Below are positions 1-64,000 of a DNA stretch of 64,000 nucleotides, one piece after another. Under the pieces are notes generated by a model. The model saw only the letters and a program-made list of their open reading frames with translations. It did no database searches and was not told where the DNA came from. Numbering within the stretch: the first letter of the stretch is position 1; every line of letters begins with the position of its first letter. Source of the stretch: a virus (lineage: Duplodnaviria > Caudoviricetes); IMG/VR virus record IMGVR_UViG_3300026519_000012, positions 751 to 64,750 of that record. The stretch is one strand, 5' to 3'. A program made the translations under genes and the position numbers.

Positions 1-1
1 A

Positions 2-1489
2 TCAAATATTACTAATCATAATCGTTTAGTATTTGTTGGTACGGCTAATGACAGATGGCGTGTGAGGTCATCAGTCGCAGGAGCTGGGAGGATCTGGCGT
101 TTAGGGACAAAAGTACAGTGCCATGTTGATTTTAGGTTTGGCGATTTTGATGACATAGGTGGCGTTGGTGGGGCTGATTTAGCGCAAGGACTCGGGGAGA
201 ATTATAGCTACACTGCTGGTGAGTTTGTGCGCTGCGAGGACGTCACATTTACTCAATGCGGCGCGTCATCTTTTGGCGGTTTTTTACATGTTGACGCCAC
301 TTTCACGCTGCGCAGAATAGACATTAGAGAGCCGCGCGCAGGCAATAATTTTAGTTTTTATATCGCTGATTTATTAACGGCCACTAATGGCACGGGCGTA
401 ATTGACGTTAACCATCTCACGTTCGACGCATCGTCAATAACAAGGGGACTGCGATTACAATCAGGGCGTATCACTGCTCTAACAGATTGTGTGTTCTCAA
501 ACACGCGGTTTTTTATAAACCCACAATCTGGCAATTCGACGGGTATCGACAACTCTTTACATTTCAACGCGGCAACAGCAACGTGGAATACAGGCATTAC
601 TGAGGGCGCTTCTGGCACATCAAATAATCTTTATGTTTTAAATGAGCGTAATAATCCAAAGCCTTTCGAAAATGCCTTTACAGTTAACAATGCGCCCCTG
701 ATAGAGTTATCGTGGATTGAGCCGTACACCGATGACGGCGATCTTCTTATTCTTTCCCCGACTCGCCCGCTAAACTGCAACCACGCGCTGGTTTTGGATG
801 AGCGATCATCGTCATTCTTCAACGCGCTAGGCAGCGCGATGGCAGATAATTATAGTGGCTGGAATAATACGCTGGTGGGTAACTATGATCCATTTTACGG
901 ATCGCTTTTCAGGACAGAATCAGGCGGCAGCGTTACTGGAACGCTGCAATTATATAATAATATCGTGTATAACAAAACGCCGGTTGCTGGGTCACTCGGA
1001 TTTAACATTGACACCCTAGGTGACGATCAGATCACAGAGATGGATTACAACTGCTGGTTCCAGATAGATAATATTTACAATGGAGTGACGTCTGCAACTA
1101 AAACACCCGGTGTAACGGTCGGTTATGGTGGTAATGACATTGTCAATGATCCGCAGTTTTTAGATGCCACGCGTAACGCTGCACAGTATGATCTGTTGAT
1201 GGGGACAGGCGTGGGGACTAACGCTGCATTTGTTGCGGATATGCTCAGCATAAATGGTTACGATGCGGTGACGCGCTCACAAATACCTGCCAATGCGTCA
1301 CCACGTAGGCCAATAGATGCGTATACGTGGGTTCGTGACGGTTATGCGCCTACTAATCCTGTGTTTGAAAATGCAGGCCAGAACGGGTTAACATTTGGCG
1401 CGGTTCCGTTTGTTGATGTTGCGGGGGCGATCGCTGGCAGCGGTTTAATAAATAGCAAAGCGCTAGGGCGTATGAGGTTAATAGGATGA
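2..1489 (+). CDS. Putative parallel beta-helix (pectin-lyase-like) virion/tailspike-type protein, 5' truncated
   Basis: Frame is open from base 2, so the GTG at 62 is probably not the true start. Asn/Gly/Thr-rich, with YNNIVYN, DYNCWF and NDIVNDPQF motifs typical of right-handed beta-helix proteins. Confidence 0.5.
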   Translation, partial: SNITNHNRLVFVGTANDRWRVRSSVAGAGRIWRLGTKVQCHVDFRFGDFDDIGGVGGADLAQGLGENYSYTAGEFVRCEDVTFTQCGASSFGGFLHVDATFTLRRIDIREPRAGNNFSFYIADLLTATNGTGVIDVNHLTFDASSITRGLRLQSGRITALTDCVFSNTRFFINPQSGNSTGIDNSLHFNAATATWNTGITEGASGTSNNLYVLNERNNPKPFENAFTVNNAPLIELSWIEPYTDDGDLLILSPTRPLNCNHALVLDERSSSFFNALGSAMADNYSGWNNTLVGNYDPFYGSLFRTESGGSVTGTLQLYNNIVYNKTPVAGSLGFNIDTLGDDQITEMDYNCWFQIDNIYNGVTSATKTPGVTVGYGGNDIVNDPQFLDATRNAAQYDLLMGTGVGTNAAFVADMLSINGYDAVTRSQIPANASPRRPIDAYTWVRDGYAPTNPVFENAGQNGLTFGAVPFVDVAGAIAGSGLINSKALGRMRLIG

Positions 1490-2082
1490 GCGGAGAGTAT
1501 CTCGGTGATTTCGTCGGAAATGAAACGCTACTGGTCGTTTTCGACACATTTGATTCGGCGGGTGCGAGCGTCACGATGACGGGATTCGATGTAACTGACA
1601 TTGAGATATACAAAGGTGCATCGACTGTTCAGCGGGCTAACGATGCAGGCATTTCACTAATAGACACTGATGGCATCGATATTGATTTAGCAACAGGTAT
1701 CCATGGGTTTTCTGTTGATTTATCTAATAACAGTGATGCTGGGTTTTACGCGGCTGGTAATGATTATTACATCGTTGTCAGCTCAGTAACGATTGATAGT
1801 AAAGTAGTCAGATTCATTGCAGCTAGATTTTCGATTCAAAACAGATTTATGCGCGGGACTGAGAATGCAATGCTTGCGTCATCGTATACAGCGCCCGACA
1901 ACGCCGGCATTGCTGCGATATTAGCGGATACAGGGACGACACTAAATGACAAGATTGATTTAATCGCAGCGGTCACCAGCCAGTTTACATTTACCGTCGC
2001 GAATCAGGTTAATAGCAATGTCCGGTCAATTAACAGTGTGACTATCACTGGGGACGGAAGCGCAACGCCGTTTAATGTATGA
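1486..2082 (+). CDS. Hypothetical phage virion protein
   Basis: 198 aa, ATGA-type coupling to neighbours, beta-rich acidic sequence. Confidence 0.5.
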   Translation: MSGEYLGDFVGNETLLVVFDTFDSAGASVTMTGFDVTDIEIYKGASTVQRANDAGISLIDTDGIDIDLATGIHGFSVDLSNNSDAGFYAAGNDYYIVVSSVTIDSKVVRFIAARFSIQNRFMRGTENAMLASSYTAPDNAGIAAILADTGTTLNDKIDLIAAVTSQFTFTVANQVNSNVRSINSVTITGDGSATPFNV

Positions 2083-2642
2083 GCCTAGCCGTCGACGGCG
2101 TATGGAAGTCGGGGGTTTGGGATCCAGCCCTCTGGGCTGATGGCGTCTGGCGAGAGGGCGTCTGGGGCGACGGCGTATGGAAGTCGGGGGTTTGGGATCC
2201 AGCCCTCTGGGCTGATGGCGTCTGGCGAGAGGGCGAGGCATCGCCAGAACCCGAAGCAGAAGAGCAAACGTCTACTGGTGGGTTTTGGTTTGATTATGAC
2301 CGGGAGATGTACCGGCGCGATGAGGAACTCAAGAAAAGAGAGCGCCTTGAAGCTGAGTCCCAGCAGATTAAAGATCGGCTAGATAGGGAGATTGCTCAGG
2401 AGTACCGGAAAAAAGAAGCTGAACAATCTCGACTCGCCGAATTGCATAGACTTGCAAAGCTGGCTAATATTCACCAACGATCAATCAAATCAATTTTTAG
2501 TGATAGGGCGCTTGTTGCTGCAGAGCGAGCAATAACAAAGGGCAATTACTCGGCGCTTGAAGCGTTTGAGCGCGAGGTAGGCCGCGCACGCGAAGAGGAG
2601 TTTTTTTTAATGCAGGCATTAATGATGGTGCTAAATGACTGA
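2079..2642 (+). CDS. Hypothetical protein with Trp-rich N-terminal repeat and coiled coil
   Basis: Coupled ORF; DGVWKSGVWDPALWADGVWREG occurs twice, followed by an E/K/R-rich helix. Confidence 0.6.
   Translation: MSLAVDGVWKSGVWDPALWADGVWREGVWGDGVWKSGVWDPALWADGVWREGEASPEPEAEEQTSTGGFWFDYDREMYRRDEELKKRERLEAESQQIKDRLDREIAQEYRKKEAEQSRLAELHRLAKLANIHQRSIKSIFSDRALVAAERAITKGNYSALEAFEREVGRAREEEFFLMQALMMVLND
2093..2235 (+). repeat. 68-bp direct repeat x2 (period 75 bp), in frame
   Basis: 2093-2160 is identical to 2168-2235. Confidence 0.95.
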
Positions 2643-3006
2643 CGTATTTATTCACCTGCCGAAGCTCCAAGTAAAAGAGGGTTCAAGCTTTAATGCCACA
2701 GCCTATTTCCGGAATGGCGATGTAGCGGAAGCACCCGGCTCGGCTAAGTATCGCATTGACTGCCTAACAACATGCAGGGTGCTCGTTGATTGGACGGCGT
2801 TATTACCAGGAGGGAGCATCAGTATCCCGGTCACCGCCGAAAACAATGCGATTCAGCGTGGGGGCTATGGCTATTCTGGTGTCTCACGATGCGGCGGAGG
2901 GCAAAGGACTGAGCAAAAACAATTAACCGTTTCGGCTGATCCAGATACCCCAGCGCAAACGAGAGATTCTGCAATATGGGAAGTGGTGAATATTTATGGT
3001 TTCTAA
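2635..3006 (+). CDS. Hypothetical phage protein (possible Ig-like/adaptor)
   Basis: Overlaps both flanking genes in the operon. Confidence 0.5.
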   Translation: MTDVFIHLPKLQVKEGSSFNATAYFRNGDVAEAPGSAKYRIDCLTTCRVLVDWTALLPGGSISIPVTAENNAIQRGGYGYSGVSRCGGGQRTEQKQLTVSADPDTPAQTRDSAIWEVVNIYGF

Positions 3007-3457
3007 GAAAAAAGTAGTGAAGAAAAAGAGCGTTGTTAAGAAAAAGGCCGCAAAAAATAAAGGCGGCAATCGGCGGAAGTGGACGCCTGATGCCCGCGCG
3101 CGTTTTATAGAGCTATTGGGTGACATGCCGAATGTGAGCAGAGCGGCAAGGTTAACCGGATTTTCGAGAAGCCGAATGTATGAGTTGAAAAATGAAGATC
3201 CCGGATTCTCAGAAGAATGGGATGCTGCGATTGAAGTTGGGTGCGACAGGCTCGAAGAAAAAGCATGGCAGCGTGGAGCTGATGGCATTGAAAGTCCTGT
3301 TTATTTTATGGGCAAACAAGTAGGAACGGAGAAGGTCTATTCTGATTTGCTAATGGTTAAATTGTTGGAGGCTCATCGGCCTGACAAATACAGGAAGCAT
3401 GTCAAGCAAGAAGTTCATGTTTTTAATCATGAAGCAGCGCTGGATGAACTGGAATAA
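2996..3457 (+). CDS. terS: Terminase small subunit (phage A)
   Basis: HTH-like NVSRAARLTGFSRSRMY and YSDLLMVKLLEAHRPDKYR signature; immediately upstream of TerL. Confidence 0.8.
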   Translation: MVSKKKVVKKKSVVKKKAAKNKGGNRRKWTPDARARFIELLGDMPNVSRAARLTGFSRSRMYELKNEDPGFSEEWDAAIEVGCDRLEEKAWQRGADGIESPVYFMGKQVGTEKVYSDLLMVKLLEAHRPDKYRKHVKQEVHVFNHEAALDELE

Positions 3458-3460
3458 CCC

Positions 3461-4990
3461 TTGCCGCTCCCCGCACGTGAAAAACAGATAAGGCAGCGTC
3501 TTAAAGACGACTTTCCGCATTACGCTTCAAAATGCTTGAAGATCAGGACTAAGGAGGGTGTAGTTGCGCCGCTTGAGTTGAATCAGGCGCAGCTGTACAT
3601 CCATGCTCGCATTACCGAGCAAGAGAAGGAGCATGGTCGCGTTAGGGCGATCATGCTGAAGGGTCGGCAGCAAGGAGCGTCAACATACACGGAGGGTCGG
3701 TATTACTGGCACACCTCTCATCGCAAGGGAATTCAGACATTTATTTTGACGCACGAAGCAGAGGCCACTAGGAATATTTTCGGAATGGCTAAGCGCTATC
3801 ACGACAATTGCCCTGCGCTGGTTAAGCCGTCAACCACTGGCGACAGCGCGAAAGAGTTAGTCTTTGGTGGGCTTGACTCATCATACAAAGTAGGCACGGC
3901 GGGTAATAAGTCAACGGGTCGATCTGGTACTACCCAACTGTTTCATGGTTCTGAGGTAGCGTTCTGGCAGCATGCAGACGAACATGCAAAAGGCGTGATG
4001 CAAACGGTGCCGGATCTGCCGGGTACTGAGGTCATCCTTGAATCAACCGCGAATGGCGTCGGAAATTATTTCCATCAGCAATGGAAAGCCGCAGAAGCTG
4101 GCGAGTCTGATTTTATCGCAATATTCATTCCATGGTTTTGGCAAAAGGAATACCGAAAGAAATGCCCGGCTGAATTTTCTGAAACCGATGAAGAGGTAAA
4201 GTTGAAAGAACACTACTCACTCGATAGTGAGCAGTTAGCATGGCGGCGTGCAAAGATTACGGAGCTTGCAGCTAATGGTATGGACGGCTTAAAATCCTTC
4301 ATGCAGGAATACCCGATGAACGCAGCTGAGGCGTTTCAGATGACGGGCGGTGATGGGCTCATCACCCCGGACGTGGTGATGAAGGCTCGGCAGGCTAATG
4401 TTAATGGTAATGGCTCACTGGTAGTGGGTGTTGATCCATCAAGGGGTGGTGACAGGTTTTCGACTATCAAGCGCCAAGGCAGAAAAGCATACGATCTAAA
4501 TAGTTACACGGGCAGTCAAGTTGACAAGCTGGGCAAGCAGGTTGCCATCTGCAAAAAGATACTTGATACGACCTGCTCTGTAGCTAAGAAAAAACCTGAC
4601 ATGATGTTTGTTGATGCCGGTGGTGGTTCTGATTTAGTAGATCGACTCCATGAGCTAGGCTATCCGAACGTAAAAGCTATTCAGTTTGGTGGCACGCCGC
4701 TTGACCCTGAGAAATACCCTAATCGTCGCTCTGAAATGTGGGGTGATCTAAATATTTGGCTACGTGATGAGAATTTAGACGTGCAAATTCCTGATAATGA
4801 CACACTGCATGCCGACTTATGCGCAAGCCTCTATTGGCGTGACTCTCATGATAGAATTAATTTGCACAAGAAAGACAAGATCAAGAAAGATCTCGGTTTC
4901 TCGCCAGATGAAGGTGACGCGCTGGCGTTGACTCACGCGGAACCGGTCAAAGAAGCATTAACAGCAGACCCCTACAAAGGATTCAGATAA
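3461..4990 (+). CDS. terL: Terminase large subunit (phage A)
   Basis: Walker A-like LKGRQQGAST, HGSEVAFW, ILESTANG and RNase H-like VGVDPSRGGD...DEGDALALT. Confidence 0.93.
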   Translation: MPLPAREKQIRQRLKDDFPHYASKCLKIRTKEGVVAPLELNQAQLYIHARITEQEKEHGRVRAIMLKGRQQGASTYTEGRYYWHTSHRKGIQTFILTHEAEATRNIFGMAKRYHDNCPALVKPSTTGDSAKELVFGGLDSSYKVGTAGNKSTGRSGTTQLFHGSEVAFWQHADEHAKGVMQTVPDLPGTEVILESTANGVGNYFHQQWKAAEAGESDFIAIFIPWFWQKEYRKKCPAEFSETDEEVKLKEHYSLDSEQLAWRRAKITELAANGMDGLKSFMQEYPMNAAEAFQMTGGDGLITPDVVMKARQANVNGNGSLVVGVDPSRGGDRFSTIKRQGRKAYDLNSYTGSQVDKLGKQVAICKKILDTTCSVAKKKPDMMFVDAGGGSDLVDRLHELGYPNVKAIQFGGTPLDPEKYPNRRSEMWGDLNIWLRDENLDVQIPDNDTLHADLCASLYWRDSHDRINLHKKDKIKKDLGFSPDEGDALALTHAEPVKEALTADPYKGFR

Positions 4991-7242
4991 TGGGAGATAA
5001 AGAAACGCCAGAGTCTGAGGAGAAAAACACCCAGACCGAGGCAGATAAAAAACTGCTGACCAAGATTCGTGATCGGTATAAGGTCATGCTGGATGCGGAT
5101 GAAGAGAATCGCCGATTGGCGATGGAAGACTTGAAGTTCGTGAATGTTCCGGGTGCGCAGTGGGATAATAATATGAAGCAGGAGCGCGGATCGCGCCCCT
5201 GTTATGAATTCAACAAGTTGCGAATTACGGGCAAGCGCGTGATCAATGAGATGCGTGCAAACCGCCCACAGGGCAAGGTAAGAGGCGTTGAAGACGGGGA
5301 CAAAGAGACTGCCGATGTTTATGAGGGGCTAATTCGCAACATCTGGAATACATCGGACGGTGATAGCGTTATTGACCAAGCCGCTGAATATCAGGTTAAT
5401 GGCGGCATGGCGGCGTGGCGCATTACGACAGACTACGCGGGCGATAATGCGTTTGATCAAGATATCAAGATCGAACCGATCCACAATCCGCTTTGCCTGT
5501 ACTGCGACCCTTCAGCTAAAGACCAGTTAAAGCGCGATGCTGAAGACTGGATTCTTACTGAAAAGATATCGAAGACATCGTTTAAAGAGAAATATCCAAA
5601 TATAGAGGCTATTGACTGGGAAGATTCTGAGTTTGACGATGATGATGACTGGAGCGATGACGATCAGGTAAGGATTGCTGAATACTGGTGGAAGGAGCCG
5701 GTCGAAAAAGAGATCTGGCAATTAACGGATGGCAAGGTCGTTGATTCAGAAAGTGATGAAGCCGCTGAGATTCCAGAAGAGCAGATCAAGGCTCGCCGCA
5801 CAATCAAAACACATATTATTAAGATGTGCATCGCCTCTGGCAATGGAATCATAGAGCAGCCCGTTGAGCAAGCAGGCAAAGAGCATCGGTTTGTGATGAT
5901 TTATGGTGAATACGTTTTGATTGATGGGAAAGCCTACTGGTTTGGATTGCCAAGGTTTGCTAAAGATGCGCAGCGCTCTTATAACGTCACCCGCACCGCG
6001 ATTACTGAAACGATTGCGCAGACACCGCAGGCGAAGTGGTGGGCAACAACAGAACAAGCCGAGGGGCACACGGAAAAATGGGCAGAAGCGCATAAAAAGA
6101 ACTTCCCTTTTTTGCTGCACAATAGTGACCCTAAAAACCCCGGCCCACCCAGAAGAATGGGCGGTGCCGATGTACCCATTGCGCTGATTCAAGAATCACA
6201 AATAGCATCCGATGAGATCAAGGACGTCACTGGGATAAACGACGCATCGCTGGGGCGAAATGGAAATGAAACCTCTGGGGTGGCAATTAGGGCGCGCGCT
6301 GCACAGGGTGATATGGCCACCTTTAATTACCAGGACAACATGGGCAAGGGCATCCGTCGCACCTGGGAGATATTGATTGATCTCATCCCGCAGATTTACG
6401 ACACAGAGCGCACTCTGCGCGTATTGGGTACGGATGGCGCGGAGGATTATGTCAAGATCAACACATTTGTAAAAGGTGATGATGGTGAGAATATCAAGGT
6501 GCATGACATGGCGACGGGTCGTTATGATGTGACCGTGACGATTGGCCCGTCGTTTAGCACGCGAAGAGAAGAGGCGTCTGAAACATATTCTCGATTGGCG
6601 CAAGGCAACCCCGAAATTATGGGCGTGGCTGGTGACCTAATATTTAAGTCAATGGATTTACCTTATTCTGAGGATATTGCAGATAGATTGCGGGCGATGT
6701 TGCCACCGCAGATCCAACAGATTATCAATAAAGACGCCCCTATGCCGCCAGAAGCGCAGGCAATGATGCAGCAGGCCAATCAGGCTATGCAGCAGGTAGA
6801 GCAGCAGATGCAAGCGGTTCAACAGGCAGGTCAAGAAGTGGAGCAGGGCAAGGCCGAGGCTGATAAAGCGAAGTCTGAAGTGCAGCAGTTAATCGCCAAT
6901 CTAAAAACAGATGAAGCGCGGTTCGAGGCAAAGATTGCTAAGGAGCTAGCCAAGGTTGCAGAACGCCAGTCAAACGTTAAGATGGGTGAGTTGCAGCGCG
7001 CTTCCGAGGTTGATCATGATGAGATCGGGCAGGATAGGGAGCTATTGGCTCAGCAAATTTCACAGTCTACGCAGGCGATCAATCAGATGTCGGCCGAGTT
7101 TATGCAGCAGGCAATTGCAGCAATCGGTGAGATAAAGCAACATCAGGAAGGCATTAAGCCTAAAGTAATTCGCATCGAATCTGAAAGAGTGAATGGCAAA
7201 TTAGTTGCCACCCCCGTTTATGAAGAAGGAGTAACCCAGTAA
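4990..7242 (+). CDS. P22-type portal protein
   Basis: 750 aa after TerL; RPCYEFNKL, AKDAQRSYN, ETSGVAI and GRYDVTVTIGPSFSTRREE motifs; Q-rich C-terminal barrel. Confidence 0.9.
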   Translation: MGDKETPESEEKNTQTEADKKLLTKIRDRYKVMLDADEENRRLAMEDLKFVNVPGAQWDNNMKQERGSRPCYEFNKLRITGKRVINEMRANRPQGKVRGVEDGDKETADVYEGLIRNIWNTSDGDSVIDQAAEYQVNGGMAAWRITTDYAGDNAFDQDIKIEPIHNPLCLYCDPSAKDQLKRDAEDWILTEKISKTSFKEKYPNIEAIDWEDSEFDDDDDWSDDDQVRIAEYWWKEPVEKEIWQLTDGKVVDSESDEAAEIPEEQIKARRTIKTHIIKMCIASGNGIIEQPVEQAGKEHRFVMIYGEYVLIDGKAYWFGLPRFAKDAQRSYNVTRTAITETIAQTPQAKWWATTEQAEGHTEKWAEAHKKNFPFLLHNSDPKNPGPPRRMGGADVPIALIQESQIASDEIKDVTGINDASLGRNGNETSGVAIRARAAQGDMATFNYQDNMGKGIRRTWEILIDLIPQIYDTERTLRVLGTDGAEDYVKINTFVKGDDGENIKVHDMATGRYDVTVTIGPSFSTRREEASETYSRLAQGNPEIMGVAGDLIFKSMDLPYSEDIADRLRAMLPPQIQQIINKDAPMPPEAQAMMQQANQAMQQVEQQMQAVQQAGQEVEQGKAEADKAKSEVQQLIANLKTDEARFEAKIAKELAKVAERQSNVKMGELQRASEVDHDEIGQDRELLAQQISQSTQAINQMSAEFMQQAIAAIGEIKQHQEGIKPKVIRIESERVNGKLVATPVYEEGVTQ

Positions 7243-7354
7243 TACCCTCGCAGTAGAAAGCAGTACCGTGCCGTAACGGGTGAGCTCTTCTGCTACGTGT
7301 TGTATCCGTACTTGTCCGGTCGGCAAGGCAAAAATACGCTGAGAGGCGCGAAAA

Positions 7355-8164
7355 ATGGAAGATGAAGTAGTTGTTGAAAATGATGCACCAGTAGTTGAAG
7401 AGGAGACTGTTGAGGTGGATGCCGAAACAGAATCCATCGAAAACGAAGCAGGCGAGCAGCAAGAAAGTGAGCCTTCGGAGTCATCACCCGAGAAGCCAAA
7501 CAAAACACAGGATCGTATTGACAAACTAACCAGAAACAGGCGAGAGGCCGAAAGGGATCGGGATTATTGGCGCGATCAGGCGCTGCGGAATCAGCAAGAT
7601 AATCCGGCTCAAAAAAAACCGAAACCAGAGGCGCTCAAAAAGCTTGAAGATTTTGACTACGACGAGGAAAAGTATCAGGAATATCTTTTTGATGCAGCCC
7701 AACAAAATGCGGTTGATGAGGCAAAGCGTGCTCTAAAAGAGGAAATCGATCAGCGAAGTGCCAGAGATCGAATGGCCTCTTTCCGAGATAAAGAGAAATC
7801 ATTCTCTAGGAACGCGGCAGATTATGCAGAGATTGCAGGTAATCCTGACTTACCGGTGAATGATTCTATGGCAGAAACCATACGCGATATGGATAATGGG
7901 CCAGAAGTTCTTTATCATCTAGGGAAGAACATCGACATTGCGGACAGCATTTCTCGGCTTTCGCCATTGGCGGCAGCGCGTGAATTAGGCCGCATTGAAG
8001 AGCGACTATCCTCTCAAATCAAATCAAAAACGGTTAGCGATGCCCCTAAACCAGCGCCGAAGATTAAGACAGCAAATCCGGCAATAACTAAGAACGTTGA
8101 CGATATGACGGATAAAGAGTTCGCCGCTTATCGTCGCAAAATAATCGCTAAAAGAGGTGGATAA
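7355..8164 (+). CDS. Capsid scaffolding protein
   Basis: Acidic N-terminus, coiled coil and GPEVLYHLGKN...ARELGRIE motif; lies between portal and coat. Confidence 0.85.
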   Translation: MEDEVVVENDAPVVEEETVEVDAETESIENEAGEQQESEPSESSPEKPNKTQDRIDKLTRNRREAERDRDYWRDQALRNQQDNPAQKKPKPEALKKLEDFDYDEEKYQEYLFDAAQQNAVDEAKRALKEEIDQRSARDRMASFRDKEKSFSRNAADYAEIAGNPDLPVNDSMAETIRDMDNGPEVLYHLGKNIDIADSISRLSPLAAARELGRIEERLSSQIKSKTVSDAPKPAPKIKTANPAITKNVDDMTDKEFAAYRRKIIAKRGG

Positions 8165-9396
8165 TGGCTAATGTATTAAGTGTTGTTGATCGTGTACTAA
8201 GAGAGGCGCAGCGTATTGCGCATGAAAAACTCTCATTCATTGGAACAACTGACCTGCAATATGATAAATCGTTTAAATACGATAGCAATAGGGGGCCGAA
8301 TGGGCAGACGTTGCGAATTCGCGAGCCTAATCAGTATGTGCGCCGGAAAGGCTCTCGTATCATGGCTATTCAAGATCAGGATGAGTCAACGCAAACCATT
8401 ACCGTCGCGAATCAGGACGGCGTGGATATGAGGTTCAACTCTCAGGAGTTGGTGCAGGCTGTTAATAGCGATGGTGCATTTGATGAGTTAAGTAAGAACT
8501 ACATTGAACCTGCGGTAGCAGTGATGTGCTCGGGAATTGAAGCGGACTTTTTGGAATTCTGCACCAAGCGCGTCAGTAATGTGGTTGGCACTCCCGGTAC
8601 GCCTTTGACTGATCTATTGGCAACGGGCGCGGCCCGCGCAAAGCTTAATCAAAACCTTGCGCCAAAAGATGGTAATCGTTGCGTGCAGATGGAGTCTGTA
8701 ACGATGGGTGGGCTAGTTAATGGCCTGAAGGGGTTGTTTCAGGATTCTCAGCAGATTAAAAAGCAGTACCGTGAAGGAATGATCGGTCGCACGGCGATGG
8801 CCGATTTCTACGAGAACGACCGCATGTACACCCATACCAACGGGGCAGATGTCACTGGATCTACCAATGCGAATGCACAAGTGACTGATGGCGGATCAAC
8901 CATCGATATGAGCACGCTGATTGCGACTACCCCGCTGGGTACCGTCTTCACAGTTGCAGGCGTCTATGCGGTTCATCCTGAGACAAAGCAGGCCTACAGC
9001 CATCTGCAGCAGTATGTTGTGATTGCGGGTACGAATGGCTTGACCACAGTGTCTCCAAGAACGATTCTAACGGGCGCAAAACAGAACGTAGCATCTGCCT
9101 CTGGCGCTGAGCTAGCAGTGACTGATTTCAATTCTAAGGTCGTCACGGTAGTGGGTGCGGCTTCGACTGCCTATACGCAAAACCTGATGTATCACAAAGA
9201 AGCGTTTCAATTTGTAACGGCGGATTTACCGGTCATGGATGATGCCATTAAGTGTGTCGTGCGTCAGTCTGAGGGATTGTCTTTACGCTGCTGGCAGGCT
9301 TCCGATATCCGCAATGATGAGCTTTTAATGCGTATCGATGTTCTGTATGGGATGGCGGCACTACGCCCTGCATGGGCTTGCAGAATCATCGGTTAA
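8164..9396 (+). CDS. P22 gp5-like major capsid (coat) protein
   Basis: GQTLRIREP and C-terminal RIDVLYGMAALRPAWACRI motif of the P22 coat family. Confidence 0.9.
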   Translation: MANVLSVVDRVLREAQRIAHEKLSFIGTTDLQYDKSFKYDSNRGPNGQTLRIREPNQYVRRKGSRIMAIQDQDESTQTITVANQDGVDMRFNSQELVQAVNSDGAFDELSKNYIEPAVAVMCSGIEADFLEFCTKRVSNVVGTPGTPLTDLLATGAARAKLNQNLAPKDGNRCVQMESVTMGGLVNGLKGLFQDSQQIKKQYREGMIGRTAMADFYENDRMYTHTNGADVTGSTNANAQVTDGGSTIDMSTLIATTPLGTVFTVAGVYAVHPETKQAYSHLQQYVVIAGTNGLTTVSPRTILTGAKQNVASASGAELAVTDFNSKVVTVVGAASTAYTQNLMYHKEAFQFVTADLPVMDDAIKCVVRQSEGLSLRCWQASDIRNDELLMRIDVLYGMAALRPAWACRIIG

Positions 9397-9420
9397 TCAC
9401 ACACACAAATAGTAGTTACT

Positions 9421-9444
9421 ATGCCCCAGCGGGTGCTGGGGCAT
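9421..9444 (+). terminator. Hairpin downstream of coat gene
   Basis: ATGCCCCAGC-gggt-GCTGGGGCAT perfect 10-bp stem; no clear U-tract on +. Confidence 0.55.
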
Positions 9445-9463
9445 AAATCAATCAGGAGTCATC

Positions 9464-9676
9464 ATGCAAATTAGCTTAAAACATAACGAACACGGGTACC
9501 ACACCGTCTATTCAAGCGCAGACGCTGCAAGGTTAAAAAATGATGGGTGGGTTATTTGCGATATGGAAAAAGAGATTGATTCCAAGCGCAAGCATATATT
9601 GGCGGCAAAGAAAAAAGCTGCGAAAGAAGAAGTTTCACGATTAGAAGCGGCTGAGAAAGCAGCGGAAAATAAATAG
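9464..9676 (+). CDS. Small hypothetical protein
   Basis: AGGAG RBS, 70 aa. Confidence 0.6.
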   Translation: MQISLKHNEHGYHTVYSSADAARLKNDGWVICDMEKEIDSKRKHILAAKKKAAKEEVSRLEAAEKAAENK

Positions 9677-9686
9677 GCACTGACTT

Positions 9687-10097
9687 GTGAGTATTACCAA
9701 TCAAGAAGTCATTAACCAAGCGCTGCTAGAGATAAACGTTATTGAAGATGGTGATTCTGCAAACGCGGATCAATCATCCGATACGCTCCAAAAGTTGAAC
9801 CAGATGATGGCTGAATGGGCGGTATCAGATAAGGACCTCCACTTCTTCCCCCAGAGCGATTTGACCGATGTCTGTCCAATACCAATCTGGGCGGAAGACG
9901 GGGTGGTTAATAATCTGGCAGTTAAGTGTGCGCCTTCGTTTGCATTTGCTGTAAGCGCGCTGCTGTATGAAAAGGCAAAGAGCGGCTCCAACGTAATTGC
10001 GCGCACATGCATGAACTTGAAACTCAAAAATACTGATATGAGCCACCTACCAGCCGGTAACGGATATCGTAGCAATATACTGACTGATAGTTTATGA
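9687..10097 (+). CDS. Head-to-tail connector, P22 gp4-like
   Basis: INQALLEINV...LNQMMAEW...NNLAV...HLPAGNG pattern and position. Confidence 0.75.
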   Translation: MSITNQEVINQALLEINVIEDGDSANADQSSDTLQKLNQMMAEWAVSDKDLHFFPQSDLTDVCPIPIWAEDGVVNNLAVKCAPSFAFAVSALLYEKAKSGSNVIARTCMNLKLKNTDMSHLPAGNGYRSNILTDSL

Positions 10098-11620
10098 AAA
10101 TCAACCTCCCCATCGTTGCTGACATGCATATCAATCAGTTCTCTGGCGCTGTCATCACTGAACTAGAGTCTGGCATGACCAATGGTGTATTTATAGCCGA
10201 TGGCAAGGGCGGTTATGTAACTCAGCGCCCCTCGTTTGACATGTTTGAAGATGCGAGCACGCACGTATCAGATGCAAGGGGAAGGGCGATCACTTACTGG
10301 GATGGCAACACTTCACTTTATATACTCAATAACGGCACGCTGTTTAAGAACTCTCAATCGAATCCAATTAGCACGTTGCCGACTAGCGGGACTAAGAAGT
10401 GTAAGTTCGTGGTACTTGATACGTTGCTTTGCCTGTTTGATGCTGAAAATGGTCAGGGTTTTACCATTACCACCGGTGATGTGGTGACCGAGATCACTGA
10501 TGTTGATTTTCCACCGAAACAAACACCTTCGGTTGGTTTAGCATTTGGCGCGGTGGTGCTCGATGGCTATGTCTTTGTGCTCGGTGAAAACGGGGTGATT
10601 TATAACTCTAATCTGGAAGTTGCCAGTGCGTGGGCTGCGCTTGATTTCCTTAATGCAGAGCGTGAGCCCGACGGGGGGGCTTATATCGGCAAGCATCACG
10701 ATCACGTAGTGGTGCTGGGCGTACGCACCACTGAGTTCTTTTATAATCAGGCAAATCAGGCGGGTAGCCCTCTGGGTAGGCGTCAAGATGTTGCCTATAG
10801 TACCGGCTGTTCTGCGGGTGAGTCGGTGTGGGAGATTGGCGACCGCATGTTCTTTGTCGGCACCAATGAAAGCGGGGCCCTGGGTGTTTATACGCTGGAG
10901 AATTTTCAGATTCGGAAAGTATCGACATCCACTATTGATTCATTCTTGACGCAAGCAACTGTTAAAGAAGGCTATGAGCTAATGGGTAGCGGTCTTTCTG
11001 CGCAGGGGCATGTGTTTTATACCCTGACGCTGCATTCCACGCCGGGCAATATCTTGCCAGAAATTACGCTGGTGTTTGATGATGTCAGCCGGTTGTGGGG
11101 CGAATGGAAGACCGTTCTGGGTGGCCACTCAACACTTCCATTAGTTGATTGGACGGTGCGTCGCGGAATAATTTCGCGCTATGGTGAGGGTGTTCTGTCA
11201 AACGGCGATCTAGTTACGATTAATGATGATTTAACTCCAAACGATTCACTGCTCGAATTTAGTCTAGTTGAAGATGGCATTGTTGAAATCGGCATCCTCG
11301 AATCAAATACAGGATCAGGCTCACCTCTTACCATGAAAATTAGGCTAGGGCACTTTGATGGCAATACTGATAATAAAAAGTTCCTGTCTGAACTTCGGCC
11401 GGTTTGCAATAAAACGGTCGCGCCGCAAAATCTCATTGTCCGCTGGGCAAGTGAAAACAACAACTCATTCAGCGCGGGGCGCGTGATCGACATGAGTAAG
11501 TTTAATCGCATAAAGCGGATAGGCTGCTTCAGGCGCAGAAATCACGAGATTGAATACAGCGGCGCCGAGGTAATCAGACTCAGGCGGCTTGAAGGTCAGC
11601 TTTCGTTGGGGTCGTCGTAA
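10094..11620 (+). CDS. DNA stabilization/tail hub protein, P22 gp10-like
   Basis: ~500 aa beta-propeller-like; AEREPD, GHVFYTLT, TLVFD motifs; follows gp4. Confidence 0.8.
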   Translation: MKINLPIVADMHINQFSGAVITELESGMTNGVFIADGKGGYVTQRPSFDMFEDASTHVSDARGRAITYWDGNTSLYILNNGTLFKNSQSNPISTLPTSGTKKCKFVVLDTLLCLFDAENGQGFTITTGDVVTEITDVDFPPKQTPSVGLAFGAVVLDGYVFVLGENGVIYNSNLEVASAWAALDFLNAEREPDGGAYIGKHHDHVVVLGVRTTEFFYNQANQAGSPLGRRQDVAYSTGCSAGESVWEIGDRMFFVGTNESGALGVYTLENFQIRKVSTSTIDSFLTQATVKEGYELMGSGLSAQGHVFYTLTLHSTPGNILPEITLVFDDVSRLWGEWKTVLGGHSTLPLVDWTVRRGIISRYGEGVLSNGDLVTINDDLTPNDSLLEFSLVEDGIVEIGILESNTGSGSPLTMKIRLGHFDGNTDNKKFLSELRPVCNKTVAPQNLIVRWASENNNSFSAGRVIDMSKFNRIKRIGCFRRRNHEIEYSGAEVIRLRRLEGQLSLGSS

Positions 11621-12021
11621 TGGGGTTACGAATTGAGCCACCCCCGCAGATAACCGAGTTTAATCATATTTGGCGGCGATGGATTTATGGTTTATATCAA
11701 AGCTTAAAAGAACAAGAAGAGTGGCTTGCCCCTGCCCTTGAGAATGGCTGGGTGAATTTCGGCGCCCCCTTTAGTAGCGCGGGGTACATGCTAGATTCAA
11801 TGGGCTTCGTGCATCTAAGAGGCGTTATTAGAACCGGCACTTTCGCCGCTGCTGCTTTTACACTGCCTGCTGGCTACCAGCCTGAAAGCGACAAAGTATT
11901 CAGTACATCGTCGAATAACTCATTTGGAAGTTTAACCGTAACCTTAGCCGGGGCAGTGGTGCCTCAAGTGGGTAGCGATACTTCTTTTTCACTCGACGGT
12001 ATTATTTTCAAGACCGCTTAA
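11620..12021 (+). CDS. Tail needle/small tail protein with receptor-binding-type C-terminal domain
   Basis: gp26 position; LENGW...GFVHLRG...FTLPAGYQP motif common in tail-tip domains. Confidence 0.55.
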   Translation: MGLRIEPPPQITEFNHIWRRWIYGLYQSLKEQEEWLAPALENGWVNFGAPFSSAGYMLDSMGFVHLRGVIRTGTFAAAAFTLPAGYQPESDKVFSTSSNNSFGSLTVTLAGAVVPQVGSDTSFSLDGIIFKTA

Positions 12022-12037
12022 TAAGAGATGATTTAAA

Positions 12038-13513
12038 ATGCCAACGATAACACTACCCACCCAAAAAGGCAGCGCGCTTAATGCAACAGAGTTCGAGGAC
12101 AACCATAGGCGGACTGTTGTTCAGAAAACTGCCAACTACTCCCTACTTGAATCTGACAATCGTAATTTGATTGAGTGTAATTCAGCGTCGCCTGTCACGC
12201 TAACGCTGGGAACCGCTAGCACCATGGCCGGTGCCGACACTGGTGATTACGAGGTGTCGTTCGTAAACATCGGCTCAGGCGTCTGTACTATCGTTGGTGA
12301 CGGGGTGGACACCATCGATGGCTCAGTATCGAGCATTGCGCTGTCACAATATGAATCAGTAGTGCTAAAAGTTATTAGCGCTGGCACCGGCTACGTCTCA
12401 ATTGGAGGCGGGAGTATTCTAGGGTTAACGGCAACTGTTGACGAGCTGAACATCCTTGACGGAGTGACTTCTACTACTGCGGAGCTGAACATCCTTGACG
12501 GAGTGACTTCTACCGCTGCAGAGCTGAACATTCTTGACGGAGTGACTTCTACCGCTGCAGAGCTGAACATTCTTGACGGAGTGACTTCTACCGCTGCAGA
12601 GCTGAACATCCTTGACGGAGTGACTTCTACCGCTGCAGAGCTGAACATCCTTGACGGAGTGACTTCTACCGCTGCAGAGCTGAACATTCTTGACGGAGTG
12701 ACTGCATCAACGGCTGAGCTGAATTATACTGAAGGCGTCACTTCTTCAATTCAAAACCAGCTAGATGGAAAAGCAGGGATAGGAGTTAATAATAATTTTA
12801 CAGGGCAGCAAAGAATTACTAACACTGCGCCTACCTTGTTCTTACATGAGACAGGCGTAGCGGCAGATAGCGGGAAATATTATTTTCAGGCGGATAGCAC
12901 TGACCTGACTTTGTTTTTGATGAATGACGTAGAAACTGCATCAACTCCAGTAATGCAGTTTGCTAGAACGGGTATAAATAGTGATGCAATTGATTTTACT
13001 GCGGATAATTTTCGGATTAATGGTGAGTCGGTTGCTACACAATCACCTGCCGTGCCCGGCTATGTCAAAGGCAAAGCGGTTTATGTATCAGCTACAGGGG
13101 ACAACGGGTTAGGTATAAACATTGCTTCTAGCGCCGTTATGGATGCATGGGAGTCTTACGGCCCGACAGGTTCCGGCGCGAGTAACATCATGGCGGATCT
13201 AGACGTACTCCCGGCAGGAGCTACTTGGGTAGAGTTATCTATACGATTGCTTATCCGCCGGATTTCAGCTCCCGATACATTAGTGGCTGTTTACGCACGG
13301 CCTACAGGTAGTACGGCTAATGGGATACTCACTTCAGTGGTTCTTCATGAAGCGCAGACGGATGCTGGTGAGATAAATGTGTATTTTCTACATCGGTCTA
13401 TAAAGGTTGCGCTCGATGCGCAAAACCGTTTTGAACTTAAGTGGGATATCCCTGCATCTGGAACGGTACTATCCCAAGGTATTATAGCCATAGTCACAGG
13501 CTTCGGTGCCTAA
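12038..13513 (+). CDS. Tail fibre (phage A) with 13-aa repeat shaft
   Basis: ELNILDGVTSTAA repeats followed by SIQNQLDGK; C-terminal ~240 aa shared with 44832..46226. Confidence 0.8.
   Translation: MPTITLPTQKGSALNATEFEDNHRRTVVQKTANYSLLESDNRNLIECNSASPVTLTLGTASTMAGADTGDYEVSFVNIGSGVCTIVGDGVDTIDGSVSSIALSQYESVVLKVISAGTGYVSIGGGSILGLTATVDELNILDGVTSTTAELNILDGVTSTAAELNILDGVTSTAAELNILDGVTSTAAELNILDGVTSTAAELNILDGVTSTAAELNILDGVTASTAELNYTEGVTSSIQNQLDGKAGIGVNNNFTGQQRITNTAPTLFLHETGVAADSGKYYFQADSTDLTLFLMNDVETASTPVMQFARTGINSDAIDFTADNFRINGESVATQSPAVPGYVKGKAVYVSATGDNGLGINIASSAVMDAWESYGPTGSGASNIMADLDVLPAGATWVELSIRLLIRRISAPDTLVAVYARPTGSTANGILTSVVLHEAQTDAGEINVYFLHRSIKVALDAQNRFELKWDIPASGTVLSQGIIAIVTGFGA
12443..12715 (+). 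repeat. 39-bp tandem repeat x7 (coding)
   Basis: GAGCTGAACATYCTTGACGGAGTGACTTCTACCGCTGCA units. Confidence 0.95.
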
Positions 13514-13516
13514 ATA

Positions 13517-13711
13517 ATGAACCAAGATAAAATAGAAATAGCAAAAAACGTAGGCGACGCGGTAGTAATACCGACTGGCGTTGTGGTGTCAATAAGCTAT
13601 TGGATCACTGATATTATCAATCCATTGATAACAGCGCTGATAGGCTTAATGACTATAATTTGGCTTTTTTATAGGATCAAAGAGAGTAAGCGCATCACGA
13701 AGGCACCTTAA
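13517..13711 (+). CDS. Putative holin / small membrane protein
   Basis: 64 aa with hydrophobic segments and a basic C-terminus. Confidence 0.55.
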   Translation: MNQDKIEIAKNVGDAVVIPTGVVVSISYWITDIINPLITALIGLMTIIWLFYRIKESKRITKAP

Positions 13712-13768
13712 TGAGCGACCTTATTATTACATCGCTATCATATAAACCCGTTACAAGGTAGGAATGAA

Positions 13769-14233
13769 ATGTTGATCGATAAATTTTTCATAATAGGGCT
13801 GCCAAGGAGTAGAACCTACTGGCTAAGTCAGTTTTTTGGCTGTCTCCACGAAGGCGTTTATCACTACCCAGATTACAGGGATTTTCTTAAGTCTGACCAT
13901 ACTGGTGATAGCACTACTTGTTATTTGCAGATAAAGGATCTAATCAAGGATGAGAGAAAAGTAATCATACATAGGGATATTAAAGATGTTGGAGATTCTC
14001 TTGTTGAGCTGTTTGGGAAGTTTGATTGTAGCTTTCTGAAGGATATTGAAAAAGAATTACTAGAAGAAGATGGGCTTCATGTCCAATTTGATGACATTAG
14101 CTCACGGTTAGAGGAGATATGGGATTACTGTAGAAGCGATGAATTCCCAAAAGAAAAAGCACTAAAAATGGACGACGTGATAATGGAAAACCATTTTTTA
14201 ATTGGAGAGGTAAAGAAGCTTGTCATCTTATAA
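13769..14233 (+). CDS. Sulfotransferase-like P-loop protein
   Basis: N-terminal FFIIGLPRSRTYWL resembles the PAPS-binding loop; VIIHRD. Confidence 0.6.
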   Translation: MLIDKFFIIGLPRSRTYWLSQFFGCLHEGVYHYPDYRDFLKSDHTGDSTTCYLQIKDLIKDERKVIIHRDIKDVGDSLVELFGKFDCSFLKDIEKELLEEDGLHVQFDDISSRLEEIWDYCRSDEFPKEKALKMDDVIMENHFLIGEVKKLVIL

Positions 14234-14789
14234 GAAGCTTGATTTAAGGCTTAATGTCCAGCCGCTCAAGGAAGCCTTGGAGCGCAGGAGCGACTTATTC
14301 GGCAAGTATGATTACCGGGCGACTTCTGAAGGATCGCCACACTCGGAAATGAAAGATATCTGGGTGAGATATAAAGACGTTGCGCCACATATAAAATCGG
14401 GAGATTTCTCTAGCTTCGCTAACGAACATGACTCTATCTGGTATCAGGTATACCGGGATCTACCGGAGACAAAAGAGATTATATTTTCTGTAATGAACGC
14501 AGTAAATGGCGAACGACTTGGCGGCGTGTTAATCACAAAATTACCCCCCGGCGGTAAGATAAAGAAACATGTTGACGGTGGGTGGCACGCTGAGTATTAC
14601 GATAAATATTACGTGCCTGTTAAAAACGAAGACGGCGCTATATTTTCGTTTGAAGACGGGGTCATCGCCCCGGCGGAGGGTGACGTGTACTGGTTTGATA
14701 ATTCTAAACCTCACTGGGTAGAAAACAACTCTGATTCGGAGAGAATTGCTATGGTTATTTGTATAAGAACTGATGGAGTAGAAAGCTAA
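14220..14789 (+). CDS. Aspartyl/asparaginyl beta-hydroxylase-like 2OG-Fe(II) oxygenase
   Basis: LPPGGKIKKHVD (HxD) ... WFDNSKPHWVENNSDSERI (distal His, Arg). Confidence 0.8.
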   Translation: MSSYKKLDLRLNVQPLKEALERRSDLFGKYDYRATSEGSPHSEMKDIWVRYKDVAPHIKSGDFSSFANEHDSIWYQVYRDLPETKEIIFSVMNAVNGERLGGVLITKLPPGGKIKKHVDGGWHAEYYDKYYVPVKNEDGAIFSFEDGVIAPAEGDVYWFDNSKPHWVENNSDSERIAMVICIRTDGVES

Positions 14790-16225
14790 TGCCTTGGGGA
14801 GCAGCAGCGGTTATAGGTGGCGCGCTAGTATCCGGCTACGCATCAAATCGCGCGGCAGGAAAAGCGGCAGACGCATCACAATACGCCACTGACAGCGCTA
14901 ACAGGCTATCTGAGCGGCAGTTCGATATGGTACGTGGCGACACGGCACAAGCAAGGGCTGCAGGTGGTGAGGCGGGTGCCGAGCTATCACGATCGCTAGG
15001 CCTTAGGACGCCGATCCCTGAAGCTTTTAACAGGCAAGCGGCAATCAGAGAGGAGATCAGGAGGTTACGCGATCGAACGGGGGACGAATGGCGAAACTAT
15101 GGCTTCACTGGGCAGTACGCTATTGAAGATGAGCGCTCTAGGCAGATCAGAGAGCTTGAGAATGAAAGTGATAATTTAACGCTTTATGACGAAGCCCAGC
15201 CATTAGAAGGCGAAGTCCTGCCACAGTTTGGCGTTGAATTTAACTATAGCGGCGAAGGGCCTCAGTTTGAATACGGCGGCTCTCAGCCGGAATTTAATGA
15301 TGCTAGTCGATTAAGCCAGTTTCAGAATCAGGGTGAGAATCTGCAAAGTTTTGAAACGGATCAAGAGGTTTCGCAGTTCGGCCAAGGTGACCGGTTCGAG
15401 TATGACCTCGAAGGCGATGCTGGCTATCAGTTTGCTCGTGATGAGGCAATCAAGGCCACCGGACGAGTCTCTGCAGCACAAGGCAAGCGCGGCAGTGGTA
15501 ACCGGCTGGCAGAGGTCGCAGACCGCGTGACGGGCGTTGCATCGCAGTATGCTGACCAAGCTTTTAACCGACAGGTTAGAGCTTCCGCTGAGAACTACGG
15601 CCGAGACGTAAATGAATTCGGCCTTCAGCGCGCGGGTGATACTGAAGCGTACGGGCGAGAGCGTGGCGAATTCGCCATTGATTATGGCCGAAACATTGAT
15701 CAGTACGAGCGCGATATCGGGGCTTTCAACGTAAACACTGGAGTGGCAGATCGCAACTATGGCCGAGAGCTAACGAGGTACGAAATCGCTCGAGGAAGAG
15801 AGGGTGAAGGCTATAATCGGGCAAATCGCCTCTATGAAGTCCGAACGGCTGAGGATAACCGAGAATATCAACGCGCGGGCGATGAATATAATCGTGGTTT
15901 CACAAGGTTTGGTGTTGAGACTGATCAGAATCGGGAGCTATACGGCCGTCGCCAAGATCGATTAAATCGACTTGCAAGTATGGCGGGAGCTGGGCAAACG
16001 GCAGTCAGTCAAAGTGCAAGCGCAGGTAGCAACTATGTCAATGCTGCCAGCAACAATCTGATGGCAAATGCTCAGAATCAGGGGAATGCCGCGATGGTTA
16101 AATATCAAGGCCTAAACAATGCAGCACAAGCTGGGATCTCTAACATGTTAAGTTACAACCAGCAGCAGCAAAATAACCAGATGATGCAACAGTGGCTGAA
16201 CCAGCAGCCGGGGGCGCTAAGATGA
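14789..16225 (+). CDS. DNA ejection protein (P22 gp7-like)
   Basis: Gly/Ala-rich N-terminus MPWGAAAVIGGAL, AGYQF...GSGN and LNRLASMAGAG motifs. Confidence 0.7.
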   Translation: MPWGAAAVIGGALVSGYASNRAAGKAADASQYATDSANRLSERQFDMVRGDTAQARAAGGEAGAELSRSLGLRTPIPEAFNRQAAIREEIRRLRDRTGDEWRNYGFTGQYAIEDERSRQIRELENESDNLTLYDEAQPLEGEVLPQFGVEFNYSGEGPQFEYGGSQPEFNDASRLSQFQNQGENLQSFETDQEVSQFGQGDRFEYDLEGDAGYQFARDEAIKATGRVSAAQGKRGSGNRLAEVADRVTGVASQYADQAFNRQVRASAENYGRDVNEFGLQRAGDTEAYGRERGEFAIDYGRNIDQYERDIGAFNVNTGVADRNYGRELTRYEIARGREGEGYNRANRLYEVRTAEDNREYQRAGDEYNRGFTRFGVETDQNRELYGRRQDRLNRLASMAGAGQTAVSQSASAGSNYVNAASNNLMANAQNQGNAAMVKYQGLNNAAQAGISNMLSYNQQQQNNQMMQQWLNQQPGALR

Positions 16226-17382
16226 GCGGCTTTAAGGTATTTGATTACAATCAGGCCATCGGTGGTGCAAACCAGAGCAGCCGAAATAGACTTTCGATGA
16301 TGCAGGGTATGCAGTCGATGACTGATCGCAGGGAAGATCGGCAATATAATCGGCAGAGTCAAAACCGACTATCTGAAATCAGGGACAATCAGGAGAACCG
16401 CGCGCAGGCTCAATTCGACCAGAAACAGCAGATTGAGAATACAAAGTTTTTCTACCAAGGAATGACCGAAGTCGCCAGAGATCCATCGCGTGCCCAGTAT
16501 TGGGCGGATGAACTTAAGAAGCGTGGTATCGCTGATTTTGACATCTCAAAAGGGACCCCAGAGCAATTACAGCAAGGGGCGGCTAAGCAGGCAGATGCAC
16601 TTCGTAAATCATTGGAGGCCATTGGTGAGATTGCGCCTGAGCCACGGGAGAAATACGGGCAACCTGTTGCGGGCGTGGGGCCGAGTGGTAATCCCGAATT
16701 TCAGCGCTTTGGTGACCGAGGTAGCGCCCAGATTGTCAATGATTTCGTGCCGAGCAAGAAAGTCCCGCTGGTGAGCATAAATAAGGGCGAAGACAAGTAC
16801 GCGACGGAGAGAATGAAGTTGCAGGCTCAGGGTATTAATGACTTAGGGAAAAATGCTAGCGCGGCGTACAAGTCATCCATGGCGATGGATCGGTTTACCA
16901 AGGCATCCGAAAAAGGAACAGAAGGCGGTGCCCAGCCAGTTATAACGGCGGTAAAGAACCTTTTAACCTCTTTTGGGTATGATGACAAACAGTTGGCGGA
17001 AGTAAGAATCATGGAGCAGGCGATCAATGACGTGCTTGCAAATAAGATGGCAACATTGGGTGCCCGCGGGCTGACTGACAGTGATATGAATATACTCAAG
17101 GCGTCGCTACCTAGAGTTGCTACTGATCGCAATTCGAGGCTCGAAGTAGCTCGAATATTGAAAATCCTCAACGATTTTGAAATTGATGAGTATATTGCCG
17201 AACTTGATGAAGAGAAGAGAATTAACCCTGAGCTAGCTAAGCGGATAATGGAACCGAGGTGGCTTAGGTTTTATAAAGCAGAAAAGGCCAAGGAGGCGAA
17301 GGGCAAGGATGGAGCGCCGCCGCCCTCAACCGATCAGCCCCCCCCCTCAATTGATGACCTGGTGAATAAATATGCCAACTAG
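16222..17382 (+). CDS. DNA ejection protein (gp20 position)
   Basis: Likely start MSGFK (ATGA overlap at 16222); helical and Q-rich. Confidence 0.6.
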   Translation: MSGFKVFDYNQAIGGANQSSRNRLSMMQGMQSMTDRREDRQYNRQSQNRLSEIRDNQENRAQAQFDQKQQIENTKFFYQGMTEVARDPSRAQYWADELKKRGIADFDISKGTPEQLQQGAAKQADALRKSLEAIGEIAPEPREKYGQPVAGVGPSGNPEFQRFGDRGSAQIVNDFVPSKKVPLVSINKGEDKYATERMKLQAQGINDLGKNASAAYKSSMAMDRFTKASEKGTEGGAQPVITAVKNLLTSFGYDDKQLAEVRIMEQAINDVLANKMATLGARGLTDSDMNILKASLPRVATDRNSRLEVARILKILNDFEIDEYIAELDEEKRINPELAKRIMEPRWLRFYKAEKAKEAKGKDGAPPPSTDQPPPSIDDLVNKYAN

Positions 17383-19186
17383 AGAGCAGCTCGAATCAGC
17401 GCTAATAAATGCTGATAAGGCTGGAGACATTAACGCTGCAAAGCAACTTGCAATGGCAATCAAGCAAGGAGGTGAGATAGTCCAGCCACCTCAAGAGGTG
17501 CCACCCAAAGACCCAGCTGAAGTGTACTCAGGATTCATACAGGGACTTAGAGATCCGGTTGACGGGCTTGCTCAGCTTTTATACGAGGCATTGCCAGAAG
17601 GGGTTAGAGAGTCAGGGGACGCTTTAAATAATTGGCTTTCTGAGAAAACAGGTTTTATTGAAAAAATCCCTGAAGGTGGGTTTACTCAATTGCTAAAAGA
17701 CAAAGAAGCGAGGTACCAAGCCGGTCGAGTTAAAGAAGGAGACGAGGGCGCTGATCTGGACAGAATTGGAGGAAACTTCGTTTCAATGGCGGTTCCGGGC
17801 GCACAAGTTCGCGCAGTCAGCGCGCTGGGAAAAGTCGCTCAGGGAGCGGCTTTGGGCGCAGGATATGGCGCGGCGTTGCCAACCTATGGTGATGAGTTCT
17901 GGGTAGAAAAAGGCATGCAGGCCGCGATTGGTTCTGCTGCCGGAGGCGCCCTATCGGCCAGCGGTGTTGCCGCTGGAAAAGCCATCGATGCAGGGAAGCG
18001 CATTTTACGACCTATGACTTCTGGCGGAAGAAAGGCTGATGTCACTGACACTTACCAGACTTTAGCCGGGAGTGAAAAAGATAAAATTATTAGCGCGCTA
18101 AAATCAGCAAAAAAAGGGCAAACATCAGCGCAGGCAATCGCCAACGCTAACCGGGGAAGTAACGATGTATTTGGTGCGTCTATTGTCCGCCTAGAGAAGG
18201 ACTTATCAAAAAAATCCCCGATTACCGACAAAATGCGAAGTGTTTACAAAAAACAATCAATGGATCGAAAAAGGTCTCTTGATAAGATCGCAAAAACAGA
18301 TGGTGACCTTGCCGAAGCAATAAAACAAAGAGATAGCAAGGCCGCTCCTTACTATGATGCGGCTCGGAAGTCCAGCAATAGCATCAATGTCGAAACGCTA
18401 AGAAATAGCATCGATGGAGTTATAAGAGACAATATAAACGATACTGCGATCACTATTCCCCTTAAAAATATCCAGAGAAAGCTAAAGGATGCAACGCCAA
18501 GAGGGCTTATTTCAACGTCAAGCCATATCAAGCGCCTAATGAACAAAACAATAGACGGGAAAAATGTCTATGACAAAAAAGTGCTGACTGAGATCAAGGA
18601 AGCGCTGGATAAGAGTATTGAGAAAAGCGTTGCTGATTACGACATTGCTAGAGAGATTATCAGGAGAGAATCTGTCCCCATAAATCGAATGAAAGTCGGC
18701 CAAGAGCTTAAAAAATCGCTTATTGATGCCACCGAGCAAGAGAAGGCACGGCCGTTTGTGAACGCACTAAGGGAGGCGCCTAGAACAGTTAAGCGCGCCA
18801 CCGGGTTTACGGGCAATAACACGCTTGAAAACATTTCGAGCAGGGCCGAAATGGAGACATTTTATAAAATAAGGGATGAGCTGCTAACTGACGAGAGCAT
18901 GAGTAGACTTGCAAAAGGCGTCGACGGTGTTTTATCTGACATTTCTACGCAGTCAAAACCTCAACTGCCAAACGCTCTTGTCAGAGAGATTATGATAGCC
19001 AATCATCTGTTGAAAAGACTGGCGCACAAAGATTATGGAGCCGATTACCAGCGAATGATGCTTGACCTGCAAAAAAACCCAAAGTTGCTTGCAAAAGTGC
19101 TTCAGACAGAAAAGGACAGGAAGGTTCAGTCAGCAGTAATCAGATTGGTTGGTGAAGGCGCCGTTGTTTCAGCAGTGCCGCAATGA
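17372..19186 (+). CDS. DNA ejection protein (gp16 position)
   Basis: ALINADKAGD..AAKQLA N-terminus and Gly/Ala-rich membrane-like segments. Confidence 0.65.
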   Translation: MPTREQLESALINADKAGDINAAKQLAMAIKQGGEIVQPPQEVPPKDPAEVYSGFIQGLRDPVDGLAQLLYEALPEGVRESGDALNNWLSEKTGFIEKIPEGGFTQLLKDKEARYQAGRVKEGDEGADLDRIGGNFVSMAVPGAQVRAVSALGKVAQGAALGAGYGAALPTYGDEFWVEKGMQAAIGSAAGGALSASGVAAGKAIDAGKRILRPMTSGGRKADVTDTYQTLAGSEKDKIISALKSAKKGQTSAQAIANANRGSNDVFGASIVRLEKDLSKKSPITDKMRSVYKKQSMDRKRSLDKIAKTDGDLAEAIKQRDSKAAPYYDAARKSSNSINVETLRNSIDGVIRDNINDTAITIPLKNIQRKLKDATPRGLISTSSHIKRLMNKTIDGKNVYDKKVLTEIKEALDKSIEKSVADYDIAREIIRRESVPINRMKVGQELKKSLIDATEQEKARPFVNALREAPRTVKRATGFTGNNTLENISSRAEMETFYKIRDELLTDESMSRLAKGVDGVLSDISTQSKPQLPNALVREIMIANHLLKRLAHKDYGADYQRMMLDLQKNPKLLAKVLQTEKDRKVQSAVIRLVGEGAVVSAVPQ

Positions 19187-19364
19187 TCCGCCAAGCATTA
19201 CTTTAAAAGTAACAGTTAGCTTTTTATTTTGTTTAATATTGCCGACTCAATCGTATTTATAGCCGATCCACCCTTAATCATATCAGACGTAACGTTGTAA
19301 TGGCGTTAAAATGTTTGCCGCTCTAATTGTCTAAGCGCGGTATAAAACTGTTCTTCTATCTCGG

Positions 19365-20045
19365 TCATAATCTTTGATCCTCAAACCACTGCTGCATACC
19401 AGTATCATAATTGCTAATGCTGGTGTGGTAATTAATATAATCGCGTCCTAATAAACCATTAACCCAATTTTTAATTTTAGTCCAGCGTGATCTGCGATTG
19501 ATAACGTATGTAATATCAGGGTTGTAATATCCGGGAGGCAGGTGCTCAATCGGGTCGCCGTCATTGATAAAATGTACATTACGCTCCGGGTAATCAGCAG
19601 GTTGATAGCTGTCAACAAATGCCCCCGGTGATGCAAACGTACAGCACTGTGATTTAACACCAATATCAAACAGATCCGTATGTAAATACTGAGCTAACGC
19701 ACCGCCGCGTGAGAATCCAGTGATGTAAATATTTTGTACCTGCTCATTATAATTCATGAGCCAGTTTTCAATGCGCTCGAACATTACGTCATAGCCGCGA
19801 GTAAACCCATGCATACGGCCATCAGATGTTGCGTGAGCGTCGATATTGCGCAACCAGTCCAGATCATCATTGCTGCCTCTAAATGCGATTACAACGCCTA
19901 TGGCGCAATCCACGACTAGCACTGATTCGCCTAAGCCGTCAGCCTCTTTAAATTCAGTAACAAATTTTATGCCCCGAACCGGTGATTTGAACCCTTGAGC
20001 TAATTTCATCACCTGCCAAATTTGTTCGATTTCGTTGTTGTTCAT
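19365..20045 (-). CDS. Lipase class 3 family protein
   Basis: VIAFRGS, GxSxG nucleophile (ITGFSRGGALA), TFASP, DPIEHLPP and distal His. Confidence 0.85.
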   Translation of the reverse strand: MNNNEIEQIWQVMKLAQGFKSPVRGIKFVTEFKEADGLGESVLVVDCAIGVVIAFRGSNDDLDWLRNIDAHATSDGRMHGFTRGYDVMFERIENWLMNYNEQVQNIYITGFSRGGALAQYLHTDLFDIGVKSQCCTFASPGAFVDSYQPADYPERNVHFINDGDPIEHLPPGYYNPDITYVINRRSRWTKIKNWVNGLLGRDYINYHTSISNYDTGMQQWFEDQRL

Positions 20046-20080
20046 TTGCCCCCCCCCTTTTTTTTTGCTTAAAAGTCGAC

Positions 20081-20140
20081 GCAGTAATCTACGCCAATAT
20101 GAGTGTTACACGCCGCATGTCCTGCTACTTACTGTTATGC
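20081..20140 (+). other. attI-like recombination site (phage B copy)
   Basis: Ungapped 46/58 match to 52789-52846, ending at a G|TTRRRY-type core (G at 20134). Confidence 0.55.
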
Positions 20141-20356
20141 ATCGTGCGAATCTGGTATTAATCGCATTTCCCAGCAAATATTCCTAATACTAAACACTAA
20201 TTGTTATATTTTAACAGCCTGCCTTTGCGTAACAGTTTTGTGCTTTTTCTTAGCGCTCTCCACAACGCTTTGTCCTCGTTTTTTGTTAAGTGCCGCTCGC
20301 GCCGCGCGCTATACGTAACGTTATCGCTGCCATGGCCTATTGTTTTACGTGTAATG

Positions 20357-20647
20357 TTACACACCAAACGAGGCCTTCACTAAAAACCTACTTGTATCTA
20401 CAGTTACACCCTCCGGTATTTCATCCAGCCGTAGTTCGCCGGTGGGGAAGATTCCCTTCCTAATCCGTGCGAGGATCCCCTCAAACAGTTGCGAGTTAGT
20501 ATATCCCCCATATTTCTCATGTGGTCGAAATGCATTTATATCACAGTGCGATGACTTGAGCTTTGGTACGTTCACACACCCATAATCCACGTCATCGTTC
20601 ACTGCGCAGGCCGTTATTTTTTTAGCCCGGAACTTAATAGTAACCAT
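20357..20647 (-). CDS. Hypothetical protein (possible cassette gene)
   Basis: GAGGAG RBS; the stop TAA lies in a GTTA at 20356, as in the phage A cassettes. Confidence 0.55.
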   Translation of the reverse strand: MVTIKFRAKKITACAVNDDVDYGCVNVPKLKSSHCDINAFRPHEKYGGYTNSQLFEGILARIRKGIFPTGELRLDEIPEGVTVDTSRFLVKASFGV

Positions 20648-20741
20648 ACTCTTTACTCCTCATTCACAAACGTGTTAGTAGTGATACGGTCAATATCATT
20701 ATTAAGGTGCGCGATTGTCATCACGCCACCGCTTAGAAACA

Positions 20742-20921
20742 ACGTTATGTGTCAAATAAACAATACACTCAATAGCGTCTCAAAATCGCCGCCGCACAAA
20801 ATCTTCTTTTTACCTATATACGGCCCAGAAACTTCGTAATCGTCGATTGATATTCGTTTTATTTTATAGTCGCTAATACAGATATTTACCGATGGCTCAA
20901 TGTCACAATTAAATCGCCATA
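20742..20921 (-). pseudogene. Truncated copy of cassette 2 gene (53991..54332)
   Basis: 180 bp matching 53981-54160 with 2 mismatches; the 5' half of the gene is missing. Confidence 0.85.
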
Positions 20922-21070
20922 CTCCGTTTCCACAAGTATTTTTTTTTTAATGCTATGACTGTCCCATTATGGTTATTCGACCGTACTTATCCGGAAAGAT
21001 AACTGTAAGTGTACGCCTATCTTCTACGAATTCCGCGTACATACAATGTAATAACTATGTGCCATAGTAG

Positions 21071-23509
21071 CTAACAAGAAACGTAAAACTTTTCTCGCCA
21101 ACTATTTTCATGGCGTATAATATCTTCATAACTAATATTTTTCGTGTAAGGCATTAATCTTTTGCCCCACCCTAATCCTACTTGTGCGTCTGTAGGCACA
21201 ACAAATTTACGGCCTTTTATTTCGCATTCATTCTCTAAAAGTTTTTGTATTTGTGGAATGTTATGCAGAGATTCTATTTTGATCTGTCCGATTAAACTAT
21301 CATGCACTTGGTTTAATACCTGAAAGCCTAACTTTTCTTCCCATCGTTCATTCCATATAGTTAATAAACCTTTATTAATATTGCCAGCCGTACCGCCCTG
21401 CCCAATATAAGCCGCGAACTCCCTTTCTATTTTGCTATCCGATAGAGAGCCTAAGAATTTTCTAGTTCTGCCAAATGCACAAGCAAATTTATTTTGGTTT
21501 TGTTGCGCCTGTAAAATATCTGCTTTTAAAGTTATCTGTAACCACGGGTACAGTTTGAAATACTCAATGGAAAACTGTTTGCATAAGGCAATTAATTTTG
21601 CTTCACTCCACATATGAGCGTCAACAAAACCTAATGCTGTCGCTGCGCCAATCACTGATTTTTTACCCATTGTTATATATAGCGTGCGAGGGTGCATTAA
21701 ATAATTAAGCCCGTAAACAATACGTTTTGTTAATTGTCTAATACCATACACTGGATGACCTACCCAATCTTCGCCATTTATATGGCCTTGATAAACTTCT
21801 TCATAAGACCGTTTGAAAAAATGCGCCGCATGATAGCAATGTGTATCTTTGTCACCGATCATTAACGCCATGTAAGTTGGGTCTTCGGAATTAAAGGCTG
21901 TAAAATATGCATCTGACTGCGCGTAGTCGATATCAAATAATAAATAACCCGGATCTGGCACCAACATTACGCGGGAATCTTTGGGTAGATTTTGCGCGTT
22001 TGTGCCTAGCCAAAAAGTCCCGGCTTTGCTTGCTAAGCGCCCGGTTTCTGTTCCGGCAGCCGATATTTGATATACAAATCGACCTTCTAAACACAACTTT
22101 TTTCTATCTCCATACTTGCTAATATTATTAGCAGGCTTTTTCACTTGCCATATAGTCTCTATAAGTTTTTCTGCTACAGGGTGTTGTGTTTGAAGAAGTT
22201 TTAAATATTGTTCATTCGTTGTTCGAGAAGGCGCGCGAGGTATTGGGGACAAACGTAAAATGTCGTACAGTAAAACTGCTACTTGTTTAGGGGAATTAGG
22301 ATTGAAATCATGCCCGCACATTATAGCTAAATCTTTTCTTGCTGTTCTGGACTCTTTATCCCAAATAGCTACCAGCTTATTTTGCGCTGTGGTATCTAAA
22401 TTTATTCCCCGTAAAGTCATTAACAACATGCTGCCCGATTGCAAGCCAAGTTCTGTATTATAATTATCCAGCGCCCACTTTAATTTTTCTTGTGTTATAA
22501 TCCGTACTAACTCTATAGCTGCAAGTGTCATATAGTATGTGTCAAGGGCGTTGTATCGCCAGTAATCTTCATACCCTTCAGTCGTTGAGGGTAATTTTGT
22601 TTTGTCTTTGTCATCCTTCGCGTCTTCAACACCCTCATCTTTCCAATAGCGGTAATGGTCAACAAATAAAGAAACAATAAAGTCTAAGCGTTTAGGTGCC
22701 TCTGTCCATATGGAATGAAATAAATGCATTGTATCTACAACGTAGTTACGCACAGGTATCTGGTACTTGACCATATGTGAATTATCATACAAGCCGTTCT
22801 GCCAAAGTTTAGGCGTGGGATTGTTGTTTATCCGTTTAATGCATGACCAAACTTGTTTTTCTTGTTCTGCACACCAAAAAGCACTTTGTCGTTCTGCTGT
22901 GTATATGAAAGGGACTACGTAAGTAGTTAATTGCTTACCTTTGAGGACAGTATAAGCTATGGAACTTATATAGGTGCTAGACGTCTCAATGTCCATACCT
23001 AACATATCCGCATTTGCGGCTTCTTGCTCTAAGTGCTCAACATGGCATAGTTCTCTGCAAACAGAATAAGTGAATTGTGGTTCTTGTTTTTGCTTTCTAT
23101 CAAACCATCTCTTAGCTTTCACCCAATCCATTAAAGCTACCCAACCTGCCCATGTCATGTATTTAACTTTTTTCAGGTCATCTACTATAATGCAAGGAAT
23201 ACCTCGGTACATAATGACAGAACCTCTACAGCAAGGTAAAGAGGTGTACTTTTTTGTTATAAACCCTAGCGTCGCTTTATCATTTACAATAATTATTTTT
23301 GGTTTATGACTGTCTATAAAATCAATGAATTCTTGCTCTTTATTAGGATCGTAAGTGTATTGTGTTTTACCTTTTTTTACTAACCAGCCTACCTTAGCGG
23401 TAGTAACAGTAACTTGGAATATAGAGAATCCCGCTTTTACACTAGCTGCGCGTGCCATTTTAAGATATGGCGGGGGGCTGCTTGCGGGAGCTATAAATAA
23501 TGCAGTCAT
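21071..23509 (-). CDS. polA: Family A DNA polymerase with 3'-5' exonuclease and N-terminal extra (UDG-like?) domain
   Basis: Exo I DIETS; TETGRLAS; motif A DYAQSD; motif B RQLTKRIVYGLNY; motif C QVHDSL. Start probably MTALF. Confidence 0.92.
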   Translation of the reverse strand: MTALFIAPASSPPPYLKMARAASVKAGFSIFQVTVTTAKVGWLVKKGKTQYTYDPNKEQEFIDFIDSHKPKIIIVNDKATLGFITKKYTSLPCCRGSVIMYRGIPCIIVDDLKKVKYMTWAGWVALMDWVKAKRWFDRKQKQEPQFTYSVCRELCHVEHLEQEAANADMLGMDIETSSTYISSIAYTVLKGKQLTTYVVPFIYTAERQSAFWCAEQEKQVWSCIKRINNNPTPKLWQNGLYDNSHMVKYQIPVRNYVVDTMHLFHSIWTEAPKRLDFIVSLFVDHYRYWKDEGVEDAKDDKDKTKLPSTTEGYEDYWRYNALDTYYMTLAAIELVRIITQEKLKWALDNYNTELGLQSGSMLLMTLRGINLDTTAQNKLVAIWDKESRTARKDLAIMCGHDFNPNSPKQVAVLLYDILRLSPIPRAPSRTTNEQYLKLLQTQHPVAEKLIETIWQVKKPANNISKYGDRKKLCLEGRFVYQISAAGTETGRLASKAGTFWLGTNAQNLPKDSRVMLVPDPGYLLFDIDYAQSDAYFTAFNSEDPTYMALMIGDKDTHCYHAAHFFKRSYEEVYQGHINGEDWVGHPVYGIRQLTKRIVYGLNYLMHPRTLYITMGKKSVIGAATALGFVDAHMWSEAKLIALCKQFSIEYFKLYPWLQITLKADILQAQQNQNKFACAFGRTRKFLGSLSDSKIEREFAAYIGQGGTAGNINKGLLTIWNERWEEKLGFQVLNQVHDSLIGQIKIESLHNIPQIQKLLENECEIKGRKFVVPTDAQVGLGWGKRLMPYTKNISYEDIIRHENSWREKFYVSC

Positions 23510-23524
23510 ACTTTTCCACCTCAA

Positions 23525-23554
23525 AAATGAAGGAGGCCGAAGCCTCCCTCTTTT
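23525..23554 (-). terminator. Intrinsic terminator (C-UUCG-G loop)
   Basis: Minus strand GAGGGAGGC-TTCG-GCCTCCTTC-ATTTT; T-tract also present on +. Confidence 0.7.
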
Positions 23555-23573
23555 GCTTACAGCTTATGGAGAA

Positions 23574-24095
23574 TTAAACTCCGCCAACAGTCTCGAAGCC
23601 CTCAAGATTGATATAAGGCTTTTTCGGATCTTTTTGATTTTTGGTGTGAACAATAGATGCTTTAAACTGTTTGCCGTTATTCAACTCTCGCAGTTCTTTA
23701 TACACTTGCGTGCTTTCCAACCCTGCAATCCGTAAAGTATAACGCATACGCCCCATACCGTCACGGATTTTCTCTTCTGTGTTACCGAACCAGAACATAT
23801 GCCCGTGTTCCTTACCTATTAAGGTTGAAGCATCAATCGTTTTATCGACAATATCGACAACATGTGCGCATGTTACTACCATACGGCACGCGGCTTTTTT
23901 ATCGCCTTCCTGGCCAGCGATAACATTTTCGCTTTTAGTAACTTCCCAGACATAGTCACCTTCTGGGAAACGGAACGGGCCTTCAATTTCAGCGATATCT
24001 GAAAGTACAATACTATCAATACTCTCAAACATATCTTCGGCTGAAAATTCTAGTGACCGACCATCAGCGCCTGTATAAATTATAGTGTCAGACAT
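23574..24095 (-). CDS. Putative ssDNA-binding protein (DUF669-like)
   Basis: FPEGDYVWEV motif; adjacent to the Sak4-like ATPase. Confidence 0.55.
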   Translation of the reverse strand: MSDTIIYTGADGRSLEFSAEDMFESIDSIVLSDIAEIEGPFRFPEGDYVWEVTKSENVIAGQEGDKKAACRMVVTCAHVVDIVDKTIDASTLIGKEHGHMFWFGNTEEKIRDGMGRMRYTLRIAGLESTQVYKELRELNNGKQFKASIVHTKNQKDPKKPYINLEGFETVGGV

Positions 24096-24119
24096 TTATT
24101 ATCCTCTTTTGGTTTATGA

Positions 24120-25145
24120 TTATAAAATACTCATTGTTTTGCCAGTAGACTGCTTTATCACATTACTGGGACTGGCAGCCACAGACTGTGAATCTTTTAT
24201 ACCTTGTGTATCTTGTGTGTTTTTAACTACTTTAATAGGTTCAAGTGTTGTATCAATGGTAATAAGTGCAGGCATCCTTGCTTTTTTCGCTAAGGCCGCA
24301 AAAGTAAGTTCTTCCCATTTATAAGATCCCGGCGCTATTGACCGACAACCGCCCGGCTGATTATTGCCCTTTGCGGTGCTAATAAAAAAGTTATTATTGT
24401 TTTGTGAAAAATATAAAATGTCTGTAAAATCCGCGCCTAATGTTTTTCCATGTGGGTTGGAAGTAGATTTTATTATAGTTTTAGCCCATTCCAGTTCCTG
24501 TACTTTTTTACCGTTAGTTACAACAGTTTTATACTTCTCATATACTGTTTCATGCCCGATAACAATCACATTAGTATATTGAGAAACACTTTTAAGCTGG
24601 GATAACATCCAATTAGCCATCATAGATGCATAGCCATAGCAAGGGCGTTCATGCTTTTTTGCATCTGCCATGTCTACTTTATTTTCATTATACCAATGTT
24701 TTATTAATGAAACTGCGACGGCTGTCCAAGAATCTAATACCACTACCCATGACTTATCTAAGGCCGTGGGTTTTATTTGCCATAATTCTTCTGGCTTGTT
24801 TCTGCCTAAAGAAGGTAAAGCTAGTCTTCGCGTGGAAGGGTCCCAATTGAACGGAACGCCTTTTAAAAATAAGGTTGTAAAAATGGCGGCTGTGGCATCA
24901 ATCCCATCGCTAATTGGCAGTATATGAATACGCTTTTGTGCTTCTGGTTGTATTTGTGCCGTTATTTGATAGCCGTCATCAGTGTCTAGTAGCAGCACGT
25001 TATAACCAGCTTCGGCAGCTTTGCACGCCCACCAAGTTTTTTTTGTTTTTTCTTCACCATAAAGCATTAAGCGCAAAGAGTGGTTATGTATATCGGCAGC
25101 TGTAGGCATATGTAAAATCCTTAATTTAGTGGAGTTAAAAAGCAA
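24120..25145 (-). CDS. Sak4-like AAA ATPase/recombinase
   Basis: LMLYGEEKTKKT (deviant Walker A), LLLDTDDG, VVLDSWT, VIVIGHE. Confidence 0.7.
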   Translation of the reverse strand: MLFNSTKLRILHMPTAADIHNHSLRLMLYGEEKTKKTWWACKAAEAGYNVLLLDTDDGYQITAQIQPEAQKRIHILPISDGIDATAAIFTTLFLKGVPFNWDPSTRRLALPSLGRNKPEELWQIKPTALDKSWVVVLDSWTAVAVSLIKHWYNENKVDMADAKKHERPCYGYASMMANWMLSQLKSVSQYTNVIVIGHETVYEKYKTVVTNGKKVQELEWAKTIIKSTSNPHGKTLGADFTDILYFSQNNNNFFISTAKGNNQPGGCRSIAPGSYKWEELTFAALAKKARMPALITIDTTLEPIKVVKNTQDTQGIKDSQSVAASPSNVIKQSTGKTMSIL

Positions 25146-25150
25146 GACAA

Positions 25151-25498
25151 TTAAGATATTAAGATAATTAACTTGTCGTTTCGCCTGTCTCCACCGTGGG
25201 GGAGTTTTGGCAGGTTTAGTAATTCACATTGCTTATCGATTTGCGGCCAGCAGTTATTCATTTTTTCAGTATCCACATTATACATATGCGCAATTGAAGT
25301 AAATATTTGTCGGTAGTTAATTTCCATTGGCATGTCTTGGCTTTCCAGACGAAAATCATTTTCTGCCTGCCGCATAGCTTTATTTGCGCACAAATAATAA
25401 TACCACAAAGCGTGAACTTCTATTTCCGGGGTTAAATACCCGTTAGGTACAATATATTGATAAAAGATCGGTGGGGATAAAGTTATTGACTGTGCCAT
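25151..25498 (-). CDS. Hypothetical protein
   Basis: Tightly packed in the operon. Confidence 0.55.
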   Translation of the reverse strand: MAQSITLSPPIFYQYIVPNGYLTPEIEVHALWYYYLCANKAMRQAENDFRLESQDMPMEINYRQIFTSIAHMYNVDTEKMNNCWPQIDKQCELLNLPKLPHGGDRRNDKLIILIS

Positions 25499-25500
25499 AA

Positions 25501-26448
25501 TTAAAATCCTAGATCTAATTCTATAATTAATGCGGGATCATGCCGCATAGCAGGTTTAGGGTTAGCGGGCTTGTTATCTATTAACCACTGATCGATAATA
25601 GACTCGTTTCGTGATTGACACATATCAAAATACTGGCATGTACGCCCCCAAGAAAAACATGCTTTTGATTTTCGAGGGAACCACTGATTCTGATAGTAAA
25701 ATTTCACATCTTGCAAATGTTTAGCTAGTTGTTTACCCCAATCTATTATTAATTCTTTGGTTTTCATCATAGGTATAGTTTGCACAACAGGCGCTAGTAC
25801 GTCAGTGTAACAAAAAAGATAATTAACTTGTATGGAATTTGTTACTTTTCCTGTGAGGTGTTGCAATACTAAAGCATAAGGTACACATTGATCGTCAAAA
25901 GCGAATTCTACCTCTGGTTGAGCGTTAGTGCGCCTATGTGTTTTCACATCATATACTAAAAACTCACCTGTTAACTTGTTTTGTAATACAAGATCAATGT
26001 ATCCTATATAAGTTACTGGAACAGCTTCTTGATCTGATAGAGAAAAATTTTTTATTTTGAGCAGAAAACATAATTCTATTCCGGGAATTGTACCGTGCTT
26101 AGCAGTATCAAAATGCGCCACTGCCAATGTTTCAGTATCAAGTTTTTGTATTACCAGTTGTAAAGTAGAATAGGCCGCGTAAAGAGATCGACCACTCATT
26201 GCCGTTTCATTGTAATGATATGGATACTCTTTCATAAGTGTGAAAATAGCTTCCTGCTTATTTTGGTTTTTATAATAAACTTGTATTGCTTTATGCAAAG
26301 CCTTTCCTACATCAGAGGCATGAGATTCTTGATACAAAAACGCTGTTTGGTGAAACTTGCGAAATTCTAATCGCCGGGGGCAAGCGTCTAGTATATTAAT
26401 ACTGGAATTGGATAATTGTAAAGATTTAATGCTCATATTATAAACCAA
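25501..26448 (-). CDS. PD-(D/E)XK (Cas4/RecB-like) exonuclease with Fe-S cysteines
   Basis: CPRR, GKALH, GYIDLV, YDVKT and C-terminal C..CQYFDMC. Confidence 0.85.
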   Translation of the reverse strand: MVYNMSIKSLQLSNSSINILDACPRRLEFRKFHQTAFLYQESHASDVGKALHKAIQVYYKNQNKQEAIFTLMKEYPYHYNETAMSGRSLYAAYSTLQLVIQKLDTETLAVAHFDTAKHGTIPGIELCFLLKIKNFSLSDQEAVPVTYIGYIDLVLQNKLTGEFLVYDVKTHRRTNAQPEVEFAFDDQCVPYALVLQHLTGKVTNSIQVNYLFCYTDVLAPVVQTIPMMKTKELIIDWGKQLAKHLQDVKFYYQNQWFPRKSKACFSWGRTCQYFDMCQSRNESIIDQWLIDNKPANPKPAMRHDPALIIELDLGF

Positions 26449-26974
26449 TATCAGACATTAAGTCAGCAATCTCACTATCTCTGGCAGTGATTTTAGTTTT
26501 AGTTTTCTTCTTCGCGGCCTTTTTAAAAGCAATTATTTCATAAGCTTTTTGGCAAGAAGTTACTAGCAAGCCAATATCTTCTGGGAGTAAAAATTTTGTA
26601 GTCTCTTTGTGCGACTTGATATATTCCATTACGTAAAGCACATTATCAGCTAATTCAGGGGTATCAAAACTAGCAATTAATGTTTGCAATTGGGCGCGAA
26701 AAGCAGTTTGTTCTTCTGGGAATTCTGCAGGTTGATCTGGATAGTTATATATGCTTGTAGGCGAAGGCTCTGGCATTACAGGCGCAGCGGGTTTTGTTTT
26801 GTCAGCTTTAAAAAAAGTGTTTAGCTTTGTTAAATCTAATGATTTGTCAGTATTTGTTTTTTTTGTTTCCGGAATTGCCTTTTCCATTTGTTCTGCTTGC
26901 TTTGCAGTTTCTTCTGTTTTTGTCTCTATATGTGCGGGTGGGCGTTTTTTAAGCCCTGCTAAAATATCTATCAT
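26438..26974 (-). CDS. Hypothetical protein
   Basis: Coupled ORF. Confidence 0.55.
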   Translation of the reverse strand: MIDILAGLKKRPPAHIETKTEETAKQAEQMEKAIPETKKTNTDKSLDLTKLNTFFKADKTKPAAPVMPEPSPTSIYNYPDQPAEFPEEQTAFRAQLQTLIASFDTPELADNVLYVMEYIKSHKETTKFLLPEDIGLLVTSCQKAYEIIAFKKAAKKKTKTKITARDSEIADLMSDIGL

Positions 26975-27543
26975 TAACTTATATCCTTAAGCTGGTCGTT
27001 AATATCTTTATATCCATGACTAATTTTATCCTTATCTCTATCAATATCCACCCCTAGGCCTGCGAGTATTTCAGTATCCAATCCACAATCATCTATAACA
27101 GCCTGTTTTTCTTTTTTAGGGTGTTTTTTAAGCACTACAACCCAAGTGTCGTTGATATCTTTTGTAGATGGCTGGGCGTCAATTAAGCGTGTTTTAAAAT
27201 CGTCACACTTCCCATATTTAATCAGTGCCTTTCTACGAAAGCGTGAAAGCTCTGTTCGCATAGATTGTACATAGTTGGCGACTAAGTCTCTTATTTCCTC
27301 TTCATCAAGATTACGACGGTTTAATGGATCGTGTAAGTACGGAAGAAAAGCGAAGGCATAGGTAAGTGTCTGCTTTCCTGCGCCAGCTTTAATATACAAT
27401 TCTACTTGACGTTTGGCTTTTATAGGACTATCTGCTTGTTCGGTATATATAGATAGTTCAGAAGTATAAGTGGAAGTTGGTACGGCTTTGTGCGTACCTT
27501 TCGTTTTTAATTCTTTATCGTGTTTAATTATATCAAACAGCAT
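26974..27543 (-). CDS. Hypothetical protein
   Basis: GAGG RBS; lies downstream of a consensus promoter. Confidence 0.55.
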   Translation of the reverse strand: MLFDIIKHDKELKTKGTHKAVPTSTYTSELSIYTEQADSPIKAKRQVELYIKAGAGKQTLTYAFAFLPYLHDPLNRRNLDEEEIRDLVANYVQSMRTELSRFRRKALIKYGKCDDFKTRLIDAQPSTKDINDTWVVVLKKHPKKEKQAVIDDCGLDTEILAGLGVDIDRDKDKISHGYKDINDQLKDIS

Positions 27544-27585
27544 ATGCCCGCCTCTTATTTATAACAAAAAACTAACAGGGCGCTA

Positions 27586-27614
27586 AGTATAGCATATCTG
27601 TTAGTTTTTGTCAA
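27586..27614 (-). promoter_or_regulatory. Sigma70 promoter
   Basis: TTGACA-17 bp-TATACT with extended TG; overlapped by a 12-bp inverted repeat. Confidence 0.75.
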
Positions 27615-27629
27615 GTATTATTTTACTGT

Positions 27630-28544
27630 TTATGCTAGGCGTAAAAACACTGGTTGCCTAGGCTTACATTTTACCCCACAACCCATGCTTTTATAAGTGA
27701 TACGCTTGTGGTATATTTGCGCCTTATTTTCCCAAAAGGATGATTTTTCTTTATCTGTAAGCCCACTGCTGATATTAAAAACAATCCCACTTTTTAGGTC
27801 TCTAACAATTAGCGACCCCAGTGTGTTTGTAGGAATAATATTAGAGCTACGCCTGCTTCGTGTAGTTAGCCCTCGATTATCAATAACGGCTTCATTGTTA
27901 TTTGTGGTGCCTTCTATAAACCCGACAATAATAGCTTCCGAATATGTGTGTTCTTTATATTTCACGGCTAGTTGTTCTTTGTCCGTACTACGCCCATATT
28001 TATATAAACCTTTTGGATCTTTTAGCACTAAGCCTTCATAGCCGCTTTGTGTCCACACTTGTATCCATTGCTCTATATCCGCAAGCGAGTTGATAGGTTG
28101 TTGGTGTGTGAAAGAATGAAAAGTCGATGGGGGTTGCGTCAATAACTTATAGTAGCGATCTATAAATTGCATAGTCGGTTGATTCCAATAATCAAATACT
28201 TTATAATGTATACCGGTGATAGCTTTGTTTTTAGACATTAAGCAAGAAACTGTCCGGTTAAATACATCAGGTGCCCATGGATTGCCTATATATAACTCAC
28301 CGTCAAAACCTTCTAAAGCTGGTGAACATAATCGTTGCAAGCGTTCATTGGGCAGGGGTTTCATAGATTTGCTACGAAATATGCCATTTTTGACGATTGC
28401 CCGAATGCCGTCAATTTTCGGGCTGGCTAATTTTGGTAGCGCTATAGTGGCTTCATTATAATTGCTGTAGCTCATAGGTCTGATTTTTTGGTTTTTGAAG
28501 AATGTTGACATTTTTAATAACTCCCTTTTATACCTTGTGTGCAA
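27630..28544 (-). CDS. lig: ATP-dependent DNA ligase
   Basis: PKIDGIR, FDGEL, VFD, GYEGLVLK, KYK, PRQPVF. Confidence 0.93.
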   Translation of the reverse strand: MHTRYKRELLKMSTFFKNQKIRPMSYSNYNEATIALPKLASPKIDGIRAIVKNGIFRSKSMKPLPNERLQRLCSPALEGFDGELYIGNPWAPDVFNRTVSCLMSKNKAITGIHYKVFDYWNQPTMQFIDRYYKLLTQPPSTFHSFTHQQPINSLADIEQWIQVWTQSGYEGLVLKDPKGLYKYGRSTDKEQLAVKYKEHTYSEAIIVGFIEGTTNNNEAVIDNRGLTTRSRRSSNIIPTNTLGSLIVRDLKSGIVFNISSGLTDKEKSSFWENKAQIYHKRITYKSMGCGVKCKPRQPVFLRLA

Positions 28545-28713
28545 TTACGTCTATAGGCGTCACAACACTTATACAAAGTTTAGAGTCTTTATCCATTTGC
28601 TGTAAATAAGGGCACTGGCGCGCTTCTATTGTTTTAATATTACAGCAATACTTTGCACTTTCTGTGGTTTCTGTGGTTTCTGTGGTTTCTGTGGTCATAG
28701 TTAATATTCCCAT
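28528..28713 (-). CDS. Small Cys-containing hypothetical protein with TTE repeat
   Basis: 9-bp tandem TTCTGTGGT x4 at 28660-28695. Confidence 0.35.
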   Translation of the reverse strand: MGILTMTTETTETTETTESAKYCCNIKTIEARQCPYLQQMDKDSKLCISVVTPIDVIAHKV

Positions 28714-30431
28714 TTGTCTGACTTATAAATCATAGGCTTTTCTTCGTTGCCTTTTTGTAATTGGATAAAATGTTTCGCTTTCTCTTCTAGCGTATTACCT
28801 TTTATTAACTGCCTTCTAAGTGCGGACTTAATCCCATAATCCGTACATAATAATATTACGCGCTCTTTAGCTCGTGTAACAGCAGTATATAACCATTCCC
28901 GCGATAAGAAACCAGCAGCAGTGTTATGACATACAATCACCACCGTGTTATATTCCGATCCTTGCGCTTTGTGGCAGGTGAACCCGTATGCTGTTTGTAG
29001 AGAGGAAAATTCACCGGAAGTACAAAATGTTACAGGGGTAGTTTCTTCTTGAAATTTTACTTCCACTATGTGACTTGCTTGCCGCTCGCTTTTCTCTTTT
29101 TCATCGTCCGCATCAACGATATCAGTGGTAAAAATGTTGCCGCTATCGGGTGTAAATCCATTTAATGCCGCCATAAAATCGGCCTGCTTGGCTTTTGTGG
29201 CGTGTCCGGCATTATATGTTATTGTTGCCTTGTATTGTGGATTGATAGTAATGCTGGTGATAACACCGGTCATTCCGTTTGTCAATCCTAGATCGGTTAT
29301 ATTCTTTGTAAGCATGACTTTATCGCCTACGCCGAAAATCTTAGTCCCTTTAGCTGTTTGAATAACGATTCGTGGATTCTCATATTCGGTTTCACTCCCT
29401 GCCTTTAATCGGGGGGAATTAAAATATTTAACCAGTTTATCATTTAAGGGTATCTGACCTAAATCTCCCTCGTTTGTGGGTACAATTAAGGCGTCATTGA
29501 ACTTATCAAATGATCCTTGTTTATCCAAGTGTTGAATAGTAGCAACAACCTCGTTTGCGGCTATTTGACTTAATTCGTTGATTTTAATCATTACAAAATG
29601 CTTTTTGCAAGGGGCTAATTTTTGACCTCGCAAAATCCTAGCAGCATTAGCGATAATTGGGTTATCCAGTGCTGTACGGTGTAAGGTTGATAATTCAGCG
29701 GTTGGCCATTGTTGCATCGCAAAGCCTAAAATAGACTTTCCGTGAACTGGCGGCAACTGGTTGATGTCACCAAATATGAAGATTCGCGTTCTTTTTGGTA
29801 GAGCCTCAATGAGGCGGTTGAATAAATAAATCGGTACAGTACCCCCTTCGTCCATAACGACAATATCGTATGATAGTTTATTATACTGTGTATATGTTGG
29901 GGCAAACATCCGCTTGCCTGTTTCAGGATTAATTTCGGGCGCATACCCTAACGTTGCATGTATTGTACGGGTGTCTGCATGGTATTTAACATCCAGCCTA
30001 CGTTTCATTGGTGTCAAAGCCTTGCCCATGAATGCAACAAACGCTATTGATATGTATTGATTTTGGCTGCCTTTAGCATTCTGCGCGTTAGCATATAAGC
30101 GCTCAATTTCACGAATTAAGAATATCTGTACCGTTGTTTTACCTGTACCGGCTTTACCGATCACGCAACCATATTTTTGGTGCGATAATAAATTAACCGC
30201 TTTAAGTTGCGAATCATCGAGCATATCATAATCTACTTGATTTTTTAGTTCTTCAAGCGTGCAAATAAATGTTTCTGTTTCTGGTGCTTTGTTGACGGAT
30301 GTATTTTGTATCCGTTCAAATAATTTCGCCGCCTGTTTGCCTTTGCGTTGTGTTAACCCTGTACCGTATAAGGCATCGCGTTTTGCGCTGCCGGTTTTGG
30401 TTTTGGCTTTTATATTATTAAACAGTGCCAT
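28701..30431 (-). CDS. RecD/Dda-like SF1B helicase
   Basis: GKAGTGKTT, VMDEG, GDINQLPPV, AYGFTCHKAQGSEY, LYTAVTRAK. Confidence 0.92.
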   Translation of the reverse strand: MALFNNIKAKTKTGSAKRDALYGTGLTQRKGKQAAKLFERIQNTSVNKAPETETFICTLEELKNQVDYDMLDDSQLKAVNLLSHQKYGCVIGKAGTGKTTVQIFLIREIERLYANAQNAKGSQNQYISIAFVAFMGKALTPMKRRLDVKYHADTRTIHATLGYAPEINPETGKRMFAPTYTQYNKLSYDIVVMDEGGTVPIYLFNRLIEALPKRTRIFIFGDINQLPPVHGKSILGFAMQQWPTAELSTLHRTALDNPIIANAARILRGQKLAPCKKHFVMIKINELSQIAANEVVATIQHLDKQGSFDKFNDALIVPTNEGDLGQIPLNDKLVKYFNSPRLKAGSETEYENPRIVIQTAKGTKIFGVGDKVMLTKNITDLGLTNGMTGVITSITINPQYKATITYNAGHATKAKQADFMAALNGFTPDSGNIFTTDIVDADDEKEKSERQASHIVEVKFQEETTPVTFCTSGEFSSLQTAYGFTCHKAQGSEYNTVVIVCHNTAAGFLSREWLYTAVTRAKERVILLCTDYGIKSALRRQLIKGNTLEEKAKHFIQLQKGNEEKPMIYKSDKWEY

Positions 30432-31627
30432 TATATAATATCTCCCATCCTTAACGTTTCAAATTGTAAATTATTATCATCAATTTCATCCAGAGATAAA
30501 AACTCTGGCGTAAAATTATCCAATTCATTTAGCAGTGTGCTTTCAGTTGTTTGCTTTTGCTCATTGATTTGTTTAATTAACTCTAACCTGTCCTGTTCTG
30601 CCGGTTTCGTGGGGGCGACGGGTATCGGTGTGCTAAACAGTGTAAATCTGCCTTTGCTTTGTTTGACAGCCTGACCAGATTTGTCCAACCCACCTAGTAT
30701 GCTCGTCCTTTGCTGCCCTTTTGGTATGTTTGGTACGTTTGGTACATTAGCAAAAATCTCATTTAAATCTAAATATAACGTATCTAACTCCGTTTGTTTT
30801 CTTAGCTTCTTCTGTTTAATCCACCGAGATTCAGCTTTCTGTTTTACCGCGATCTCTTTTAGTGCCGCTGCCGATATCAATTTAACTGTTTTATTTTTAT
30901 TGCGCGCCAATGATTTATTATTGATATGATTAGTGATGATTTTAGTTATACTTTTTTTTAGGATTTCCACATATAATCGCATTTGACTATCAGACTGTGC
31001 CACATTATCCAGCGTAAAAAACATACTAACCAAACTATCATATTTACTAACAAATCTATTAAATGTTGGCCAGCCCATTGATCCGCTTGTGAGTGACAAA
31101 TATCTCCGCGCTAATTCATTGGCCTCTGCCAACAAAAAATCATCAATCCTAGACAATTGAAAATGCATCTTAGCTTTCAAACGTAACAAATCCATTTGCC
31201 CAGCATGACTATTATCTGTCCATTTTTGTTCACTAATCTCAAAAAACGTATATACAAAATACCCTTTTGGATCGTGCCTATACAATCGCTGCAATGCTAC
31301 AAAATCTGTTCGCAACCATGCCGGACTGATAACCGTCAACTGTGCATACTCTAACAACATCACCTGCGCATCAATATCATTATATACACTAGCCAATTGA
31401 TTTAATTCTGCCTCTGTGCGATACCCCAAAAATCTCCCACTTTTATTACAGATCAACCTACTTAAACTCTCTAACCGATCATCAGACAATTGATCCGCCA
31501 GCGCAATAACCGACAACCGTTCTTCGTTGCACCGTGTAAAATGCTTACGTAGTTGTCCGTCCGTGATATTGACTACCTTATCAATAATCTTACGTTCGTT
31601 CCGTTTTAATGGCCATGCTGACTTCAT
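30431..31627 (-). CDS. Hypothetical protein
   Basis: 398 aa coupled to the helicase; no motif recognised. Confidence 0.6.
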   Translation of the reverse strand: MKSAWPLKRNERKIIDKVVNITDGQLRKHFTRCNEERLSVIALADQLSDDRLESLSRLICNKSGRFLGYRTEAELNQLASVYNDIDAQVMLLEYAQLTVISPAWLRTDFVALQRLYRHDPKGYFVYTFFEISEQKWTDNSHAGQMDLLRLKAKMHFQLSRIDDFLLAEANELARRYLSLTSGSMGWPTFNRFVSKYDSLVSMFFTLDNVAQSDSQMRLYVEILKKSITKIITNHINNKSLARNKNKTVKLISAAALKEIAVKQKAESRWIKQKKLRKQTELDTLYLDLNEIFANVPNVPNIPKGQQRTSILGGLDKSGQAVKQSKGRFTLFSTPIPVAPTKPAEQDRLELIKQINEQKQTTESTLLNELDNFTPEFLSLDEIDDNNLQFETLRMGDII

Positions 31628-31989
31628 TTTAAACTCTCCTCTTCATCCTTTTGGATTTTGGCCAGCGTCCGCCAGCTACGGTTTTCCGCGAACAAATTAA
31701 CAATAGGCTTACTCTCCGCTGGGCGCTTAAACGGTATAGTATATTCCCAGTACTCACTACCATCATATTCTGAGCGCCACATTTTATGACCCGTGCTGAA
31801 AACAATTATCAAATCCTTAGCAACTACCAGCGTGCCGTAATTGCTAGCATACTCTTTATTCGCCAATACTTTAAATTGTTCCCACGTACAGGAATGCCCG
31901 CTACGTTCGGAGCCGATGAATATGATGTCCTTAATAGAATGCTCACCATTTGTCATAGCTCGTTTAGTCTCTTCAAGCAAGTTCGGCAT
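31624..31989 (-). CDS. Conserved phage hypothetical protein
   Basis: AGAGG RBS; WRSEYDGSEYWEY motif. Confidence 0.65.
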   Translation of the reverse strand: MPNLLEETKRAMTNGEHSIKDIIFIGSERSGHSCTWEQFKVLANKEYASNYGTLVVAKDLIIVFSTGHKMWRSEYDGSEYWEYTIPFKRPAESKPIVNLFAENRSWRTLAKIQKDEEESLK

Positions 31990-32723
31990 AATTATTTTTC
32001 CTCTTTTTAATTAAATTACTGTTTAACTATTTAATATATATATGTAGTGTAGCACAGTAGGTACTAAATTACAAGCTCTTTAACACAATATAGCAGGATA
32101 TGAGACAGAATAACACAATATATGTATTCATGTCAATAACAATAACAATTTCATGACACTAACATTAAATCATAACCTTTGCACTAAAATAGTGCATAAT
32201 TACCTAACAGTGCACTAAAATGAACCAAAATAGCACAGCTTAATTACTAATTAAATCAAGCACTTACAATACATGCACCAAAATAGTGCAAAAATGCCTA
32301 ACATTGCACCATAACAGTGCAATAACATAACAAAATCGCGACCCCCCTCTATAATTTTAAAATCGTAATTACAGGATCCACAACCCTAATACGCCGGTTT
32401 ACTAACTGTAAAGTGATCGGCCAATTACGATTATTTATTTGCGCATTACGATTCTGCAATGAGGGGGGGGGTTGCTAAAACTGTTAAGTTTTTACCTTAA
32501 CACTAACAAAATCAGGCACTTACATTTTTTACGTGTTAGAAAATACTAGCTTTTTTAATAATAGCATATAAATCAATAACTTAAAGACCTAACATGTTAG
32601 TTAGTCCTAAAAAATAACTAACACCCCTAACGTGCATCTGTTATGTTATGCTATGTTAGTTCCATTGGCATTTTATTCCAATATATACATACGCCCACAC
32701 CCTCACCGCACACAAAATAATAT

Positions 32724-32752
32724 TTGACACAAGCGCGCCGATTGAGTATAAT
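32724..32752 (+). promoter_or_regulatory. Consensus sigma70 promoter
   Basis: TTGACA-17 bp-TATAAT exact match. Confidence 0.85.
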
Positions 32753-32786
32753 AGCGACTCAACCAACCAATTATGAGGGTAACAAA

Positions 32787-33575
32787 ATGACCGCAACCGG
32801 AACCATCGAAACCGCCGTAACCGATCCATCGCCACTTCAAAATATCAAGCGTACAATTATCGCTGCGGACAAAGTGGCCGCTGAGGCCGAAGCTATTGCC
32901 GGGATTGCCGAATTGTGTAATGATGAAGGCGTCCCATTCACTGCATCATTTCCTGCTGGCCAATTTCCTGCTGACCACAATTTGGCAATATATCCTATAC
33001 GCCAAAAAGCTGACATTGGCAAAGGCTCGTCGGTAGTTGAGATTATCGCGCTCGCGCTGCCAACATTAGATAACTTGCTCAACCACGCAACACTAGGCAA
33101 ACAGGCTCGCGGATTTGTTGAGGATTGCGTTAATGCTGTATTGCTGCGCAAAGGTGTAGCAGCCAGCCAAAAAGATGATGCAATCCTGCCACAAACAGTC
33201 GCGGATTTTATCATCACCAAGCGTGGCGGCGGTGGCATAATGGCCGGATTTAACGATATCGCTGGCTATTTTGTCAAATTTTTAAAAGGTCGTAATTTCC
33301 CCGATACGTTCGATAAAAATATGCTTCGTCAATGCCTATCAAATGCAGCCGCTGCCGATCAATGGTTCGGCCATTTTGTAACTCAGGATACATGGCGCGC
33401 TATTCTAGGCAAAATGGCTGAGTTCGCCGAAGCTAAAGGCCTGCCCACTGATATATACCATGAGTGGGCAGCACAACGGGACGAAGCAGAATTTGTTATA
33501 GATACCATCAATCTGGATAGCGCACTGGGCGCACTGGCTCCACCAGCCCAGACAGTTCCATCGGCGCAACAATAA
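32787..33575 (+). CDS. Hypothetical early protein
   Basis: GAGGG RBS before ATG 32787, downstream of the promoter. Confidence 0.65.
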   Translation: MTATGTIETAVTDPSPLQNIKRTIIAADKVAAEAEAIAGIAELCNDEGVPFTASFPAGQFPADHNLAIYPIRQKADIGKGSSVVEIIALALPTLDNLLNHATLGKQARGFVEDCVNAVLLRKGVAASQKDDAILPQTVADFIITKRGGGGIMAGFNDIAGYFVKFLKGRNFPDTFDKNMLRQCLSNAAAADQWFGHFVTQDTWRAILGKMAEFAEAKGLPTDIYHEWAAQRDEAEFVIDTINLDSALGALAPPAQTVPSAQQ

Positions 33576-33585
33576 ACGATAACAC

Positions 33586-33617
33586 AACCCCCCCTCTCAA
33601 TAGAGGGGATTTTAATT
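33586..33617 (+). terminator. Probable intrinsic terminator
   Basis: CCCCTCT-caat-AGAGGGG followed by ATTTT. Confidence 0.55.
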
Positions 33618-33781
33618 TGCGCATTTGCATTTTGTAACAATCAACAATCAACACTAGGCAAATGCGCAAATTAAAATAAAGCAAAATAAATCAAAATAAT
33701 TATTGACAATTGTACAGCCGCGTGTAATAATAACCCCTCAATCAATTAATAAATTAATCAACATTTTAAGGGGGTTGCAGC

Positions 33782-34018
33782 ATGTCAAAACACATTACGC
33801 CAAAACAGGCAGGCGAACATATCACGGATCAAGAGATCCAACTGATACTAACATTACCCGCAATCACCGCTAGTATGGAGTTAGTTAACAATTACGGCGT
33901 AACGGTATCAACACACCCAACGCTGCCCGGTGTGCTAACATACACATTACCACGACACACATTTCACTGGTATCGTGCTGACAGGTATTTAACCCTAGAT
34001 AATGAGCAGGTGGCATAA
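33782..34018 (+). CDS. Hypothetical protein
   Basis: Preceded by TTGACA-17-AATAAT (33703-33731) and a G-rich RBS. Confidence 0.5.
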   Translation: MSKHITPKQAGEHITDQEIQLILTLPAITASMELVNNYGVTVSTHPTLPGVLTYTLPRHTFHWYRADRYLTLDNEQVA

Positions 34019-34479
34019 TATGGACACCAAAATAATCGTATCTGACGGCCAGAATTTCCACGATTTTAGCGCCCGCCAAAAGGCTCTCGTGACAAAAACG
34101 TTTGAATTTTGCCCATGGGCTAGCCATTCATTTATTTTTGGCCATTTTCTGCCTGACGGTTTATGCCCGGTTCAAAGCGTTGGGAGTTAATTTCGGGCAT
34201 TGCTGATGATCGAGCGGTCTGGCGGAACAGCAACACTAAGCACGAGATTGTTATTGTCGATTCCGGCTACACAAAAGCTGCGCAGACGTGTGATTTTACA
34301 GGGGGGGGGCTATACCCCCCATTTTTTATTTGGCCGTCTGTGTATAAATAGTCGCGCACAAAATTTTTTGTAAAAAAATTTCACCTAAGGAATATTAATG
34401 GCTATCTTACATGACATCACCACTGTAATATTTGGATTTACTTGTATTGTGATATTAACTACTGTTGTAGGATGGGTGT

Positions 34480-35061
34480 TTGGTGGCTAGTCTACTGGCG
34501 CAACTGAGTGAAGAACAGAAAGAGCTTGCACAGCGTAAGGTTGCAGAATTTACAGTGCAAGGTCTGCCGGACGTCCAAATTGCTTCGGTCATTGGTGTAC
34601 CGGAAGAGCTGGTGGCGGAAATTAAATTGCAGGCAGCATATATCACAATAGAAGCGCGTTTAAAAACAGAGGCACTAACCAAGACGGCGAATATCAGTGC
34701 TGCATGGGATACGGCAGAGGCGCGAGCTTTGGAAGTTGTCAATAAATATTTGCAGGTCAATAGTGATCCCGATTATGCTATTAAGGTGGCAGGAATGGCC
34801 AACAGGGCGGTGCGCAGAAGTACGGGGGAAACTGTCAATGCTACAACCGCCGGGGACAAAGCAATAACTATTAACTTGCAAACTACTTATATTGAAAACT
34901 TACAAAATAATGCGAACCTTGAAATTGGCAAGGAAAAGCAGAAAGAGCCCCAGCATGTAATGAATATGATGAACCCGCGAGAAGCTGAGGAGTTATTATT
35001 CTCACCTGCTGAAGAGGATGCGCGGGCAGTTCATTTGCTAGGCCGTAAACCAGATGGGTGA
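34480..35061 (+). CDS. Putative terminase small subunit (phage B)
   Basis: HTH-like QIASVIGVPEELV; overlaps the TerL start. Confidence 0.6.
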   Translation: MVASLLAQLSEEQKELAQRKVAEFTVQGLPDVQIASVIGVPEELVAEIKLQAAYITIEARLKTEALTKTANISAAWDTAEARALEVVNKYLQVNSDPDYAIKVAGMANRAVRRSTGETVNATTAGDKAITINLQTTYIENLQNNANLEIGKEKQKEPQHVMNMMNPREAEELLFSPAEEDARAVHLLGRKPDG

Positions 35062-36523
35062 AGCGCAGGTAGCGGTTAATTTAGCCGAAGTAAAAACTCG
35101 ACTTCGCGAGGATAAAGAGTTTTTCATACAGTTCTACTTAGGTCATGAAATCCATCTGCCTGTTCCGCAATTTCATGTTGATGTGTTGAGCGCGATGGTC
35201 AATCCAGAAGTGTTAAAATTTGCTTGTGCAATACCGCGAGACCATGCAAAAACTACGCTGGCAAAACTAGCAGCGGTTGATTCCATAGTATTTACAGACA
35301 ATAAATTTACGCTGTATCTATCAAACACCCTACCCATAGCGAAACCAGCAACACAAGATATTATTAACTTTTTACTTACACCTAATTCCATAGCGGTTTT
35401 CGGGGAACCTAAATTCATTATTGATCGCCCTAACGAGGGGTATTTTGTATTTGAGCTGGGCGGGAGAGTCAAGATATTGAAGGCTTTTGGTGCGGGGCAG
35501 CAAGTGCGCGGATTGAATGTATTGCACGCACGCCCAGATCTAGTAGTTGTGGATGATCTGGAAGACACGGATAACATCGCCACGCCGGAACTGTTTAAAA
35601 AGTTAAAACGATGGTTTTACGGGAATTTATTAAAAGCCACCAATAAATTTAATAAGAAAATAATATGGCTTGGAAATTTAATTGAGAAAGAATCGATGCT
35701 TTATGAGCATTGCCATAGCCAGTTTTGGCATTCTAGACTATATGGGGCAATTTTAAATACAGGCGAGCCTTTATGGCCGGATGCGTGGTCGCTGGAAGCA
35801 TTGCAGGCTGACTATCAAGAATACGCGGAAACGGGGATGGCAGACGTATGGTTTGCAGAGATGATGAATATTCCTATGGGCGGCAAATCATCTTTAATTC
35901 AAGCCGGTGAAATACAGTATGTAGCTCCTATTGCTCCTGGCGACGCGACACATGGGTTTATTACTGTCGATTTAGCAATCTCGGAAGAGAAATGGGCGCA
36001 TAAAACCACTATTACTGTACACATGTTAATAGAAGAAACTGCCACATCTGATGTATATTGGCAAATAGTGTGGGAGAATGCATATTTAGGAATAGACACG
36101 ATTAAATTATTTTGGGAGTTAGTAGAGGTTGCGGAAACTTGGCAAATCAATGTCATTGGGATAGAAGACGCCGCATATCAAAAATCTTTACAGTCAGTCT
36201 ACCCGCATCTTTGTTTATTGCACAATGTACAGGGATTGATATTTAGGCCTGTGCCCGCGTCGAAACGTTTAATATTAAGGCTGTCTGCATTTGCTGGATA
36301 TCTAAAACGCGGGTATTACAAATTAACAGAAGGGGATTTTAGGATAACTAAACAACTACTGTCTTTCGATCCTCAAAAGAAACATAATGAAGATGACAGT
36401 ATTGATGGTGCCGCTCAAGGTGTGTATATGATAGATGCGTATATAACAGAGATAATGGCAAACAAAGAACGGCTAAATTCTACATCTTTAGCCACAACTA
36501 TAGCAGAATTTGCAGAGGTCTAA
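35054..36523 (+). CDS. terL: Terminase large subunit (phage B)
   Basis: AIPRDHAKTT, RPDLVVVDDLED, ITVDLAIS, GIEDAAYQ, HNEDDSIDG. Confidence 0.9.
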   Translation: MGEAQVAVNLAEVKTRLREDKEFFIQFYLGHEIHLPVPQFHVDVLSAMVNPEVLKFACAIPRDHAKTTLAKLAAVDSIVFTDNKFTLYLSNTLPIAKPATQDIINFLLTPNSIAVFGEPKFIIDRPNEGYFVFELGGRVKILKAFGAGQQVRGLNVLHARPDLVVVDDLEDTDNIATPELFKKLKRWFYGNLLKATNKFNKKIIWLGNLIEKESMLYEHCHSQFWHSRLYGAILNTGEPLWPDAWSLEALQADYQEYAETGMADVWFAEMMNIPMGGKSSLIQAGEIQYVAPIAPGDATHGFITVDLAISEEKWAHKTTITVHMLIEETATSDVYWQIVWENAYLGIDTIKLFWELVEVAETWQINVIGIEDAAYQKSLQSVYPHLCLLHNVQGLIFRPVPASKRLILRLSAFAGYLKRGYYKLTEGDFRITKQLLSFDPQKKHNEDDSIDGAAQGVYMIDAYITEIMANKERLNSTSLATTIAEFAEV

Positions 36524-36524
36524 T

Positions 36525-38435
36525 ATGGCGCGTAGTAAGAACACTTCCGTACAAATAAGCGAAACGCTAATTATCACAACCAAACAGCACGAGCGGTTGT
36601 TGAAATATTTAAAATCTAGATTGGAAGTTGGCAAAAATCACCGGGACGCACGTGTGGAACGGTATCGCTCAATCGATAAACAAATTGCTGGGTATTTGCG
36701 GCTGAGTAAAGAAGACAGAAAACGAGAAGCCGAATCATCTGCGGGTTTTTCTGTAAAACCTCACGATGTTAGTTTGCCCCTAGCTATGGTACAACTGGAT
36801 GAGGCGTTAACATTTTTAATGACTGCTCTTGCCCCAGACGATGGGATGTATAAAGCGTTTGCGGCGAAGGAGTATCAAGACGCTGCGAAGGCGTTTGCTG
36901 CTGTGATGAATGAACATGCGGAAATGTACGACCATTATACGAATGTGGCCATGTGCATTTTTGACCAGCTTAAATATAACGAAGGCGGTTTACGCACCCA
37001 ATGGATGGCAGAAAATGTCCCTTTCGTTGGTACAGTAACTGGCACGCAAGAAGCTCTCATAGAAGAAAATCCGCTAGATTCCGTAGAGGGAAATCAGCTA
37101 CTTGCACTGGATATGTACAATACTCTATATGACCCCAGTGTCCCGCTAAATAGATTAGCAAAAGAGGGGGAATTTGTGGCGTGGGTAGATAAGCCGTTAC
37201 CTTATAGAGTAGACAAAATGGCAGGTGCGGGAATAATTCATGGGGTGGGGCGGTTTTTATCCTATGATGCCGAAACAGGCTATACTATAAGTGGCAAAGG
37301 TGGATATTACGAAACTAGGCCAGTAATTAATAGTTTAACAGCCGCAGGCAAGGCTGACAGTAGAGGTATGGACTGGGCAGCGATATTAACGCAAGCATCT
37401 GGCACACGAATAGCTGGCGGACCTGAGTTAGTAACTATTGTTTGTTGGATCAAGTCCGGGGCGTTTGGTTTATCACCTAAAAAGAATACTGCTTTTGAGT
37501 TATGGCAATTCACCATTGCACAATGTGAATACATAGTATCTGCTACGTTACTGACAAATGTTCACCAACAATTGCCCGTATCTATAGGTAGGATATGGAC
37601 AGACGGTTTCGAGTATCAAACTAAGTCTTATAGTGAAATGCTTTTACCATTCCAGCGATTTTCCAGCTTCCAACTCAACGTCCACACACGTGCACAAAGA
37701 AAGAAATTATATGGGTTGACCGTTTTTGATAAACGCGTTTTTCCTGATTTGGATACAGAAGCGGTTAATGGTGGGATGTATGGAACTGATGGAACAACGA
37801 CAATAAAAAACATCCGTGACCATATTACACAATTTAACGAGGCTCCGGATACTTCAAGTGCGCTAACTGATATTCAAGTAATGTCAGATATCATGCAAAA
37901 TATTCTACCTACACAATTAGACCGGCAAGTGGCAGGGCTGGAACGTGCCACGCAATATCAAGCCGCAGCTGTAGTGCAGGCGTCAAATAAGAGAAATTTA
38001 AAGATCGCACGTACAATTAATGCCCAAACTTTAAATACTGTGCGCCATCAAATGTATTGGAATGTTCTAAGCTACCAGAAAGCTATCACGTTGTTTGATA
38101 CTCAAGGGAAGCCAATCGAAGTCAATCCCAAAGAGATACGTTCTTCCAAGGTGAAATTCGCACTTGCGGATATGCTTTCAGGTGTAGACAAACTGGCAAT
38201 ACTTATGAATCTTAAAGACATTCTTCCGAGTATTATACAGTCGCAAGCGGCACTGCAACGGATAGACATTGTAGGACTTTTGAATTATTATACTTCACTA
38301 AGCGGGGATGTTACTGATCTAACTGCCTTCGAGTTTAAACATCCTTTGGATGCCTTACCGCAAGAGCAGAAAGATGTTGCTATGCAATTATTACAGACGG
38401 CTATGGCAGAGCAGAACAATGCTGGCGGCGTATAA
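36525..38435 (+). CDS. Portal protein (phage B)
   Basis: ~640 aa directly after TerL; start probably MARSK. Confidence 0.75.
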   Translation: MARSKNTSVQISETLIITTKQHERLLKYLKSRLEVGKNHRDARVERYRSIDKQIAGYLRLSKEDRKREAESSAGFSVKPHDVSLPLAMVQLDEALTFLMTALAPDDGMYKAFAAKEYQDAAKAFAAVMNEHAEMYDHYTNVAMCIFDQLKYNEGGLRTQWMAENVPFVGTVTGTQEALIEENPLDSVEGNQLLALDMYNTLYDPSVPLNRLAKEGEFVAWVDKPLPYRVDKMAGAGIIHGVGRFLSYDAETGYTISGKGGYYETRPVINSLTAAGKADSRGMDWAAILTQASGTRIAGGPELVTIVCWIKSGAFGLSPKKNTAFELWQFTIAQCEYIVSATLLTNVHQQLPVSIGRIWTDGFEYQTKSYSEMLLPFQRFSSFQLNVHTRAQRKKLYGLTVFDKRVFPDLDTEAVNGGMYGTDGTTTIKNIRDHITQFNEAPDTSSALTDIQVMSDIMQNILPTQLDRQVAGLERATQYQAAAVVQASNKRNLKIARTINAQTLNTVRHQMYWNVLSYQKAITLFDTQGKPIEVNPKEIRSSKVKFALADMLSGVDKLAILMNLKDILPSIIQSQAALQRIDIVGLLNYYTSLSGDVTDLTAFEFKHPLDALPQEQKDVAMQLLQTAMAEQNNAGGV

Positions 38436-38676
38436 ACAGCTAGACGCGCTCACTCAGCAGCATATTTTATTATCTACACCTACTGCCGCGTATATTTTAT
38501 TAGCCGAAAAAGAGCGTCAACGGCTATGTGAAGAATTACAGGCATTACACCGCCTGTCTGATGCTGAGCTAATTGCTAGTTACCGCAATCTTACTGCACG
38601 TATAGAAACTGTGGATGGCTTAATTAGTTTTTACACTTATTTAACAACCAAGTTGGAGGAAATACACAATGTTTAA
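38419..38676 (+). CDS. Small hypothetical protein
   Basis: Probable start MLAAYK; lies between portal and scaffold. Confidence 0.5.
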   Translation: MLAAYKQLDALTQQHILLSTPTAAYILLAEKERQRLCEELQALHRLSDAELIASYRNLTARIETVDGLISFYTYLTTKLEEIHNV

Positions 38677-39352
38677 ATTACTTGAAAAGCTGGAAGAAGA
38701 GTCTACAGGCGGGGAGCCCGCGCCTACGGGTGCGGAGGAAGTAAAACCTAACACCGAAACTAACGTTGACCCTTATGCTACAATGTGGCAACCGCCGAAA
38801 GAGGAAGAGCCAAAGGAACAAGCAGCAGTTCAGGTTGTACAACAAGCGCCGCAGACGTATAATATCGATGCGCATATTGAAAGTTTAGGGCTTGCGCCAC
38901 CAGTAAATACGGAATTATTCCAGTCCGCCTTGCAAGGTGACGCGGAAGCTATGCAGAATGTTCTACAGGCAAACAGTAACCAAATATATAAACAAATGCT
39001 TGGTGATGTCAACAAGTTGATTACCGCTAAGATTGCCGCAGCCGTAGATAGCGCGGGCGCTGCAACAGGGGCGCAAATTAACGACAAGCTGGCCATGAAC
39101 GCTTTAGCCTCTGAAGTTCCGGCCTCACGAAATCCGGCTATCCAACCAATGGTGGAAGCAGCATTTAAACAATTTTTGCAAACTAAGTCAGTAAGCGAGG
39201 CAATTGCAGAAACTAAGAAATATTTAGCTTACGTTGGCACCACAATAGGGGACTCACAGACCGCCAATGTGGGTCAGCAAGGTGAATTGAACGACGGCTC
39301 TGTCACATCAGGGGCTAAAGAAGAAGACTGGCTCGAATTGTTAAAAGGGTGA
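38669..39352 (+). CDS. Putative scaffolding protein (phage B)
   Basis: Acidic, Ala/Gln-rich helical protein preceding the capsid gene. Confidence 0.6.
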   Translation: MFKLLEKLEEESTGGEPAPTGAEEVKPNTETNVDPYATMWQPPKEEEPKEQAAVQVVQQAPQTYNIDAHIESLGLAPPVNTELFQSALQGDAEAMQNVLQANSNQIYKQMLGDVNKLITAKIAAAVDSAGAATGAQINDKLAMNALASEVPASRNPAIQPMVEAAFKQFLQTKSVSEAIAETKKYLAYVGTTIGDSQTANVGQQGELNDGSVTSGAKEEDWLELLKG

Positions 39353-39380
39353 CAATGGGCACAACTAGGAGATTTAACTA

Positions 39381-40547
39381 ATGGCTGTAAAAGGTGTATT
39401 TACTTCCGATGCGAATGTGAATTCTTCACGTAAAGGTGATTTTGCTAGTGGTGTGTTGTATGGCGCGCCTGCTGGTTCTGCGCCACTGCTTGCTTTATCG
39501 GCGGGGATGAAATCAGCAGATGCAATGGATACCGCAACTCACTGGTTCGAGCAGAATCATATCTCTGGCAGGGAAGAGATTATCAATAATGCAGGTGTTG
39601 GGGACACTATTGTAGTACGCGATGCGTCTGCTATCATTCCGGGTATTTTATACTGGGTGGAAACTACAGGAGAATATATATTCGTTCTTGCGGTTTCAGG
39701 AACGACATTAACGGTACAGCGTGCTTTCGGGGAAACTGTGGCGGCGAACATTGATGGTACAGGGACTGCTGTTGATATGCAGCGTATATCTTCTGCACAT
39801 GAAGAGGGATCAAGTAAACCAGTTGCTTTAGCTTATATCGCAGAACCTAAATGGCAGTACCAGCAAATTTTTCGTAACACTTGGGATGTCACCAATACTA
39901 CCGCCGCCGTTTCTTATCACACTGGCGATGTTGTAGCTTCTAATCGTGCGGATGCGGCAAATCTCCATGCAGAAGATCAAGAGCGCGCCTTTTGGTGGTC
40001 ACGTATGGCTGTCGGTTCACAGAACGGTAAACCTTTCCGCACAATGGCTGGAATTGACAGTCGGATCGTTACTAATGTTCGTGCGCAAGGGGCAAATACG
40101 CAAGCGCAGCACTTGAATTCGTGGATGAAGGATATTCACCGTACGAATATTAAAGGGCAAGCTGATGAGCGTATTTACTTTGCTGGCAATACCGCTTTGG
40201 AAGTGATTAATAAACTTGCTGCTATTAATGGGACAACACAGCTACAGCCGGGCACTACTGAATACGGACTAAAAGTTATGAAGTGGCTCACACCTTTTGG
40301 GGATATGTCAATCATGACAGCGCCATTAATGAGTGAATCGCCTGTATGGACGAAGAGTTTATATGCTTTGCATCCAGCTGCTTTGCGCACACGTTATCTG
40401 CGACGTACTACTCATGAAGATAACGCGCAAGATAATGGCGTCGACGCCACTTCTGGTGTATTTACTACAGAATGTTCTATAGAGCTATTGAAAGAAAGTG
40501 TTTGTGGAAAATTCACTGGCATTGATACAGCCGCTGCTGATAGTTAA
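39381..40547 (+). CDS. Major capsid protein (DUF5309/SU10-like)
   Basis: HWFE, QIFRN, ERAFWW, RTMAGI, EYGLKV..WLTPFG motifs; strong AGGAG RBS. Confidence 0.8.
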   Translation: MAVKGVFTSDANVNSSRKGDFASGVLYGAPAGSAPLLALSAGMKSADAMDTATHWFEQNHISGREEIINNAGVGDTIVVRDASAIIPGILYWVETTGEYIFVLAVSGTTLTVQRAFGETVAANIDGTGTAVDMQRISSAHEEGSSKPVALAYIAEPKWQYQQIFRNTWDVTNTTAAVSYHTGDVVASNRADAANLHAEDQERAFWWSRMAVGSQNGKPFRTMAGIDSRIVTNVRAQGANTQAQHLNSWMKDIHRTNIKGQADERIYFAGNTALEVINKLAAINGTTQLQPGTTEYGLKVMKWLTPFGDMSIMTAPLMSESPVWTKSLYALHPAALRTRYLRRTTHEDNAQDNGVDATSGVFTTECSIELLKESVCGKFTGIDTAAADS

Positions 40548-40564
40548 CCGTTAGGAGAAATGAC

Positions 40565-40810
40565 ATGGCTTTAGTTTTTGTACCTGTAGGTGGGTACTCC
40601 AATATTACACAGGTGGTTTCGGCTGCTGCACAGACTGCGATACTAGCTGAAATTGATAAATTCGCAGGCGTGCTTCCTGATCCGGAGGCATCCCCTCCAA
40701 CGCAAGGGGCAAGCCCAGATTATGATGCTATTCGTTCGGATGTGATTAAGAATATCCGCGTGGAGTTGGACGCCTTGAAAGCTGCTATTGATGCAGCACC
40801 TACAGTATGA
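40565..40810 (+). CDS. Hypothetical virion protein
   Basis: AGGAG RBS after the capsid gene. Confidence 0.55.
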   Translation: MALVFVPVGGYSNITQVVSAAAQTAILAEIDKFAGVLPDPEASPPTQGASPDYDAIRSDVIKNIRVELDALKAAIDAAPTV

Positions 40811-41223
40811 GCAAAGTATACTTCGCAAGCAAAAATAGCCCTACGTTTAAAATCAGCTTGGGGTCTACGCTTGTGGAGTTTCTTGATGGCGGTTACGTGC
40901 TTGATCCTGAAGACAAGGAAGAGGCGGCGATACTTAAAGAGCTACGCAACGAATTAGCACGCAAACGTAGTTCTTTGCCTTTGCATATCTATGAGGTATC
41001 CTCTTTGCAGGCAGAAGCTATTGTACGCGAGCATCAAAAATCTCGACCGCGTACGGCTGTAAAAGGTTCACAGGATTCTGGGCAGCATAACAATCTGGCT
41101 AAGAACCTTGCGTTCAATGAAGCTCTTGGCCGTGCAGTCGCCAGCAAGGATAACAAAGGCATTATACCGAAAGATAGCATGCCTATTGTTGAAGCCGGTG
41201 CCGGAAGTAGACAGGTGTTGTAA
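40807..41223 (+). CDS. Hypothetical protein
   Basis: Coupled ORF. Confidence 0.5.
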   Translation: MSKVYFASKNSPTFKISLGSTLVEFLDGGYVLDPEDKEEAAILKELRNELARKRSSLPLHIYEVSSLQAEAIVREHQKSRPRTAVKGSQDSGQHNNLAKNLAFNEALGRAVASKDNKGIIPKDSMPIVEAGAGSRQVL

Positions 41224-41894
41224 TGGCGAATTCCCGCACATTAACAACACTTGTTCAGGAAGCTGTACGCGAATCTAGGCGTATGGAAAGAGTAAGTGAC
41301 TGTGTGCGTTTTGTGAGAGCTACTGTGCGGGAATGTCAAGCTTTACAATTGTTTGATGATGATTTAGTAGAAGAGCAACTCGCCGCAGACGCGGTGCCTT
41401 TTATTTGGACTCCATCTGCCACCATTAGGCATTTGGATTTTGTTAGGTACCACGCAGGCGCAGATTATGAATATCCTACATTCATAAAACCTAGCTTGCG
41501 ACAGAGGGAAGCTGCTTTTTATTACTACAAGAGCGGAAAGAGTATTGTATTCGCAGGGGCATCGGTAGGGATGTTAATTGACGTATCTTATTATAGCACA
41601 CTGCCTGCGCTTAATTACTACGACCCAAAACTTGGGCTAATAGAACCTGCGTCTTATGATTTAATGCTACGGGCGTGGACATATAGCACAGAGGGCTTGT
41701 CGGCAGAAGCACAGGAAGCTGCTAGAGATGCCGTAACAAACTGGCTTATTTTTGACTGGTATGATTTAATCATGGAAGGCGTACTGGCTAAATTGTATAA
41801 AGCCTCTGATGATGACCGCGCCCGTACGCATTATTCTCAATATAAAGCAGGGCAAGTTGAGTTGGTTGCGATGGCTTCAGGGATTAACTCATGA
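41223..41894 (+). CDS. Putative head-tail adaptor
   Basis: Position and TNWLIFDWYDLIMEGVL motif. Confidence 0.6.
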   Translation: MANSRTLTTLVQEAVRESRRMERVSDCVRFVRATVRECQALQLFDDDLVEEQLAADAVPFIWTPSATIRHLDFVRYHAGADYEYPTFIKPSLRQREAAFYYYKSGKSIVFAGASVGMLIDVSYYSTLPALNYYDPKLGLIEPASYDLMLRAWTYSTEGLSAEAQEAARDAVTNWLIFDWYDLIMEGVLAKLYKASDDDRARTHYSQYKAGQVELVAMASGINS

Positions 41895-42475
41895 AGGCTA
41901 TACTACAACCTGCTCTTTATATGAGTGAATTTGATCTTGCACAGAAGTTAGAGACAGAGCAAGCGTTGTACGAAAATTTTGAGCTTGCAAAGCGCGGCCT
42001 TGTAGGGAGCAGCGTAGTGAAGATACTGAGCGTTAGTAACTCAACAGAAAAAACTGTCCTTGCAGAAATTATACTTCTGCCGGAAAAGTCTTTTACCCTC
42101 TCTACAAGCTACAGATTCAAAATTGCAGGCACCTATTCAACGGCGGCCATAGGGGGCTTGTACACATTAGGTGTAGAACTTGGAGGGGTGTCTTTGGCTA
42201 CTGTCAGTAAAAATACTTCCGGGAGCTTTATGGAGCCGTTTACGCTGGAAGGGAGCCTAAATATCTTGTCAGCGGGACTTAACGGTGAAGTTTTTGCTGA
42301 TATTTGTTTATTAGACAACCTCGGTACGTCCTTAGCTAATACAAGTACACCTGCTGCCGTAGATCTTTCACAGCCTGTGACCTTTGCGCTCACACAGGAA
42401 TGGGATGCTGCGCATGCTGACAATACGCTTAATGCACATTACGCAACATTAACGGTTTATGGGGATGGTAGCTAA
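41891..42475 (+). CDS. Hypothetical virion protein
   Basis: Coupled, beta-rich ORF. Confidence 0.5.
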   Translation: MKAILQPALYMSEFDLAQKLETEQALYENFELAKRGLVGSSVVKILSVSNSTEKTVLAEIILLPEKSFTLSTSYRFKIAGTYSTAAIGGLYTLGVELGGVSLATVSKNTSGSFMEPFTLEGSLNILSAGLNGEVFADICLLDNLGTSLANTSTPAAVDLSQPVTFALTQEWDAAHADNTLNAHYATLTVYGDGS

Positions 42476-42987
42476 TGCGTGGGGAATTTGAAATTTTTGA
42501 TGTGCGACCAGCAGGGACCCCTGTGGAAATTGGGGAGAAACCTCTTGTTGTTCCTAACTCGTTAGTAGCAGAAGGCGGTATTGCTTATTTGCGTATGATT
42601 TTTCAAGGCGATAATACTGTTATAGGGCTAGGGCAGAATTATTATCTAGGGGGGTGTGCGCAAACACCAGAAGCAAGTGATAGTTTATCTTCCATATCCA
42701 CGGAACCTGCATTCATTAATGGCTATTCCAGACCTGCCTTAATAAGAAATTCTACAGGTTTTCCAGTTATTGACGTAGTTAATGGCGTAGCTAGGGCGCA
42801 ATCAGCTTTAGCTACATTCACAGCAACAGGGGGTAATTTTACTTTGCCGATTAGCCGCTTATTTTTATGTTCAGTGGCTACAGGATATACAGGCACCTTA
42901 TTTGCTTACACAGGGGCATTAGAGTCTGCGATAACTTTGGCTGCTGGTGATTCTTTACCTGTACGTTACAATCTTTACTGGGATTAG
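42475..42987 (+). CDS. Hypothetical virion/tail protein
   Basis: Coupled, beta-rich ORF. Confidence 0.5.
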   Translation: MRGEFEIFDVRPAGTPVEIGEKPLVVPNSLVAEGGIAYLRMIFQGDNTVIGLGQNYYLGGCAQTPEASDSLSSISTEPAFINGYSRPALIRNSTGFPVIDVVNGVARAQSALATFTATGGNFTLPISRLFLCSVATGYTGTLFAYTGALESAITLAAGDSLPVRYNLYWD

Positions 42988-42990
42988 CAA

Positions 42991-44835
42991 ATGGCGCATG
43001 TTGCTGCTCATGTAACAACTTTTAAGGGTTTGCAGCCCGGCATAGACCCGCGCCGAATTGTAAATCCTTACATTGTGGATGGGCGGAATTTTTACATTGG
43101 CATTGACGGTGCGATGTCTGGATTCGGGTATACGACATTAGGGGAAAAAAGCCTAGCCTCTCCTTTATTTGTGAAGTCTTTTAATGTAGGAGCGGACACG
43201 TTTTACTTTTCCGGCAACTATGTATATTCATTCGACAAAGCCAGCGGAACTTATGTACCAGTATTTTCTTTTATCGCAGATACAAGTATAGCCCCTTGGA
43301 GCCACGCACTTGTCGGCGGTATAAATTATTTTATTCGTAAAGGTGCAGCACTTATACGCTATGATGAAAGCCTATCTTCTTGGTCGCAAATATCTGGAGG
43401 TTCTATTCCTGCTGACGGAGTAGGTGTTGCCCGTTCACATGGAAGGCTTGTTATTGTTTCTCCTACATGGGTGTCATGGTCAGCAATAGATGATGGCGAA
43501 GATTTTGTGGCTAGTACAGTTACGGGGGCTGGCGCACAAAGCCTTGTAATTATAGGGCAGGGTGCAGGTATAGCAGTAAAAGAGACAACTGACGGGTTTT
43601 TAACTTACACAGAAAGCGGGATATTAAAGTCACAGCTAGTAAACACAATCAACCCTTATAGACATATTCCTGTTAGTGACACAAATCAGACAGTACAGAC
43701 TGCTATAAGCCCTTTTGCTATTGTGGAAATGGCAAACAAAGAACAAGTAGTCTTAACTAAAACGGGATTTTATAAACTGAATGGCACGACAATAACACCG
43801 TGGCAGCCATTGTTTGGGGAATATTTTAGAACTGCCGTATTCCCTACTATAGATTTCAGTGTGGACGCCGTGCTTCAACTTACTTATATTCCAGAAAAGC
43901 AATGGTTTTTTGTTTCTTTTGCGGAAAATCAAGAGTCCGCCGTTTATACAAAAGCGTGGTGCCTTTATATACCTTCAGGGGAGTGGGGCAGTTTCGATGT
44001 AACACACACAGCTTTTGTGCATACCCCAGGAACTATTAGAGGGAGTGATAATTTCACGTGGGGGTTTTTAACATATACAGGTACACTCAATGAGTTTACA
44101 GAAGAGCCGTTCAACTTAGACACTCCAGAACTTGCGGGCAGCGCATTTATATTCAGTAGTGATGTCAGCTACCCGGCAGTATTGAGCAACGATGTATATG
44201 AATTTAGCACAGCTACTACAGCTTATGGGGAAGACACGAGTTTGTGCACACTAACAGGTGTTTGGGACAATTATGGGGTTATTTACGAAAGCCCTTTAAA
44301 TGCGAAGTCGCCAACCGAGATATCTATGGTGACAAATGTTACAGGCACTTCGACAGTTGCACATATAGGACTTACTTATACACAGCAAAGTAAAACTGCC
44401 TTGGAAGCGTTTATACAAGTCGGGCCTTTTACTTCTAGGACGGAAAAAGACGCAGAACGCAGATTTTTGATTAATAATGTAACTATAGGAATGCAAGCAG
44501 AAGCCTTTGTTGTAACTTATGATGACTGGTTGCTAGACTATGATGAGGAAGTAGAACAAGATTGGCTCCTTGAAGGTACAGATGAAGATTGGACTGGGGC
44601 AGTCGGTGAAGTTGTTGATTATACGTTTACTGTCTTACCTACTATAGATGGCAAAACAAGTTATGCTTTAGATACACACCTGCCAGAAGAGACTTTTGCA
44701 CAAGGTAAAACACGTAATTTTGCTTCTGGACATGAAGGTGTATATAACTATTTTTCTTTCTATGCCGATTTGCCAAATCAAGCATTTGCGTTAAAATTGA
44801 TATCTTTAGATGGTATTTATACAGGTAAACTATGA
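42991..44835 (+). CDS. Putative tail nozzle/stabilization protein
   Basis: 614 aa propeller-like; HGRLV..VSWSAIDD motif. Confidence 0.6.
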   Translation: MAHVAAHVTTFKGLQPGIDPRRIVNPYIVDGRNFYIGIDGAMSGFGYTTLGEKSLASPLFVKSFNVGADTFYFSGNYVYSFDKASGTYVPVFSFIADTSIAPWSHALVGGINYFIRKGAALIRYDESLSSWSQISGGSIPADGVGVARSHGRLVIVSPTWVSWSAIDDGEDFVASTVTGAGAQSLVIIGQGAGIAVKETTDGFLTYTESGILKSQLVNTINPYRHIPVSDTNQTVQTAISPFAIVEMANKEQVVLTKTGFYKLNGTTITPWQPLFGEYFRTAVFPTIDFSVDAVLQLTYIPEKQWFFVSFAENQESAVYTKAWCLYIPSGEWGSFDVTHTAFVHTPGTIRGSDNFTWGFLTYTGTLNEFTEEPFNLDTPELAGSAFIFSSDVSYPAVLSNDVYEFSTATTAYGEDTSLCTLTGVWDNYGVIYESPLNAKSPTEISMVTNVTGTSTVAHIGLTYTQQSKTALEAFIQVGPFTSRTEKDAERRFLINNVTIGMQAEAFVVTYDDWLLDYDEEVEQDWLLEGTDEDWTGAVGEVVDYTFTVLPTIDGKTSYALDTHLPEETFAQGKTRNFASGHEGVYNYFSFYADLPNQAFALKLISLDGIYTGKL

Positions 44836-46226
44836 CTAAACGCGTACAAATACTTCGTTATACGGACGCCGCAACCTCTGCATTTGTTGGGCGCGTGGGC
44901 GAATTGTCAGTAAATTTGACTAACAAAAGCCTAGTTGTTCATGACGGCATAAACGCCGGAGGGCAAGAACAAGCAAGGGTTGATTTTGTTAATGTCGATG
45001 GTGTGCCAGCGTTGACGCAATTAAGTGCTGGTGTGGGTTCGATTGCAGGATTAACTGTGGGTGCTAATCGGCTTCTATATACTGAATCTTCTGATTCCTA
45101 CACATCAACGAGCTTGACCTTGCTAGGACGTAATCTTTTAGCAGGAAATAATACAGCCGCTATGCGTGCAACGTTGGAAACTCCTGGGCTGGCTGTCTCG
45201 AATACGTTTCTTAATCAGCATAATGAATTTCGTGGTCGTATTGAAATGAACAATCACGGTGTTACTCCTGCAAGTTTTGTTCATCATGATGACAACGCGG
45301 ATGTTGATAAAAAGCGTTGGGGCATTACAACTTCAGGAACGGCGAACGGAGACTTACATTTTCAAGCGCGCTCGGATGATGATATTACCCGTGTTGATTA
45401 TATGGTATGTACTAGAGGTACGGGTGTGTCTGTATTTAGGGTTAATTTGCTTGCGGGGGAAGTACAGGCAAATGGTAGCAATATTGTTACAGAGGCTAGA
45501 AATAATAATTTTGCAGGGCAGCAAAGAATTACTAACACTGCGCCTACCTTGTTTTTACATGAGACAGGCGTAGCGGCAGATAGTGGGAAATATTATTTTC
45601 AGGTGGATAGCACTAACCTGACTTTGTTTTTGATGAATGACGCAGAAAATGCATCAACTCCAGTAATGCAGTTTGCTAGAACGGGTATAAATAGTGATGC
45701 AATTGATTTTACTGCGGATAATTTTCGGATTAATGGTGAGTCGGTTGCTACACAATCACCTGCCGTGCCCGGCTATGTCAAAGGCAAAGCGGTTTATGTA
45801 TCAGCTACAGGGGACAACGGGTTAGGTATAAACATTGCTTCTAGCGCCGTTATGGATGCATGGGAGTCTTACGGCCCGACAGGTTCCGGCGCGAGTAACA
45901 TCATGGCGGATCTAGACGTACTCCCGGCAGGAGCTACTTGGGTAGAGTTATCTATACGATTGCTTATCCGCCGGATTTCAGCTCCCGATACATTAGTGGC
46001 TGTTTACGCACGGCCTACAGGTAGTACGGCTAATGGGATACTCACTTCAGTGGTTCTTCATGAAGCGCAGACGGATGCTGGTGAGATAAATGTGTATTTT
46101 CTACATCGGTCTATAAAGGTTGCGCTCGATGCGCAAAACCGTTTTGAACTTAAGTGGGATATCCCTGCATCTGGAACGGTACTATCCCAAGGTATTATAG
46201 CCATAGTCACAGGCTTCGGTGCCTAA
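44832..46226 (+). CDS. Tail fibre (phage B), Mtd-like N-terminal anchor
   Basis: VQILR...FVGRVGEL...LVVHDG..AGG N-terminal motif; C-terminus shared with 12038..13513. Confidence 0.8.
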   Translation: MTKRVQILRYTDAATSAFVGRVGELSVNLTNKSLVVHDGINAGGQEQARVDFVNVDGVPALTQLSAGVGSIAGLTVGANRLLYTESSDSYTSTSLTLLGRNLLAGNNTAAMRATLETPGLAVSNTFLNQHNEFRGRIEMNNHGVTPASFVHHDDNADVDKKRWGITTSGTANGDLHFQARSDDDITRVDYMVCTRGTGVSVFRVNLLAGEVQANGSNIVTEARNNNFAGQQRITNTAPTLFLHETGVAADSGKYYFQVDSTNLTLFLMNDAENASTPVMQFARTGINSDAIDFTADNFRINGESVATQSPAVPGYVKGKAVYVSATGDNGLGINIASSAVMDAWESYGPTGSGASNIMADLDVLPAGATWVELSIRLLIRRISAPDTLVAVYARPTGSTANGILTSVVLHEAQTDAGEINVYFLHRSIKVALDAQNRFELKWDIPASGTVLSQGIIAIVTGFGA

Positions 46227-46229
46227 ATA

Positions 46230-46424
46230 ATGAACCAAGATAAAATAGAAATAGCAAAAAACGTAGGCGACGCGGTAGTAATACCGACTGGCGTTGTGGT
46301 GTCAATAAGCTATTGGATCACTGATATTATCAATCCATTGATAACAGCGCTGATAGGCTTAATGACTATAATTTGGCTTTTTTATAGGATCAAAGAGAGT
46401 AAGCGCATCACGAAGGCACCTTAA
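46230..46424 (+). CDS. Putative holin (copy 2)
   Basis: Identical to 13517..13711. Confidence 0.55.
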   Translation: MNQDKIEIAKNVGDAVVIPTGVVVSISYWITDIINPLITALIGLMTIIWLFYRIKESKRITKAP

Positions 46425-46481
46425 TGAGCGACCTTATTATTACATCGCTATCATATAAACCCGTTACAAGGTAGGAATGAA

Positions 46482-46946
46482 ATGTTGATCGATAAATTTT
46501 TCATAATAGGGCTGCCAAGGAGTAGAACCTACTGGCTAAGTCAGTTTTTTGGCTGTCTCCACGAAGGCGTTTATCACTACCCAGATTACAGGGATTTTCT
46601 TAAGTCTGACCATACTGGTGATAGCACTACTTGTTATTTGCAGATAAAGGATCTAATCAAGGATGAGAGAAAAGTAATCATACATAGGGATATTAAAGAT
46701 GTTGGAGATTCTCTTGTTGAGCTGTTTGGGAAGTTTGATTGTAGCTTTCTGAAGGATATTGAAAAAGAATTACTAGAAGAAGATGGGCTTCATGTCCAAT
46801 TTGATGACATTAGCTCACGGTTAGAGGAGATATGGGATTACTGTAGAAGCGATGAATTCCCAAAAGAAAAAGCACTAAAAATGGACGACGTGATAATGGA
46901 AAACCATTTTTTAATTGGAGAGGTAAAGAAGCTTGTCATCTTATAA
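46482..46946 (+). CDS. Sulfotransferase-like protein (copy 2)
   Basis: Identical to 13769..14233. Confidence 0.6.
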   Translation: MLIDKFFIIGLPRSRTYWLSQFFGCLHEGVYHYPDYRDFLKSDHTGDSTTCYLQIKDLIKDERKVIIHRDIKDVGDSLVELFGKFDCSFLKDIEKELLEEDGLHVQFDDISSRLEEIWDYCRSDEFPKEKALKMDDVIMENHFLIGEVKKLVIL

Positions 46947-47502
46947 GAAGCTTGATTTAAGGCTTAATGTCCAGCCGCTCAAGGAAGCCTTGGAGCGCAG
47001 GAGCGACTTATTCGGCAAGTATGATTACCGGGCGACTTCTGAAGGATCGCCACACTCGGAAATGAAAGATATCTGGGTGAGATATAAAGACGTTGCGCCA
47101 CATATAAAATCGGGAGATTTCTCTAGCTTCGCTAACGAACATGACTCTATCTGGTATCAGGTATACCGGGATCTACCGGAGACAAAAGAGATTATATTTT
47201 CTGTAATGAACGCAGTAAATGGCGAACGACTTGGCGGCGTGTTAATCACAAAATTACCCCCCGGCGGTAAGATAAAGAAACATGTTGACGGTGGGTGGCA
47301 CGCTGAGTATTACGATAAATATTACGTGCCTGTTAAAAACGAAGACGGCGCTATATTTTCGTTTGAAGACGGGGTCATCGCCCCGGCGGAGGGTGACGTG
47401 TACTGGTTTGATAATTCTAAACCTCACTGGGTAGAAAACAACTCTGATTCGGAGAGAATTGCTATGGTTATTTGTATAAGAACTGATGGAGTAGAAAGCT
47501 AA
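46933..47502 (+). CDS. Asp/Asn beta-hydroxylase-like oxygenase (copy 2)
   Basis: Identical to 14220..14789. Confidence 0.8.
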   Translation: MSSYKKLDLRLNVQPLKEALERRSDLFGKYDYRATSEGSPHSEMKDIWVRYKDVAPHIKSGDFSSFANEHDSIWYQVYRDLPETKEIIFSVMNAVNGERLGGVLITKLPPGGKIKKHVDGGWHAEYYDKYYVPVKNEDGAIFSFEDGVIAPAEGDVYWFDNSKPHWVENNSDSERIAMVICIRTDGVES

Positions 47503-48938
47503 TGCCTTGGGGAGCAGCAGCGGTTATAGGTGGCGCGCTAGTATCCGGCTACGCATCAAATCGCGCGGCAGGAAAAGCGGCAGACGCATCACAATACGCC
47601 ACTGACAGCGCTAACAGGCTATCTGAGCGGCAGTTCGATATGGTACGTGGCGACACGGCACAAGCAAGGGCTGCAGGTGGTGAGGCGGGTGCCGAGCTAT
47701 CACGATCGCTAGGCCTTAGGACGCCGATCCCTGAAGCTTTTAACAGGCAAGCGGCAATCAGAGAGGAGATCAGGAGGTTACGCGATCGAACGGGGGACGA
47801 ATGGCGAAACTATGGCTTCACTGGGCAGTACGCTATTGAAGATGAGCGCTCTAGGCAGATCAGAGAGCTTGAGAATGAAAGTGATAATTTAACGCTTTAT
47901 GACGAAGCCCAGCCATTAGAAGGCGAAGTCCTGCCACAGTTTGGCGTTGAATTTAACTATAGCGGCGAAGGGCCTCAGTTTGAATACGGCGGCTCTCAGC
48001 CGGAATTTAATGATGCTAGTCGATTAAGCCAGTTTCAGAATCAGGGTGAGAATCTGCAAAGTTTTGAAACGGATCAAGAGGTTTCGCAGTTCGGCCAAGG
48101 TGACCGGTTCGAGTATGACCTCGAAGGCGATGCTGGCTATCAGTTTGCTCGTGATGAGGCAATCAAGGCCACCGGACGAGTCTCTGCAGCACAAGGCAAG
48201 CGCGGCAGTGGTAACCGGCTGGCAGAGGTCGCAGACCGCGTGACGGGCGTTGCATCGCAGTATGCTGACCAAGCTTTTAACCGACAGGTTAGAGCTTCCG
48301 CTGAGAACTACGGCCGAGACGTAAATGAATTCGGCCTTCAGCGCGCGGGTGATACTGAAGCGTACGGGCGAGAGCGTGGCGAATTCGCCATTGATTATGG
48401 CCGAAACATTGATCAGTACGAGCGCGATATCGGGGCTTTCAACGTAAACACTGGAGTGGCAGATCGCAACTATGGCCGAGAGCTAACGAGGTACGAAATC
48501 GCTCGAGGAAGAGAGGGTGAAGGCTATAATCGGGCAAATCGCCTCTATGAAGTCCGAACGGCTGAGGATAACCGAGAATATCAACGCGCGGGCGATGAAT
48601 ATAATCGTGGTTTCACAAGGTTTGGTGTTGAGACTGATCAGAATCGGGAGCTATACGGCCGTCGCCAAGATCGATTAAATCGACTTGCAAGTATGGCGGG
48701 AGCTGGGCAAACGGCAGTCAGTCAAAGTGCAAGCGCAGGTAGCAACTATGTCAATGCTGCCAGCAACAATCTGATGGCAAATGCTCAGAATCAGGGGAAT
48801 GCCGCGATGGTTAAATATCAAGGCCTAAACAATGCAGCACAAGCTGGGATCTCTAACATGTTAAGTTACAACCAGCAGCAGCAAAATAACCAGATGATGC
48901 AACAGTGGCTGAACCAGCAGCCGGGGGCGCTAAGATGA
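47502..48938 (+). CDS. DNA ejection protein gp7-like (copy 2)
   Basis: Identical to 14789..16225. Confidence 0.7.
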   Translation: MPWGAAAVIGGALVSGYASNRAAGKAADASQYATDSANRLSERQFDMVRGDTAQARAAGGEAGAELSRSLGLRTPIPEAFNRQAAIREEIRRLRDRTGDEWRNYGFTGQYAIEDERSRQIRELENESDNLTLYDEAQPLEGEVLPQFGVEFNYSGEGPQFEYGGSQPEFNDASRLSQFQNQGENLQSFETDQEVSQFGQGDRFEYDLEGDAGYQFARDEAIKATGRVSAAQGKRGSGNRLAEVADRVTGVASQYADQAFNRQVRASAENYGRDVNEFGLQRAGDTEAYGRERGEFAIDYGRNIDQYERDIGAFNVNTGVADRNYGRELTRYEIARGREGEGYNRANRLYEVRTAEDNREYQRAGDEYNRGFTRFGVETDQNRELYGRRQDRLNRLASMAGAGQTAVSQSASAGSNYVNAASNNLMANAQNQGNAAMVKYQGLNNAAQAGISNMLSYNQQQQNNQMMQQWLNQQPGALR

Positions 48939-50095
48939 GCGGCTTTAAGGTATTTGATTACAATCAGGCCATCGGTGGTGCAAACCAGAGCAGCCGAAAT
49001 AGACTTTCGATGATGCAGGGTATGCAGTCGATGACTGATCGCAGGGAAGATCGGCAATATAATCGGCAGAGTCAAAACCGACTATCTGAAATCAGGGACA
49101 ATCAGGAGAACCGCGCGCAGGCTCAATTCGACCAGAAACAGCAGATTGAGAATACAAAGTTTTTCTACCAAGGAATGACCGAAGTCGCCAGAGATCCATC
49201 GCGTGCCCAGTATTGGGCGGATGAACTTAAGAAGCGTGGTATCGCTGATTTTGACATCTCAAAAGGGACCCCAGAGCAATTACAGCAAGGGGCGGCTAAG
49301 CAGGCAGATGCACTTCGTAAATCATTGGAGGCCATTGGTGAGATTGCGCCTGAGCCACGGGAGAAATACGGGCAACCTGTTGCGGGCGTGGGGCCGAGTG
49401 GTAATCCCGAATTTCAGCGCTTTGGTGACCGAGGTAGCGCCCAGATTGTCAATGATTTCGTGCCGAGCAAGAAAGTCCCGCTGGTGAGCATAAATAAGGG
49501 CGAAGACAAGTACGCGACGGAGAGAATGAAGTTGCAGGCTCAGGGTATTAATGACTTAGGGAAAAATGCTAGCGCGGCGTACAAGTCATCCATGGCGATG
49601 GATCGGTTTACCAAGGCATCCGAAAAAGGAACAGAAGGCGGTGCCCAGCCAGTTATAACGGCGGTAAAGAACCTTTTAACCTCTTTTGGGTATGATGACA
49701 AACAGTTGGCGGAAGTAAGAATCATGGAGCAGGCGATCAATGACGTGCTTGCAAATAAGATGGCAACATTGGGTGCCCGCGGGCTGACTGACAGTGATAT
49801 GAATATACTCAAGGCGTCGCTACCTAGAGTTGCTACTGATCGCAATTCGAGGCTCGAAGTAGCTCGAATATTGAAAATCCTCAACGATTTTGAAATTGAT
49901 GAGTATATTGCCGAACTTGATGAAGAGAAGAGAATTAACCCTGAGCTAGCTAAGCGGATAATGGAACCGAGGTGGCTTAGGTTTTATAAAGCAGAAAAGG
50001 CCAAGGAGGCGAAGGGCAAGGATGGAGCGCCGCCGCCCTCAACCGATCAGCCCCCCCCCTCAATTGATGACCTGGTGAATAAATATGCCAACTAG
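48935..50095 (+). CDS. DNA ejection protein (copy 2)
   Basis: Identical to 16222..17382. Confidence 0.6.
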   Translation: MSGFKVFDYNQAIGGANQSSRNRLSMMQGMQSMTDRREDRQYNRQSQNRLSEIRDNQENRAQAQFDQKQQIENTKFFYQGMTEVARDPSRAQYWADELKKRGIADFDISKGTPEQLQQGAAKQADALRKSLEAIGEIAPEPREKYGQPVAGVGPSGNPEFQRFGDRGSAQIVNDFVPSKKVPLVSINKGEDKYATERMKLQAQGINDLGKNASAAYKSSMAMDRFTKASEKGTEGGAQPVITAVKNLLTSFGYDDKQLAEVRIMEQAINDVLANKMATLGARGLTDSDMNILKASLPRVATDRNSRLEVARILKILNDFEIDEYIAELDEEKRINPELAKRIMEPRWLRFYKAEKAKEAKGKDGAPPPSTDQPPPSIDDLVNKYAN

Positions 50096-51899
50096 AGAGC
50101 AGCTCGAATCAGCGCTAATAAATGCTGATAAGGCTGGAGACATTAACGCTGCAAAGCAACTTGCAATGGCAATCAAGCAAGGAGGTGAGATAGTCCAGCC
50201 ACCTCAAGAGGTGCCACCCAAAGACCCAGCTGAAGTGTACTCAGGATTCATACAGGGACTTAGAGATCCGGTTGACGGGCTTGCTCAGCTTTTATACGAG
50301 GCATTGCCAGAAGGGGTTAGAGAGTCAGGGGACGCTTTAAATAATTGGCTTTCTGAGAAAACAGGTTTTATTGAAAAAATCCCTGAAGGTGGGTTTACTC
50401 AATTGCTAAAAGACAAAGAAGCGAGGTACCAAGCCGGTCGAGTTAAAGAAGGAGACGAGGGCGCTGATCTGGACAGAATTGGAGGAAACTTCGTTTCAAT
50501 GGCGGTTCCGGGCGCACAAGTTCGCGCAGTCAGCGCGCTGGGAAAAGTCGCTCAGGGAGCGGCTTTGGGCGCAGGATATGGCGCGGCGTTGCCAACCTAT
50601 GGTGATGAGTTCTGGGTAGAAAAAGGCATGCAGGCCGCGATTGGTTCTGCTGCCGGAGGCGCCCTATCGGCCAGCGGTGTTGCCGCTGGAAAAGCCATCG
50701 ATGCAGGGAAGCGCATTTTACGACCTATGACTTCTGGCGGAAGAAAGGCTGATGTCACTGACACTTACCAGACTTTAGCCGGGAGTGAAAAAGATAAAAT
50801 TATTAGCGCGCTAAAATCAGCAAAAAAAGGGCAAACATCAGCGCAGGCAATCGCCAACGCTAACCGGGGAAGTAACGATGTATTTGGTGCGTCTATTGTC
50901 CGCCTAGAGAAGGACTTATCAAAAAAATCCCCGATTACCGACAAAATGCGAAGTGTTTACAAAAAACAATCAATGGATCGAAAAAGGTCTCTTGATAAGA
51001 TCGCAAAAACAGATGGTGACCTTGCCGAAGCAATAAAACAAAGAGATAGCAAGGCCGCTCCTTACTATGATGCGGCTCGGAAGTCCAGCAATAGCATCAA
51101 TGTCGAAACGCTAAGAAATAGCATCGATGGAGTTATAAGAGACAATATAAACGATACTGCGATCACTATTCCCCTTAAAAATATCCAGAGAAAGCTAAAG
51201 GATGCAACGCCAAGAGGGCTTATTTCAACGTCAAGCCATATCAAGCGCCTAATGAACAAAACAATAGACGGGAAAAATGTCTATGACAAAAAAGTGCTGA
51301 CTGAGATCAAGGAAGCGCTGGATAAGAGTATTGAGAAAAGCGTTGCTGATTACGACATTGCTAGAGAGATTATCAGGAGAGAATCTGTCCCCATAAATCG
51401 AATGAAAGTCGGCCAAGAGCTTAAAAAATCGCTTATTGATGCCACCGAGCAAGAGAAGGCACGGCCGTTTGTGAACGCACTAAGGGAGGCGCCTAGAACA
51501 GTTAAGCGCGCCACCGGGTTTACGGGCAATAACACGCTTGAAAACATTTCGAGCAGGGCCGAAATGGAGACATTTTATAAAATAAGGGATGAGCTGCTAA
51601 CTGACGAGAGCATGAGTAGACTTGCAAAAGGCGTCGACGGTGTTTTATCTGACATTTCTACGCAGTCAAAACCTCAACTGCCAAACGCTCTTGTCAGAGA
51701 GATTATGATAGCCAATCATCTGTTGAAAAGACTGGCGCACAAAGATTATGGAGCCGATTACCAGCGAATGATGCTTGACCTGCAAAAAAACCCAAAGTTG
51801 CTTGCAAAAGTGCTTCAGACAGAAAAGGACAGGAAGGTTCAGTCAGCAGTAATCAGATTGGTTGGTGAAGGCGCCGTTGTTTCAGCAGTGCCGCAATGA
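50085..51899 (+). CDS. DNA ejection protein (copy 2)
   Basis: Identical to 17372..19186. Confidence 0.65.
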   Translation: MPTREQLESALINADKAGDINAAKQLAMAIKQGGEIVQPPQEVPPKDPAEVYSGFIQGLRDPVDGLAQLLYEALPEGVRESGDALNNWLSEKTGFIEKIPEGGFTQLLKDKEARYQAGRVKEGDEGADLDRIGGNFVSMAVPGAQVRAVSALGKVAQGAALGAGYGAALPTYGDEFWVEKGMQAAIGSAAGGALSASGVAAGKAIDAGKRILRPMTSGGRKADVTDTYQTLAGSEKDKIISALKSAKKGQTSAQAIANANRGSNDVFGASIVRLEKDLSKKSPITDKMRSVYKKQSMDRKRSLDKIAKTDGDLAEAIKQRDSKAAPYYDAARKSSNSINVETLRNSIDGVIRDNINDTAITIPLKNIQRKLKDATPRGLISTSSHIKRLMNKTIDGKNVYDKKVLTEIKEALDKSIEKSVADYDIAREIIRRESVPINRMKVGQELKKSLIDATEQEKARPFVNALREAPRTVKRATGFTGNNTLENISSRAEMETFYKIRDELLTDESMSRLAKGVDGVLSDISTQSKPQLPNALVREIMIANHLLKRLAHKDYGADYQRMMLDLQKNPKLLAKVLQTEKDRKVQSAVIRLVGEGAVVSAVPQ

Positions 51900-52077
51900 T
51901 CCGCCAAGCATTACTTTAAAAGTAACAGTTAGCTTTTTATTTTGTTTAATATTGCCGACTCAATCGTATTTATAGCCGATCCACCCTTAATCATATCAGA
52001 CGTAACGTTGTAATGGCGTTAAAATGTTTGCCGCTCTAATTGTCTAAGCGCGGTATAAAACTGTTCTTCTATCTCGG

Positions 52078-52758
52078 TCATAATCTTTGATCCTCAAACC
52101 ACTGCTGCATACCAGTATCATAATTGCTAATGCTGGTGTGGTAATTAATATAATCGCGTCCTAATAAACCATTAACCCAATTTTTAATTTTAGTCCAGCG
52201 TGATCTGCGATTGATAACGTATGTAATATCAGGGTTGTAATATCCGGGAGGCAGGTGCTCAATCGGGTCGCCGTCATTGATAAAATGTACATTACGCTCC
52301 GGGTAATCAGCAGGTTGATAGCTGTCAACAAATGCCCCCGGTGATGCAAACGTACAGCACTGTGATTTAACACCAATATCAAACAGATCCGTATGTAAAT
52401 ACTGAGCTAACGCACCGCCGCGTGAGAATCCAGTGATGTAAATATTTTGTACCTGCTCATTATAATTCATGAGCCAGTTTTCAATGCGCTCGAACATTAC
52501 GTCATAGCCGCGAGTAAACCCATGCATACGGCCATCAGATGTTGCGTGAGCGTCGATATTGCGCAACCAGTCCAGATCATCATTGCTGCCTCTAAATGCG
52601 ATTACAACGCCTATGGCGCAATCCACGACTAGCACTGATTCGCCTAAGCCGTCAGCCTCGTTAAATTCAGTAACAAATTTTATGCCCCGAACCGGTGATT
52701 TAAACCCTTTCGCTAATTTCATAACTTGCCAGATTTGCTCGATTTCGTTATTTGTCAT
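52078..52758 (-). CDS. Lipase class 3 family protein (copy 2)
   Basis: Three N-terminal substitutions versus 19365..20045. Confidence 0.85.
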   Translation of the reverse strand: MTNNEIEQIWQVMKLAKGFKSPVRGIKFVTEFNEADGLGESVLVVDCAIGVVIAFRGSNDDLDWLRNIDAHATSDGRMHGFTRGYDVMFERIENWLMNYNEQVQNIYITGFSRGGALAQYLHTDLFDIGVKSQCCTFASPGAFVDSYQPADYPERNVHFINDGDPIEHLPPGYYNPDITYVINRRSRWTKIKNWVNGLLGRDYINYHTSISNYDTGMQQWFEDQRL

Positions 52759-52788
52759 TTATACAGTCCTCTCTGCTGATAAACCGGC

Positions 52789-52848
52789 GCAGCAATCTGC
52801 GCTAATGTGCGTGTTATACGCCATATATCCATGTACTTACTGTTATAT
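52789..52848 (+). other. attI-like recombination site (phage A copy)
   Basis: Non-hairpin site ending in G|TTATAT (G at 52842) at the head of the array; conserved with 20081-20138. Confidence 0.6.
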
Positions 52849-52854
52849 TCCTAA

Positions 52855-53856
52855 TCACGCTATCTGCTTAATTTTAAGCTCGCTGCCGCCTAGAATCGCA
52901 TTGCCGCAAGTAATCAAGCCATCCTCCTCGTCTTGTGAGGGAATAAACACAAGAGTATCGAATCCCGCAGCCGTGCAGCTATCTTCTGGCTTTTTGTAGG
53001 GTCGGTACGTTTGATACCCGTCTACCGTTTGAATACCGTTCTCGCGGCAAGCAGAATTATTATGGATCGGAGTTATCTTCACCATCCATTTATCAACGTC
53101 AAAAAGATTGGCAAGCTTTTCACCGTCCACTTCGTTACCGGAGGCGTAAGCTATATTTAAGCAATATTTGCGCCCTATAGGGCTCTGTAGGCTTTCTAGC
53201 TGATCCGCAATATACCCAAGCGTATAACTGCTTCCGCCAAACATTGCGGTTCTTTGTTTCTCTGAGCTAGTGTTGACGCTAATCTGTAATCCAGCCTGAC
53301 CTTTGAATAGATCATTCTTTATGGATGCCCATTCGTGGATTCTCTCGAACGTGTGTTTGTATTCTGGGCACATCGTGGTAAGAACTGGGTGGATAACTTC
53401 AATCCTTACTCCTGTTTCATCTTGGATTTGGCGTTTATTATTTGCCAGCCACTCGGAAAACTTAAACACATCGATATTAAAAATAGGCTCGCCCATTCTT
53501 GCAAAGTGAATGTTCAGGCGGTCTGTGTATTTTACGTTTTCGTAGGCCTTTAGTCCCGTATAAAACTGAGACTTTAAATCGTCAAAACTAACGTTACCTG
53601 AAAACTTAATGTTTGGTACGTCGCAAAAGGTGCATTTCATTATGCAACCATATTGAGTAGATAGGGTGATAACCCACTTCTCTTGCAGCGGCATAATCTC
53701 GCCATTCTCAACACCGTTAAGCTCGCGGGTGTAACCTAAAAAGTCGGCTTTTATGTTTTTGCGTTTCCCGTAATCACCAATGGAAAGGGTTTCTAATTTT
53801 CCTTTGGCGTAGTCATCAACAATCAAATACCCCGTGGGTAAGAAAATTTTATTCAT
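52855..53856 (-). CDS. Radical SAM protein, RlmN/Cfr-like (cassette 1)
   Basis: STQYGCIMKCTFC (CxxxCxxC), RMGEP, LQISVN and C-terminal TCG. Confidence 0.8.
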   Translation of the reverse strand: MNKIFLPTGYLIVDDYAKGKLETLSIGDYGKRKNIKADFLGYTRELNGVENGEIMPLQEKWVITLSTQYGCIMKCTFCDVPNIKFSGNVSFDDLKSQFYTGLKAYENVKYTDRLNIHFARMGEPIFNIDVFKFSEWLANNKRQIQDETGVRIEVIHPVLTTMCPEYKHTFERIHEWASIKNDLFKGQAGLQISVNTSSEKQRTAMFGGSSYTLGYIADQLESLQSPIGRKYCLNIAYASGNEVDGEKLANLFDVDKWMVKITPIHNNSACRENGIQTVDGYQTYRPYKKPEDSCTAAGFDTLVFIPSQDEEDGLITCGNAILGGSELKIKQIA

Positions 53857-53883
53857 GGTAGATTAGCCTTCCTCACAAATGGA

Positions 53884-53989
53884 ATATAACAAGGCAAATC
53901 CACTCCGACAAAATAAAGCGGTGCTTGCCCTGCGTTCTTTTTTAGCTCCTCACGCCGCTTTATTTCGCGGGTGATTTGCGACGTTATGT
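53884..53989 (+). other. attC site 1
   Basis: ATATAAC-aagGCAAATCCAC...GGTGATTTGC-gac-GTTATGT. Confidence 0.85.
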
Positions 53990-53990
53990 G

Positions 53991-54332
53991 TCAAATAAAC
54001 AATACACTCAACAGCGTCTCAAAATCGCCGCCGCACAAAATCTTCTTTTTACCTATATACGGCCCAGAAACTTCGTAATCGTCGATTGATATTCGTTTTA
54101 TTTTATAGTCGCCAATACAGATATTTACCGATGGCTCAATGTCACAATTAAATCGCCATATTTTTTGAGTTTCGTCAAAAGAAATATCAATATTATCGGC
54201 AACAAAGCCACGGTCAAATAACGCGCTGTAAACCTCTATTGGCTCAATCTCGGCATCTTTAGTGCCCTCAGCGTCCATCAAGTGTTTTTGGTCTCTTACC
54301 TCTAATTCTAGTTTTGCGAGTAATCCACACAT
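53991..54332 (-). CDS. Hypothetical protein (cassette 2)
   Basis: ATG lies inside the R'' of attC2. Confidence 0.6.
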   Translation of the reverse strand: MCGLLAKLELEVRDQKHLMDAEGTKDAEIEPIEVYSALFDRGFVADNIDISFDETQKIWRFNCDIEPSVNICIGDYKIKRISIDDYEVSGPYIGKKKILCGGDFETLLSVLFI

Positions 54333-54428
54333 AACAATTAGCTCCAGCGGACACAGTACCGCGCCGCGTTTTTAGTTAAATTTAAGCTCCTGTGCGGCGG
54401 TACTGCGCCGCTGAGCATGGCGTTAGAT
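54329..54428 (+). other. attC site 2
   Basis: ACATAAC-aatta-GCTCCAGCGGAC...CCGCTGAGC-atggc-GTTAGAT, with an extra C in L''. Confidence 0.9.
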
Positions 54429-54767
54429 AGCTCTATCATTGTATTCATCAACTGCATCAAGCGGACTCCTTAGCTCCATCTCCTCAACATCACAAACAAT
54501 GAGCTTATAAACCAGTTCATCAGGAGCAAAAACCAGTCTTTTTGTTATCCCTGTTTTAGGGTTTTTGCAGAATGCAATTTCAATTTGCCTCTCCATCACA
54601 GATGTTATTCGATCCATGTCTATTGACTCTACCCCTAATACCATTCCTTCTGGATTGAGCGGGTCATTAGAAATAGTCAGCCCACCGTCATCATTAACAT
54701 TTTCAGTATCCATGCCGCCTTCAGCAATACTGGCGGTTAATGCATTAGCTAAGCTTTTATCAATCAT
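54423..54767 (-). CDS. Hypothetical protein (cassette 3)
   Basis: GGAG RBS; the stop TAA is the TTA of the crossover. Confidence 0.6.
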   Translation of the reverse strand: MIDKSLANALTASIAEGGMDTENVNDDGGLTISNDPLNPEGMVLGVESIDMDRITSVMERQIEIAFCKNPKTGITKRLVFAPDELVYKLIVCDVEEMELRSPLDAVDEYNDRAI

Positions 54768-54793
54768 AAGGCAACTCCGTAATTAAGTTCGCA

Positions 54794-54880
54794 ATCTAAC
54801 AAGTAATTCCAGTGGACGCTGGTAGTCCAGCGCTTCGCGCATGCCGCATTCCGCGCGCCACTGAATAAAAGTCGTTAGCT
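54794..54880 (+). other. attC site 3
   Basis: ATCTAAC...ATTCCAGTGGAC...CCACTGAAT...GTTAGCT. Confidence 0.88.
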
Positions 54881-55141
54881 GTCAAACGAAATAGCACTGA
54901 TTGTCTTAATCTGCCGATCAAGCGATTTCAACTTCCTAATTCTAATCTCGTCAGCCCTAAGCACTGCGTCCTCTCTACATTTGTGCCAATCCCGCCCCTC
55001 ACCGTGCAAATAAACCGCACAAGAACATTTATTTTTAGGTATAACAATCAGAGAGTTGTTAGCATCCATAGGGTCAATCTCGTGCTCAATAATGCCCTCT
55101 GTTAAACAATATTTCGTGCTCCAAATTTTCATCTTAGTCAC
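54875..55141 (-). CDS. Conserved phage hypothetical protein (cassette 4)
   Basis: WSTKYCLTEGI...GEGRDWH...KSLDRQI. Confidence 0.65.
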   Translation of the reverse strand: MTKMKIWSTKYCLTEGIIEHEIDPMDANNSLIVIPKNKCSCAVYLHGEGRDWHKCREDAVLRADEIRIRKLKSLDRQIKTISAISFDS

Positions 55142-55151
55142 TCCGTCGCAC

Positions 55152-55249
55152 AGCTAACAATCAAAATTCACGCGGACAAAATGCCGCGACGTTTTTACTA
55201 AATTTAAATCTCATCATTGGCATTTAGCCGGTGATTTTGGGCGTTATGC
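55152..55249 (+). other. attC site 4
   Basis: AGCTAAC...CAAAATTCACGCGGAC...CCGGTGATTTTG-ggc-GTTATGC. Confidence 0.88.
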
Positions 55250-55250
55250 C

Positions 55251-55544
55251 TTAAATTGAATTAAGTATTTTAATGCCGTTATAAAACGGAGATTCTGATT
55301 TTTCAAATTGCTCTTTCGCATTAAGCATTTTCTCTCGCCATTGCTCGCGTGTTTGCAATGCCAGCAAAATTTGGTCACGACTTAATTCGTCGAATTCTTC
55401 CCGCAGTTGTTCCATGTTCATTTCTGATATTGATACTTTTCTATACTCAACGCAACTATCCTTTGAGTGCTGTGGATAAATAGGGCATGTTTTATTTGCT
55501 TTTGAGCAGAAAAAACATTCTTTGCTTAGTTTAGGCTCAGGCAT
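55251..55544 (-). CDS. Hypothetical Cys-containing protein (cassette 5)
   Basis: True start probably MPEPK, with the ATG inside the R'' of attC5. Confidence 0.55.
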   Translation of the reverse strand: MPEPKLSKECFFCSKANKTCPIYPQHSKDSCVEYRKVSISEMNMEQLREEFDELSRDQILLALQTREQWREKMLNAKEQFEKSESPFYNGIKILNSI

Positions 55545-55640
55545 AACAATTAGCTCCAGCGGACGCAATACCGCGCCGCGTTTTGTAGTAAATTTAAAGT
55601 TCTCAGTGGTGGTACTGCGCCGCTGATCATGGCGTTAGGT
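55541..55640 (+). other. attC site 5
   Basis: Close relative of attC2; GCATAAC...GTTAGGT. Confidence 0.88.
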
Positions 55641-55853
55641 GGCTTGTGGTTGCTCTACGGCTGATAGTATAAAGCTGGCTCTACAAATCACTTCCTCGCC
55701 AACTCCCTTTACGTTGTAATCACGTATGGCCGTTGTTTTCCCACCGCAAACAATCCCGGTTATCCATGTGTCGCACTGTTCCGTTACCCGCATCATAAAA
55801 GTTCCTTTTCGTTGCGCTGTGATTAAATATGTTTTTCCTGTTTCAATGTTCAT
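55635..55853 (-). CDS. Hypothetical protein (cassette 6)
   Basis: GGAGG RBS; stop lies in the crossover. Confidence 0.6.
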   Translation of the reverse strand: MNIETGKTYLITAQRKGTFMMRVTEQCDTWITGIVCGGKTTAIRDYNVKGVGEEVICRASFILSAVEQPQAT

Positions 55854-55881
55854 TTTCTAATCCTCCAGTGTAATTCCCGCA

Positions 55882-56000
55882 ATCTAACAAAACAAATCTA
55901 CGCGGACAATGTGCAGCGGTGTTTGTTTGCGTTGGCAGTTAAGTTAAAGTTCGTCTCAGTGCGCTTGCATTCCACAAATAAGTCAATTTAATCGTTAGGC
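55882..56000 (+). other. attC site 6 (right arm degenerate)
   Basis: ATCTAAC..CAAATCTACGCGGAC is intact; the L' arm is poorly complementary; ends GTTAGGC. Confidence 0.65.
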
Positions 56001-56285
56001 ACACAGTTCGCATTCACCATCACAGCAGCGCTCTTCATGATTCAGCAGTCCGCGCATAATATTCTCCTCGGCATTTTTTAAAAGCTCTTTTAACTCAGAT
56101 GCGTTTTTACATTTCCCGCATTCCTTATCGATAATAGCGCTTATAACTTGGGCAATAGTTGCGTGATAGGTTATTTTTTTCTTCCGTTTTACATTTCCGT
56201 TTCTGTCTTTCCCGTCCCGCCATTGGTATAACTGCCACCCCGATGTATCTCGTTTAAAGCTATAATTTTCGTTTAATTTGATCAT
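55995..56285 (-). CDS. Hypothetical protein (cassette 7)
   Basis: AAGGAAG RBS; stop lies in the crossover. Confidence 0.6.
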   Translation of the reverse strand: MIKLNENYSFKRDTSGWQLYQWRDGKDRNGNVKRKKKITYHATIAQVISAIIDKECGKCKNASELKELLKNAEENIMRGLLNHEERCCDGECELCA

Positions 56286-56358
56286 TTTGTCTTCCTTAAA
56301 AAAAAATGGTGGGCCAAGGCGGGCGCATTAACCAGTTATGCTATTGGCCCTAAAAAGC

Positions 56359-56469
56359 GCCTAACAATTGCATCCACCCGGACAGTCCTACGCGGTGCTC
56401 ATTTGTGCCAAAAAAGCCTGGCACAAGCCTCCACGGCTTCGGCCTGCGCGGTTATGCGCGACGTTATGT
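56359..56469 (+). other. attC site 7
   Basis: GCCTAAC..GCATCCACCCGGAC...CGGTTATGC-gcgac-GTTATGT. Confidence 0.82.
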
Positions 56470-56470
56470 A

Positions 56471-56680
56471 TTAAATATCTTTTAGCCATGATGTGTGATA
56501 AACAACTTGACTACCATTCTTAAACTCTAGCGTTACGTCACCATTAGAATCAACTCCGCGAGCAATAGCTTTCCGGTTTGAATAGCTGTCTTTATACATT
56601 ATTTGGTATTTTTTGCCCGGCTGAATATCATTGCGCGAGAGGCAATTATCAGTGTTTAGCATTACTCGCTCCTTTGCCAC
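56471..56680 (-). CDS. Small hypothetical protein (cassette 8, gene b)
   Basis: Stop immediately after R'. Confidence 0.5.
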   Translation of the reverse strand: MAKERVMLNTDNCLSRNDIQPGKKYQIMYKDSYSNRKAIARGVDSNGDVTLEFKNGSQVVYHTSWLKDI

Positions 56681-56844
56681 TCACGACTAATTGAATTCTT
56701 ATGCCAGCCCTCTTGTTCAAGCTTCGCTTCTGCCATGTCTACCAGCAGCGCAATATCGCACTCATCTCTAACAGAGCCGCAGTCTTTCATGACGTTCACC
56801 TTGTCACAGATAGCGGCGATTAGCTCTAAATTGTCCATAATCAA
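56662..56844 (-). CDS. Small hypothetical protein (cassette 8, gene a)
   Basis: GGAG RBS before MDNLE. Confidence 0.5.
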   Translation of the reverse strand: MIMDNLELIAAICDKVNVMKDCGSVRDECDIALLVDMAEAKLEQEGWHKNSISREWQRSE

Positions 56845-56858
56845 TCTCCAATTGAGTC

Positions 56859-56946
56859 ACATAACAAGTGCTTACACGCGGACAGTCTTCCGCGTCGTTC
56901 GCTCCGCTCTCTATGCCCCAGCCTGCCGGTGAAGCTGTCGTTAGCT
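56859..56946 (+). other. attC site 8
   Basis: ACATAAC..GCTTACACGCGGAC...CCGGTGAAGC-tgtc-GTTAGCT. Confidence 0.85.
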
Positions 56947-57004
56947 GCAAACGCAGGCACTTCAGCGCCGTAACATCCTCGCTACACATTCCGCTCCTTT
57001 ATTG

Positions 57005-57502
57005 TTAAAACGGGATATCATCATCAAAGTCGTCAAAGTTCTGTGATCCGCCTTGCGACGGTGCAGCACTCTGACGTTTGTTGTCGGCACTGCTCGGCGC
57101 ACCCCCGCCTTGATTTTGATGCTGGTTTTGGTCGCCCCCATATTCACCGCCGCTTGAGCCATCACGGCTATCCAGCATCTGCATATTGTTAGCGACGATT
57201 TCAGTCGTGTAGCGATCTTGACCGCTGGTTTTATCCTGCCATTTACGTGTACGCAGGCTACCTTCCACATATACCTTAGAACCTTTCTTCAAGTATTCAC
57301 CGGCGACCTCACCTAAACGATTAAAGAAGACGACGTTATGCCATTCGGTACGCTCTTGCTTCTCGCCGGTCTGTTTATCTTTCCATGACTCGCTCGTGGC
57401 AATCGTCACATTAGTGACCGCTGAACCACTCGGTACATAGCGCACATCAGGATCTTTACCTAGATTACCAATCAGGATTACCTTGTTAATACCTTTTGCC
57501 AT
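57005..57502 (-). CDS. ssb: Single-stranded DNA-binding protein
   Basis: [15 protein letters not shown]...ERTEWH...DFDDDIPF; gammaproteobacterial type. Confidence 0.97.
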
Positions 57503-57609
57503 TACTTTTTCCTTCCAATGTGAATAGTTACATACTTAATAAATTTCTGAGCGATTAGCATTCAATCCCCGTGACAGGCTCGAATTTTGGCGCTTTCAAT
57601 CACTCGACG

Positions 57610-59235
57610 TTACTCGGCTTTTGATTCAACGAAGGCAACATGCGGGACATTGCCGGTTGAAATCATTTCGGCAATTTGTTTGGCCTGTTCAACGTTGATG
57701 GCCGTGTTATCAACTAAGTATTTCGCGACCTCTGCGAGGCTCGTTCTCCGCACTGAGCATGTCACTTTCAGGTTCTTCTTGGTTTGGACTGGCGCTGCGC
57801 TGCTTGACTGCGCTCCGCCATTTAATGGCGACTCTGTTGCGTCTTTGATGGCGGCTGCAGTTTGCTGATTTTCCTCTAAATCGATACGCTCATTTTCAAG
57901 CTTCTGCTGCTCTTCCTGTCTGATTTTCTCGCGCTCAGCTTCGATGCGCTTTTCTTCGGCTGCTTTGTGCTCTGTGATTCTCAGCTTAATGACGTTAACA
58001 AGATCATCGTTATTTTTAAGTACGAGTGTTGCAGCGTCAGAAAATAGAAAAGTGTAATCAGCGGCTAACTCCCTTAATGAGTCAAGGTTGGTTTGTATTT
58101 TGTCAGCAATTTCATTTGATTCAATCTTTGCTCTAGCCAGCTCCGTATCAACCGCATTTCGTTGGCTCGACACCGTTCGCTTGCCTTTTACAGCGCCTGC
58201 AAAGTCAGTCGTAATAGCTGGCATATATGGCTTTCCAATGCGTTTATTTAGACTTTCAATGTGGGTGCTCATTGCAGATTTTCCAGCCTGCAAAATCTCA
58301 AAGCGAACAGCGTCTTTTCTTGCTTGAACCAGTTTTTTTAGATCAAGGCGGGTTGCTCTGGCTTGCGCCTTGATATCGTCAATGGTTTTGAATAGCTCAT
58401 CGATGGTGGCCGTTTGGCTGAGTGCGTGCTCCTTTGTCGCTTCTAGGCGCTTTTCTACTTCACCGCACCATTTGACAGTTTTCTCGGCATTGGAAAAATC
58501 TTCGTCCGTTTGAAGATCTTTGTTGATATTGTCAAAGACAGCTAGCGCCGTTTCTCTAAATTCCATCAGGTTTGATGACGTTACCATGCCACTTATTTCA
58601 ACGCGCAATGCTGGGAGCGTTTCAGGGGCTTTTCCGATAACTTCCGGCGCAGTTTCGACGTGCTGATAGTTAGCGACATCTTCATCTAGCTGTGCCCATC
58701 CGGCCAAAAGAGATTTTCTGTCATCAGGATTTAGCGTCATCACAACATGTACGGTTTTTTCTTCCGTGCCGTCCGTGACCATATAAAGGCATTTTTCAGC
58801 ACCAACACAAAGCTGCTGGACAACTTGCCAATAATCCTCAAGGGGTACAATTCCATTGCGAACATCATCGGCTTTTTCATCGTTCCACTGCTTGCACTCC
58901 CAAGCATAGTCTTCTTCCATCGTTATCCCATCATAACTGGCAAGTAAATAATCATCGTCATCAATGGCTGTTACAGGATAAAGCTTTCTGCCGATAATGG
59001 ATTCAGCAATTGGACGTGATTCCGCCTCGACTTCATGTCCTTTTTTGAAGATTACATTTTGCACATAGCTATCGATCTCTTTCTCGCTACCAGTGGCCAT
59101 AATTTGAATCAATTCGTTACGACTGGTATTTTTGCTAACACCCATCATCACTGGGGCCATTGATGCCGAGTGTGGATATTTTCCGCGAATATCATGCCAC
59201 GCCTGCTCGCCCTGAACTACATTAAGAATTTTCAT
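57610..59235 (-). CDS. YqaJ-like (lambda exo family) exonuclease with long coiled coil
   Basis: QGEQAWHDIR, SASMAPVMMGVS, GHEVE, LLASYDG, WECK, QVVQQL. Confidence 0.88.
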   Translation of the reverse strand: MKILNVVQGEQAWHDIRGKYPHSASMAPVMMGVSKNTSRNELIQIMATGSEKEIDSYVQNVIFKKGHEVEAESRPIAESIIGRKLYPVTAIDDDDYLLASYDGITMEEDYAWECKQWNDEKADDVRNGIVPLEDYWQVVQQLCVGAEKCLYMVTDGTEEKTVHVVMTLNPDDRKSLLAGWAQLDEDVANYQHVETAPEVIGKAPETLPALRVEISGMVTSSNLMEFRETALAVFDNINKDLQTDEDFSNAEKTVKWCGEVEKRLEATKEHALSQTATIDELFKTIDDIKAQARATRLDLKKLVQARKDAVRFEILQAGKSAMSTHIESLNKRIGKPYMPAITTDFAGAVKGKRTVSSQRNAVDTELARAKIESNEIADKIQTNLDSLRELAADYTFLFSDAATLVLKNNDDLVNVIKLRITEHKAAEEKRIEAEREKIRQEEQQKLENERIDLEENQQTAAAIKDATESPLNGGAQSSSAAPVQTKKNLKVTCSVRRTSLAEVAKYLVDNTAINVEQAKQIAEMISTGNVPHVAFVESKAE

Positions 59236-59236
59236 A

Positions 59237-60175
59237 TTAGCTACCTTCCTGTTCCCACGCGTCAATTTGATTTTGTTGCTCAGGTGTTAGTTGCATTGCA
59301 GTAAGCGCAGTGCTGATAACGTCCTTGGCTGATTTCTTTCCTGATCGCACTAATGCCTCGCAGTCTTTTGCCAGCTCCTGAAATTGATCGTCAGTGCAAG
59401 CGATAAGGGTGTCGCCTTGAGTGGGCGCGCCCTCATCACCGCCTCTATCCATGTCAATAACAACCCCGCCTTCTATAATAGGGTTCCGGCCTGCTTCCGC
59501 TGCATGGCTAACAGTGATTGCATTGGAGACCTCAACCGAGCAAGGCATATATTTCAGCACTTGAAGTAGCGGTACTTTTCTGCAATACATTTCCCAATCT
59601 CGATGGCTGTAATGGCTCCTCCCAACTTTATTGTATTTATCACGGTGCTTCCGCAGCTTTGCTACTGTCCAGAGTTCAATGACGGGCATTTTCGAATCCT
59701 TAACCCAGCCAATAGCGTAGGCGTGAGTCATATCGTTCGGATCATCAAGATCTGTTTCATTGTGAATAACCAGGTCACGTCTGGCACCATCGGTGAATGT
59801 GTAATCCTGATCCTTAAATATAACGCCGGTGTAAACTGTGGCGCGACCACTCCGTGACACAAGATCAACAAGCCCCTTCCAGCCCGGTACAAATGTGCAG
59901 GTGGTTTTATAGGGGATCAGATACCCCGCGCCATTAACTCCGGGTTCTAAGCCCAACTGCCCGGCTGTCATTAATGATGCGGCGATACTGTTGACATCGC
60001 ACTTTTGTAGCTTTGGTGATGTGCTAAAGGCCGTTAATGCCAGCCGGGTCATCCTGTCGGCTGTCATGTGCTTAGGCAGGGCTAGTTCAAGTTGAGGTTT
60101 CAGCTTTTCCATAAAGCTGCTGAGTTCCGCAACTGGGGATTTCCGCTTTGCTGCCACTTGCTGTTGAGTAGTCAT
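59237..60175 (-). CDS. recT: RecT-family ssDNA annealing protein
   Basis: LALPKHMTADRM, QLGLEP, YLIPY, GWKGLVDL.RSG, EMYCRKV. Confidence 0.92.
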   Translation of the reverse strand: MTTQQQVAAKRKSPVAELSSFMEKLKPQLELALPKHMTADRMTRLALTAFSTSPKLQKCDVNSIAASLMTAGQLGLEPGVNGAGYLIPYKTTCTFVPGWKGLVDLVSRSGRATVYTGVIFKDQDYTFTDGARRDLVIHNETDLDDPNDMTHAYAIGWVKDSKMPVIELWTVAKLRKHRDKYNKVGRSHYSHRDWEMYCRKVPLLQVLKYMPCSVEVSNAITVSHAAEAGRNPIIEGGVVIDMDRGGDEGAPTQGDTLIACTDDQFQELAKDCEALVRSGKKSAKDVISTALTAMQLTPEQQNQIDAWEQEGS

Positions 60176-60202
60176 AGCTATTTTCCTTGTAGTTCTTTTG
60201 AG

Positions 60203-60526
60203 TTATTGAATGTAGTTTAATAACTCAGATTCAATTTTAGTTAAATCGCCTTTATTCTCCAGCGTCATTAGTAGCCAACTTGCATCAACCAAGCGGCCAT
60301 CTTTTTCTCTAATCCGCGCCCTGCTGATCTCGCAATATTTTGGTTCCTCTGGCGCAACAACCAACCCAGCTTCATAGTGCGCCGGGATTTCATCAAACAC
60401 CTCATATTGCAGCTCAACATCTAGCACCACAGGCACACCTAGCACATCCATCTCTAATTCAAACTCATGTTCGCCAATCATGTCAGGATGCCTGTTCTTG
60501 TAGCATTGCAGGGGTTCTAAGTTCAT
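60203..60526 (-). CDS. Hypothetical protein
   Basis: Early leftward operon. Confidence 0.5.
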   Translation of the reverse strand: MNLEPLQCYKNRHPDMIGEHEFELEMDVLGVPVVLDVELQYEVFDEIPAHYEAGLVVAPEEPKYCEISRARIREKDGRLVDASWLLMTLENKGDLTKIESELLNYIQ

Positions 60527-60710
60527 CGCGCCGTTGATAGTAATTGTTTAGTCGATGGAAATTACGATAGTCGTTTTCAATTCGCTCAATAGCCCATTTC
60601 TCAGCAATCTTCGCGAGTCTCAGGAGTTCATCGTTAGGCGATTGTATTTCAGCTTCTCTTGGGTGTGTCATTTTGCTTGTCTCCGATAATTTTAATGTTA
60701 ATTGATCCAA
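60483..60710 (-). CDS. Hypothetical protein
   Basis: Early leftward operon; start uncertain. Confidence 0.4.
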   Translation of the reverse strand: MDQLTLKLSETSKMTHPREAEIQSPNDELLRLAKIAEKWAIERIENDYRNFHRLNNYYQRRDELRTPAMLQEQAS

Positions 60711-60846
60711 ACCTAGTTAACGTCGATTCGTCTCGCCCCATATATTTTGCTAATGCCGCGACCTGAGTTTTTTGTAGGCTGACATAACTAACTTTCTCCG
60801 CTAAATTCATTTTGCTAAGCATCTCAAAAAGCTTTTTCCCTTCCAA
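60649..60846 (-). CDS. Small HTH-like protein
   Basis: TQVAALAKYMGRDESTLTR HTH-like; G-rich RBS; TTG start. Confidence 0.4.
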   Translation of the reverse strand: MEGKKLFEMLSKMNLAEKVSYVSLQKTQVAALAKYMGRDESTLTRFGSINIKIIGDKQNDTPKRS

Positions 60847-60883
60847 TTTCTATTCCCCCCCTTATGTTTTGTAGCATGAGCGA

Positions 60884-60997
60884 ATATTAGCTCAGCTCAT
60901 TGCTTAAGTCAATAGCTTAGCTAATATTTATTTAAAGCAAACCCCCTGTAGTTTATTAGCTCAGCTATTGACATCGAGTACCTGTCGAGTTAATAAT
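60884..60997. promoter_or_regulatory. Divergent PL/PR promoters with three operators
   Basis: PL (-) TTGACT-17-TAATAT at 60912-60884; PR (+) TTGACA at 60968 with a TAATAAT -10 region; operator-like TATTAGCTNAGCT at 60885, 60911 (inverted) and 60954. Confidence 0.75.
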
Positions 60998-61003
60998 GAT
61001 CGT

Positions 61004-61228
61004 ATGAATCTTAATAATTATTTAGCATCCGGCTATACTCAGTCATCAATCTGCGCGAAGATTAAGGATGATGACGGCGTTGGAGTCACGCAGGGTGCGG
61101 TTAGTTTGTGGACTAAGACTGGCGCGCCACCAAAAAGATGGCGGCAACTGGAGCGCGTCTCAAATAAGGGCATGACTGTTAGCGAACTCGCTGACGAATA
61201 CGAGGTTTTGCAAAAACCAGCCGCGTGA
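61004..61228 (+). CDS. Cro/YdaS-like HTH regulator
   Basis: GVTQGAVSLW...PPKRWRQLERVS motif. Confidence 0.8.
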   Translation: MNLNNYLASGYTQSSICAKIKDDDGVGVTQGAVSLWTKTGAPPKRWRQLERVSNKGMTVSELADEYEVLQKPAA

Positions 61229-61236
61229 TTTCCCCG

Positions 61237-61292
61237 AACACCCGCTAGAGCATCCCCTCCTTATTCGCTCTTGCGGGTGTTTTTTTATTTTT
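61237..61292 (+). terminator. Intrinsic terminator after cro
   Basis: AACACCCGC..GAGC / GCTC..GCGGGTGTT followed by a T-run. Confidence 0.75.
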
Positions 61293-61412
61293 ATTGTAGT
61301 AGTCGTGCAAAAGGTGTTTTCCGTAACAGATCGGCCTGTTTTATATTGACATCACCCATCTGTATCTGTATCTTAATCCGTTATTGTTAAATTTCAACAA
61401 TGGGATATTGCG

Positions 61413-61619
61413 ATGAAGAGTAGCAGAGGGATAGCGATAAAATCGGGTGATAATTATTACAATACGGGAAAGCCGTGTCTTAATGGACACATTTCTAAGC
61501 GTCGAACAGTTGACGGTTCTTGCTGTCAGTGCCGAGCGGATAGTCAGCGATTACAGCGGGGATTAATCAGGGCCAGCATTAAGGCTAAGAAACTAGCTCA
61601 AGTCGATGCAAAATCATGA
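61413..61619 (+). CDS. Small Zn-finger protein
   Basis: YNTGKPCLNGHISKR...CCQC, a domain often found N-terminal to phage HNH nucleases. Confidence 0.6.
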   Translation: MKSSRGIAIKSGDNYYNTGKPCLNGHISKRRTVDGSCCQCRADSQRLQRGLIRASIKAKKLAQVDAKS

Positions 61620-62362
61620 AAATAAAAAACTGGAAAAAGTTTCAGCATTTTAAAGATCGTCGCCCCCCGTGGATAAAACTTCACCGCGAAATACTGGAAC
61701 AACGTGATATCAGTTTGATATCAGACTGTTCCTTCCGTGTTTTGATTGGTATTTGGCTGCTGGCTTCAGAAGATGAGGGGCTTGTTGGCGAATTACCATG
61801 TATTGATGATATATCATTTAGGCTTAGAATAGAAAAAACAAAGCTAATCAGCTCGTTAGAAGAACTTGAGCCTTTTTTAATACACGATGATATCGACTTG
61901 ATATCACTCCGACATCAAAGTGATAGCCTAGAGACAGAGACAGAGACAAAGACAGAGGCAAAGGCAGAGGCAAAGCGCGCGAGAGATATCACCCCCCCAA
62001 AAAAAATAACTGAAAGGCTAAATTACGACTTATGGCCATCGTTACCAGATGACGATTGCTTGGATGCTTGGTTAGTGGCGAAGAAAAAAGCAAACGGGTC
62101 TGTTAGCCAGAGGGCAATAAATACCGTGGGCAAAGAATTGCACAAAGTGGTTGATGCTGGAGTTTCAGTAGAAGACGCCCTCGATATCGCCGAAAACTCA
62201 AAATGGAGAGGTTTTAAATCCGAATGGGTATTAAACGCAAAAGGAAACCAAAATGAAAACAGCTTACGAAATAGCCAGTCAGGCGCGGCAAACCTTGCGG
62301 CAGGGTGCCGAGATGCCTTTGAGCCAACAATCACGGGCGAATCAGAGTGGGCCGATCTCTAG
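61616..62362 (+). CDS. Replication initiator (lambda O-analogue)
   Basis: IKNWKKFQHFKDRRPPWIKLHR N-terminus, ETETET linker and W.GFK.EW C-terminal domain. Confidence 0.8.
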   Translation: MKIKNWKKFQHFKDRRPPWIKLHREILEQRDISLISDCSFRVLIGIWLLASEDEGLVGELPCIDDISFRLRIEKTKLISSLEELEPFLIHDDIDLISLRHQSDSLETETETKTEAKAEAKRARDITPPKKITERLNYDLWPSLPDDDCLDAWLVAKKKANGSVSQRAINTVGKELHKVVDAGVSVEDALDIAENSKWRGFKSEWVLNAKGNQNENSLRNSQSGAANLAAGCRDAFEPTITGESEWADL

Positions 62363-62762
62363 AGAGCTCCAGCAGGTCGTATCGCGTATGTTTGTTCGTA
62401 TGCAGTCGAGCTATGGGCATCGGTTTTCCTCGCTCTACAGCGGTCCTGACGGCGAGCGTATGCTGGGTGCGGCAAAATCTGAGTGGTGCAGGGGCATCAA
62501 AGGCTATCCAGTTGCGATAATCAAAATAGCGTTTGAAGTTGCCATAGCTCATTACGATAAGTTTCCGCCCACGCTGCCAGAGTTCCGGGCGATATGCAGT
62601 GAGACTAAGAGTCGGCGCGATCAATTGAGCGACACCCGGCTCAGGCTGGAGAATCAGGTGCAGGCAGTGACTCAGGAGAGGAAGAGATATCACATCGCGA
62701 ACATGAGGTGCGCAATCGCTGGAGCTAGCAAGCAACAGCCAGTAGCCCGGGGGCGCAAATGA
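62253..62762 (+). CDS. Replication protein P-like helicase loader
   Basis: YGHRF...EW...FPPTLPEF motif; follows the initiator. Confidence 0.7.
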   Translation: MKTAYEIASQARQTLRQGAEMPLSQQSRANQSGPISRELQQVVSRMFVRMQSSYGHRFSSLYSGPDGERMLGAAKSEWCRGIKGYPVAIIKIAFEVAIAHYDKFPPTLPEFRAICSETKSRRDQLSDTRLRLENQVQAVTQERKRYHIANMRCAIAGASKQQPVARGRK

Positions 62763-62862
62763 GATCAAAAAGAACCACAACGTTTGGAGTTTATGATCGG
62801 CGGGTTGATCGAGGTGATTTAATCGATGATCTGCACGTAGCGATGGCAGAGCAGCGTGTCGC

Positions 62863-63351
62863 ATGATGCGCAATAAGATCACAGTCACAATTCCCGGCGC
62901 TCCCGTCGCCAAAGGTCGGCCGAGGTTTACTAGGCGAGGAGTTGTCTTTACGCCAAAAAAAACACGAAACTGGGAATCGGCGGCAAGGCAACATGCTGAA
63001 ATTGCAATGTTTGGATTAGAGCCGCTCACGGGGGCGCTGAGCTTGAGGGTGGAGGTCGCCATGCCCACGCCTGCTTCGTGGCCGCTGTGGAAGCGAGATG
63101 CAGCCTCGCAGGGTATAATCGTACCAACAAGCAAGCCAGACCTCGATAATTTTATAAAATCAGTAAAAGACGCCTTAAATGGCATTGTTTGGATCGATGA
63201 CTCTCAGGTCGTTTTGTCGACCGAGGAAAAGCGATATGGCGCGGATGCGGGTGTTGTTGTAACTGCGACAAGATTAACCGATAAGCTGCCCTCGCAAATT
63301 GCCAGCAAATCAGAGTTTGATTTATTAACCATGAGCGCAGCGACGCAATGA
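62863..63351 (+). CDS. rusA: RusA Holliday junction resolvase
   Basis: PVAKGRPRF, KPDLDNFIKSVKDALNGIVWIDDSQV. Confidence 0.93.
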   Translation: MMRNKITVTIPGAPVAKGRPRFTRRGVVFTPKKTRNWESAARQHAEIAMFGLEPLTGALSLRVEVAMPTPASWPLWKRDAASQGIIVPTSKPDLDNFIKSVKDALNGIVWIDDSQVVLSTEEKRYGADAGVVVTATRLTDKLPSQIASKSEFDLLTMSAATQ

Positions 63352-63863
63352 TCAAATACGTTGATGCATTGTTAGACGAGTGGGCCGCGTGGTCAGTCGC
63401 GCATAACGACAGCCTCGGGTTCTCATCTCGCTCTCCAATCTATGCCATGATGACAACAAATCGCGCGGAAGTTACCGGGCGGCGGCATCGCAGCAAGCTC
63501 GATTTAATTAAAATTGGCGATCGTTATTTTCCGCGCGACATTGACCCGATGCGATCTGTCGAGACCAAAAGCAGGCGTACTGAATCAATACCTGACTGTC
63601 CTCGCGGGGAAGCGATGGAAGCTGCGATCGCACATCTGCCAAACGATTATTATCGCGATGCAATCACGCTCAAATACCGCGCTAGATTTGATAACAAAAC
63701 GTCGGCTAATCTACTAAGACGCAACGGCAAATCTGTTAGCATAGCTATGTTTAAGAGCATCATCAACGAGGCGCACATGTCGATTGATAGCTATCTGCGC
63801 GTTAAACATCCTGATTTGCGTCTATTAAACAAACCAGACGCATCACGCGCGCGCGCTTTATAA
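63348..63863 (+). CDS. Antiterminator Q-like protein
   Basis: LLDEWAAW N-terminus and C-terminal sigma4-like helix; position after rusA. Confidence 0.65.
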   Translation: MIKYVDALLDEWAAWSVAHNDSLGFSSRSPIYAMMTTNRAEVTGRRHRSKLDLIKIGDRYFPRDIDPMRSVETKSRRTESIPDCPRGEAMEAAIAHLPNDYYRDAITLKYRARFDNKTSANLLRRNGKSVSIAMFKSIINEAHMSIDSYLRVKHPDLRLLNKPDASRARAL

Positions 63864-63866
63864 GGC

Positions 63867-63949
63867 TTGACAAAGTTAATGCGCTTGTTATGTTTTATTT
63901 TGATTTATCTGTGGCTATCTATTGACTGTTACATGTAACAATGTATAAT
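63867..63949 (+). promoter_or_regulatory. Candidate late promoters
   Basis: TTGACA..TGtTATGTT (63867-63894) and TTGACT-16-TATAAT (63922-63949). Confidence 0.55.
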
Positions 63950-64000
63950 AGCCCTATCAACTAAACAAACAGGCAAAGAAAATGACAATTTCAGAAGCAG

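Follow-up and report, generated by a model that had tools for sequence, protein, structure and literature searches.

The early operon of this phage contains a cluster of eight attC-type recombination sites (53884-56946) whose polarity is on the + strand, opposite to that of the genes that they separate, which are on the - strand. [quoted passage not shown] The underlying observation is confirmed as a whole, and the interpretation given to it in the original prediction is partly supported. The array had been placed at 52855-56865 and is found there, with its end slightly farther along, at 56946.

The sites, S1 to S8, are imperfect palindromes of 87-119 nt that lie between ORFs, with the box xxxTAAC at the left and GTTAGnn or GTTATnn at the right. 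They are given here with the left junction of the array, the position of the G of the R' box, and the score of R1, a covariance model that was built in this analysis from 90 bacterial attC sites and is not the model of IntegronFinder.

52834-52846, + strand: left junction of the array, TACTTACTG|TTAT, crossover 52842/52843
53884-53989, + strand: attC S1, R'' ATATAAC, R' GTTATGT, G at 53983; R1 38.0 bits, no match on the - strand
54329-54428, + strand: attC S2, R' GTTAGAT, G at 54422; R1 78.1 bits versus 27.7 on -
54794-54880, + strand: attC S3, G at 54874; R1 45.1 bits
55152-55249, + strand: attC S4, R' GTTATGC, G at 55243; R1 41.8 bits
55541-55640, + strand: attC S5, G at 55634; R1 69.7 bits versus 18.7 on -
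55882-56000, + strand: attC S6, degenerate, G at 55994; R1 just 9.1 bits (E 8.5), fold energy -9.6 kcal/mol
56359-56469, + strand: attC S7, G at 56463; R1 32.9 bits
56859-56946, + strand: attC S8, the final site, G at 56940; R1 34.7 bits

The cassettes are G|TT...attC...G units that extend from 52843 to 56940. Each cassette gene is on the - strand, where its start adjoins or sits in the R''/L'' arm of its own attC and its 3' end coincides with the crossover of the site before it or is 7 nt away. S1 has extra bases in the 5' arm of its fold, S5 is 84-88% identical to S2, and S6 retains both core boxes and a left arm that is 76% identical to that of S4, with most of the complementarity of its right arm gone. 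From its sequence, the left junction TACTTACTG|TTAT appears to behave as an attI- or attG-like entry site.

Polarity was anchored by the aadA1 attC of plasmid R100, by bacterial attC sites beside integron-integrase genes, and by the covariance model built from those. A pattern derived from S2, S3, and S5 matched at least 120 bacterial loci, and among the matches listed it points away from a divergent intI in 12 of the 15 loci with an IntI-like gene and in 7 of 7 loci with a full-length IntI match of at least 43% identity. On its coding strand, the aadA1 attC of R100, reading away from intI1, has a 5' arm with an additional C and A, and the window sites show the same bulge asymmetry on +. R1 scores this R100 site, which was outside its training set, at 37.9 bits on the correct strand and at no more than 5.2 on the other. 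In the window, R1 matches seven of the eight sites on + (32.9-78.1 bits, E 7e-7 to 3e-20) and scores only S2 and S5 on -. The seeding pattern does not fit S1, S4, S7, and S8, yet R1 matches all four on +. The + polarity originally claimed is thus borne out, and the covariance model, for which placement on the - strand had been set as the refuting test, gave the opposite outcome. Since R1 found nothing with E below 0.7 elsewhere in the 64 kb, the attC cluster is far beyond chance. With the seven window sites aligned by fitting to the R1 model, 90.5% of cells are paired versus 71.6% in shuffles (0 of 500 as high) and compensatory changes occur at 12 of 22 pairs, slid controls pairing at 30-39%. 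Five window sites fold into a single hairpin; in four of them the + 5' arm has the extra bases and one is a tie, and 129 of 148 bacterial sites likewise have them in the 5' arm.

Nine compact ORFs, all on the - strand, lie downstream of recT-exo-ssb. The ORF list and the Pfam matches of the neighboring genes agree with the earlier statement that they are co-directional with that operon. A tail fibre module is on the side of the array where the lipase-like gene lies.

52078-52758, - strand: Lipase_3-like gene downstream of the array (Pfam 9e-10; phrog_21992)
52855-53856, - strand: ORF1, 333 aa, radical SAM enzyme (phrog_24834, E 2e-107; CxxxCxxC at residues 71-78)
53991-54332, - strand: ORF2, 113 aa, ATG within R'' of S2, GGAG from L''
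54423-54767, - strand: ORF3, 114 aa, stop is the TTA of the S2 G|TTA
54875-55132, - strand: ORF4, 85 aa, stop is the TTA of the S3 G|TTA (phrog_22725, E 4e-16)
55251-55544, - strand: ORF5, 97 aa, ATG within R'' of S5, GGAG from L''
55635-55853, - strand: ORF6, 72 aa, stop is the TTA of the S5 G|TTA
55995-56285, - strand: ORF7, 96 aa, stop is the TTA of the S6 G|TTA (weak phrog_154 match, E 3e-4)
56471-56838, - strand: two-gene cassette, ORF9 (56662-56838, 58 aa) then ORF8 (56471-56662, 63 aa)
57005-57502, - strand: ssb (Pfam SSB 1.9e-41)
57610-59265, - strand: YqaJ-type exonuclease (Pfam YqaJ 5e-6)
59237-60175, - strand: recT (Pfam RecT 1.5e-28)

ORF1 is the gene of cassette 1 (52843-53983); its Pfam Radical_SAM match is weak, and it has 5159 homologues in a large protein set, some with the JGI name rRNA methyltransferase. 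ORF2 is an orphan whose sole match is an 83-aa truncated near-copy, ORF3 has no match in Pfam or PHROG, and ORF8 and ORF9, which overlap as TAATG, gave no significant family in Pfam and PHROG searches. No match to toxin-antitoxin (TA) families was found among the array ORFs. ORF4 belongs to a widespread family of small phage proteins (1097 cluster representatives at E<=1e-3), mostly of ~80-90 aa, with alignments that begin at residue 1. Because there is no attC within 1.5 kb at 79 of the 80 viral loci that contain ORF4 homologues, and an ORF1 homologue in another viral contig (L161, 76% identity) is likewise without a nearby attC, it is partly shown that the cassette genes were drawn from what is probably a phage gene pool and not from the bacterial cassette pool.

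The array may be read as the distal part of a leftward early operon that consists of a 107-aa ORF, recT, exo, ssb, the array, and the lipase-like gene, and such reading would generate mRNA containing the bottom-strand version of each attC hairpin. A promoter scan found 24 candidates versus 19.0 +/- 4.6 in shuffles, which is the chance level. Among the sequencing runs searched, no RNA run contains the stretch, and one DNA run, which may be the source sample, contains 98% of its sampled words. The contig, in which two phage-like genomes are joined via a 7.35-kb repeat, may be an assembly chimera.

It had also been claimed that the attC serves as start, ribosome binding site, and stop for all of the ORFs, and this holds for two of the nine starts and four of the eight stops. 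As predicted, the stops of ORF3, ORF4, ORF6, and ORF7 (54423, 54875, 55635, 55995) are exactly the TTA right after the G of R' (54422, 54874, 55634, 55994). At junctions S1, S4, and S7 (R' = GTTATGn) the stop is 7 nt past the crossover. The starts proposed for cassettes 2 and 5 are likewise seen, that of ORF2 (ATG 54332) in the CAT of ACATAAC and that of ORF5 (ATG 55544) in the CAT of GCATAAC, with the minus strand reading GGAGCTAATTGTTATG. The claim was overstated, since the starts of the remaining seven ORFs are 21-74 nt outside the attC and each of these ORFs has its own Shine-Dalgarno. In the subset of cassettes concerned, the 3' arm of the attC hairpin would supply GGAG-N9-ATG, an arrangement present in the sequence that may serve translation initiation. 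The bulged C of L'' is complementary to the first G of GGAG and occupies the position at which canonical attC sites have an extrahelical G.

A diverged copy of the array entry is present on the same contig.

20135-20921, + strand: copy A of the array entry, with a different first cassette (20135-20744) that contains a 96-aa ORF on -

The first cassettes of copy A and of the array described above (copy B) are unrelated and are bounded by ...CTG|TTAT and ...ACG|TTATG, such that the copies differ by one cassette in a swap whose two edges are exactly at G|TTAT. What follows in copy A (20745-20921) is the first ~177-180 nt of cassette 2 at 98.9% identity, and the two copies have 7.35 kb in common at 99.4% identity. 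The 13-mer of the left junction is identical in copy A (20126-20138), the surrounding stretch is ~80% identical, and similarity stops directly past the 13-mer. R1 found no attC on the copy-A cassette, the right end of which folds weakly (z -1.7). Since S6 is degenerate and the copy-A cassette is without a detectable attC, part of the array may be decaying. A search of the 64.75-kb record found no tyrosine recombinase or integrase of any kind, from which we infer that a host-supplied integron integrase, presumably acting in trans, would carry out cassette exchange at G|TT. Entry at the left junction would lead to turnover at the promoter-distal end, and the earlier suggestion that the newest cassette is promoter-distal fits the two copies, which differ in the first cassette only, with breaks at G|TTAT.

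Gene orientation was surveyed in 16 viral contigs other than the window, which have no common stretch of at least 200 nt (one duplicate pair was merged); because the seeding patterns were derived from the window, this survey reaches window-like attC sites only. Judged by the nearest gene, the attC flanks (co-oriented, antisense, no gene) numbered 9, 52, and 14 in the viral contigs, 0, 16, and 0 in the window, and 192, 28, and 76 in 60 bacterial loci (Fisher p 9e-27). Coverage of 180-nt flanks was 0 co-oriented, 35 antisense, 37 both strands, and 7 none for the viral sites, and 156, 24, 45, and 81, respectively, for the bacterial ones, while the longest ORF per cassette was antisense in 8 and ambiguous in 2 of 10 viral cassettes (0 co-oriented) and co-oriented in 61, antisense in 3, ambiguous in 37, and mixed in 2 of 103 bacterial cassettes. 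Per contig, 13 of the 16 are mostly antisense, two (L004, L158) are tied, and one (L159) has a co-oriented call only; the nine co-oriented viral flanks are mostly in the GC-rich L009, and in L140. Contig L153 contains two arrays that are separated by 1.2 kb and have opposite polarity, both antisense to their own local genes. A SymE toxin domain and a DUF4160/DUF2442 pair were found among the few antisense cassettes of the bacterial sample. Among the antisense ORFs, 23 of 41 stops are the TTA of G|TTA (binomial p 0.002 versus one third), and these include all four single-site viral loci for which a call was made (L004, L156, L158, L160). An ORF starts within R'' at 12 of 46 viral and window sites versus 3 of 163 bacterial sites, with an L''-derived Shine-Dalgarno in 8 of the 12, and the motif CTGGAGCTAATTGTTATG, which combines Shine-Dalgarno and ATG, is found in several unrelated viral contigs.

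Clusters of attC sites have been published from phages before, and no description of reversed gene polarity in them was found in the literature. In the parts available of the study of Pseudoalteromonas phage H101 (PH101), its attC sites were recombined with attI1 by IntI1, and the cassettes of H101 and phage TJE1 are said to be structured as bacterial arrays typically are (Qi et al., 2023; PMC9892861); the abstract, sections 2.1 and 3.4, and passages of that paper make no mention of genes running against attC polarity. R1 places the H101 attC sites on +, and the annotated CDS of the region are all on -. Like the window, H101 has several attC sites with no integrase nearby, small intervening genes of unknown function, and the same antisense layout, but the window differs in its larger array (8 sites), its other attC sequence type, and its internal signs of cassette exchange. 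TJE1 has a canonical sense cassette (by eye, orf3 ends within R'', and the coding-strand 5' arm contains the extra C and A), and the 10 R1 matches in Shewanella phage M16-3 are co-oriented with annotated CDS and so canonical. Hence the reversed layout is not unique to this phage, nor is it a rule for all phages. The inverted class of cassettes that had been proposed stands in the viral flanks (52 antisense versus 9) and does not extend to TJE1 and M16-3, while its premise, that ordinary cassettes are co-oriented with their attC, agrees with R100 aadA1 and with the bacterial flanks.

Bacterial integrons (In2 aadA1 of R100 and those of marine Gammaproteobacteria) have the same R''/L''/L'/R' organization, 5'-arm bulges, and G|TT crossover. 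Unlike them, the window array has no intI and no classical attI or Pc, its genes are opposite to the attC top strand, and its gene content is of phage families. Chromosomal integrons do contain reverse-oriented TA cassettes, which have their own promoters and are isolated exceptions inside sense arrays. In these, as in the window, each gene runs antisense to its cassette's attC, but in the window the entire array is reversed and tightly packed, with no TA-family match and no promoter-like excess. The CTG|TTAT left junction and the single attC sites of phage contigs resemble GTT insertion outside attI, and the right junction is often on G|TTA, as in insertion at attG (5'-GWT-3'). In what is available of a preprint on attG insertion in E. 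coli there is no bias of strand or transcription direction (Loot et al., 10.1101/2022.09.11.507474), unlike the phage targets, which are often gene stop codons and are biased in polarity.

Several other readings were weighed. The polarity could be mis-assigned, with - as the true top strand and ordinary cassettes that end at a TAA in R'' and start at an ATG in R'; attC sites are near-palindromic, with RYYYAAC...GTTRRRY on both strands, on - the layout of stops in CTAAC and of two starts within GTTATG is one that many ordinary cassettes show, and 26 bacterial sense ORFs have the TAA of R'' as their stop. This is extremely unlikely given the R1 scores (33-78 bits on +; on - S2 and S5 only, ~50 bits lower), the correct call on the R100 site, and the side on which the extra bases lie in window and bacterial hairpins alike. 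It is also very unlikely that the array represents a fragment of a chromosomal integron of bacteria, brought in by mis-assembly or as host DNA in a prophage contig. The internal repeat and two gene sets allow for a chimera and, among the matches listed, attC sites of the window type are frequent in marine Gammaproteobacteria as well as in other bacteria, some of them beside intI; against this, phage-type genes of the same strand adjoin the array at either end with no gap, ORF1 and ORF4 are in PHROG families, bacterial arrays of this attC type have co-oriented genes, and a single DNA run, which may be the source sample, contains nearly all of the stretch.

The sites might instead be regulatory hairpins (for translational coupling, processing, or attenuation) that are attC-like or attC-derived and no longer integrase substrates, the layout then reflecting RNA function. 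The lack of an integrase in the record, the exact placement of the sites between stop and start codons, the recurrence of CTGGAGCTAATTGTTATG in unrelated contigs, and the persistence of S6 despite its lost right arm are all in accord with this, but it is unlikely, because the sites score as attC by a model trained on sites beside intI genes, they retain asymmetric bulges relevant for integrase strand choice only, copies A and B differ by a clean swap at G|TT, and H101 attC sites of the same layout were recombined with attI1 in the part of that study available (PMC9892861). A role as regulatory hairpins and cassette mobility could coexist. Alternatively, the reverse polarity would be a historical accident, in which an array entered once and promoter-readable genes were kept, and no general phage property. 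All sites of one array inherit their polarity jointly, which makes the window a single event, and TJE1, M16-3, and the unbiased GWT insertion described in the available part of the preprint (10.1101/2022.09.11.507474) are as expected; the predominance of antisense layouts among the 16 other viral contigs, which have no stretch of at least 200 nt in common, and the two polarities of L153, each antisense to local genes, make this improbable.

With a phage-borne CALIN of reverse orientation as the preferred reading, the polarity could originate from insertion at G|TTA as the complement of the TAA stop of a phage gene followed by C. The cassettes with a start codon within R'' are left unexplained by this, and S8, the crossover of which is 64 nt from the ssb stop, does not fit. 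From their geometry, the cassettes of this phage are predicted to be silent after capture in a host integron.

Work on integrons has treated them as a bacterial means of capturing genes that lack a promoter and reading them from a single one. Each of their attC sites has R'' (RYYYAAC) at one end and R' (GTTRRRY) at the other, the inverse core sites of an imperfect palindrome of variable length and loop, in which structure rather than sequence is conserved; extrahelical bases on the R''-L'' arm set the polarity, and the integron integrase recombines the site at G|TT via the folded bottom strand. In the window, nine tightly packed minus-strand ORFs (ORF1-ORF9) lie between a Lipase_3-like gene and ssb, with eight imperfect palindromes of 87-119 nt (S1-S8, 53884-56946) in between. 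In all seven cassettes between sites detected by a covariance model (R1, see below), it is the bottom strand that has the longest ORF, and the canonical layout of a promoterless top-strand ORF with its attC is not found. We hold with high confidence that this reversed layout of sites and genes is real.

Features of the array region in the window
52078-52758, minus strand, Lipase_3-like gene bounding the array on one side
Left junction of the array, TACTTACTG|TTAT, within a conserved 13-mer, candidate entry site
ORF1, minus strand, 333 aa, radical SAM protein with CxxxCxxC, phrog_24834 at 2e-107, 5159 homologues
ORF2, minus strand, orphan
ORF4, minus strand, 85 aa, phrog_22725, family with 1097 cluster representatives, most of which are 80-90 aa long and align from residue 1
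ORF7, minus strand, weak PHROG match
57005-57502, minus strand, ssb, bounding the array on the other side
Upstream of the array, minus strand (same strand as the ORFs), YqaJ-type exonuclease and recT
60.5-61.6 kb, beyond recT, gap of ~1.1 kb with promoter-like hexamers on both strands

Searches of Pfam and PHROG found no family for the remaining array ORFs, and the last cassette consists of two ORFs that overlap at TAATG. The array had no match among GenBank phages (blastn), and the recombination genes of the window have distant relatives only (66-71% identity over at most 20% of the query). At 56804-56989 an ORF of 61 aa, with a strong AAGGAG in front of it, begins 16 nt past the ssb stop and runs through S8; it could be spurious, or what is left of a gene that the array has interrupted. 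The stop codon of ssb is itself part of a core-like site, G|TTAA at 57004-57007, which is unoccupied and 64 nt away from the last attC.

Core boxes of the form xxxTAAC ... GTTAGnn or GTTATnn are present in all eight window sites, and on the + strand the 5' arm of the folded sites contains a bulged C, and the A of a GGAC motif is extra as well; this arm has more unpaired bases in four of the five sites that fold as one hairpin, the fifth being a tie. The reference for polarity was the In2 integron of plasmid R100, where intI1 is divergent from aadA1 and the coding strand of the aadA1 attC has, as in the window sites, an extra C and A in the 5' arm (GTT-C-AAGCCG-A-CGCCGC). A seeding pattern derived from S2, S3 and S5 was used to scan bacterial genomes and yielded at least 120 loci of 8 kb, mostly from marine Gammaproteobacteria and also from other phyla. 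An IntI-like gene was present in 15 of the loci listed (tblastn with R100 IntI1 as query), and the pattern points away from a divergent intI in 12 of these, including all seven with a full-length IntI match of at least 43% identity; the three exceptions are a frameshifted Bacteroidota gene, a 29%-identity match and a 39-residue fragment.

The covariance model R1 was trained on 90 bacterial sites from these pattern loci, which do not include the R100 aadA1 attC, and it scored that site at 37.9 bits on the correct strand versus at most 5.2 bits on the other. The original prediction had placed the attC polarity on the + strand and all ORFs on the minus strand, and a covariance-model strand check had been chosen beforehand as the result that could overturn it. 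With filters off, R1 matched S2, S5, S3, S4, S1, S8 and S7, seven of the eight sites, on the + strand at 78.1 to 32.9 bits (E 3e-20 to 7e-7), so that the check favours the observation; the array ORFs are all on the minus strand. On the minus strand S2 and S5 alone were matched, ~50 bits below their + scores, and elsewhere in the 64 kb R1 found nothing at E < 0.7. Because S1, S4, S7 and S8 are outside the seeding pattern, their matches are not circular. In an alignment of the seven sites that is itself fitted to R1, 90.5% of cells pair versus 71.6% in shuffles (0 of 500 reach 90.5%), with compensatory changes on both sides in 12 of 22 pairs; slid controls give 30-39% pairing. S6 was matched on the + strand at 9.1 bits (E 8.5) and lacks the conserved structure that the same test finds in the other seven. 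The strand preference of R1, the R100 anchor and the pairing together lead to the conclusion that the window sites are attC-like, with + as the top strand, and that S6 is a decayed copy. A MAFFT alignment of the eight sites, tried for a consensus fold, gave four pairs at -0.08 kcal/mol and R1 was used instead; a motif scan with TAACAA-N12-GGAC and two mismatches was at chance level (62 found, 53 expected).

Seven significant sites within 3.1 kb form an attC cluster of the defined kind (at least two sites and no integrase nearby). TIGR02249 and PF00589 have no match anywhere in the 64.75-kb IMG/VR virus record, of which the window makes up 64,000 bases; this means no integron integrase and no other tyrosine recombinase. 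The array is not a complete integron (intI with adjacent attI and Pc), its left junction, with a conserved 13-mer ending in G|TTAT, being at most a candidate attI. The window sites would be recombined at G|TT by an integrase provided in trans, for which the evidence is indirect: a cassette swap between two copies within the record (see below) and the assays published for phage H101.

The reversed layout recurs in other viruses. A viral set was assembled with the seeding pattern plus two variants of it based on S1, S4 and S8, which gave 16 stretches from 15 viral contigs, and a further contig, L140, was added via relatives of the exonuclease; the published phage H101 was examined too. The reach of this survey is attC sites resembling those of the window. 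The viral loci share no stretch of at least 200 nt, except for one duplicate pair (L154/L155), and six of ten neighbouring large ORFs tested match PHROG families with a named function (minor head protein, helicase, head protease, DNA polymerase, RecT, tail fibre, exonuclease VIII). Sixty of the at least 120 bacterial pattern loci served as the comparison.

Orientation of ORFs relative to attC polarity
Longest ORF per cassette: viral (10 cassettes) 0 co-oriented, 8 antisense, 2 ambiguous; window 0, 7, 0; bacterial (103 cassettes) 61 co-oriented, 3 antisense, 37 ambiguous, 2 mixed
Coverage of 180-nt flanks: viral 0 co-oriented, 35 antisense, 37 both, 7 none; window 0, 14, 1, 1; bacterial 156, 24, 45, 81
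Nearest non-overlapping ORF: viral 9 co-oriented, 52 antisense, 14 none; window 0, 16, 0; bacterial 192, 28, 76

By the nearest non-overlapping ORF, the measure on which Fisher's test gives p 9e-27, all 16 array flanks in the window are antisense to attC, and the bacterial flanks, with 192 co-oriented versus 28 antisense, bear out the premise that ordinary cassettes are co-oriented with their attC. Counted by contig, 13 of the 16 further viral contigs are reversed, two are ties and one has a co-oriented call alone. Arrays within a few kb of RecT, RecE or YqaJ-type genes were seen in four viral contigs, namely L157 (5738-9261), L153, L140 and the window; in all except L153 they are downstream of the recombination genes on the same strand, and the first array of L153 is ~2 kb past a divergent RecT-like gene. 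Another viral contig, L009 (749-5617), has an integron integrase 55% identical to IntI1, directly followed by another gene of the Phage_integrase family, and a phage tail gene close by; the placement of its three attC sites is canonical, and a PAPS-reductase-domain gene between them is opposite to attC and co-directional with intI.

The direction of replication or the packaged strand could in principle impose one polarity on a whole phage genome, but in L153 two small attC arrays of opposite polarity are 1.2 kb apart (7757-9850), each antisense to its own convergent gene set, which argues against any genome-wide strand effect and makes this cause unlikely. Nor is the array a trait of one phage lineage, since attC sites occur in one of 14 viral loci with a related exonuclease (L140). 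Reversed cassettes are also known from chromosomal integrons, where they have their own promoter and belong to toxin-antitoxin or defence families, whereas the window array shows neither: Pfam and PHROG searches found no such family among its ORFs, and promoter-like hexamers in the whole region are no more frequent than chance (24 versus 19.0 +/- 4.6 in shuffles). The few antisense cassettes of the bacterial arrays, among them one with a SymE toxin domain and a DUF4160/DUF2442 pair, are likewise of another kind than the phage ones.

The cassette genes themselves appear to be ordinary phage genes and not members of the bacterial cassette pool, because their homologues mostly lack attC. A homologue of ORF1 in contig L161 is 76% identical and has no attC, the similarity ending at the coding region. 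A survey of homologues for flanking attC had been suggested with the original prediction: in the ORF4 family, 79 of 80 viral loci are without attC within 1.5 kb, and the remaining one, L208, has an attC on the strand opposite to the gene. No close relatives of ORF4 were found in viral contigs, and the distant ones were reached via alignment.

The attC sites overlap the codons of these genes. It had been proposed that every array ORF takes its start, ribosome binding site and stop from attC, and this holds for the starts of ORF2 and ORF5 and for four stops; it fails as an array-wide rule, the other ORFs having their own GGAG or AAGGAG, 21-74 nt outside attC. The four stops (54423, 54875, 55635 and 55995) are, exactly as predicted, the TTA directly after the crossover G, and three other ORF stops are 7 nt past a GTTATGn box. 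ORF2 and ORF5 begin at the CAT of R'', where the minus strand reads GGAGCTAATTGTTATG; since ORF2 is an orphan, homology gives no confirmation of its start. Of the viral and window sites whose antisense frame is open, 23 of 41 have the TTA of G|TTA as the stop codon (binomial p 0.002 versus one third), a count that takes in all four single-site loci with a call, where the TTA is target DNA and not cassette DNA. At 12 of 46 viral and window sites, versus 3 of 163 bacterial sites, the start of an antisense ORF falls within the R'' box, and eight of these 12 have a Shine-Dalgarno sequence derived from L''. The string CTGGAG(C/T)nnnTTGTTATG is common to five of the compared loci (L003, L004, L005, L006 and L007) and the window. 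On the bottom strand the first G of the GGAG is the complement of the bulged C of L'', according to both the structure line of R1 and the fold, and the opposite arm reads CTGAGC, without a GGAG motif. The complement of the bulged base may complete a functional Shine-Dalgarno sequence.

Evidence for cassette exchange comes from within the record, where a tail-fibre and lipase module of 7.35 kb is found twice at 99.4% identity, as copy A (12788-20138) and as copy B (45501-52846), which adjoins the array. Towards the array the copies fall to ~80% identity, share the perfect 13-mer TACTTACTGTTAT, and then similarity ends, with copy A continuing into an unrelated 610-nt segment that has a 96-aa minus-strand ORF. 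Precisely where cassette 2 starts, at ACG|TTATGTG, the copies become alike again (98.9% identity); the match lasts 180 nt, after which copy A gives way to a DNA polymerase module. The copies therefore differ by the replacement of one cassette (cassette 1 of the array, 52843-53983) with a G|TTAT boundary on both sides, and the replaced cassette adjoins the conserved left junction, that is, the promoter-distal end. A replacement with such boundaries is what an integrase-type exchange yields. The copy-A cassette has no R1-detectable site, its right end being a weak hairpin.

The gene sets around the two copies are otherwise unrelated, a family A DNA polymerase module at copy A versus recT-exo-ssb at copy B, and the record may consist of two related phage genomes lying in tandem, or be an assembly chimera. 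Just upstream of the lipase-like gene of copy A, a run of C is followed by a run of T (20046-20066) where copy B is ordinary, a difference that could be a homopolymer artefact or real. Two other repeats were seen inside ORFs: a tandem array with a period of 39 nt (12443-12703; 93.9-97.3% between shifted copies) and an exact 68-nt duplication, 75 nt apart (2093-2235).

Clusters of attC in phages were published only in 2023 and were likened to bacterial arrays (PMC9892861); recombination assays on the attC sites of phage H101 are reported in the same source. Phage-borne attC clusters are therefore already known and the reversed gene polarity appears to be new: full-text searches of part of the literature gave no report of phage genes that run systematically against attC polarity. 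In H101, R1 puts three sites on the + strand and every annotated CDS of the region is on the minus strand, the same reversed layout as in the window; by eye, the sites have two extra A in the 5' arm. Together with the ~40 nt that precede them, the first and third H101 sites (2990-3085 and 4392-4487) are almost the same in sequence, which points to a recent duplication inside the array, and no relatives of H101 were close enough for an empty-site comparison. The other two published records that could be judged are canonical. [quoted passage not shown] R1 had no matches in TJE1, P12002L or MW202573. The M16-3 CALIN (14595-17010) consists of canonical sense cassettes with a Shewanella-type attI, and the block points against the flanking late genes, so that here too attC polarity opposes the surrounding phage operon, as in the window.

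The explanation as a whole, which we consider probable, is that the array genes would be expressed by read-through from the early leftward operon, that a host integron integrase acting in trans would recombine the sites, that the left junction would be the site of entry, and that such cassettes would be silent if captured at a host attI. A look-up of RNA runs listed none that contains this stretch. The polarity could arise by insertion at G|TTA, the complement of a TAA then a C at phage gene ends. Insertion at G|TTA fits the GWT target sites described for cassette insertion, for which the study saw no orientation bias in E. coli (preprint 10.1101/2022.09.11.507474). A stop-codon target leaves unexplained the cassettes that start inside R'' and also S8, with its crossover 64 nt away from the stop of ssb. 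The M16-3 CALIN was set aside as support for this idea, having its own attI and a last crossover ~70 nt from the neighbouring stop.

A broader proposal, that phages have a reversed integron cassette economy of their own, with entry, shuffling, expression device and host asymmetry taken together, is possible and distinctly more doubtful. Entry of attC into compact phage operons at G|TTA (the complement of TAA-C) would set the polarity against the genes, and the phage genes so bracketed would become excisable cassettes that any host integron integrase could shuffle between co-infecting phages or prophages. The bottom-strand RNA of the site would offer a ready-made GGAG-N9-AUG, its first G being the base that the integrase uses for strand choice, and the reversed cassettes, unreadable from Pc, could be stored by the host and not expressed.

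In the window, the 13 reversed viral contigs and the cultured phage H101, attC sites are located in phage operons with their polarity opposed to the genes, and the site itself sometimes gives the stop, the Shine-Dalgarno sequence and the start codon; H101 with Pseudoalteromonas marina is a cultured system that carries this reversed layout. Should these sites be used by host integrases, early and accessory genes of phages would gain a route of site-specific exchange that needs no phage recombinase and that is insulated from expression in the host integron.
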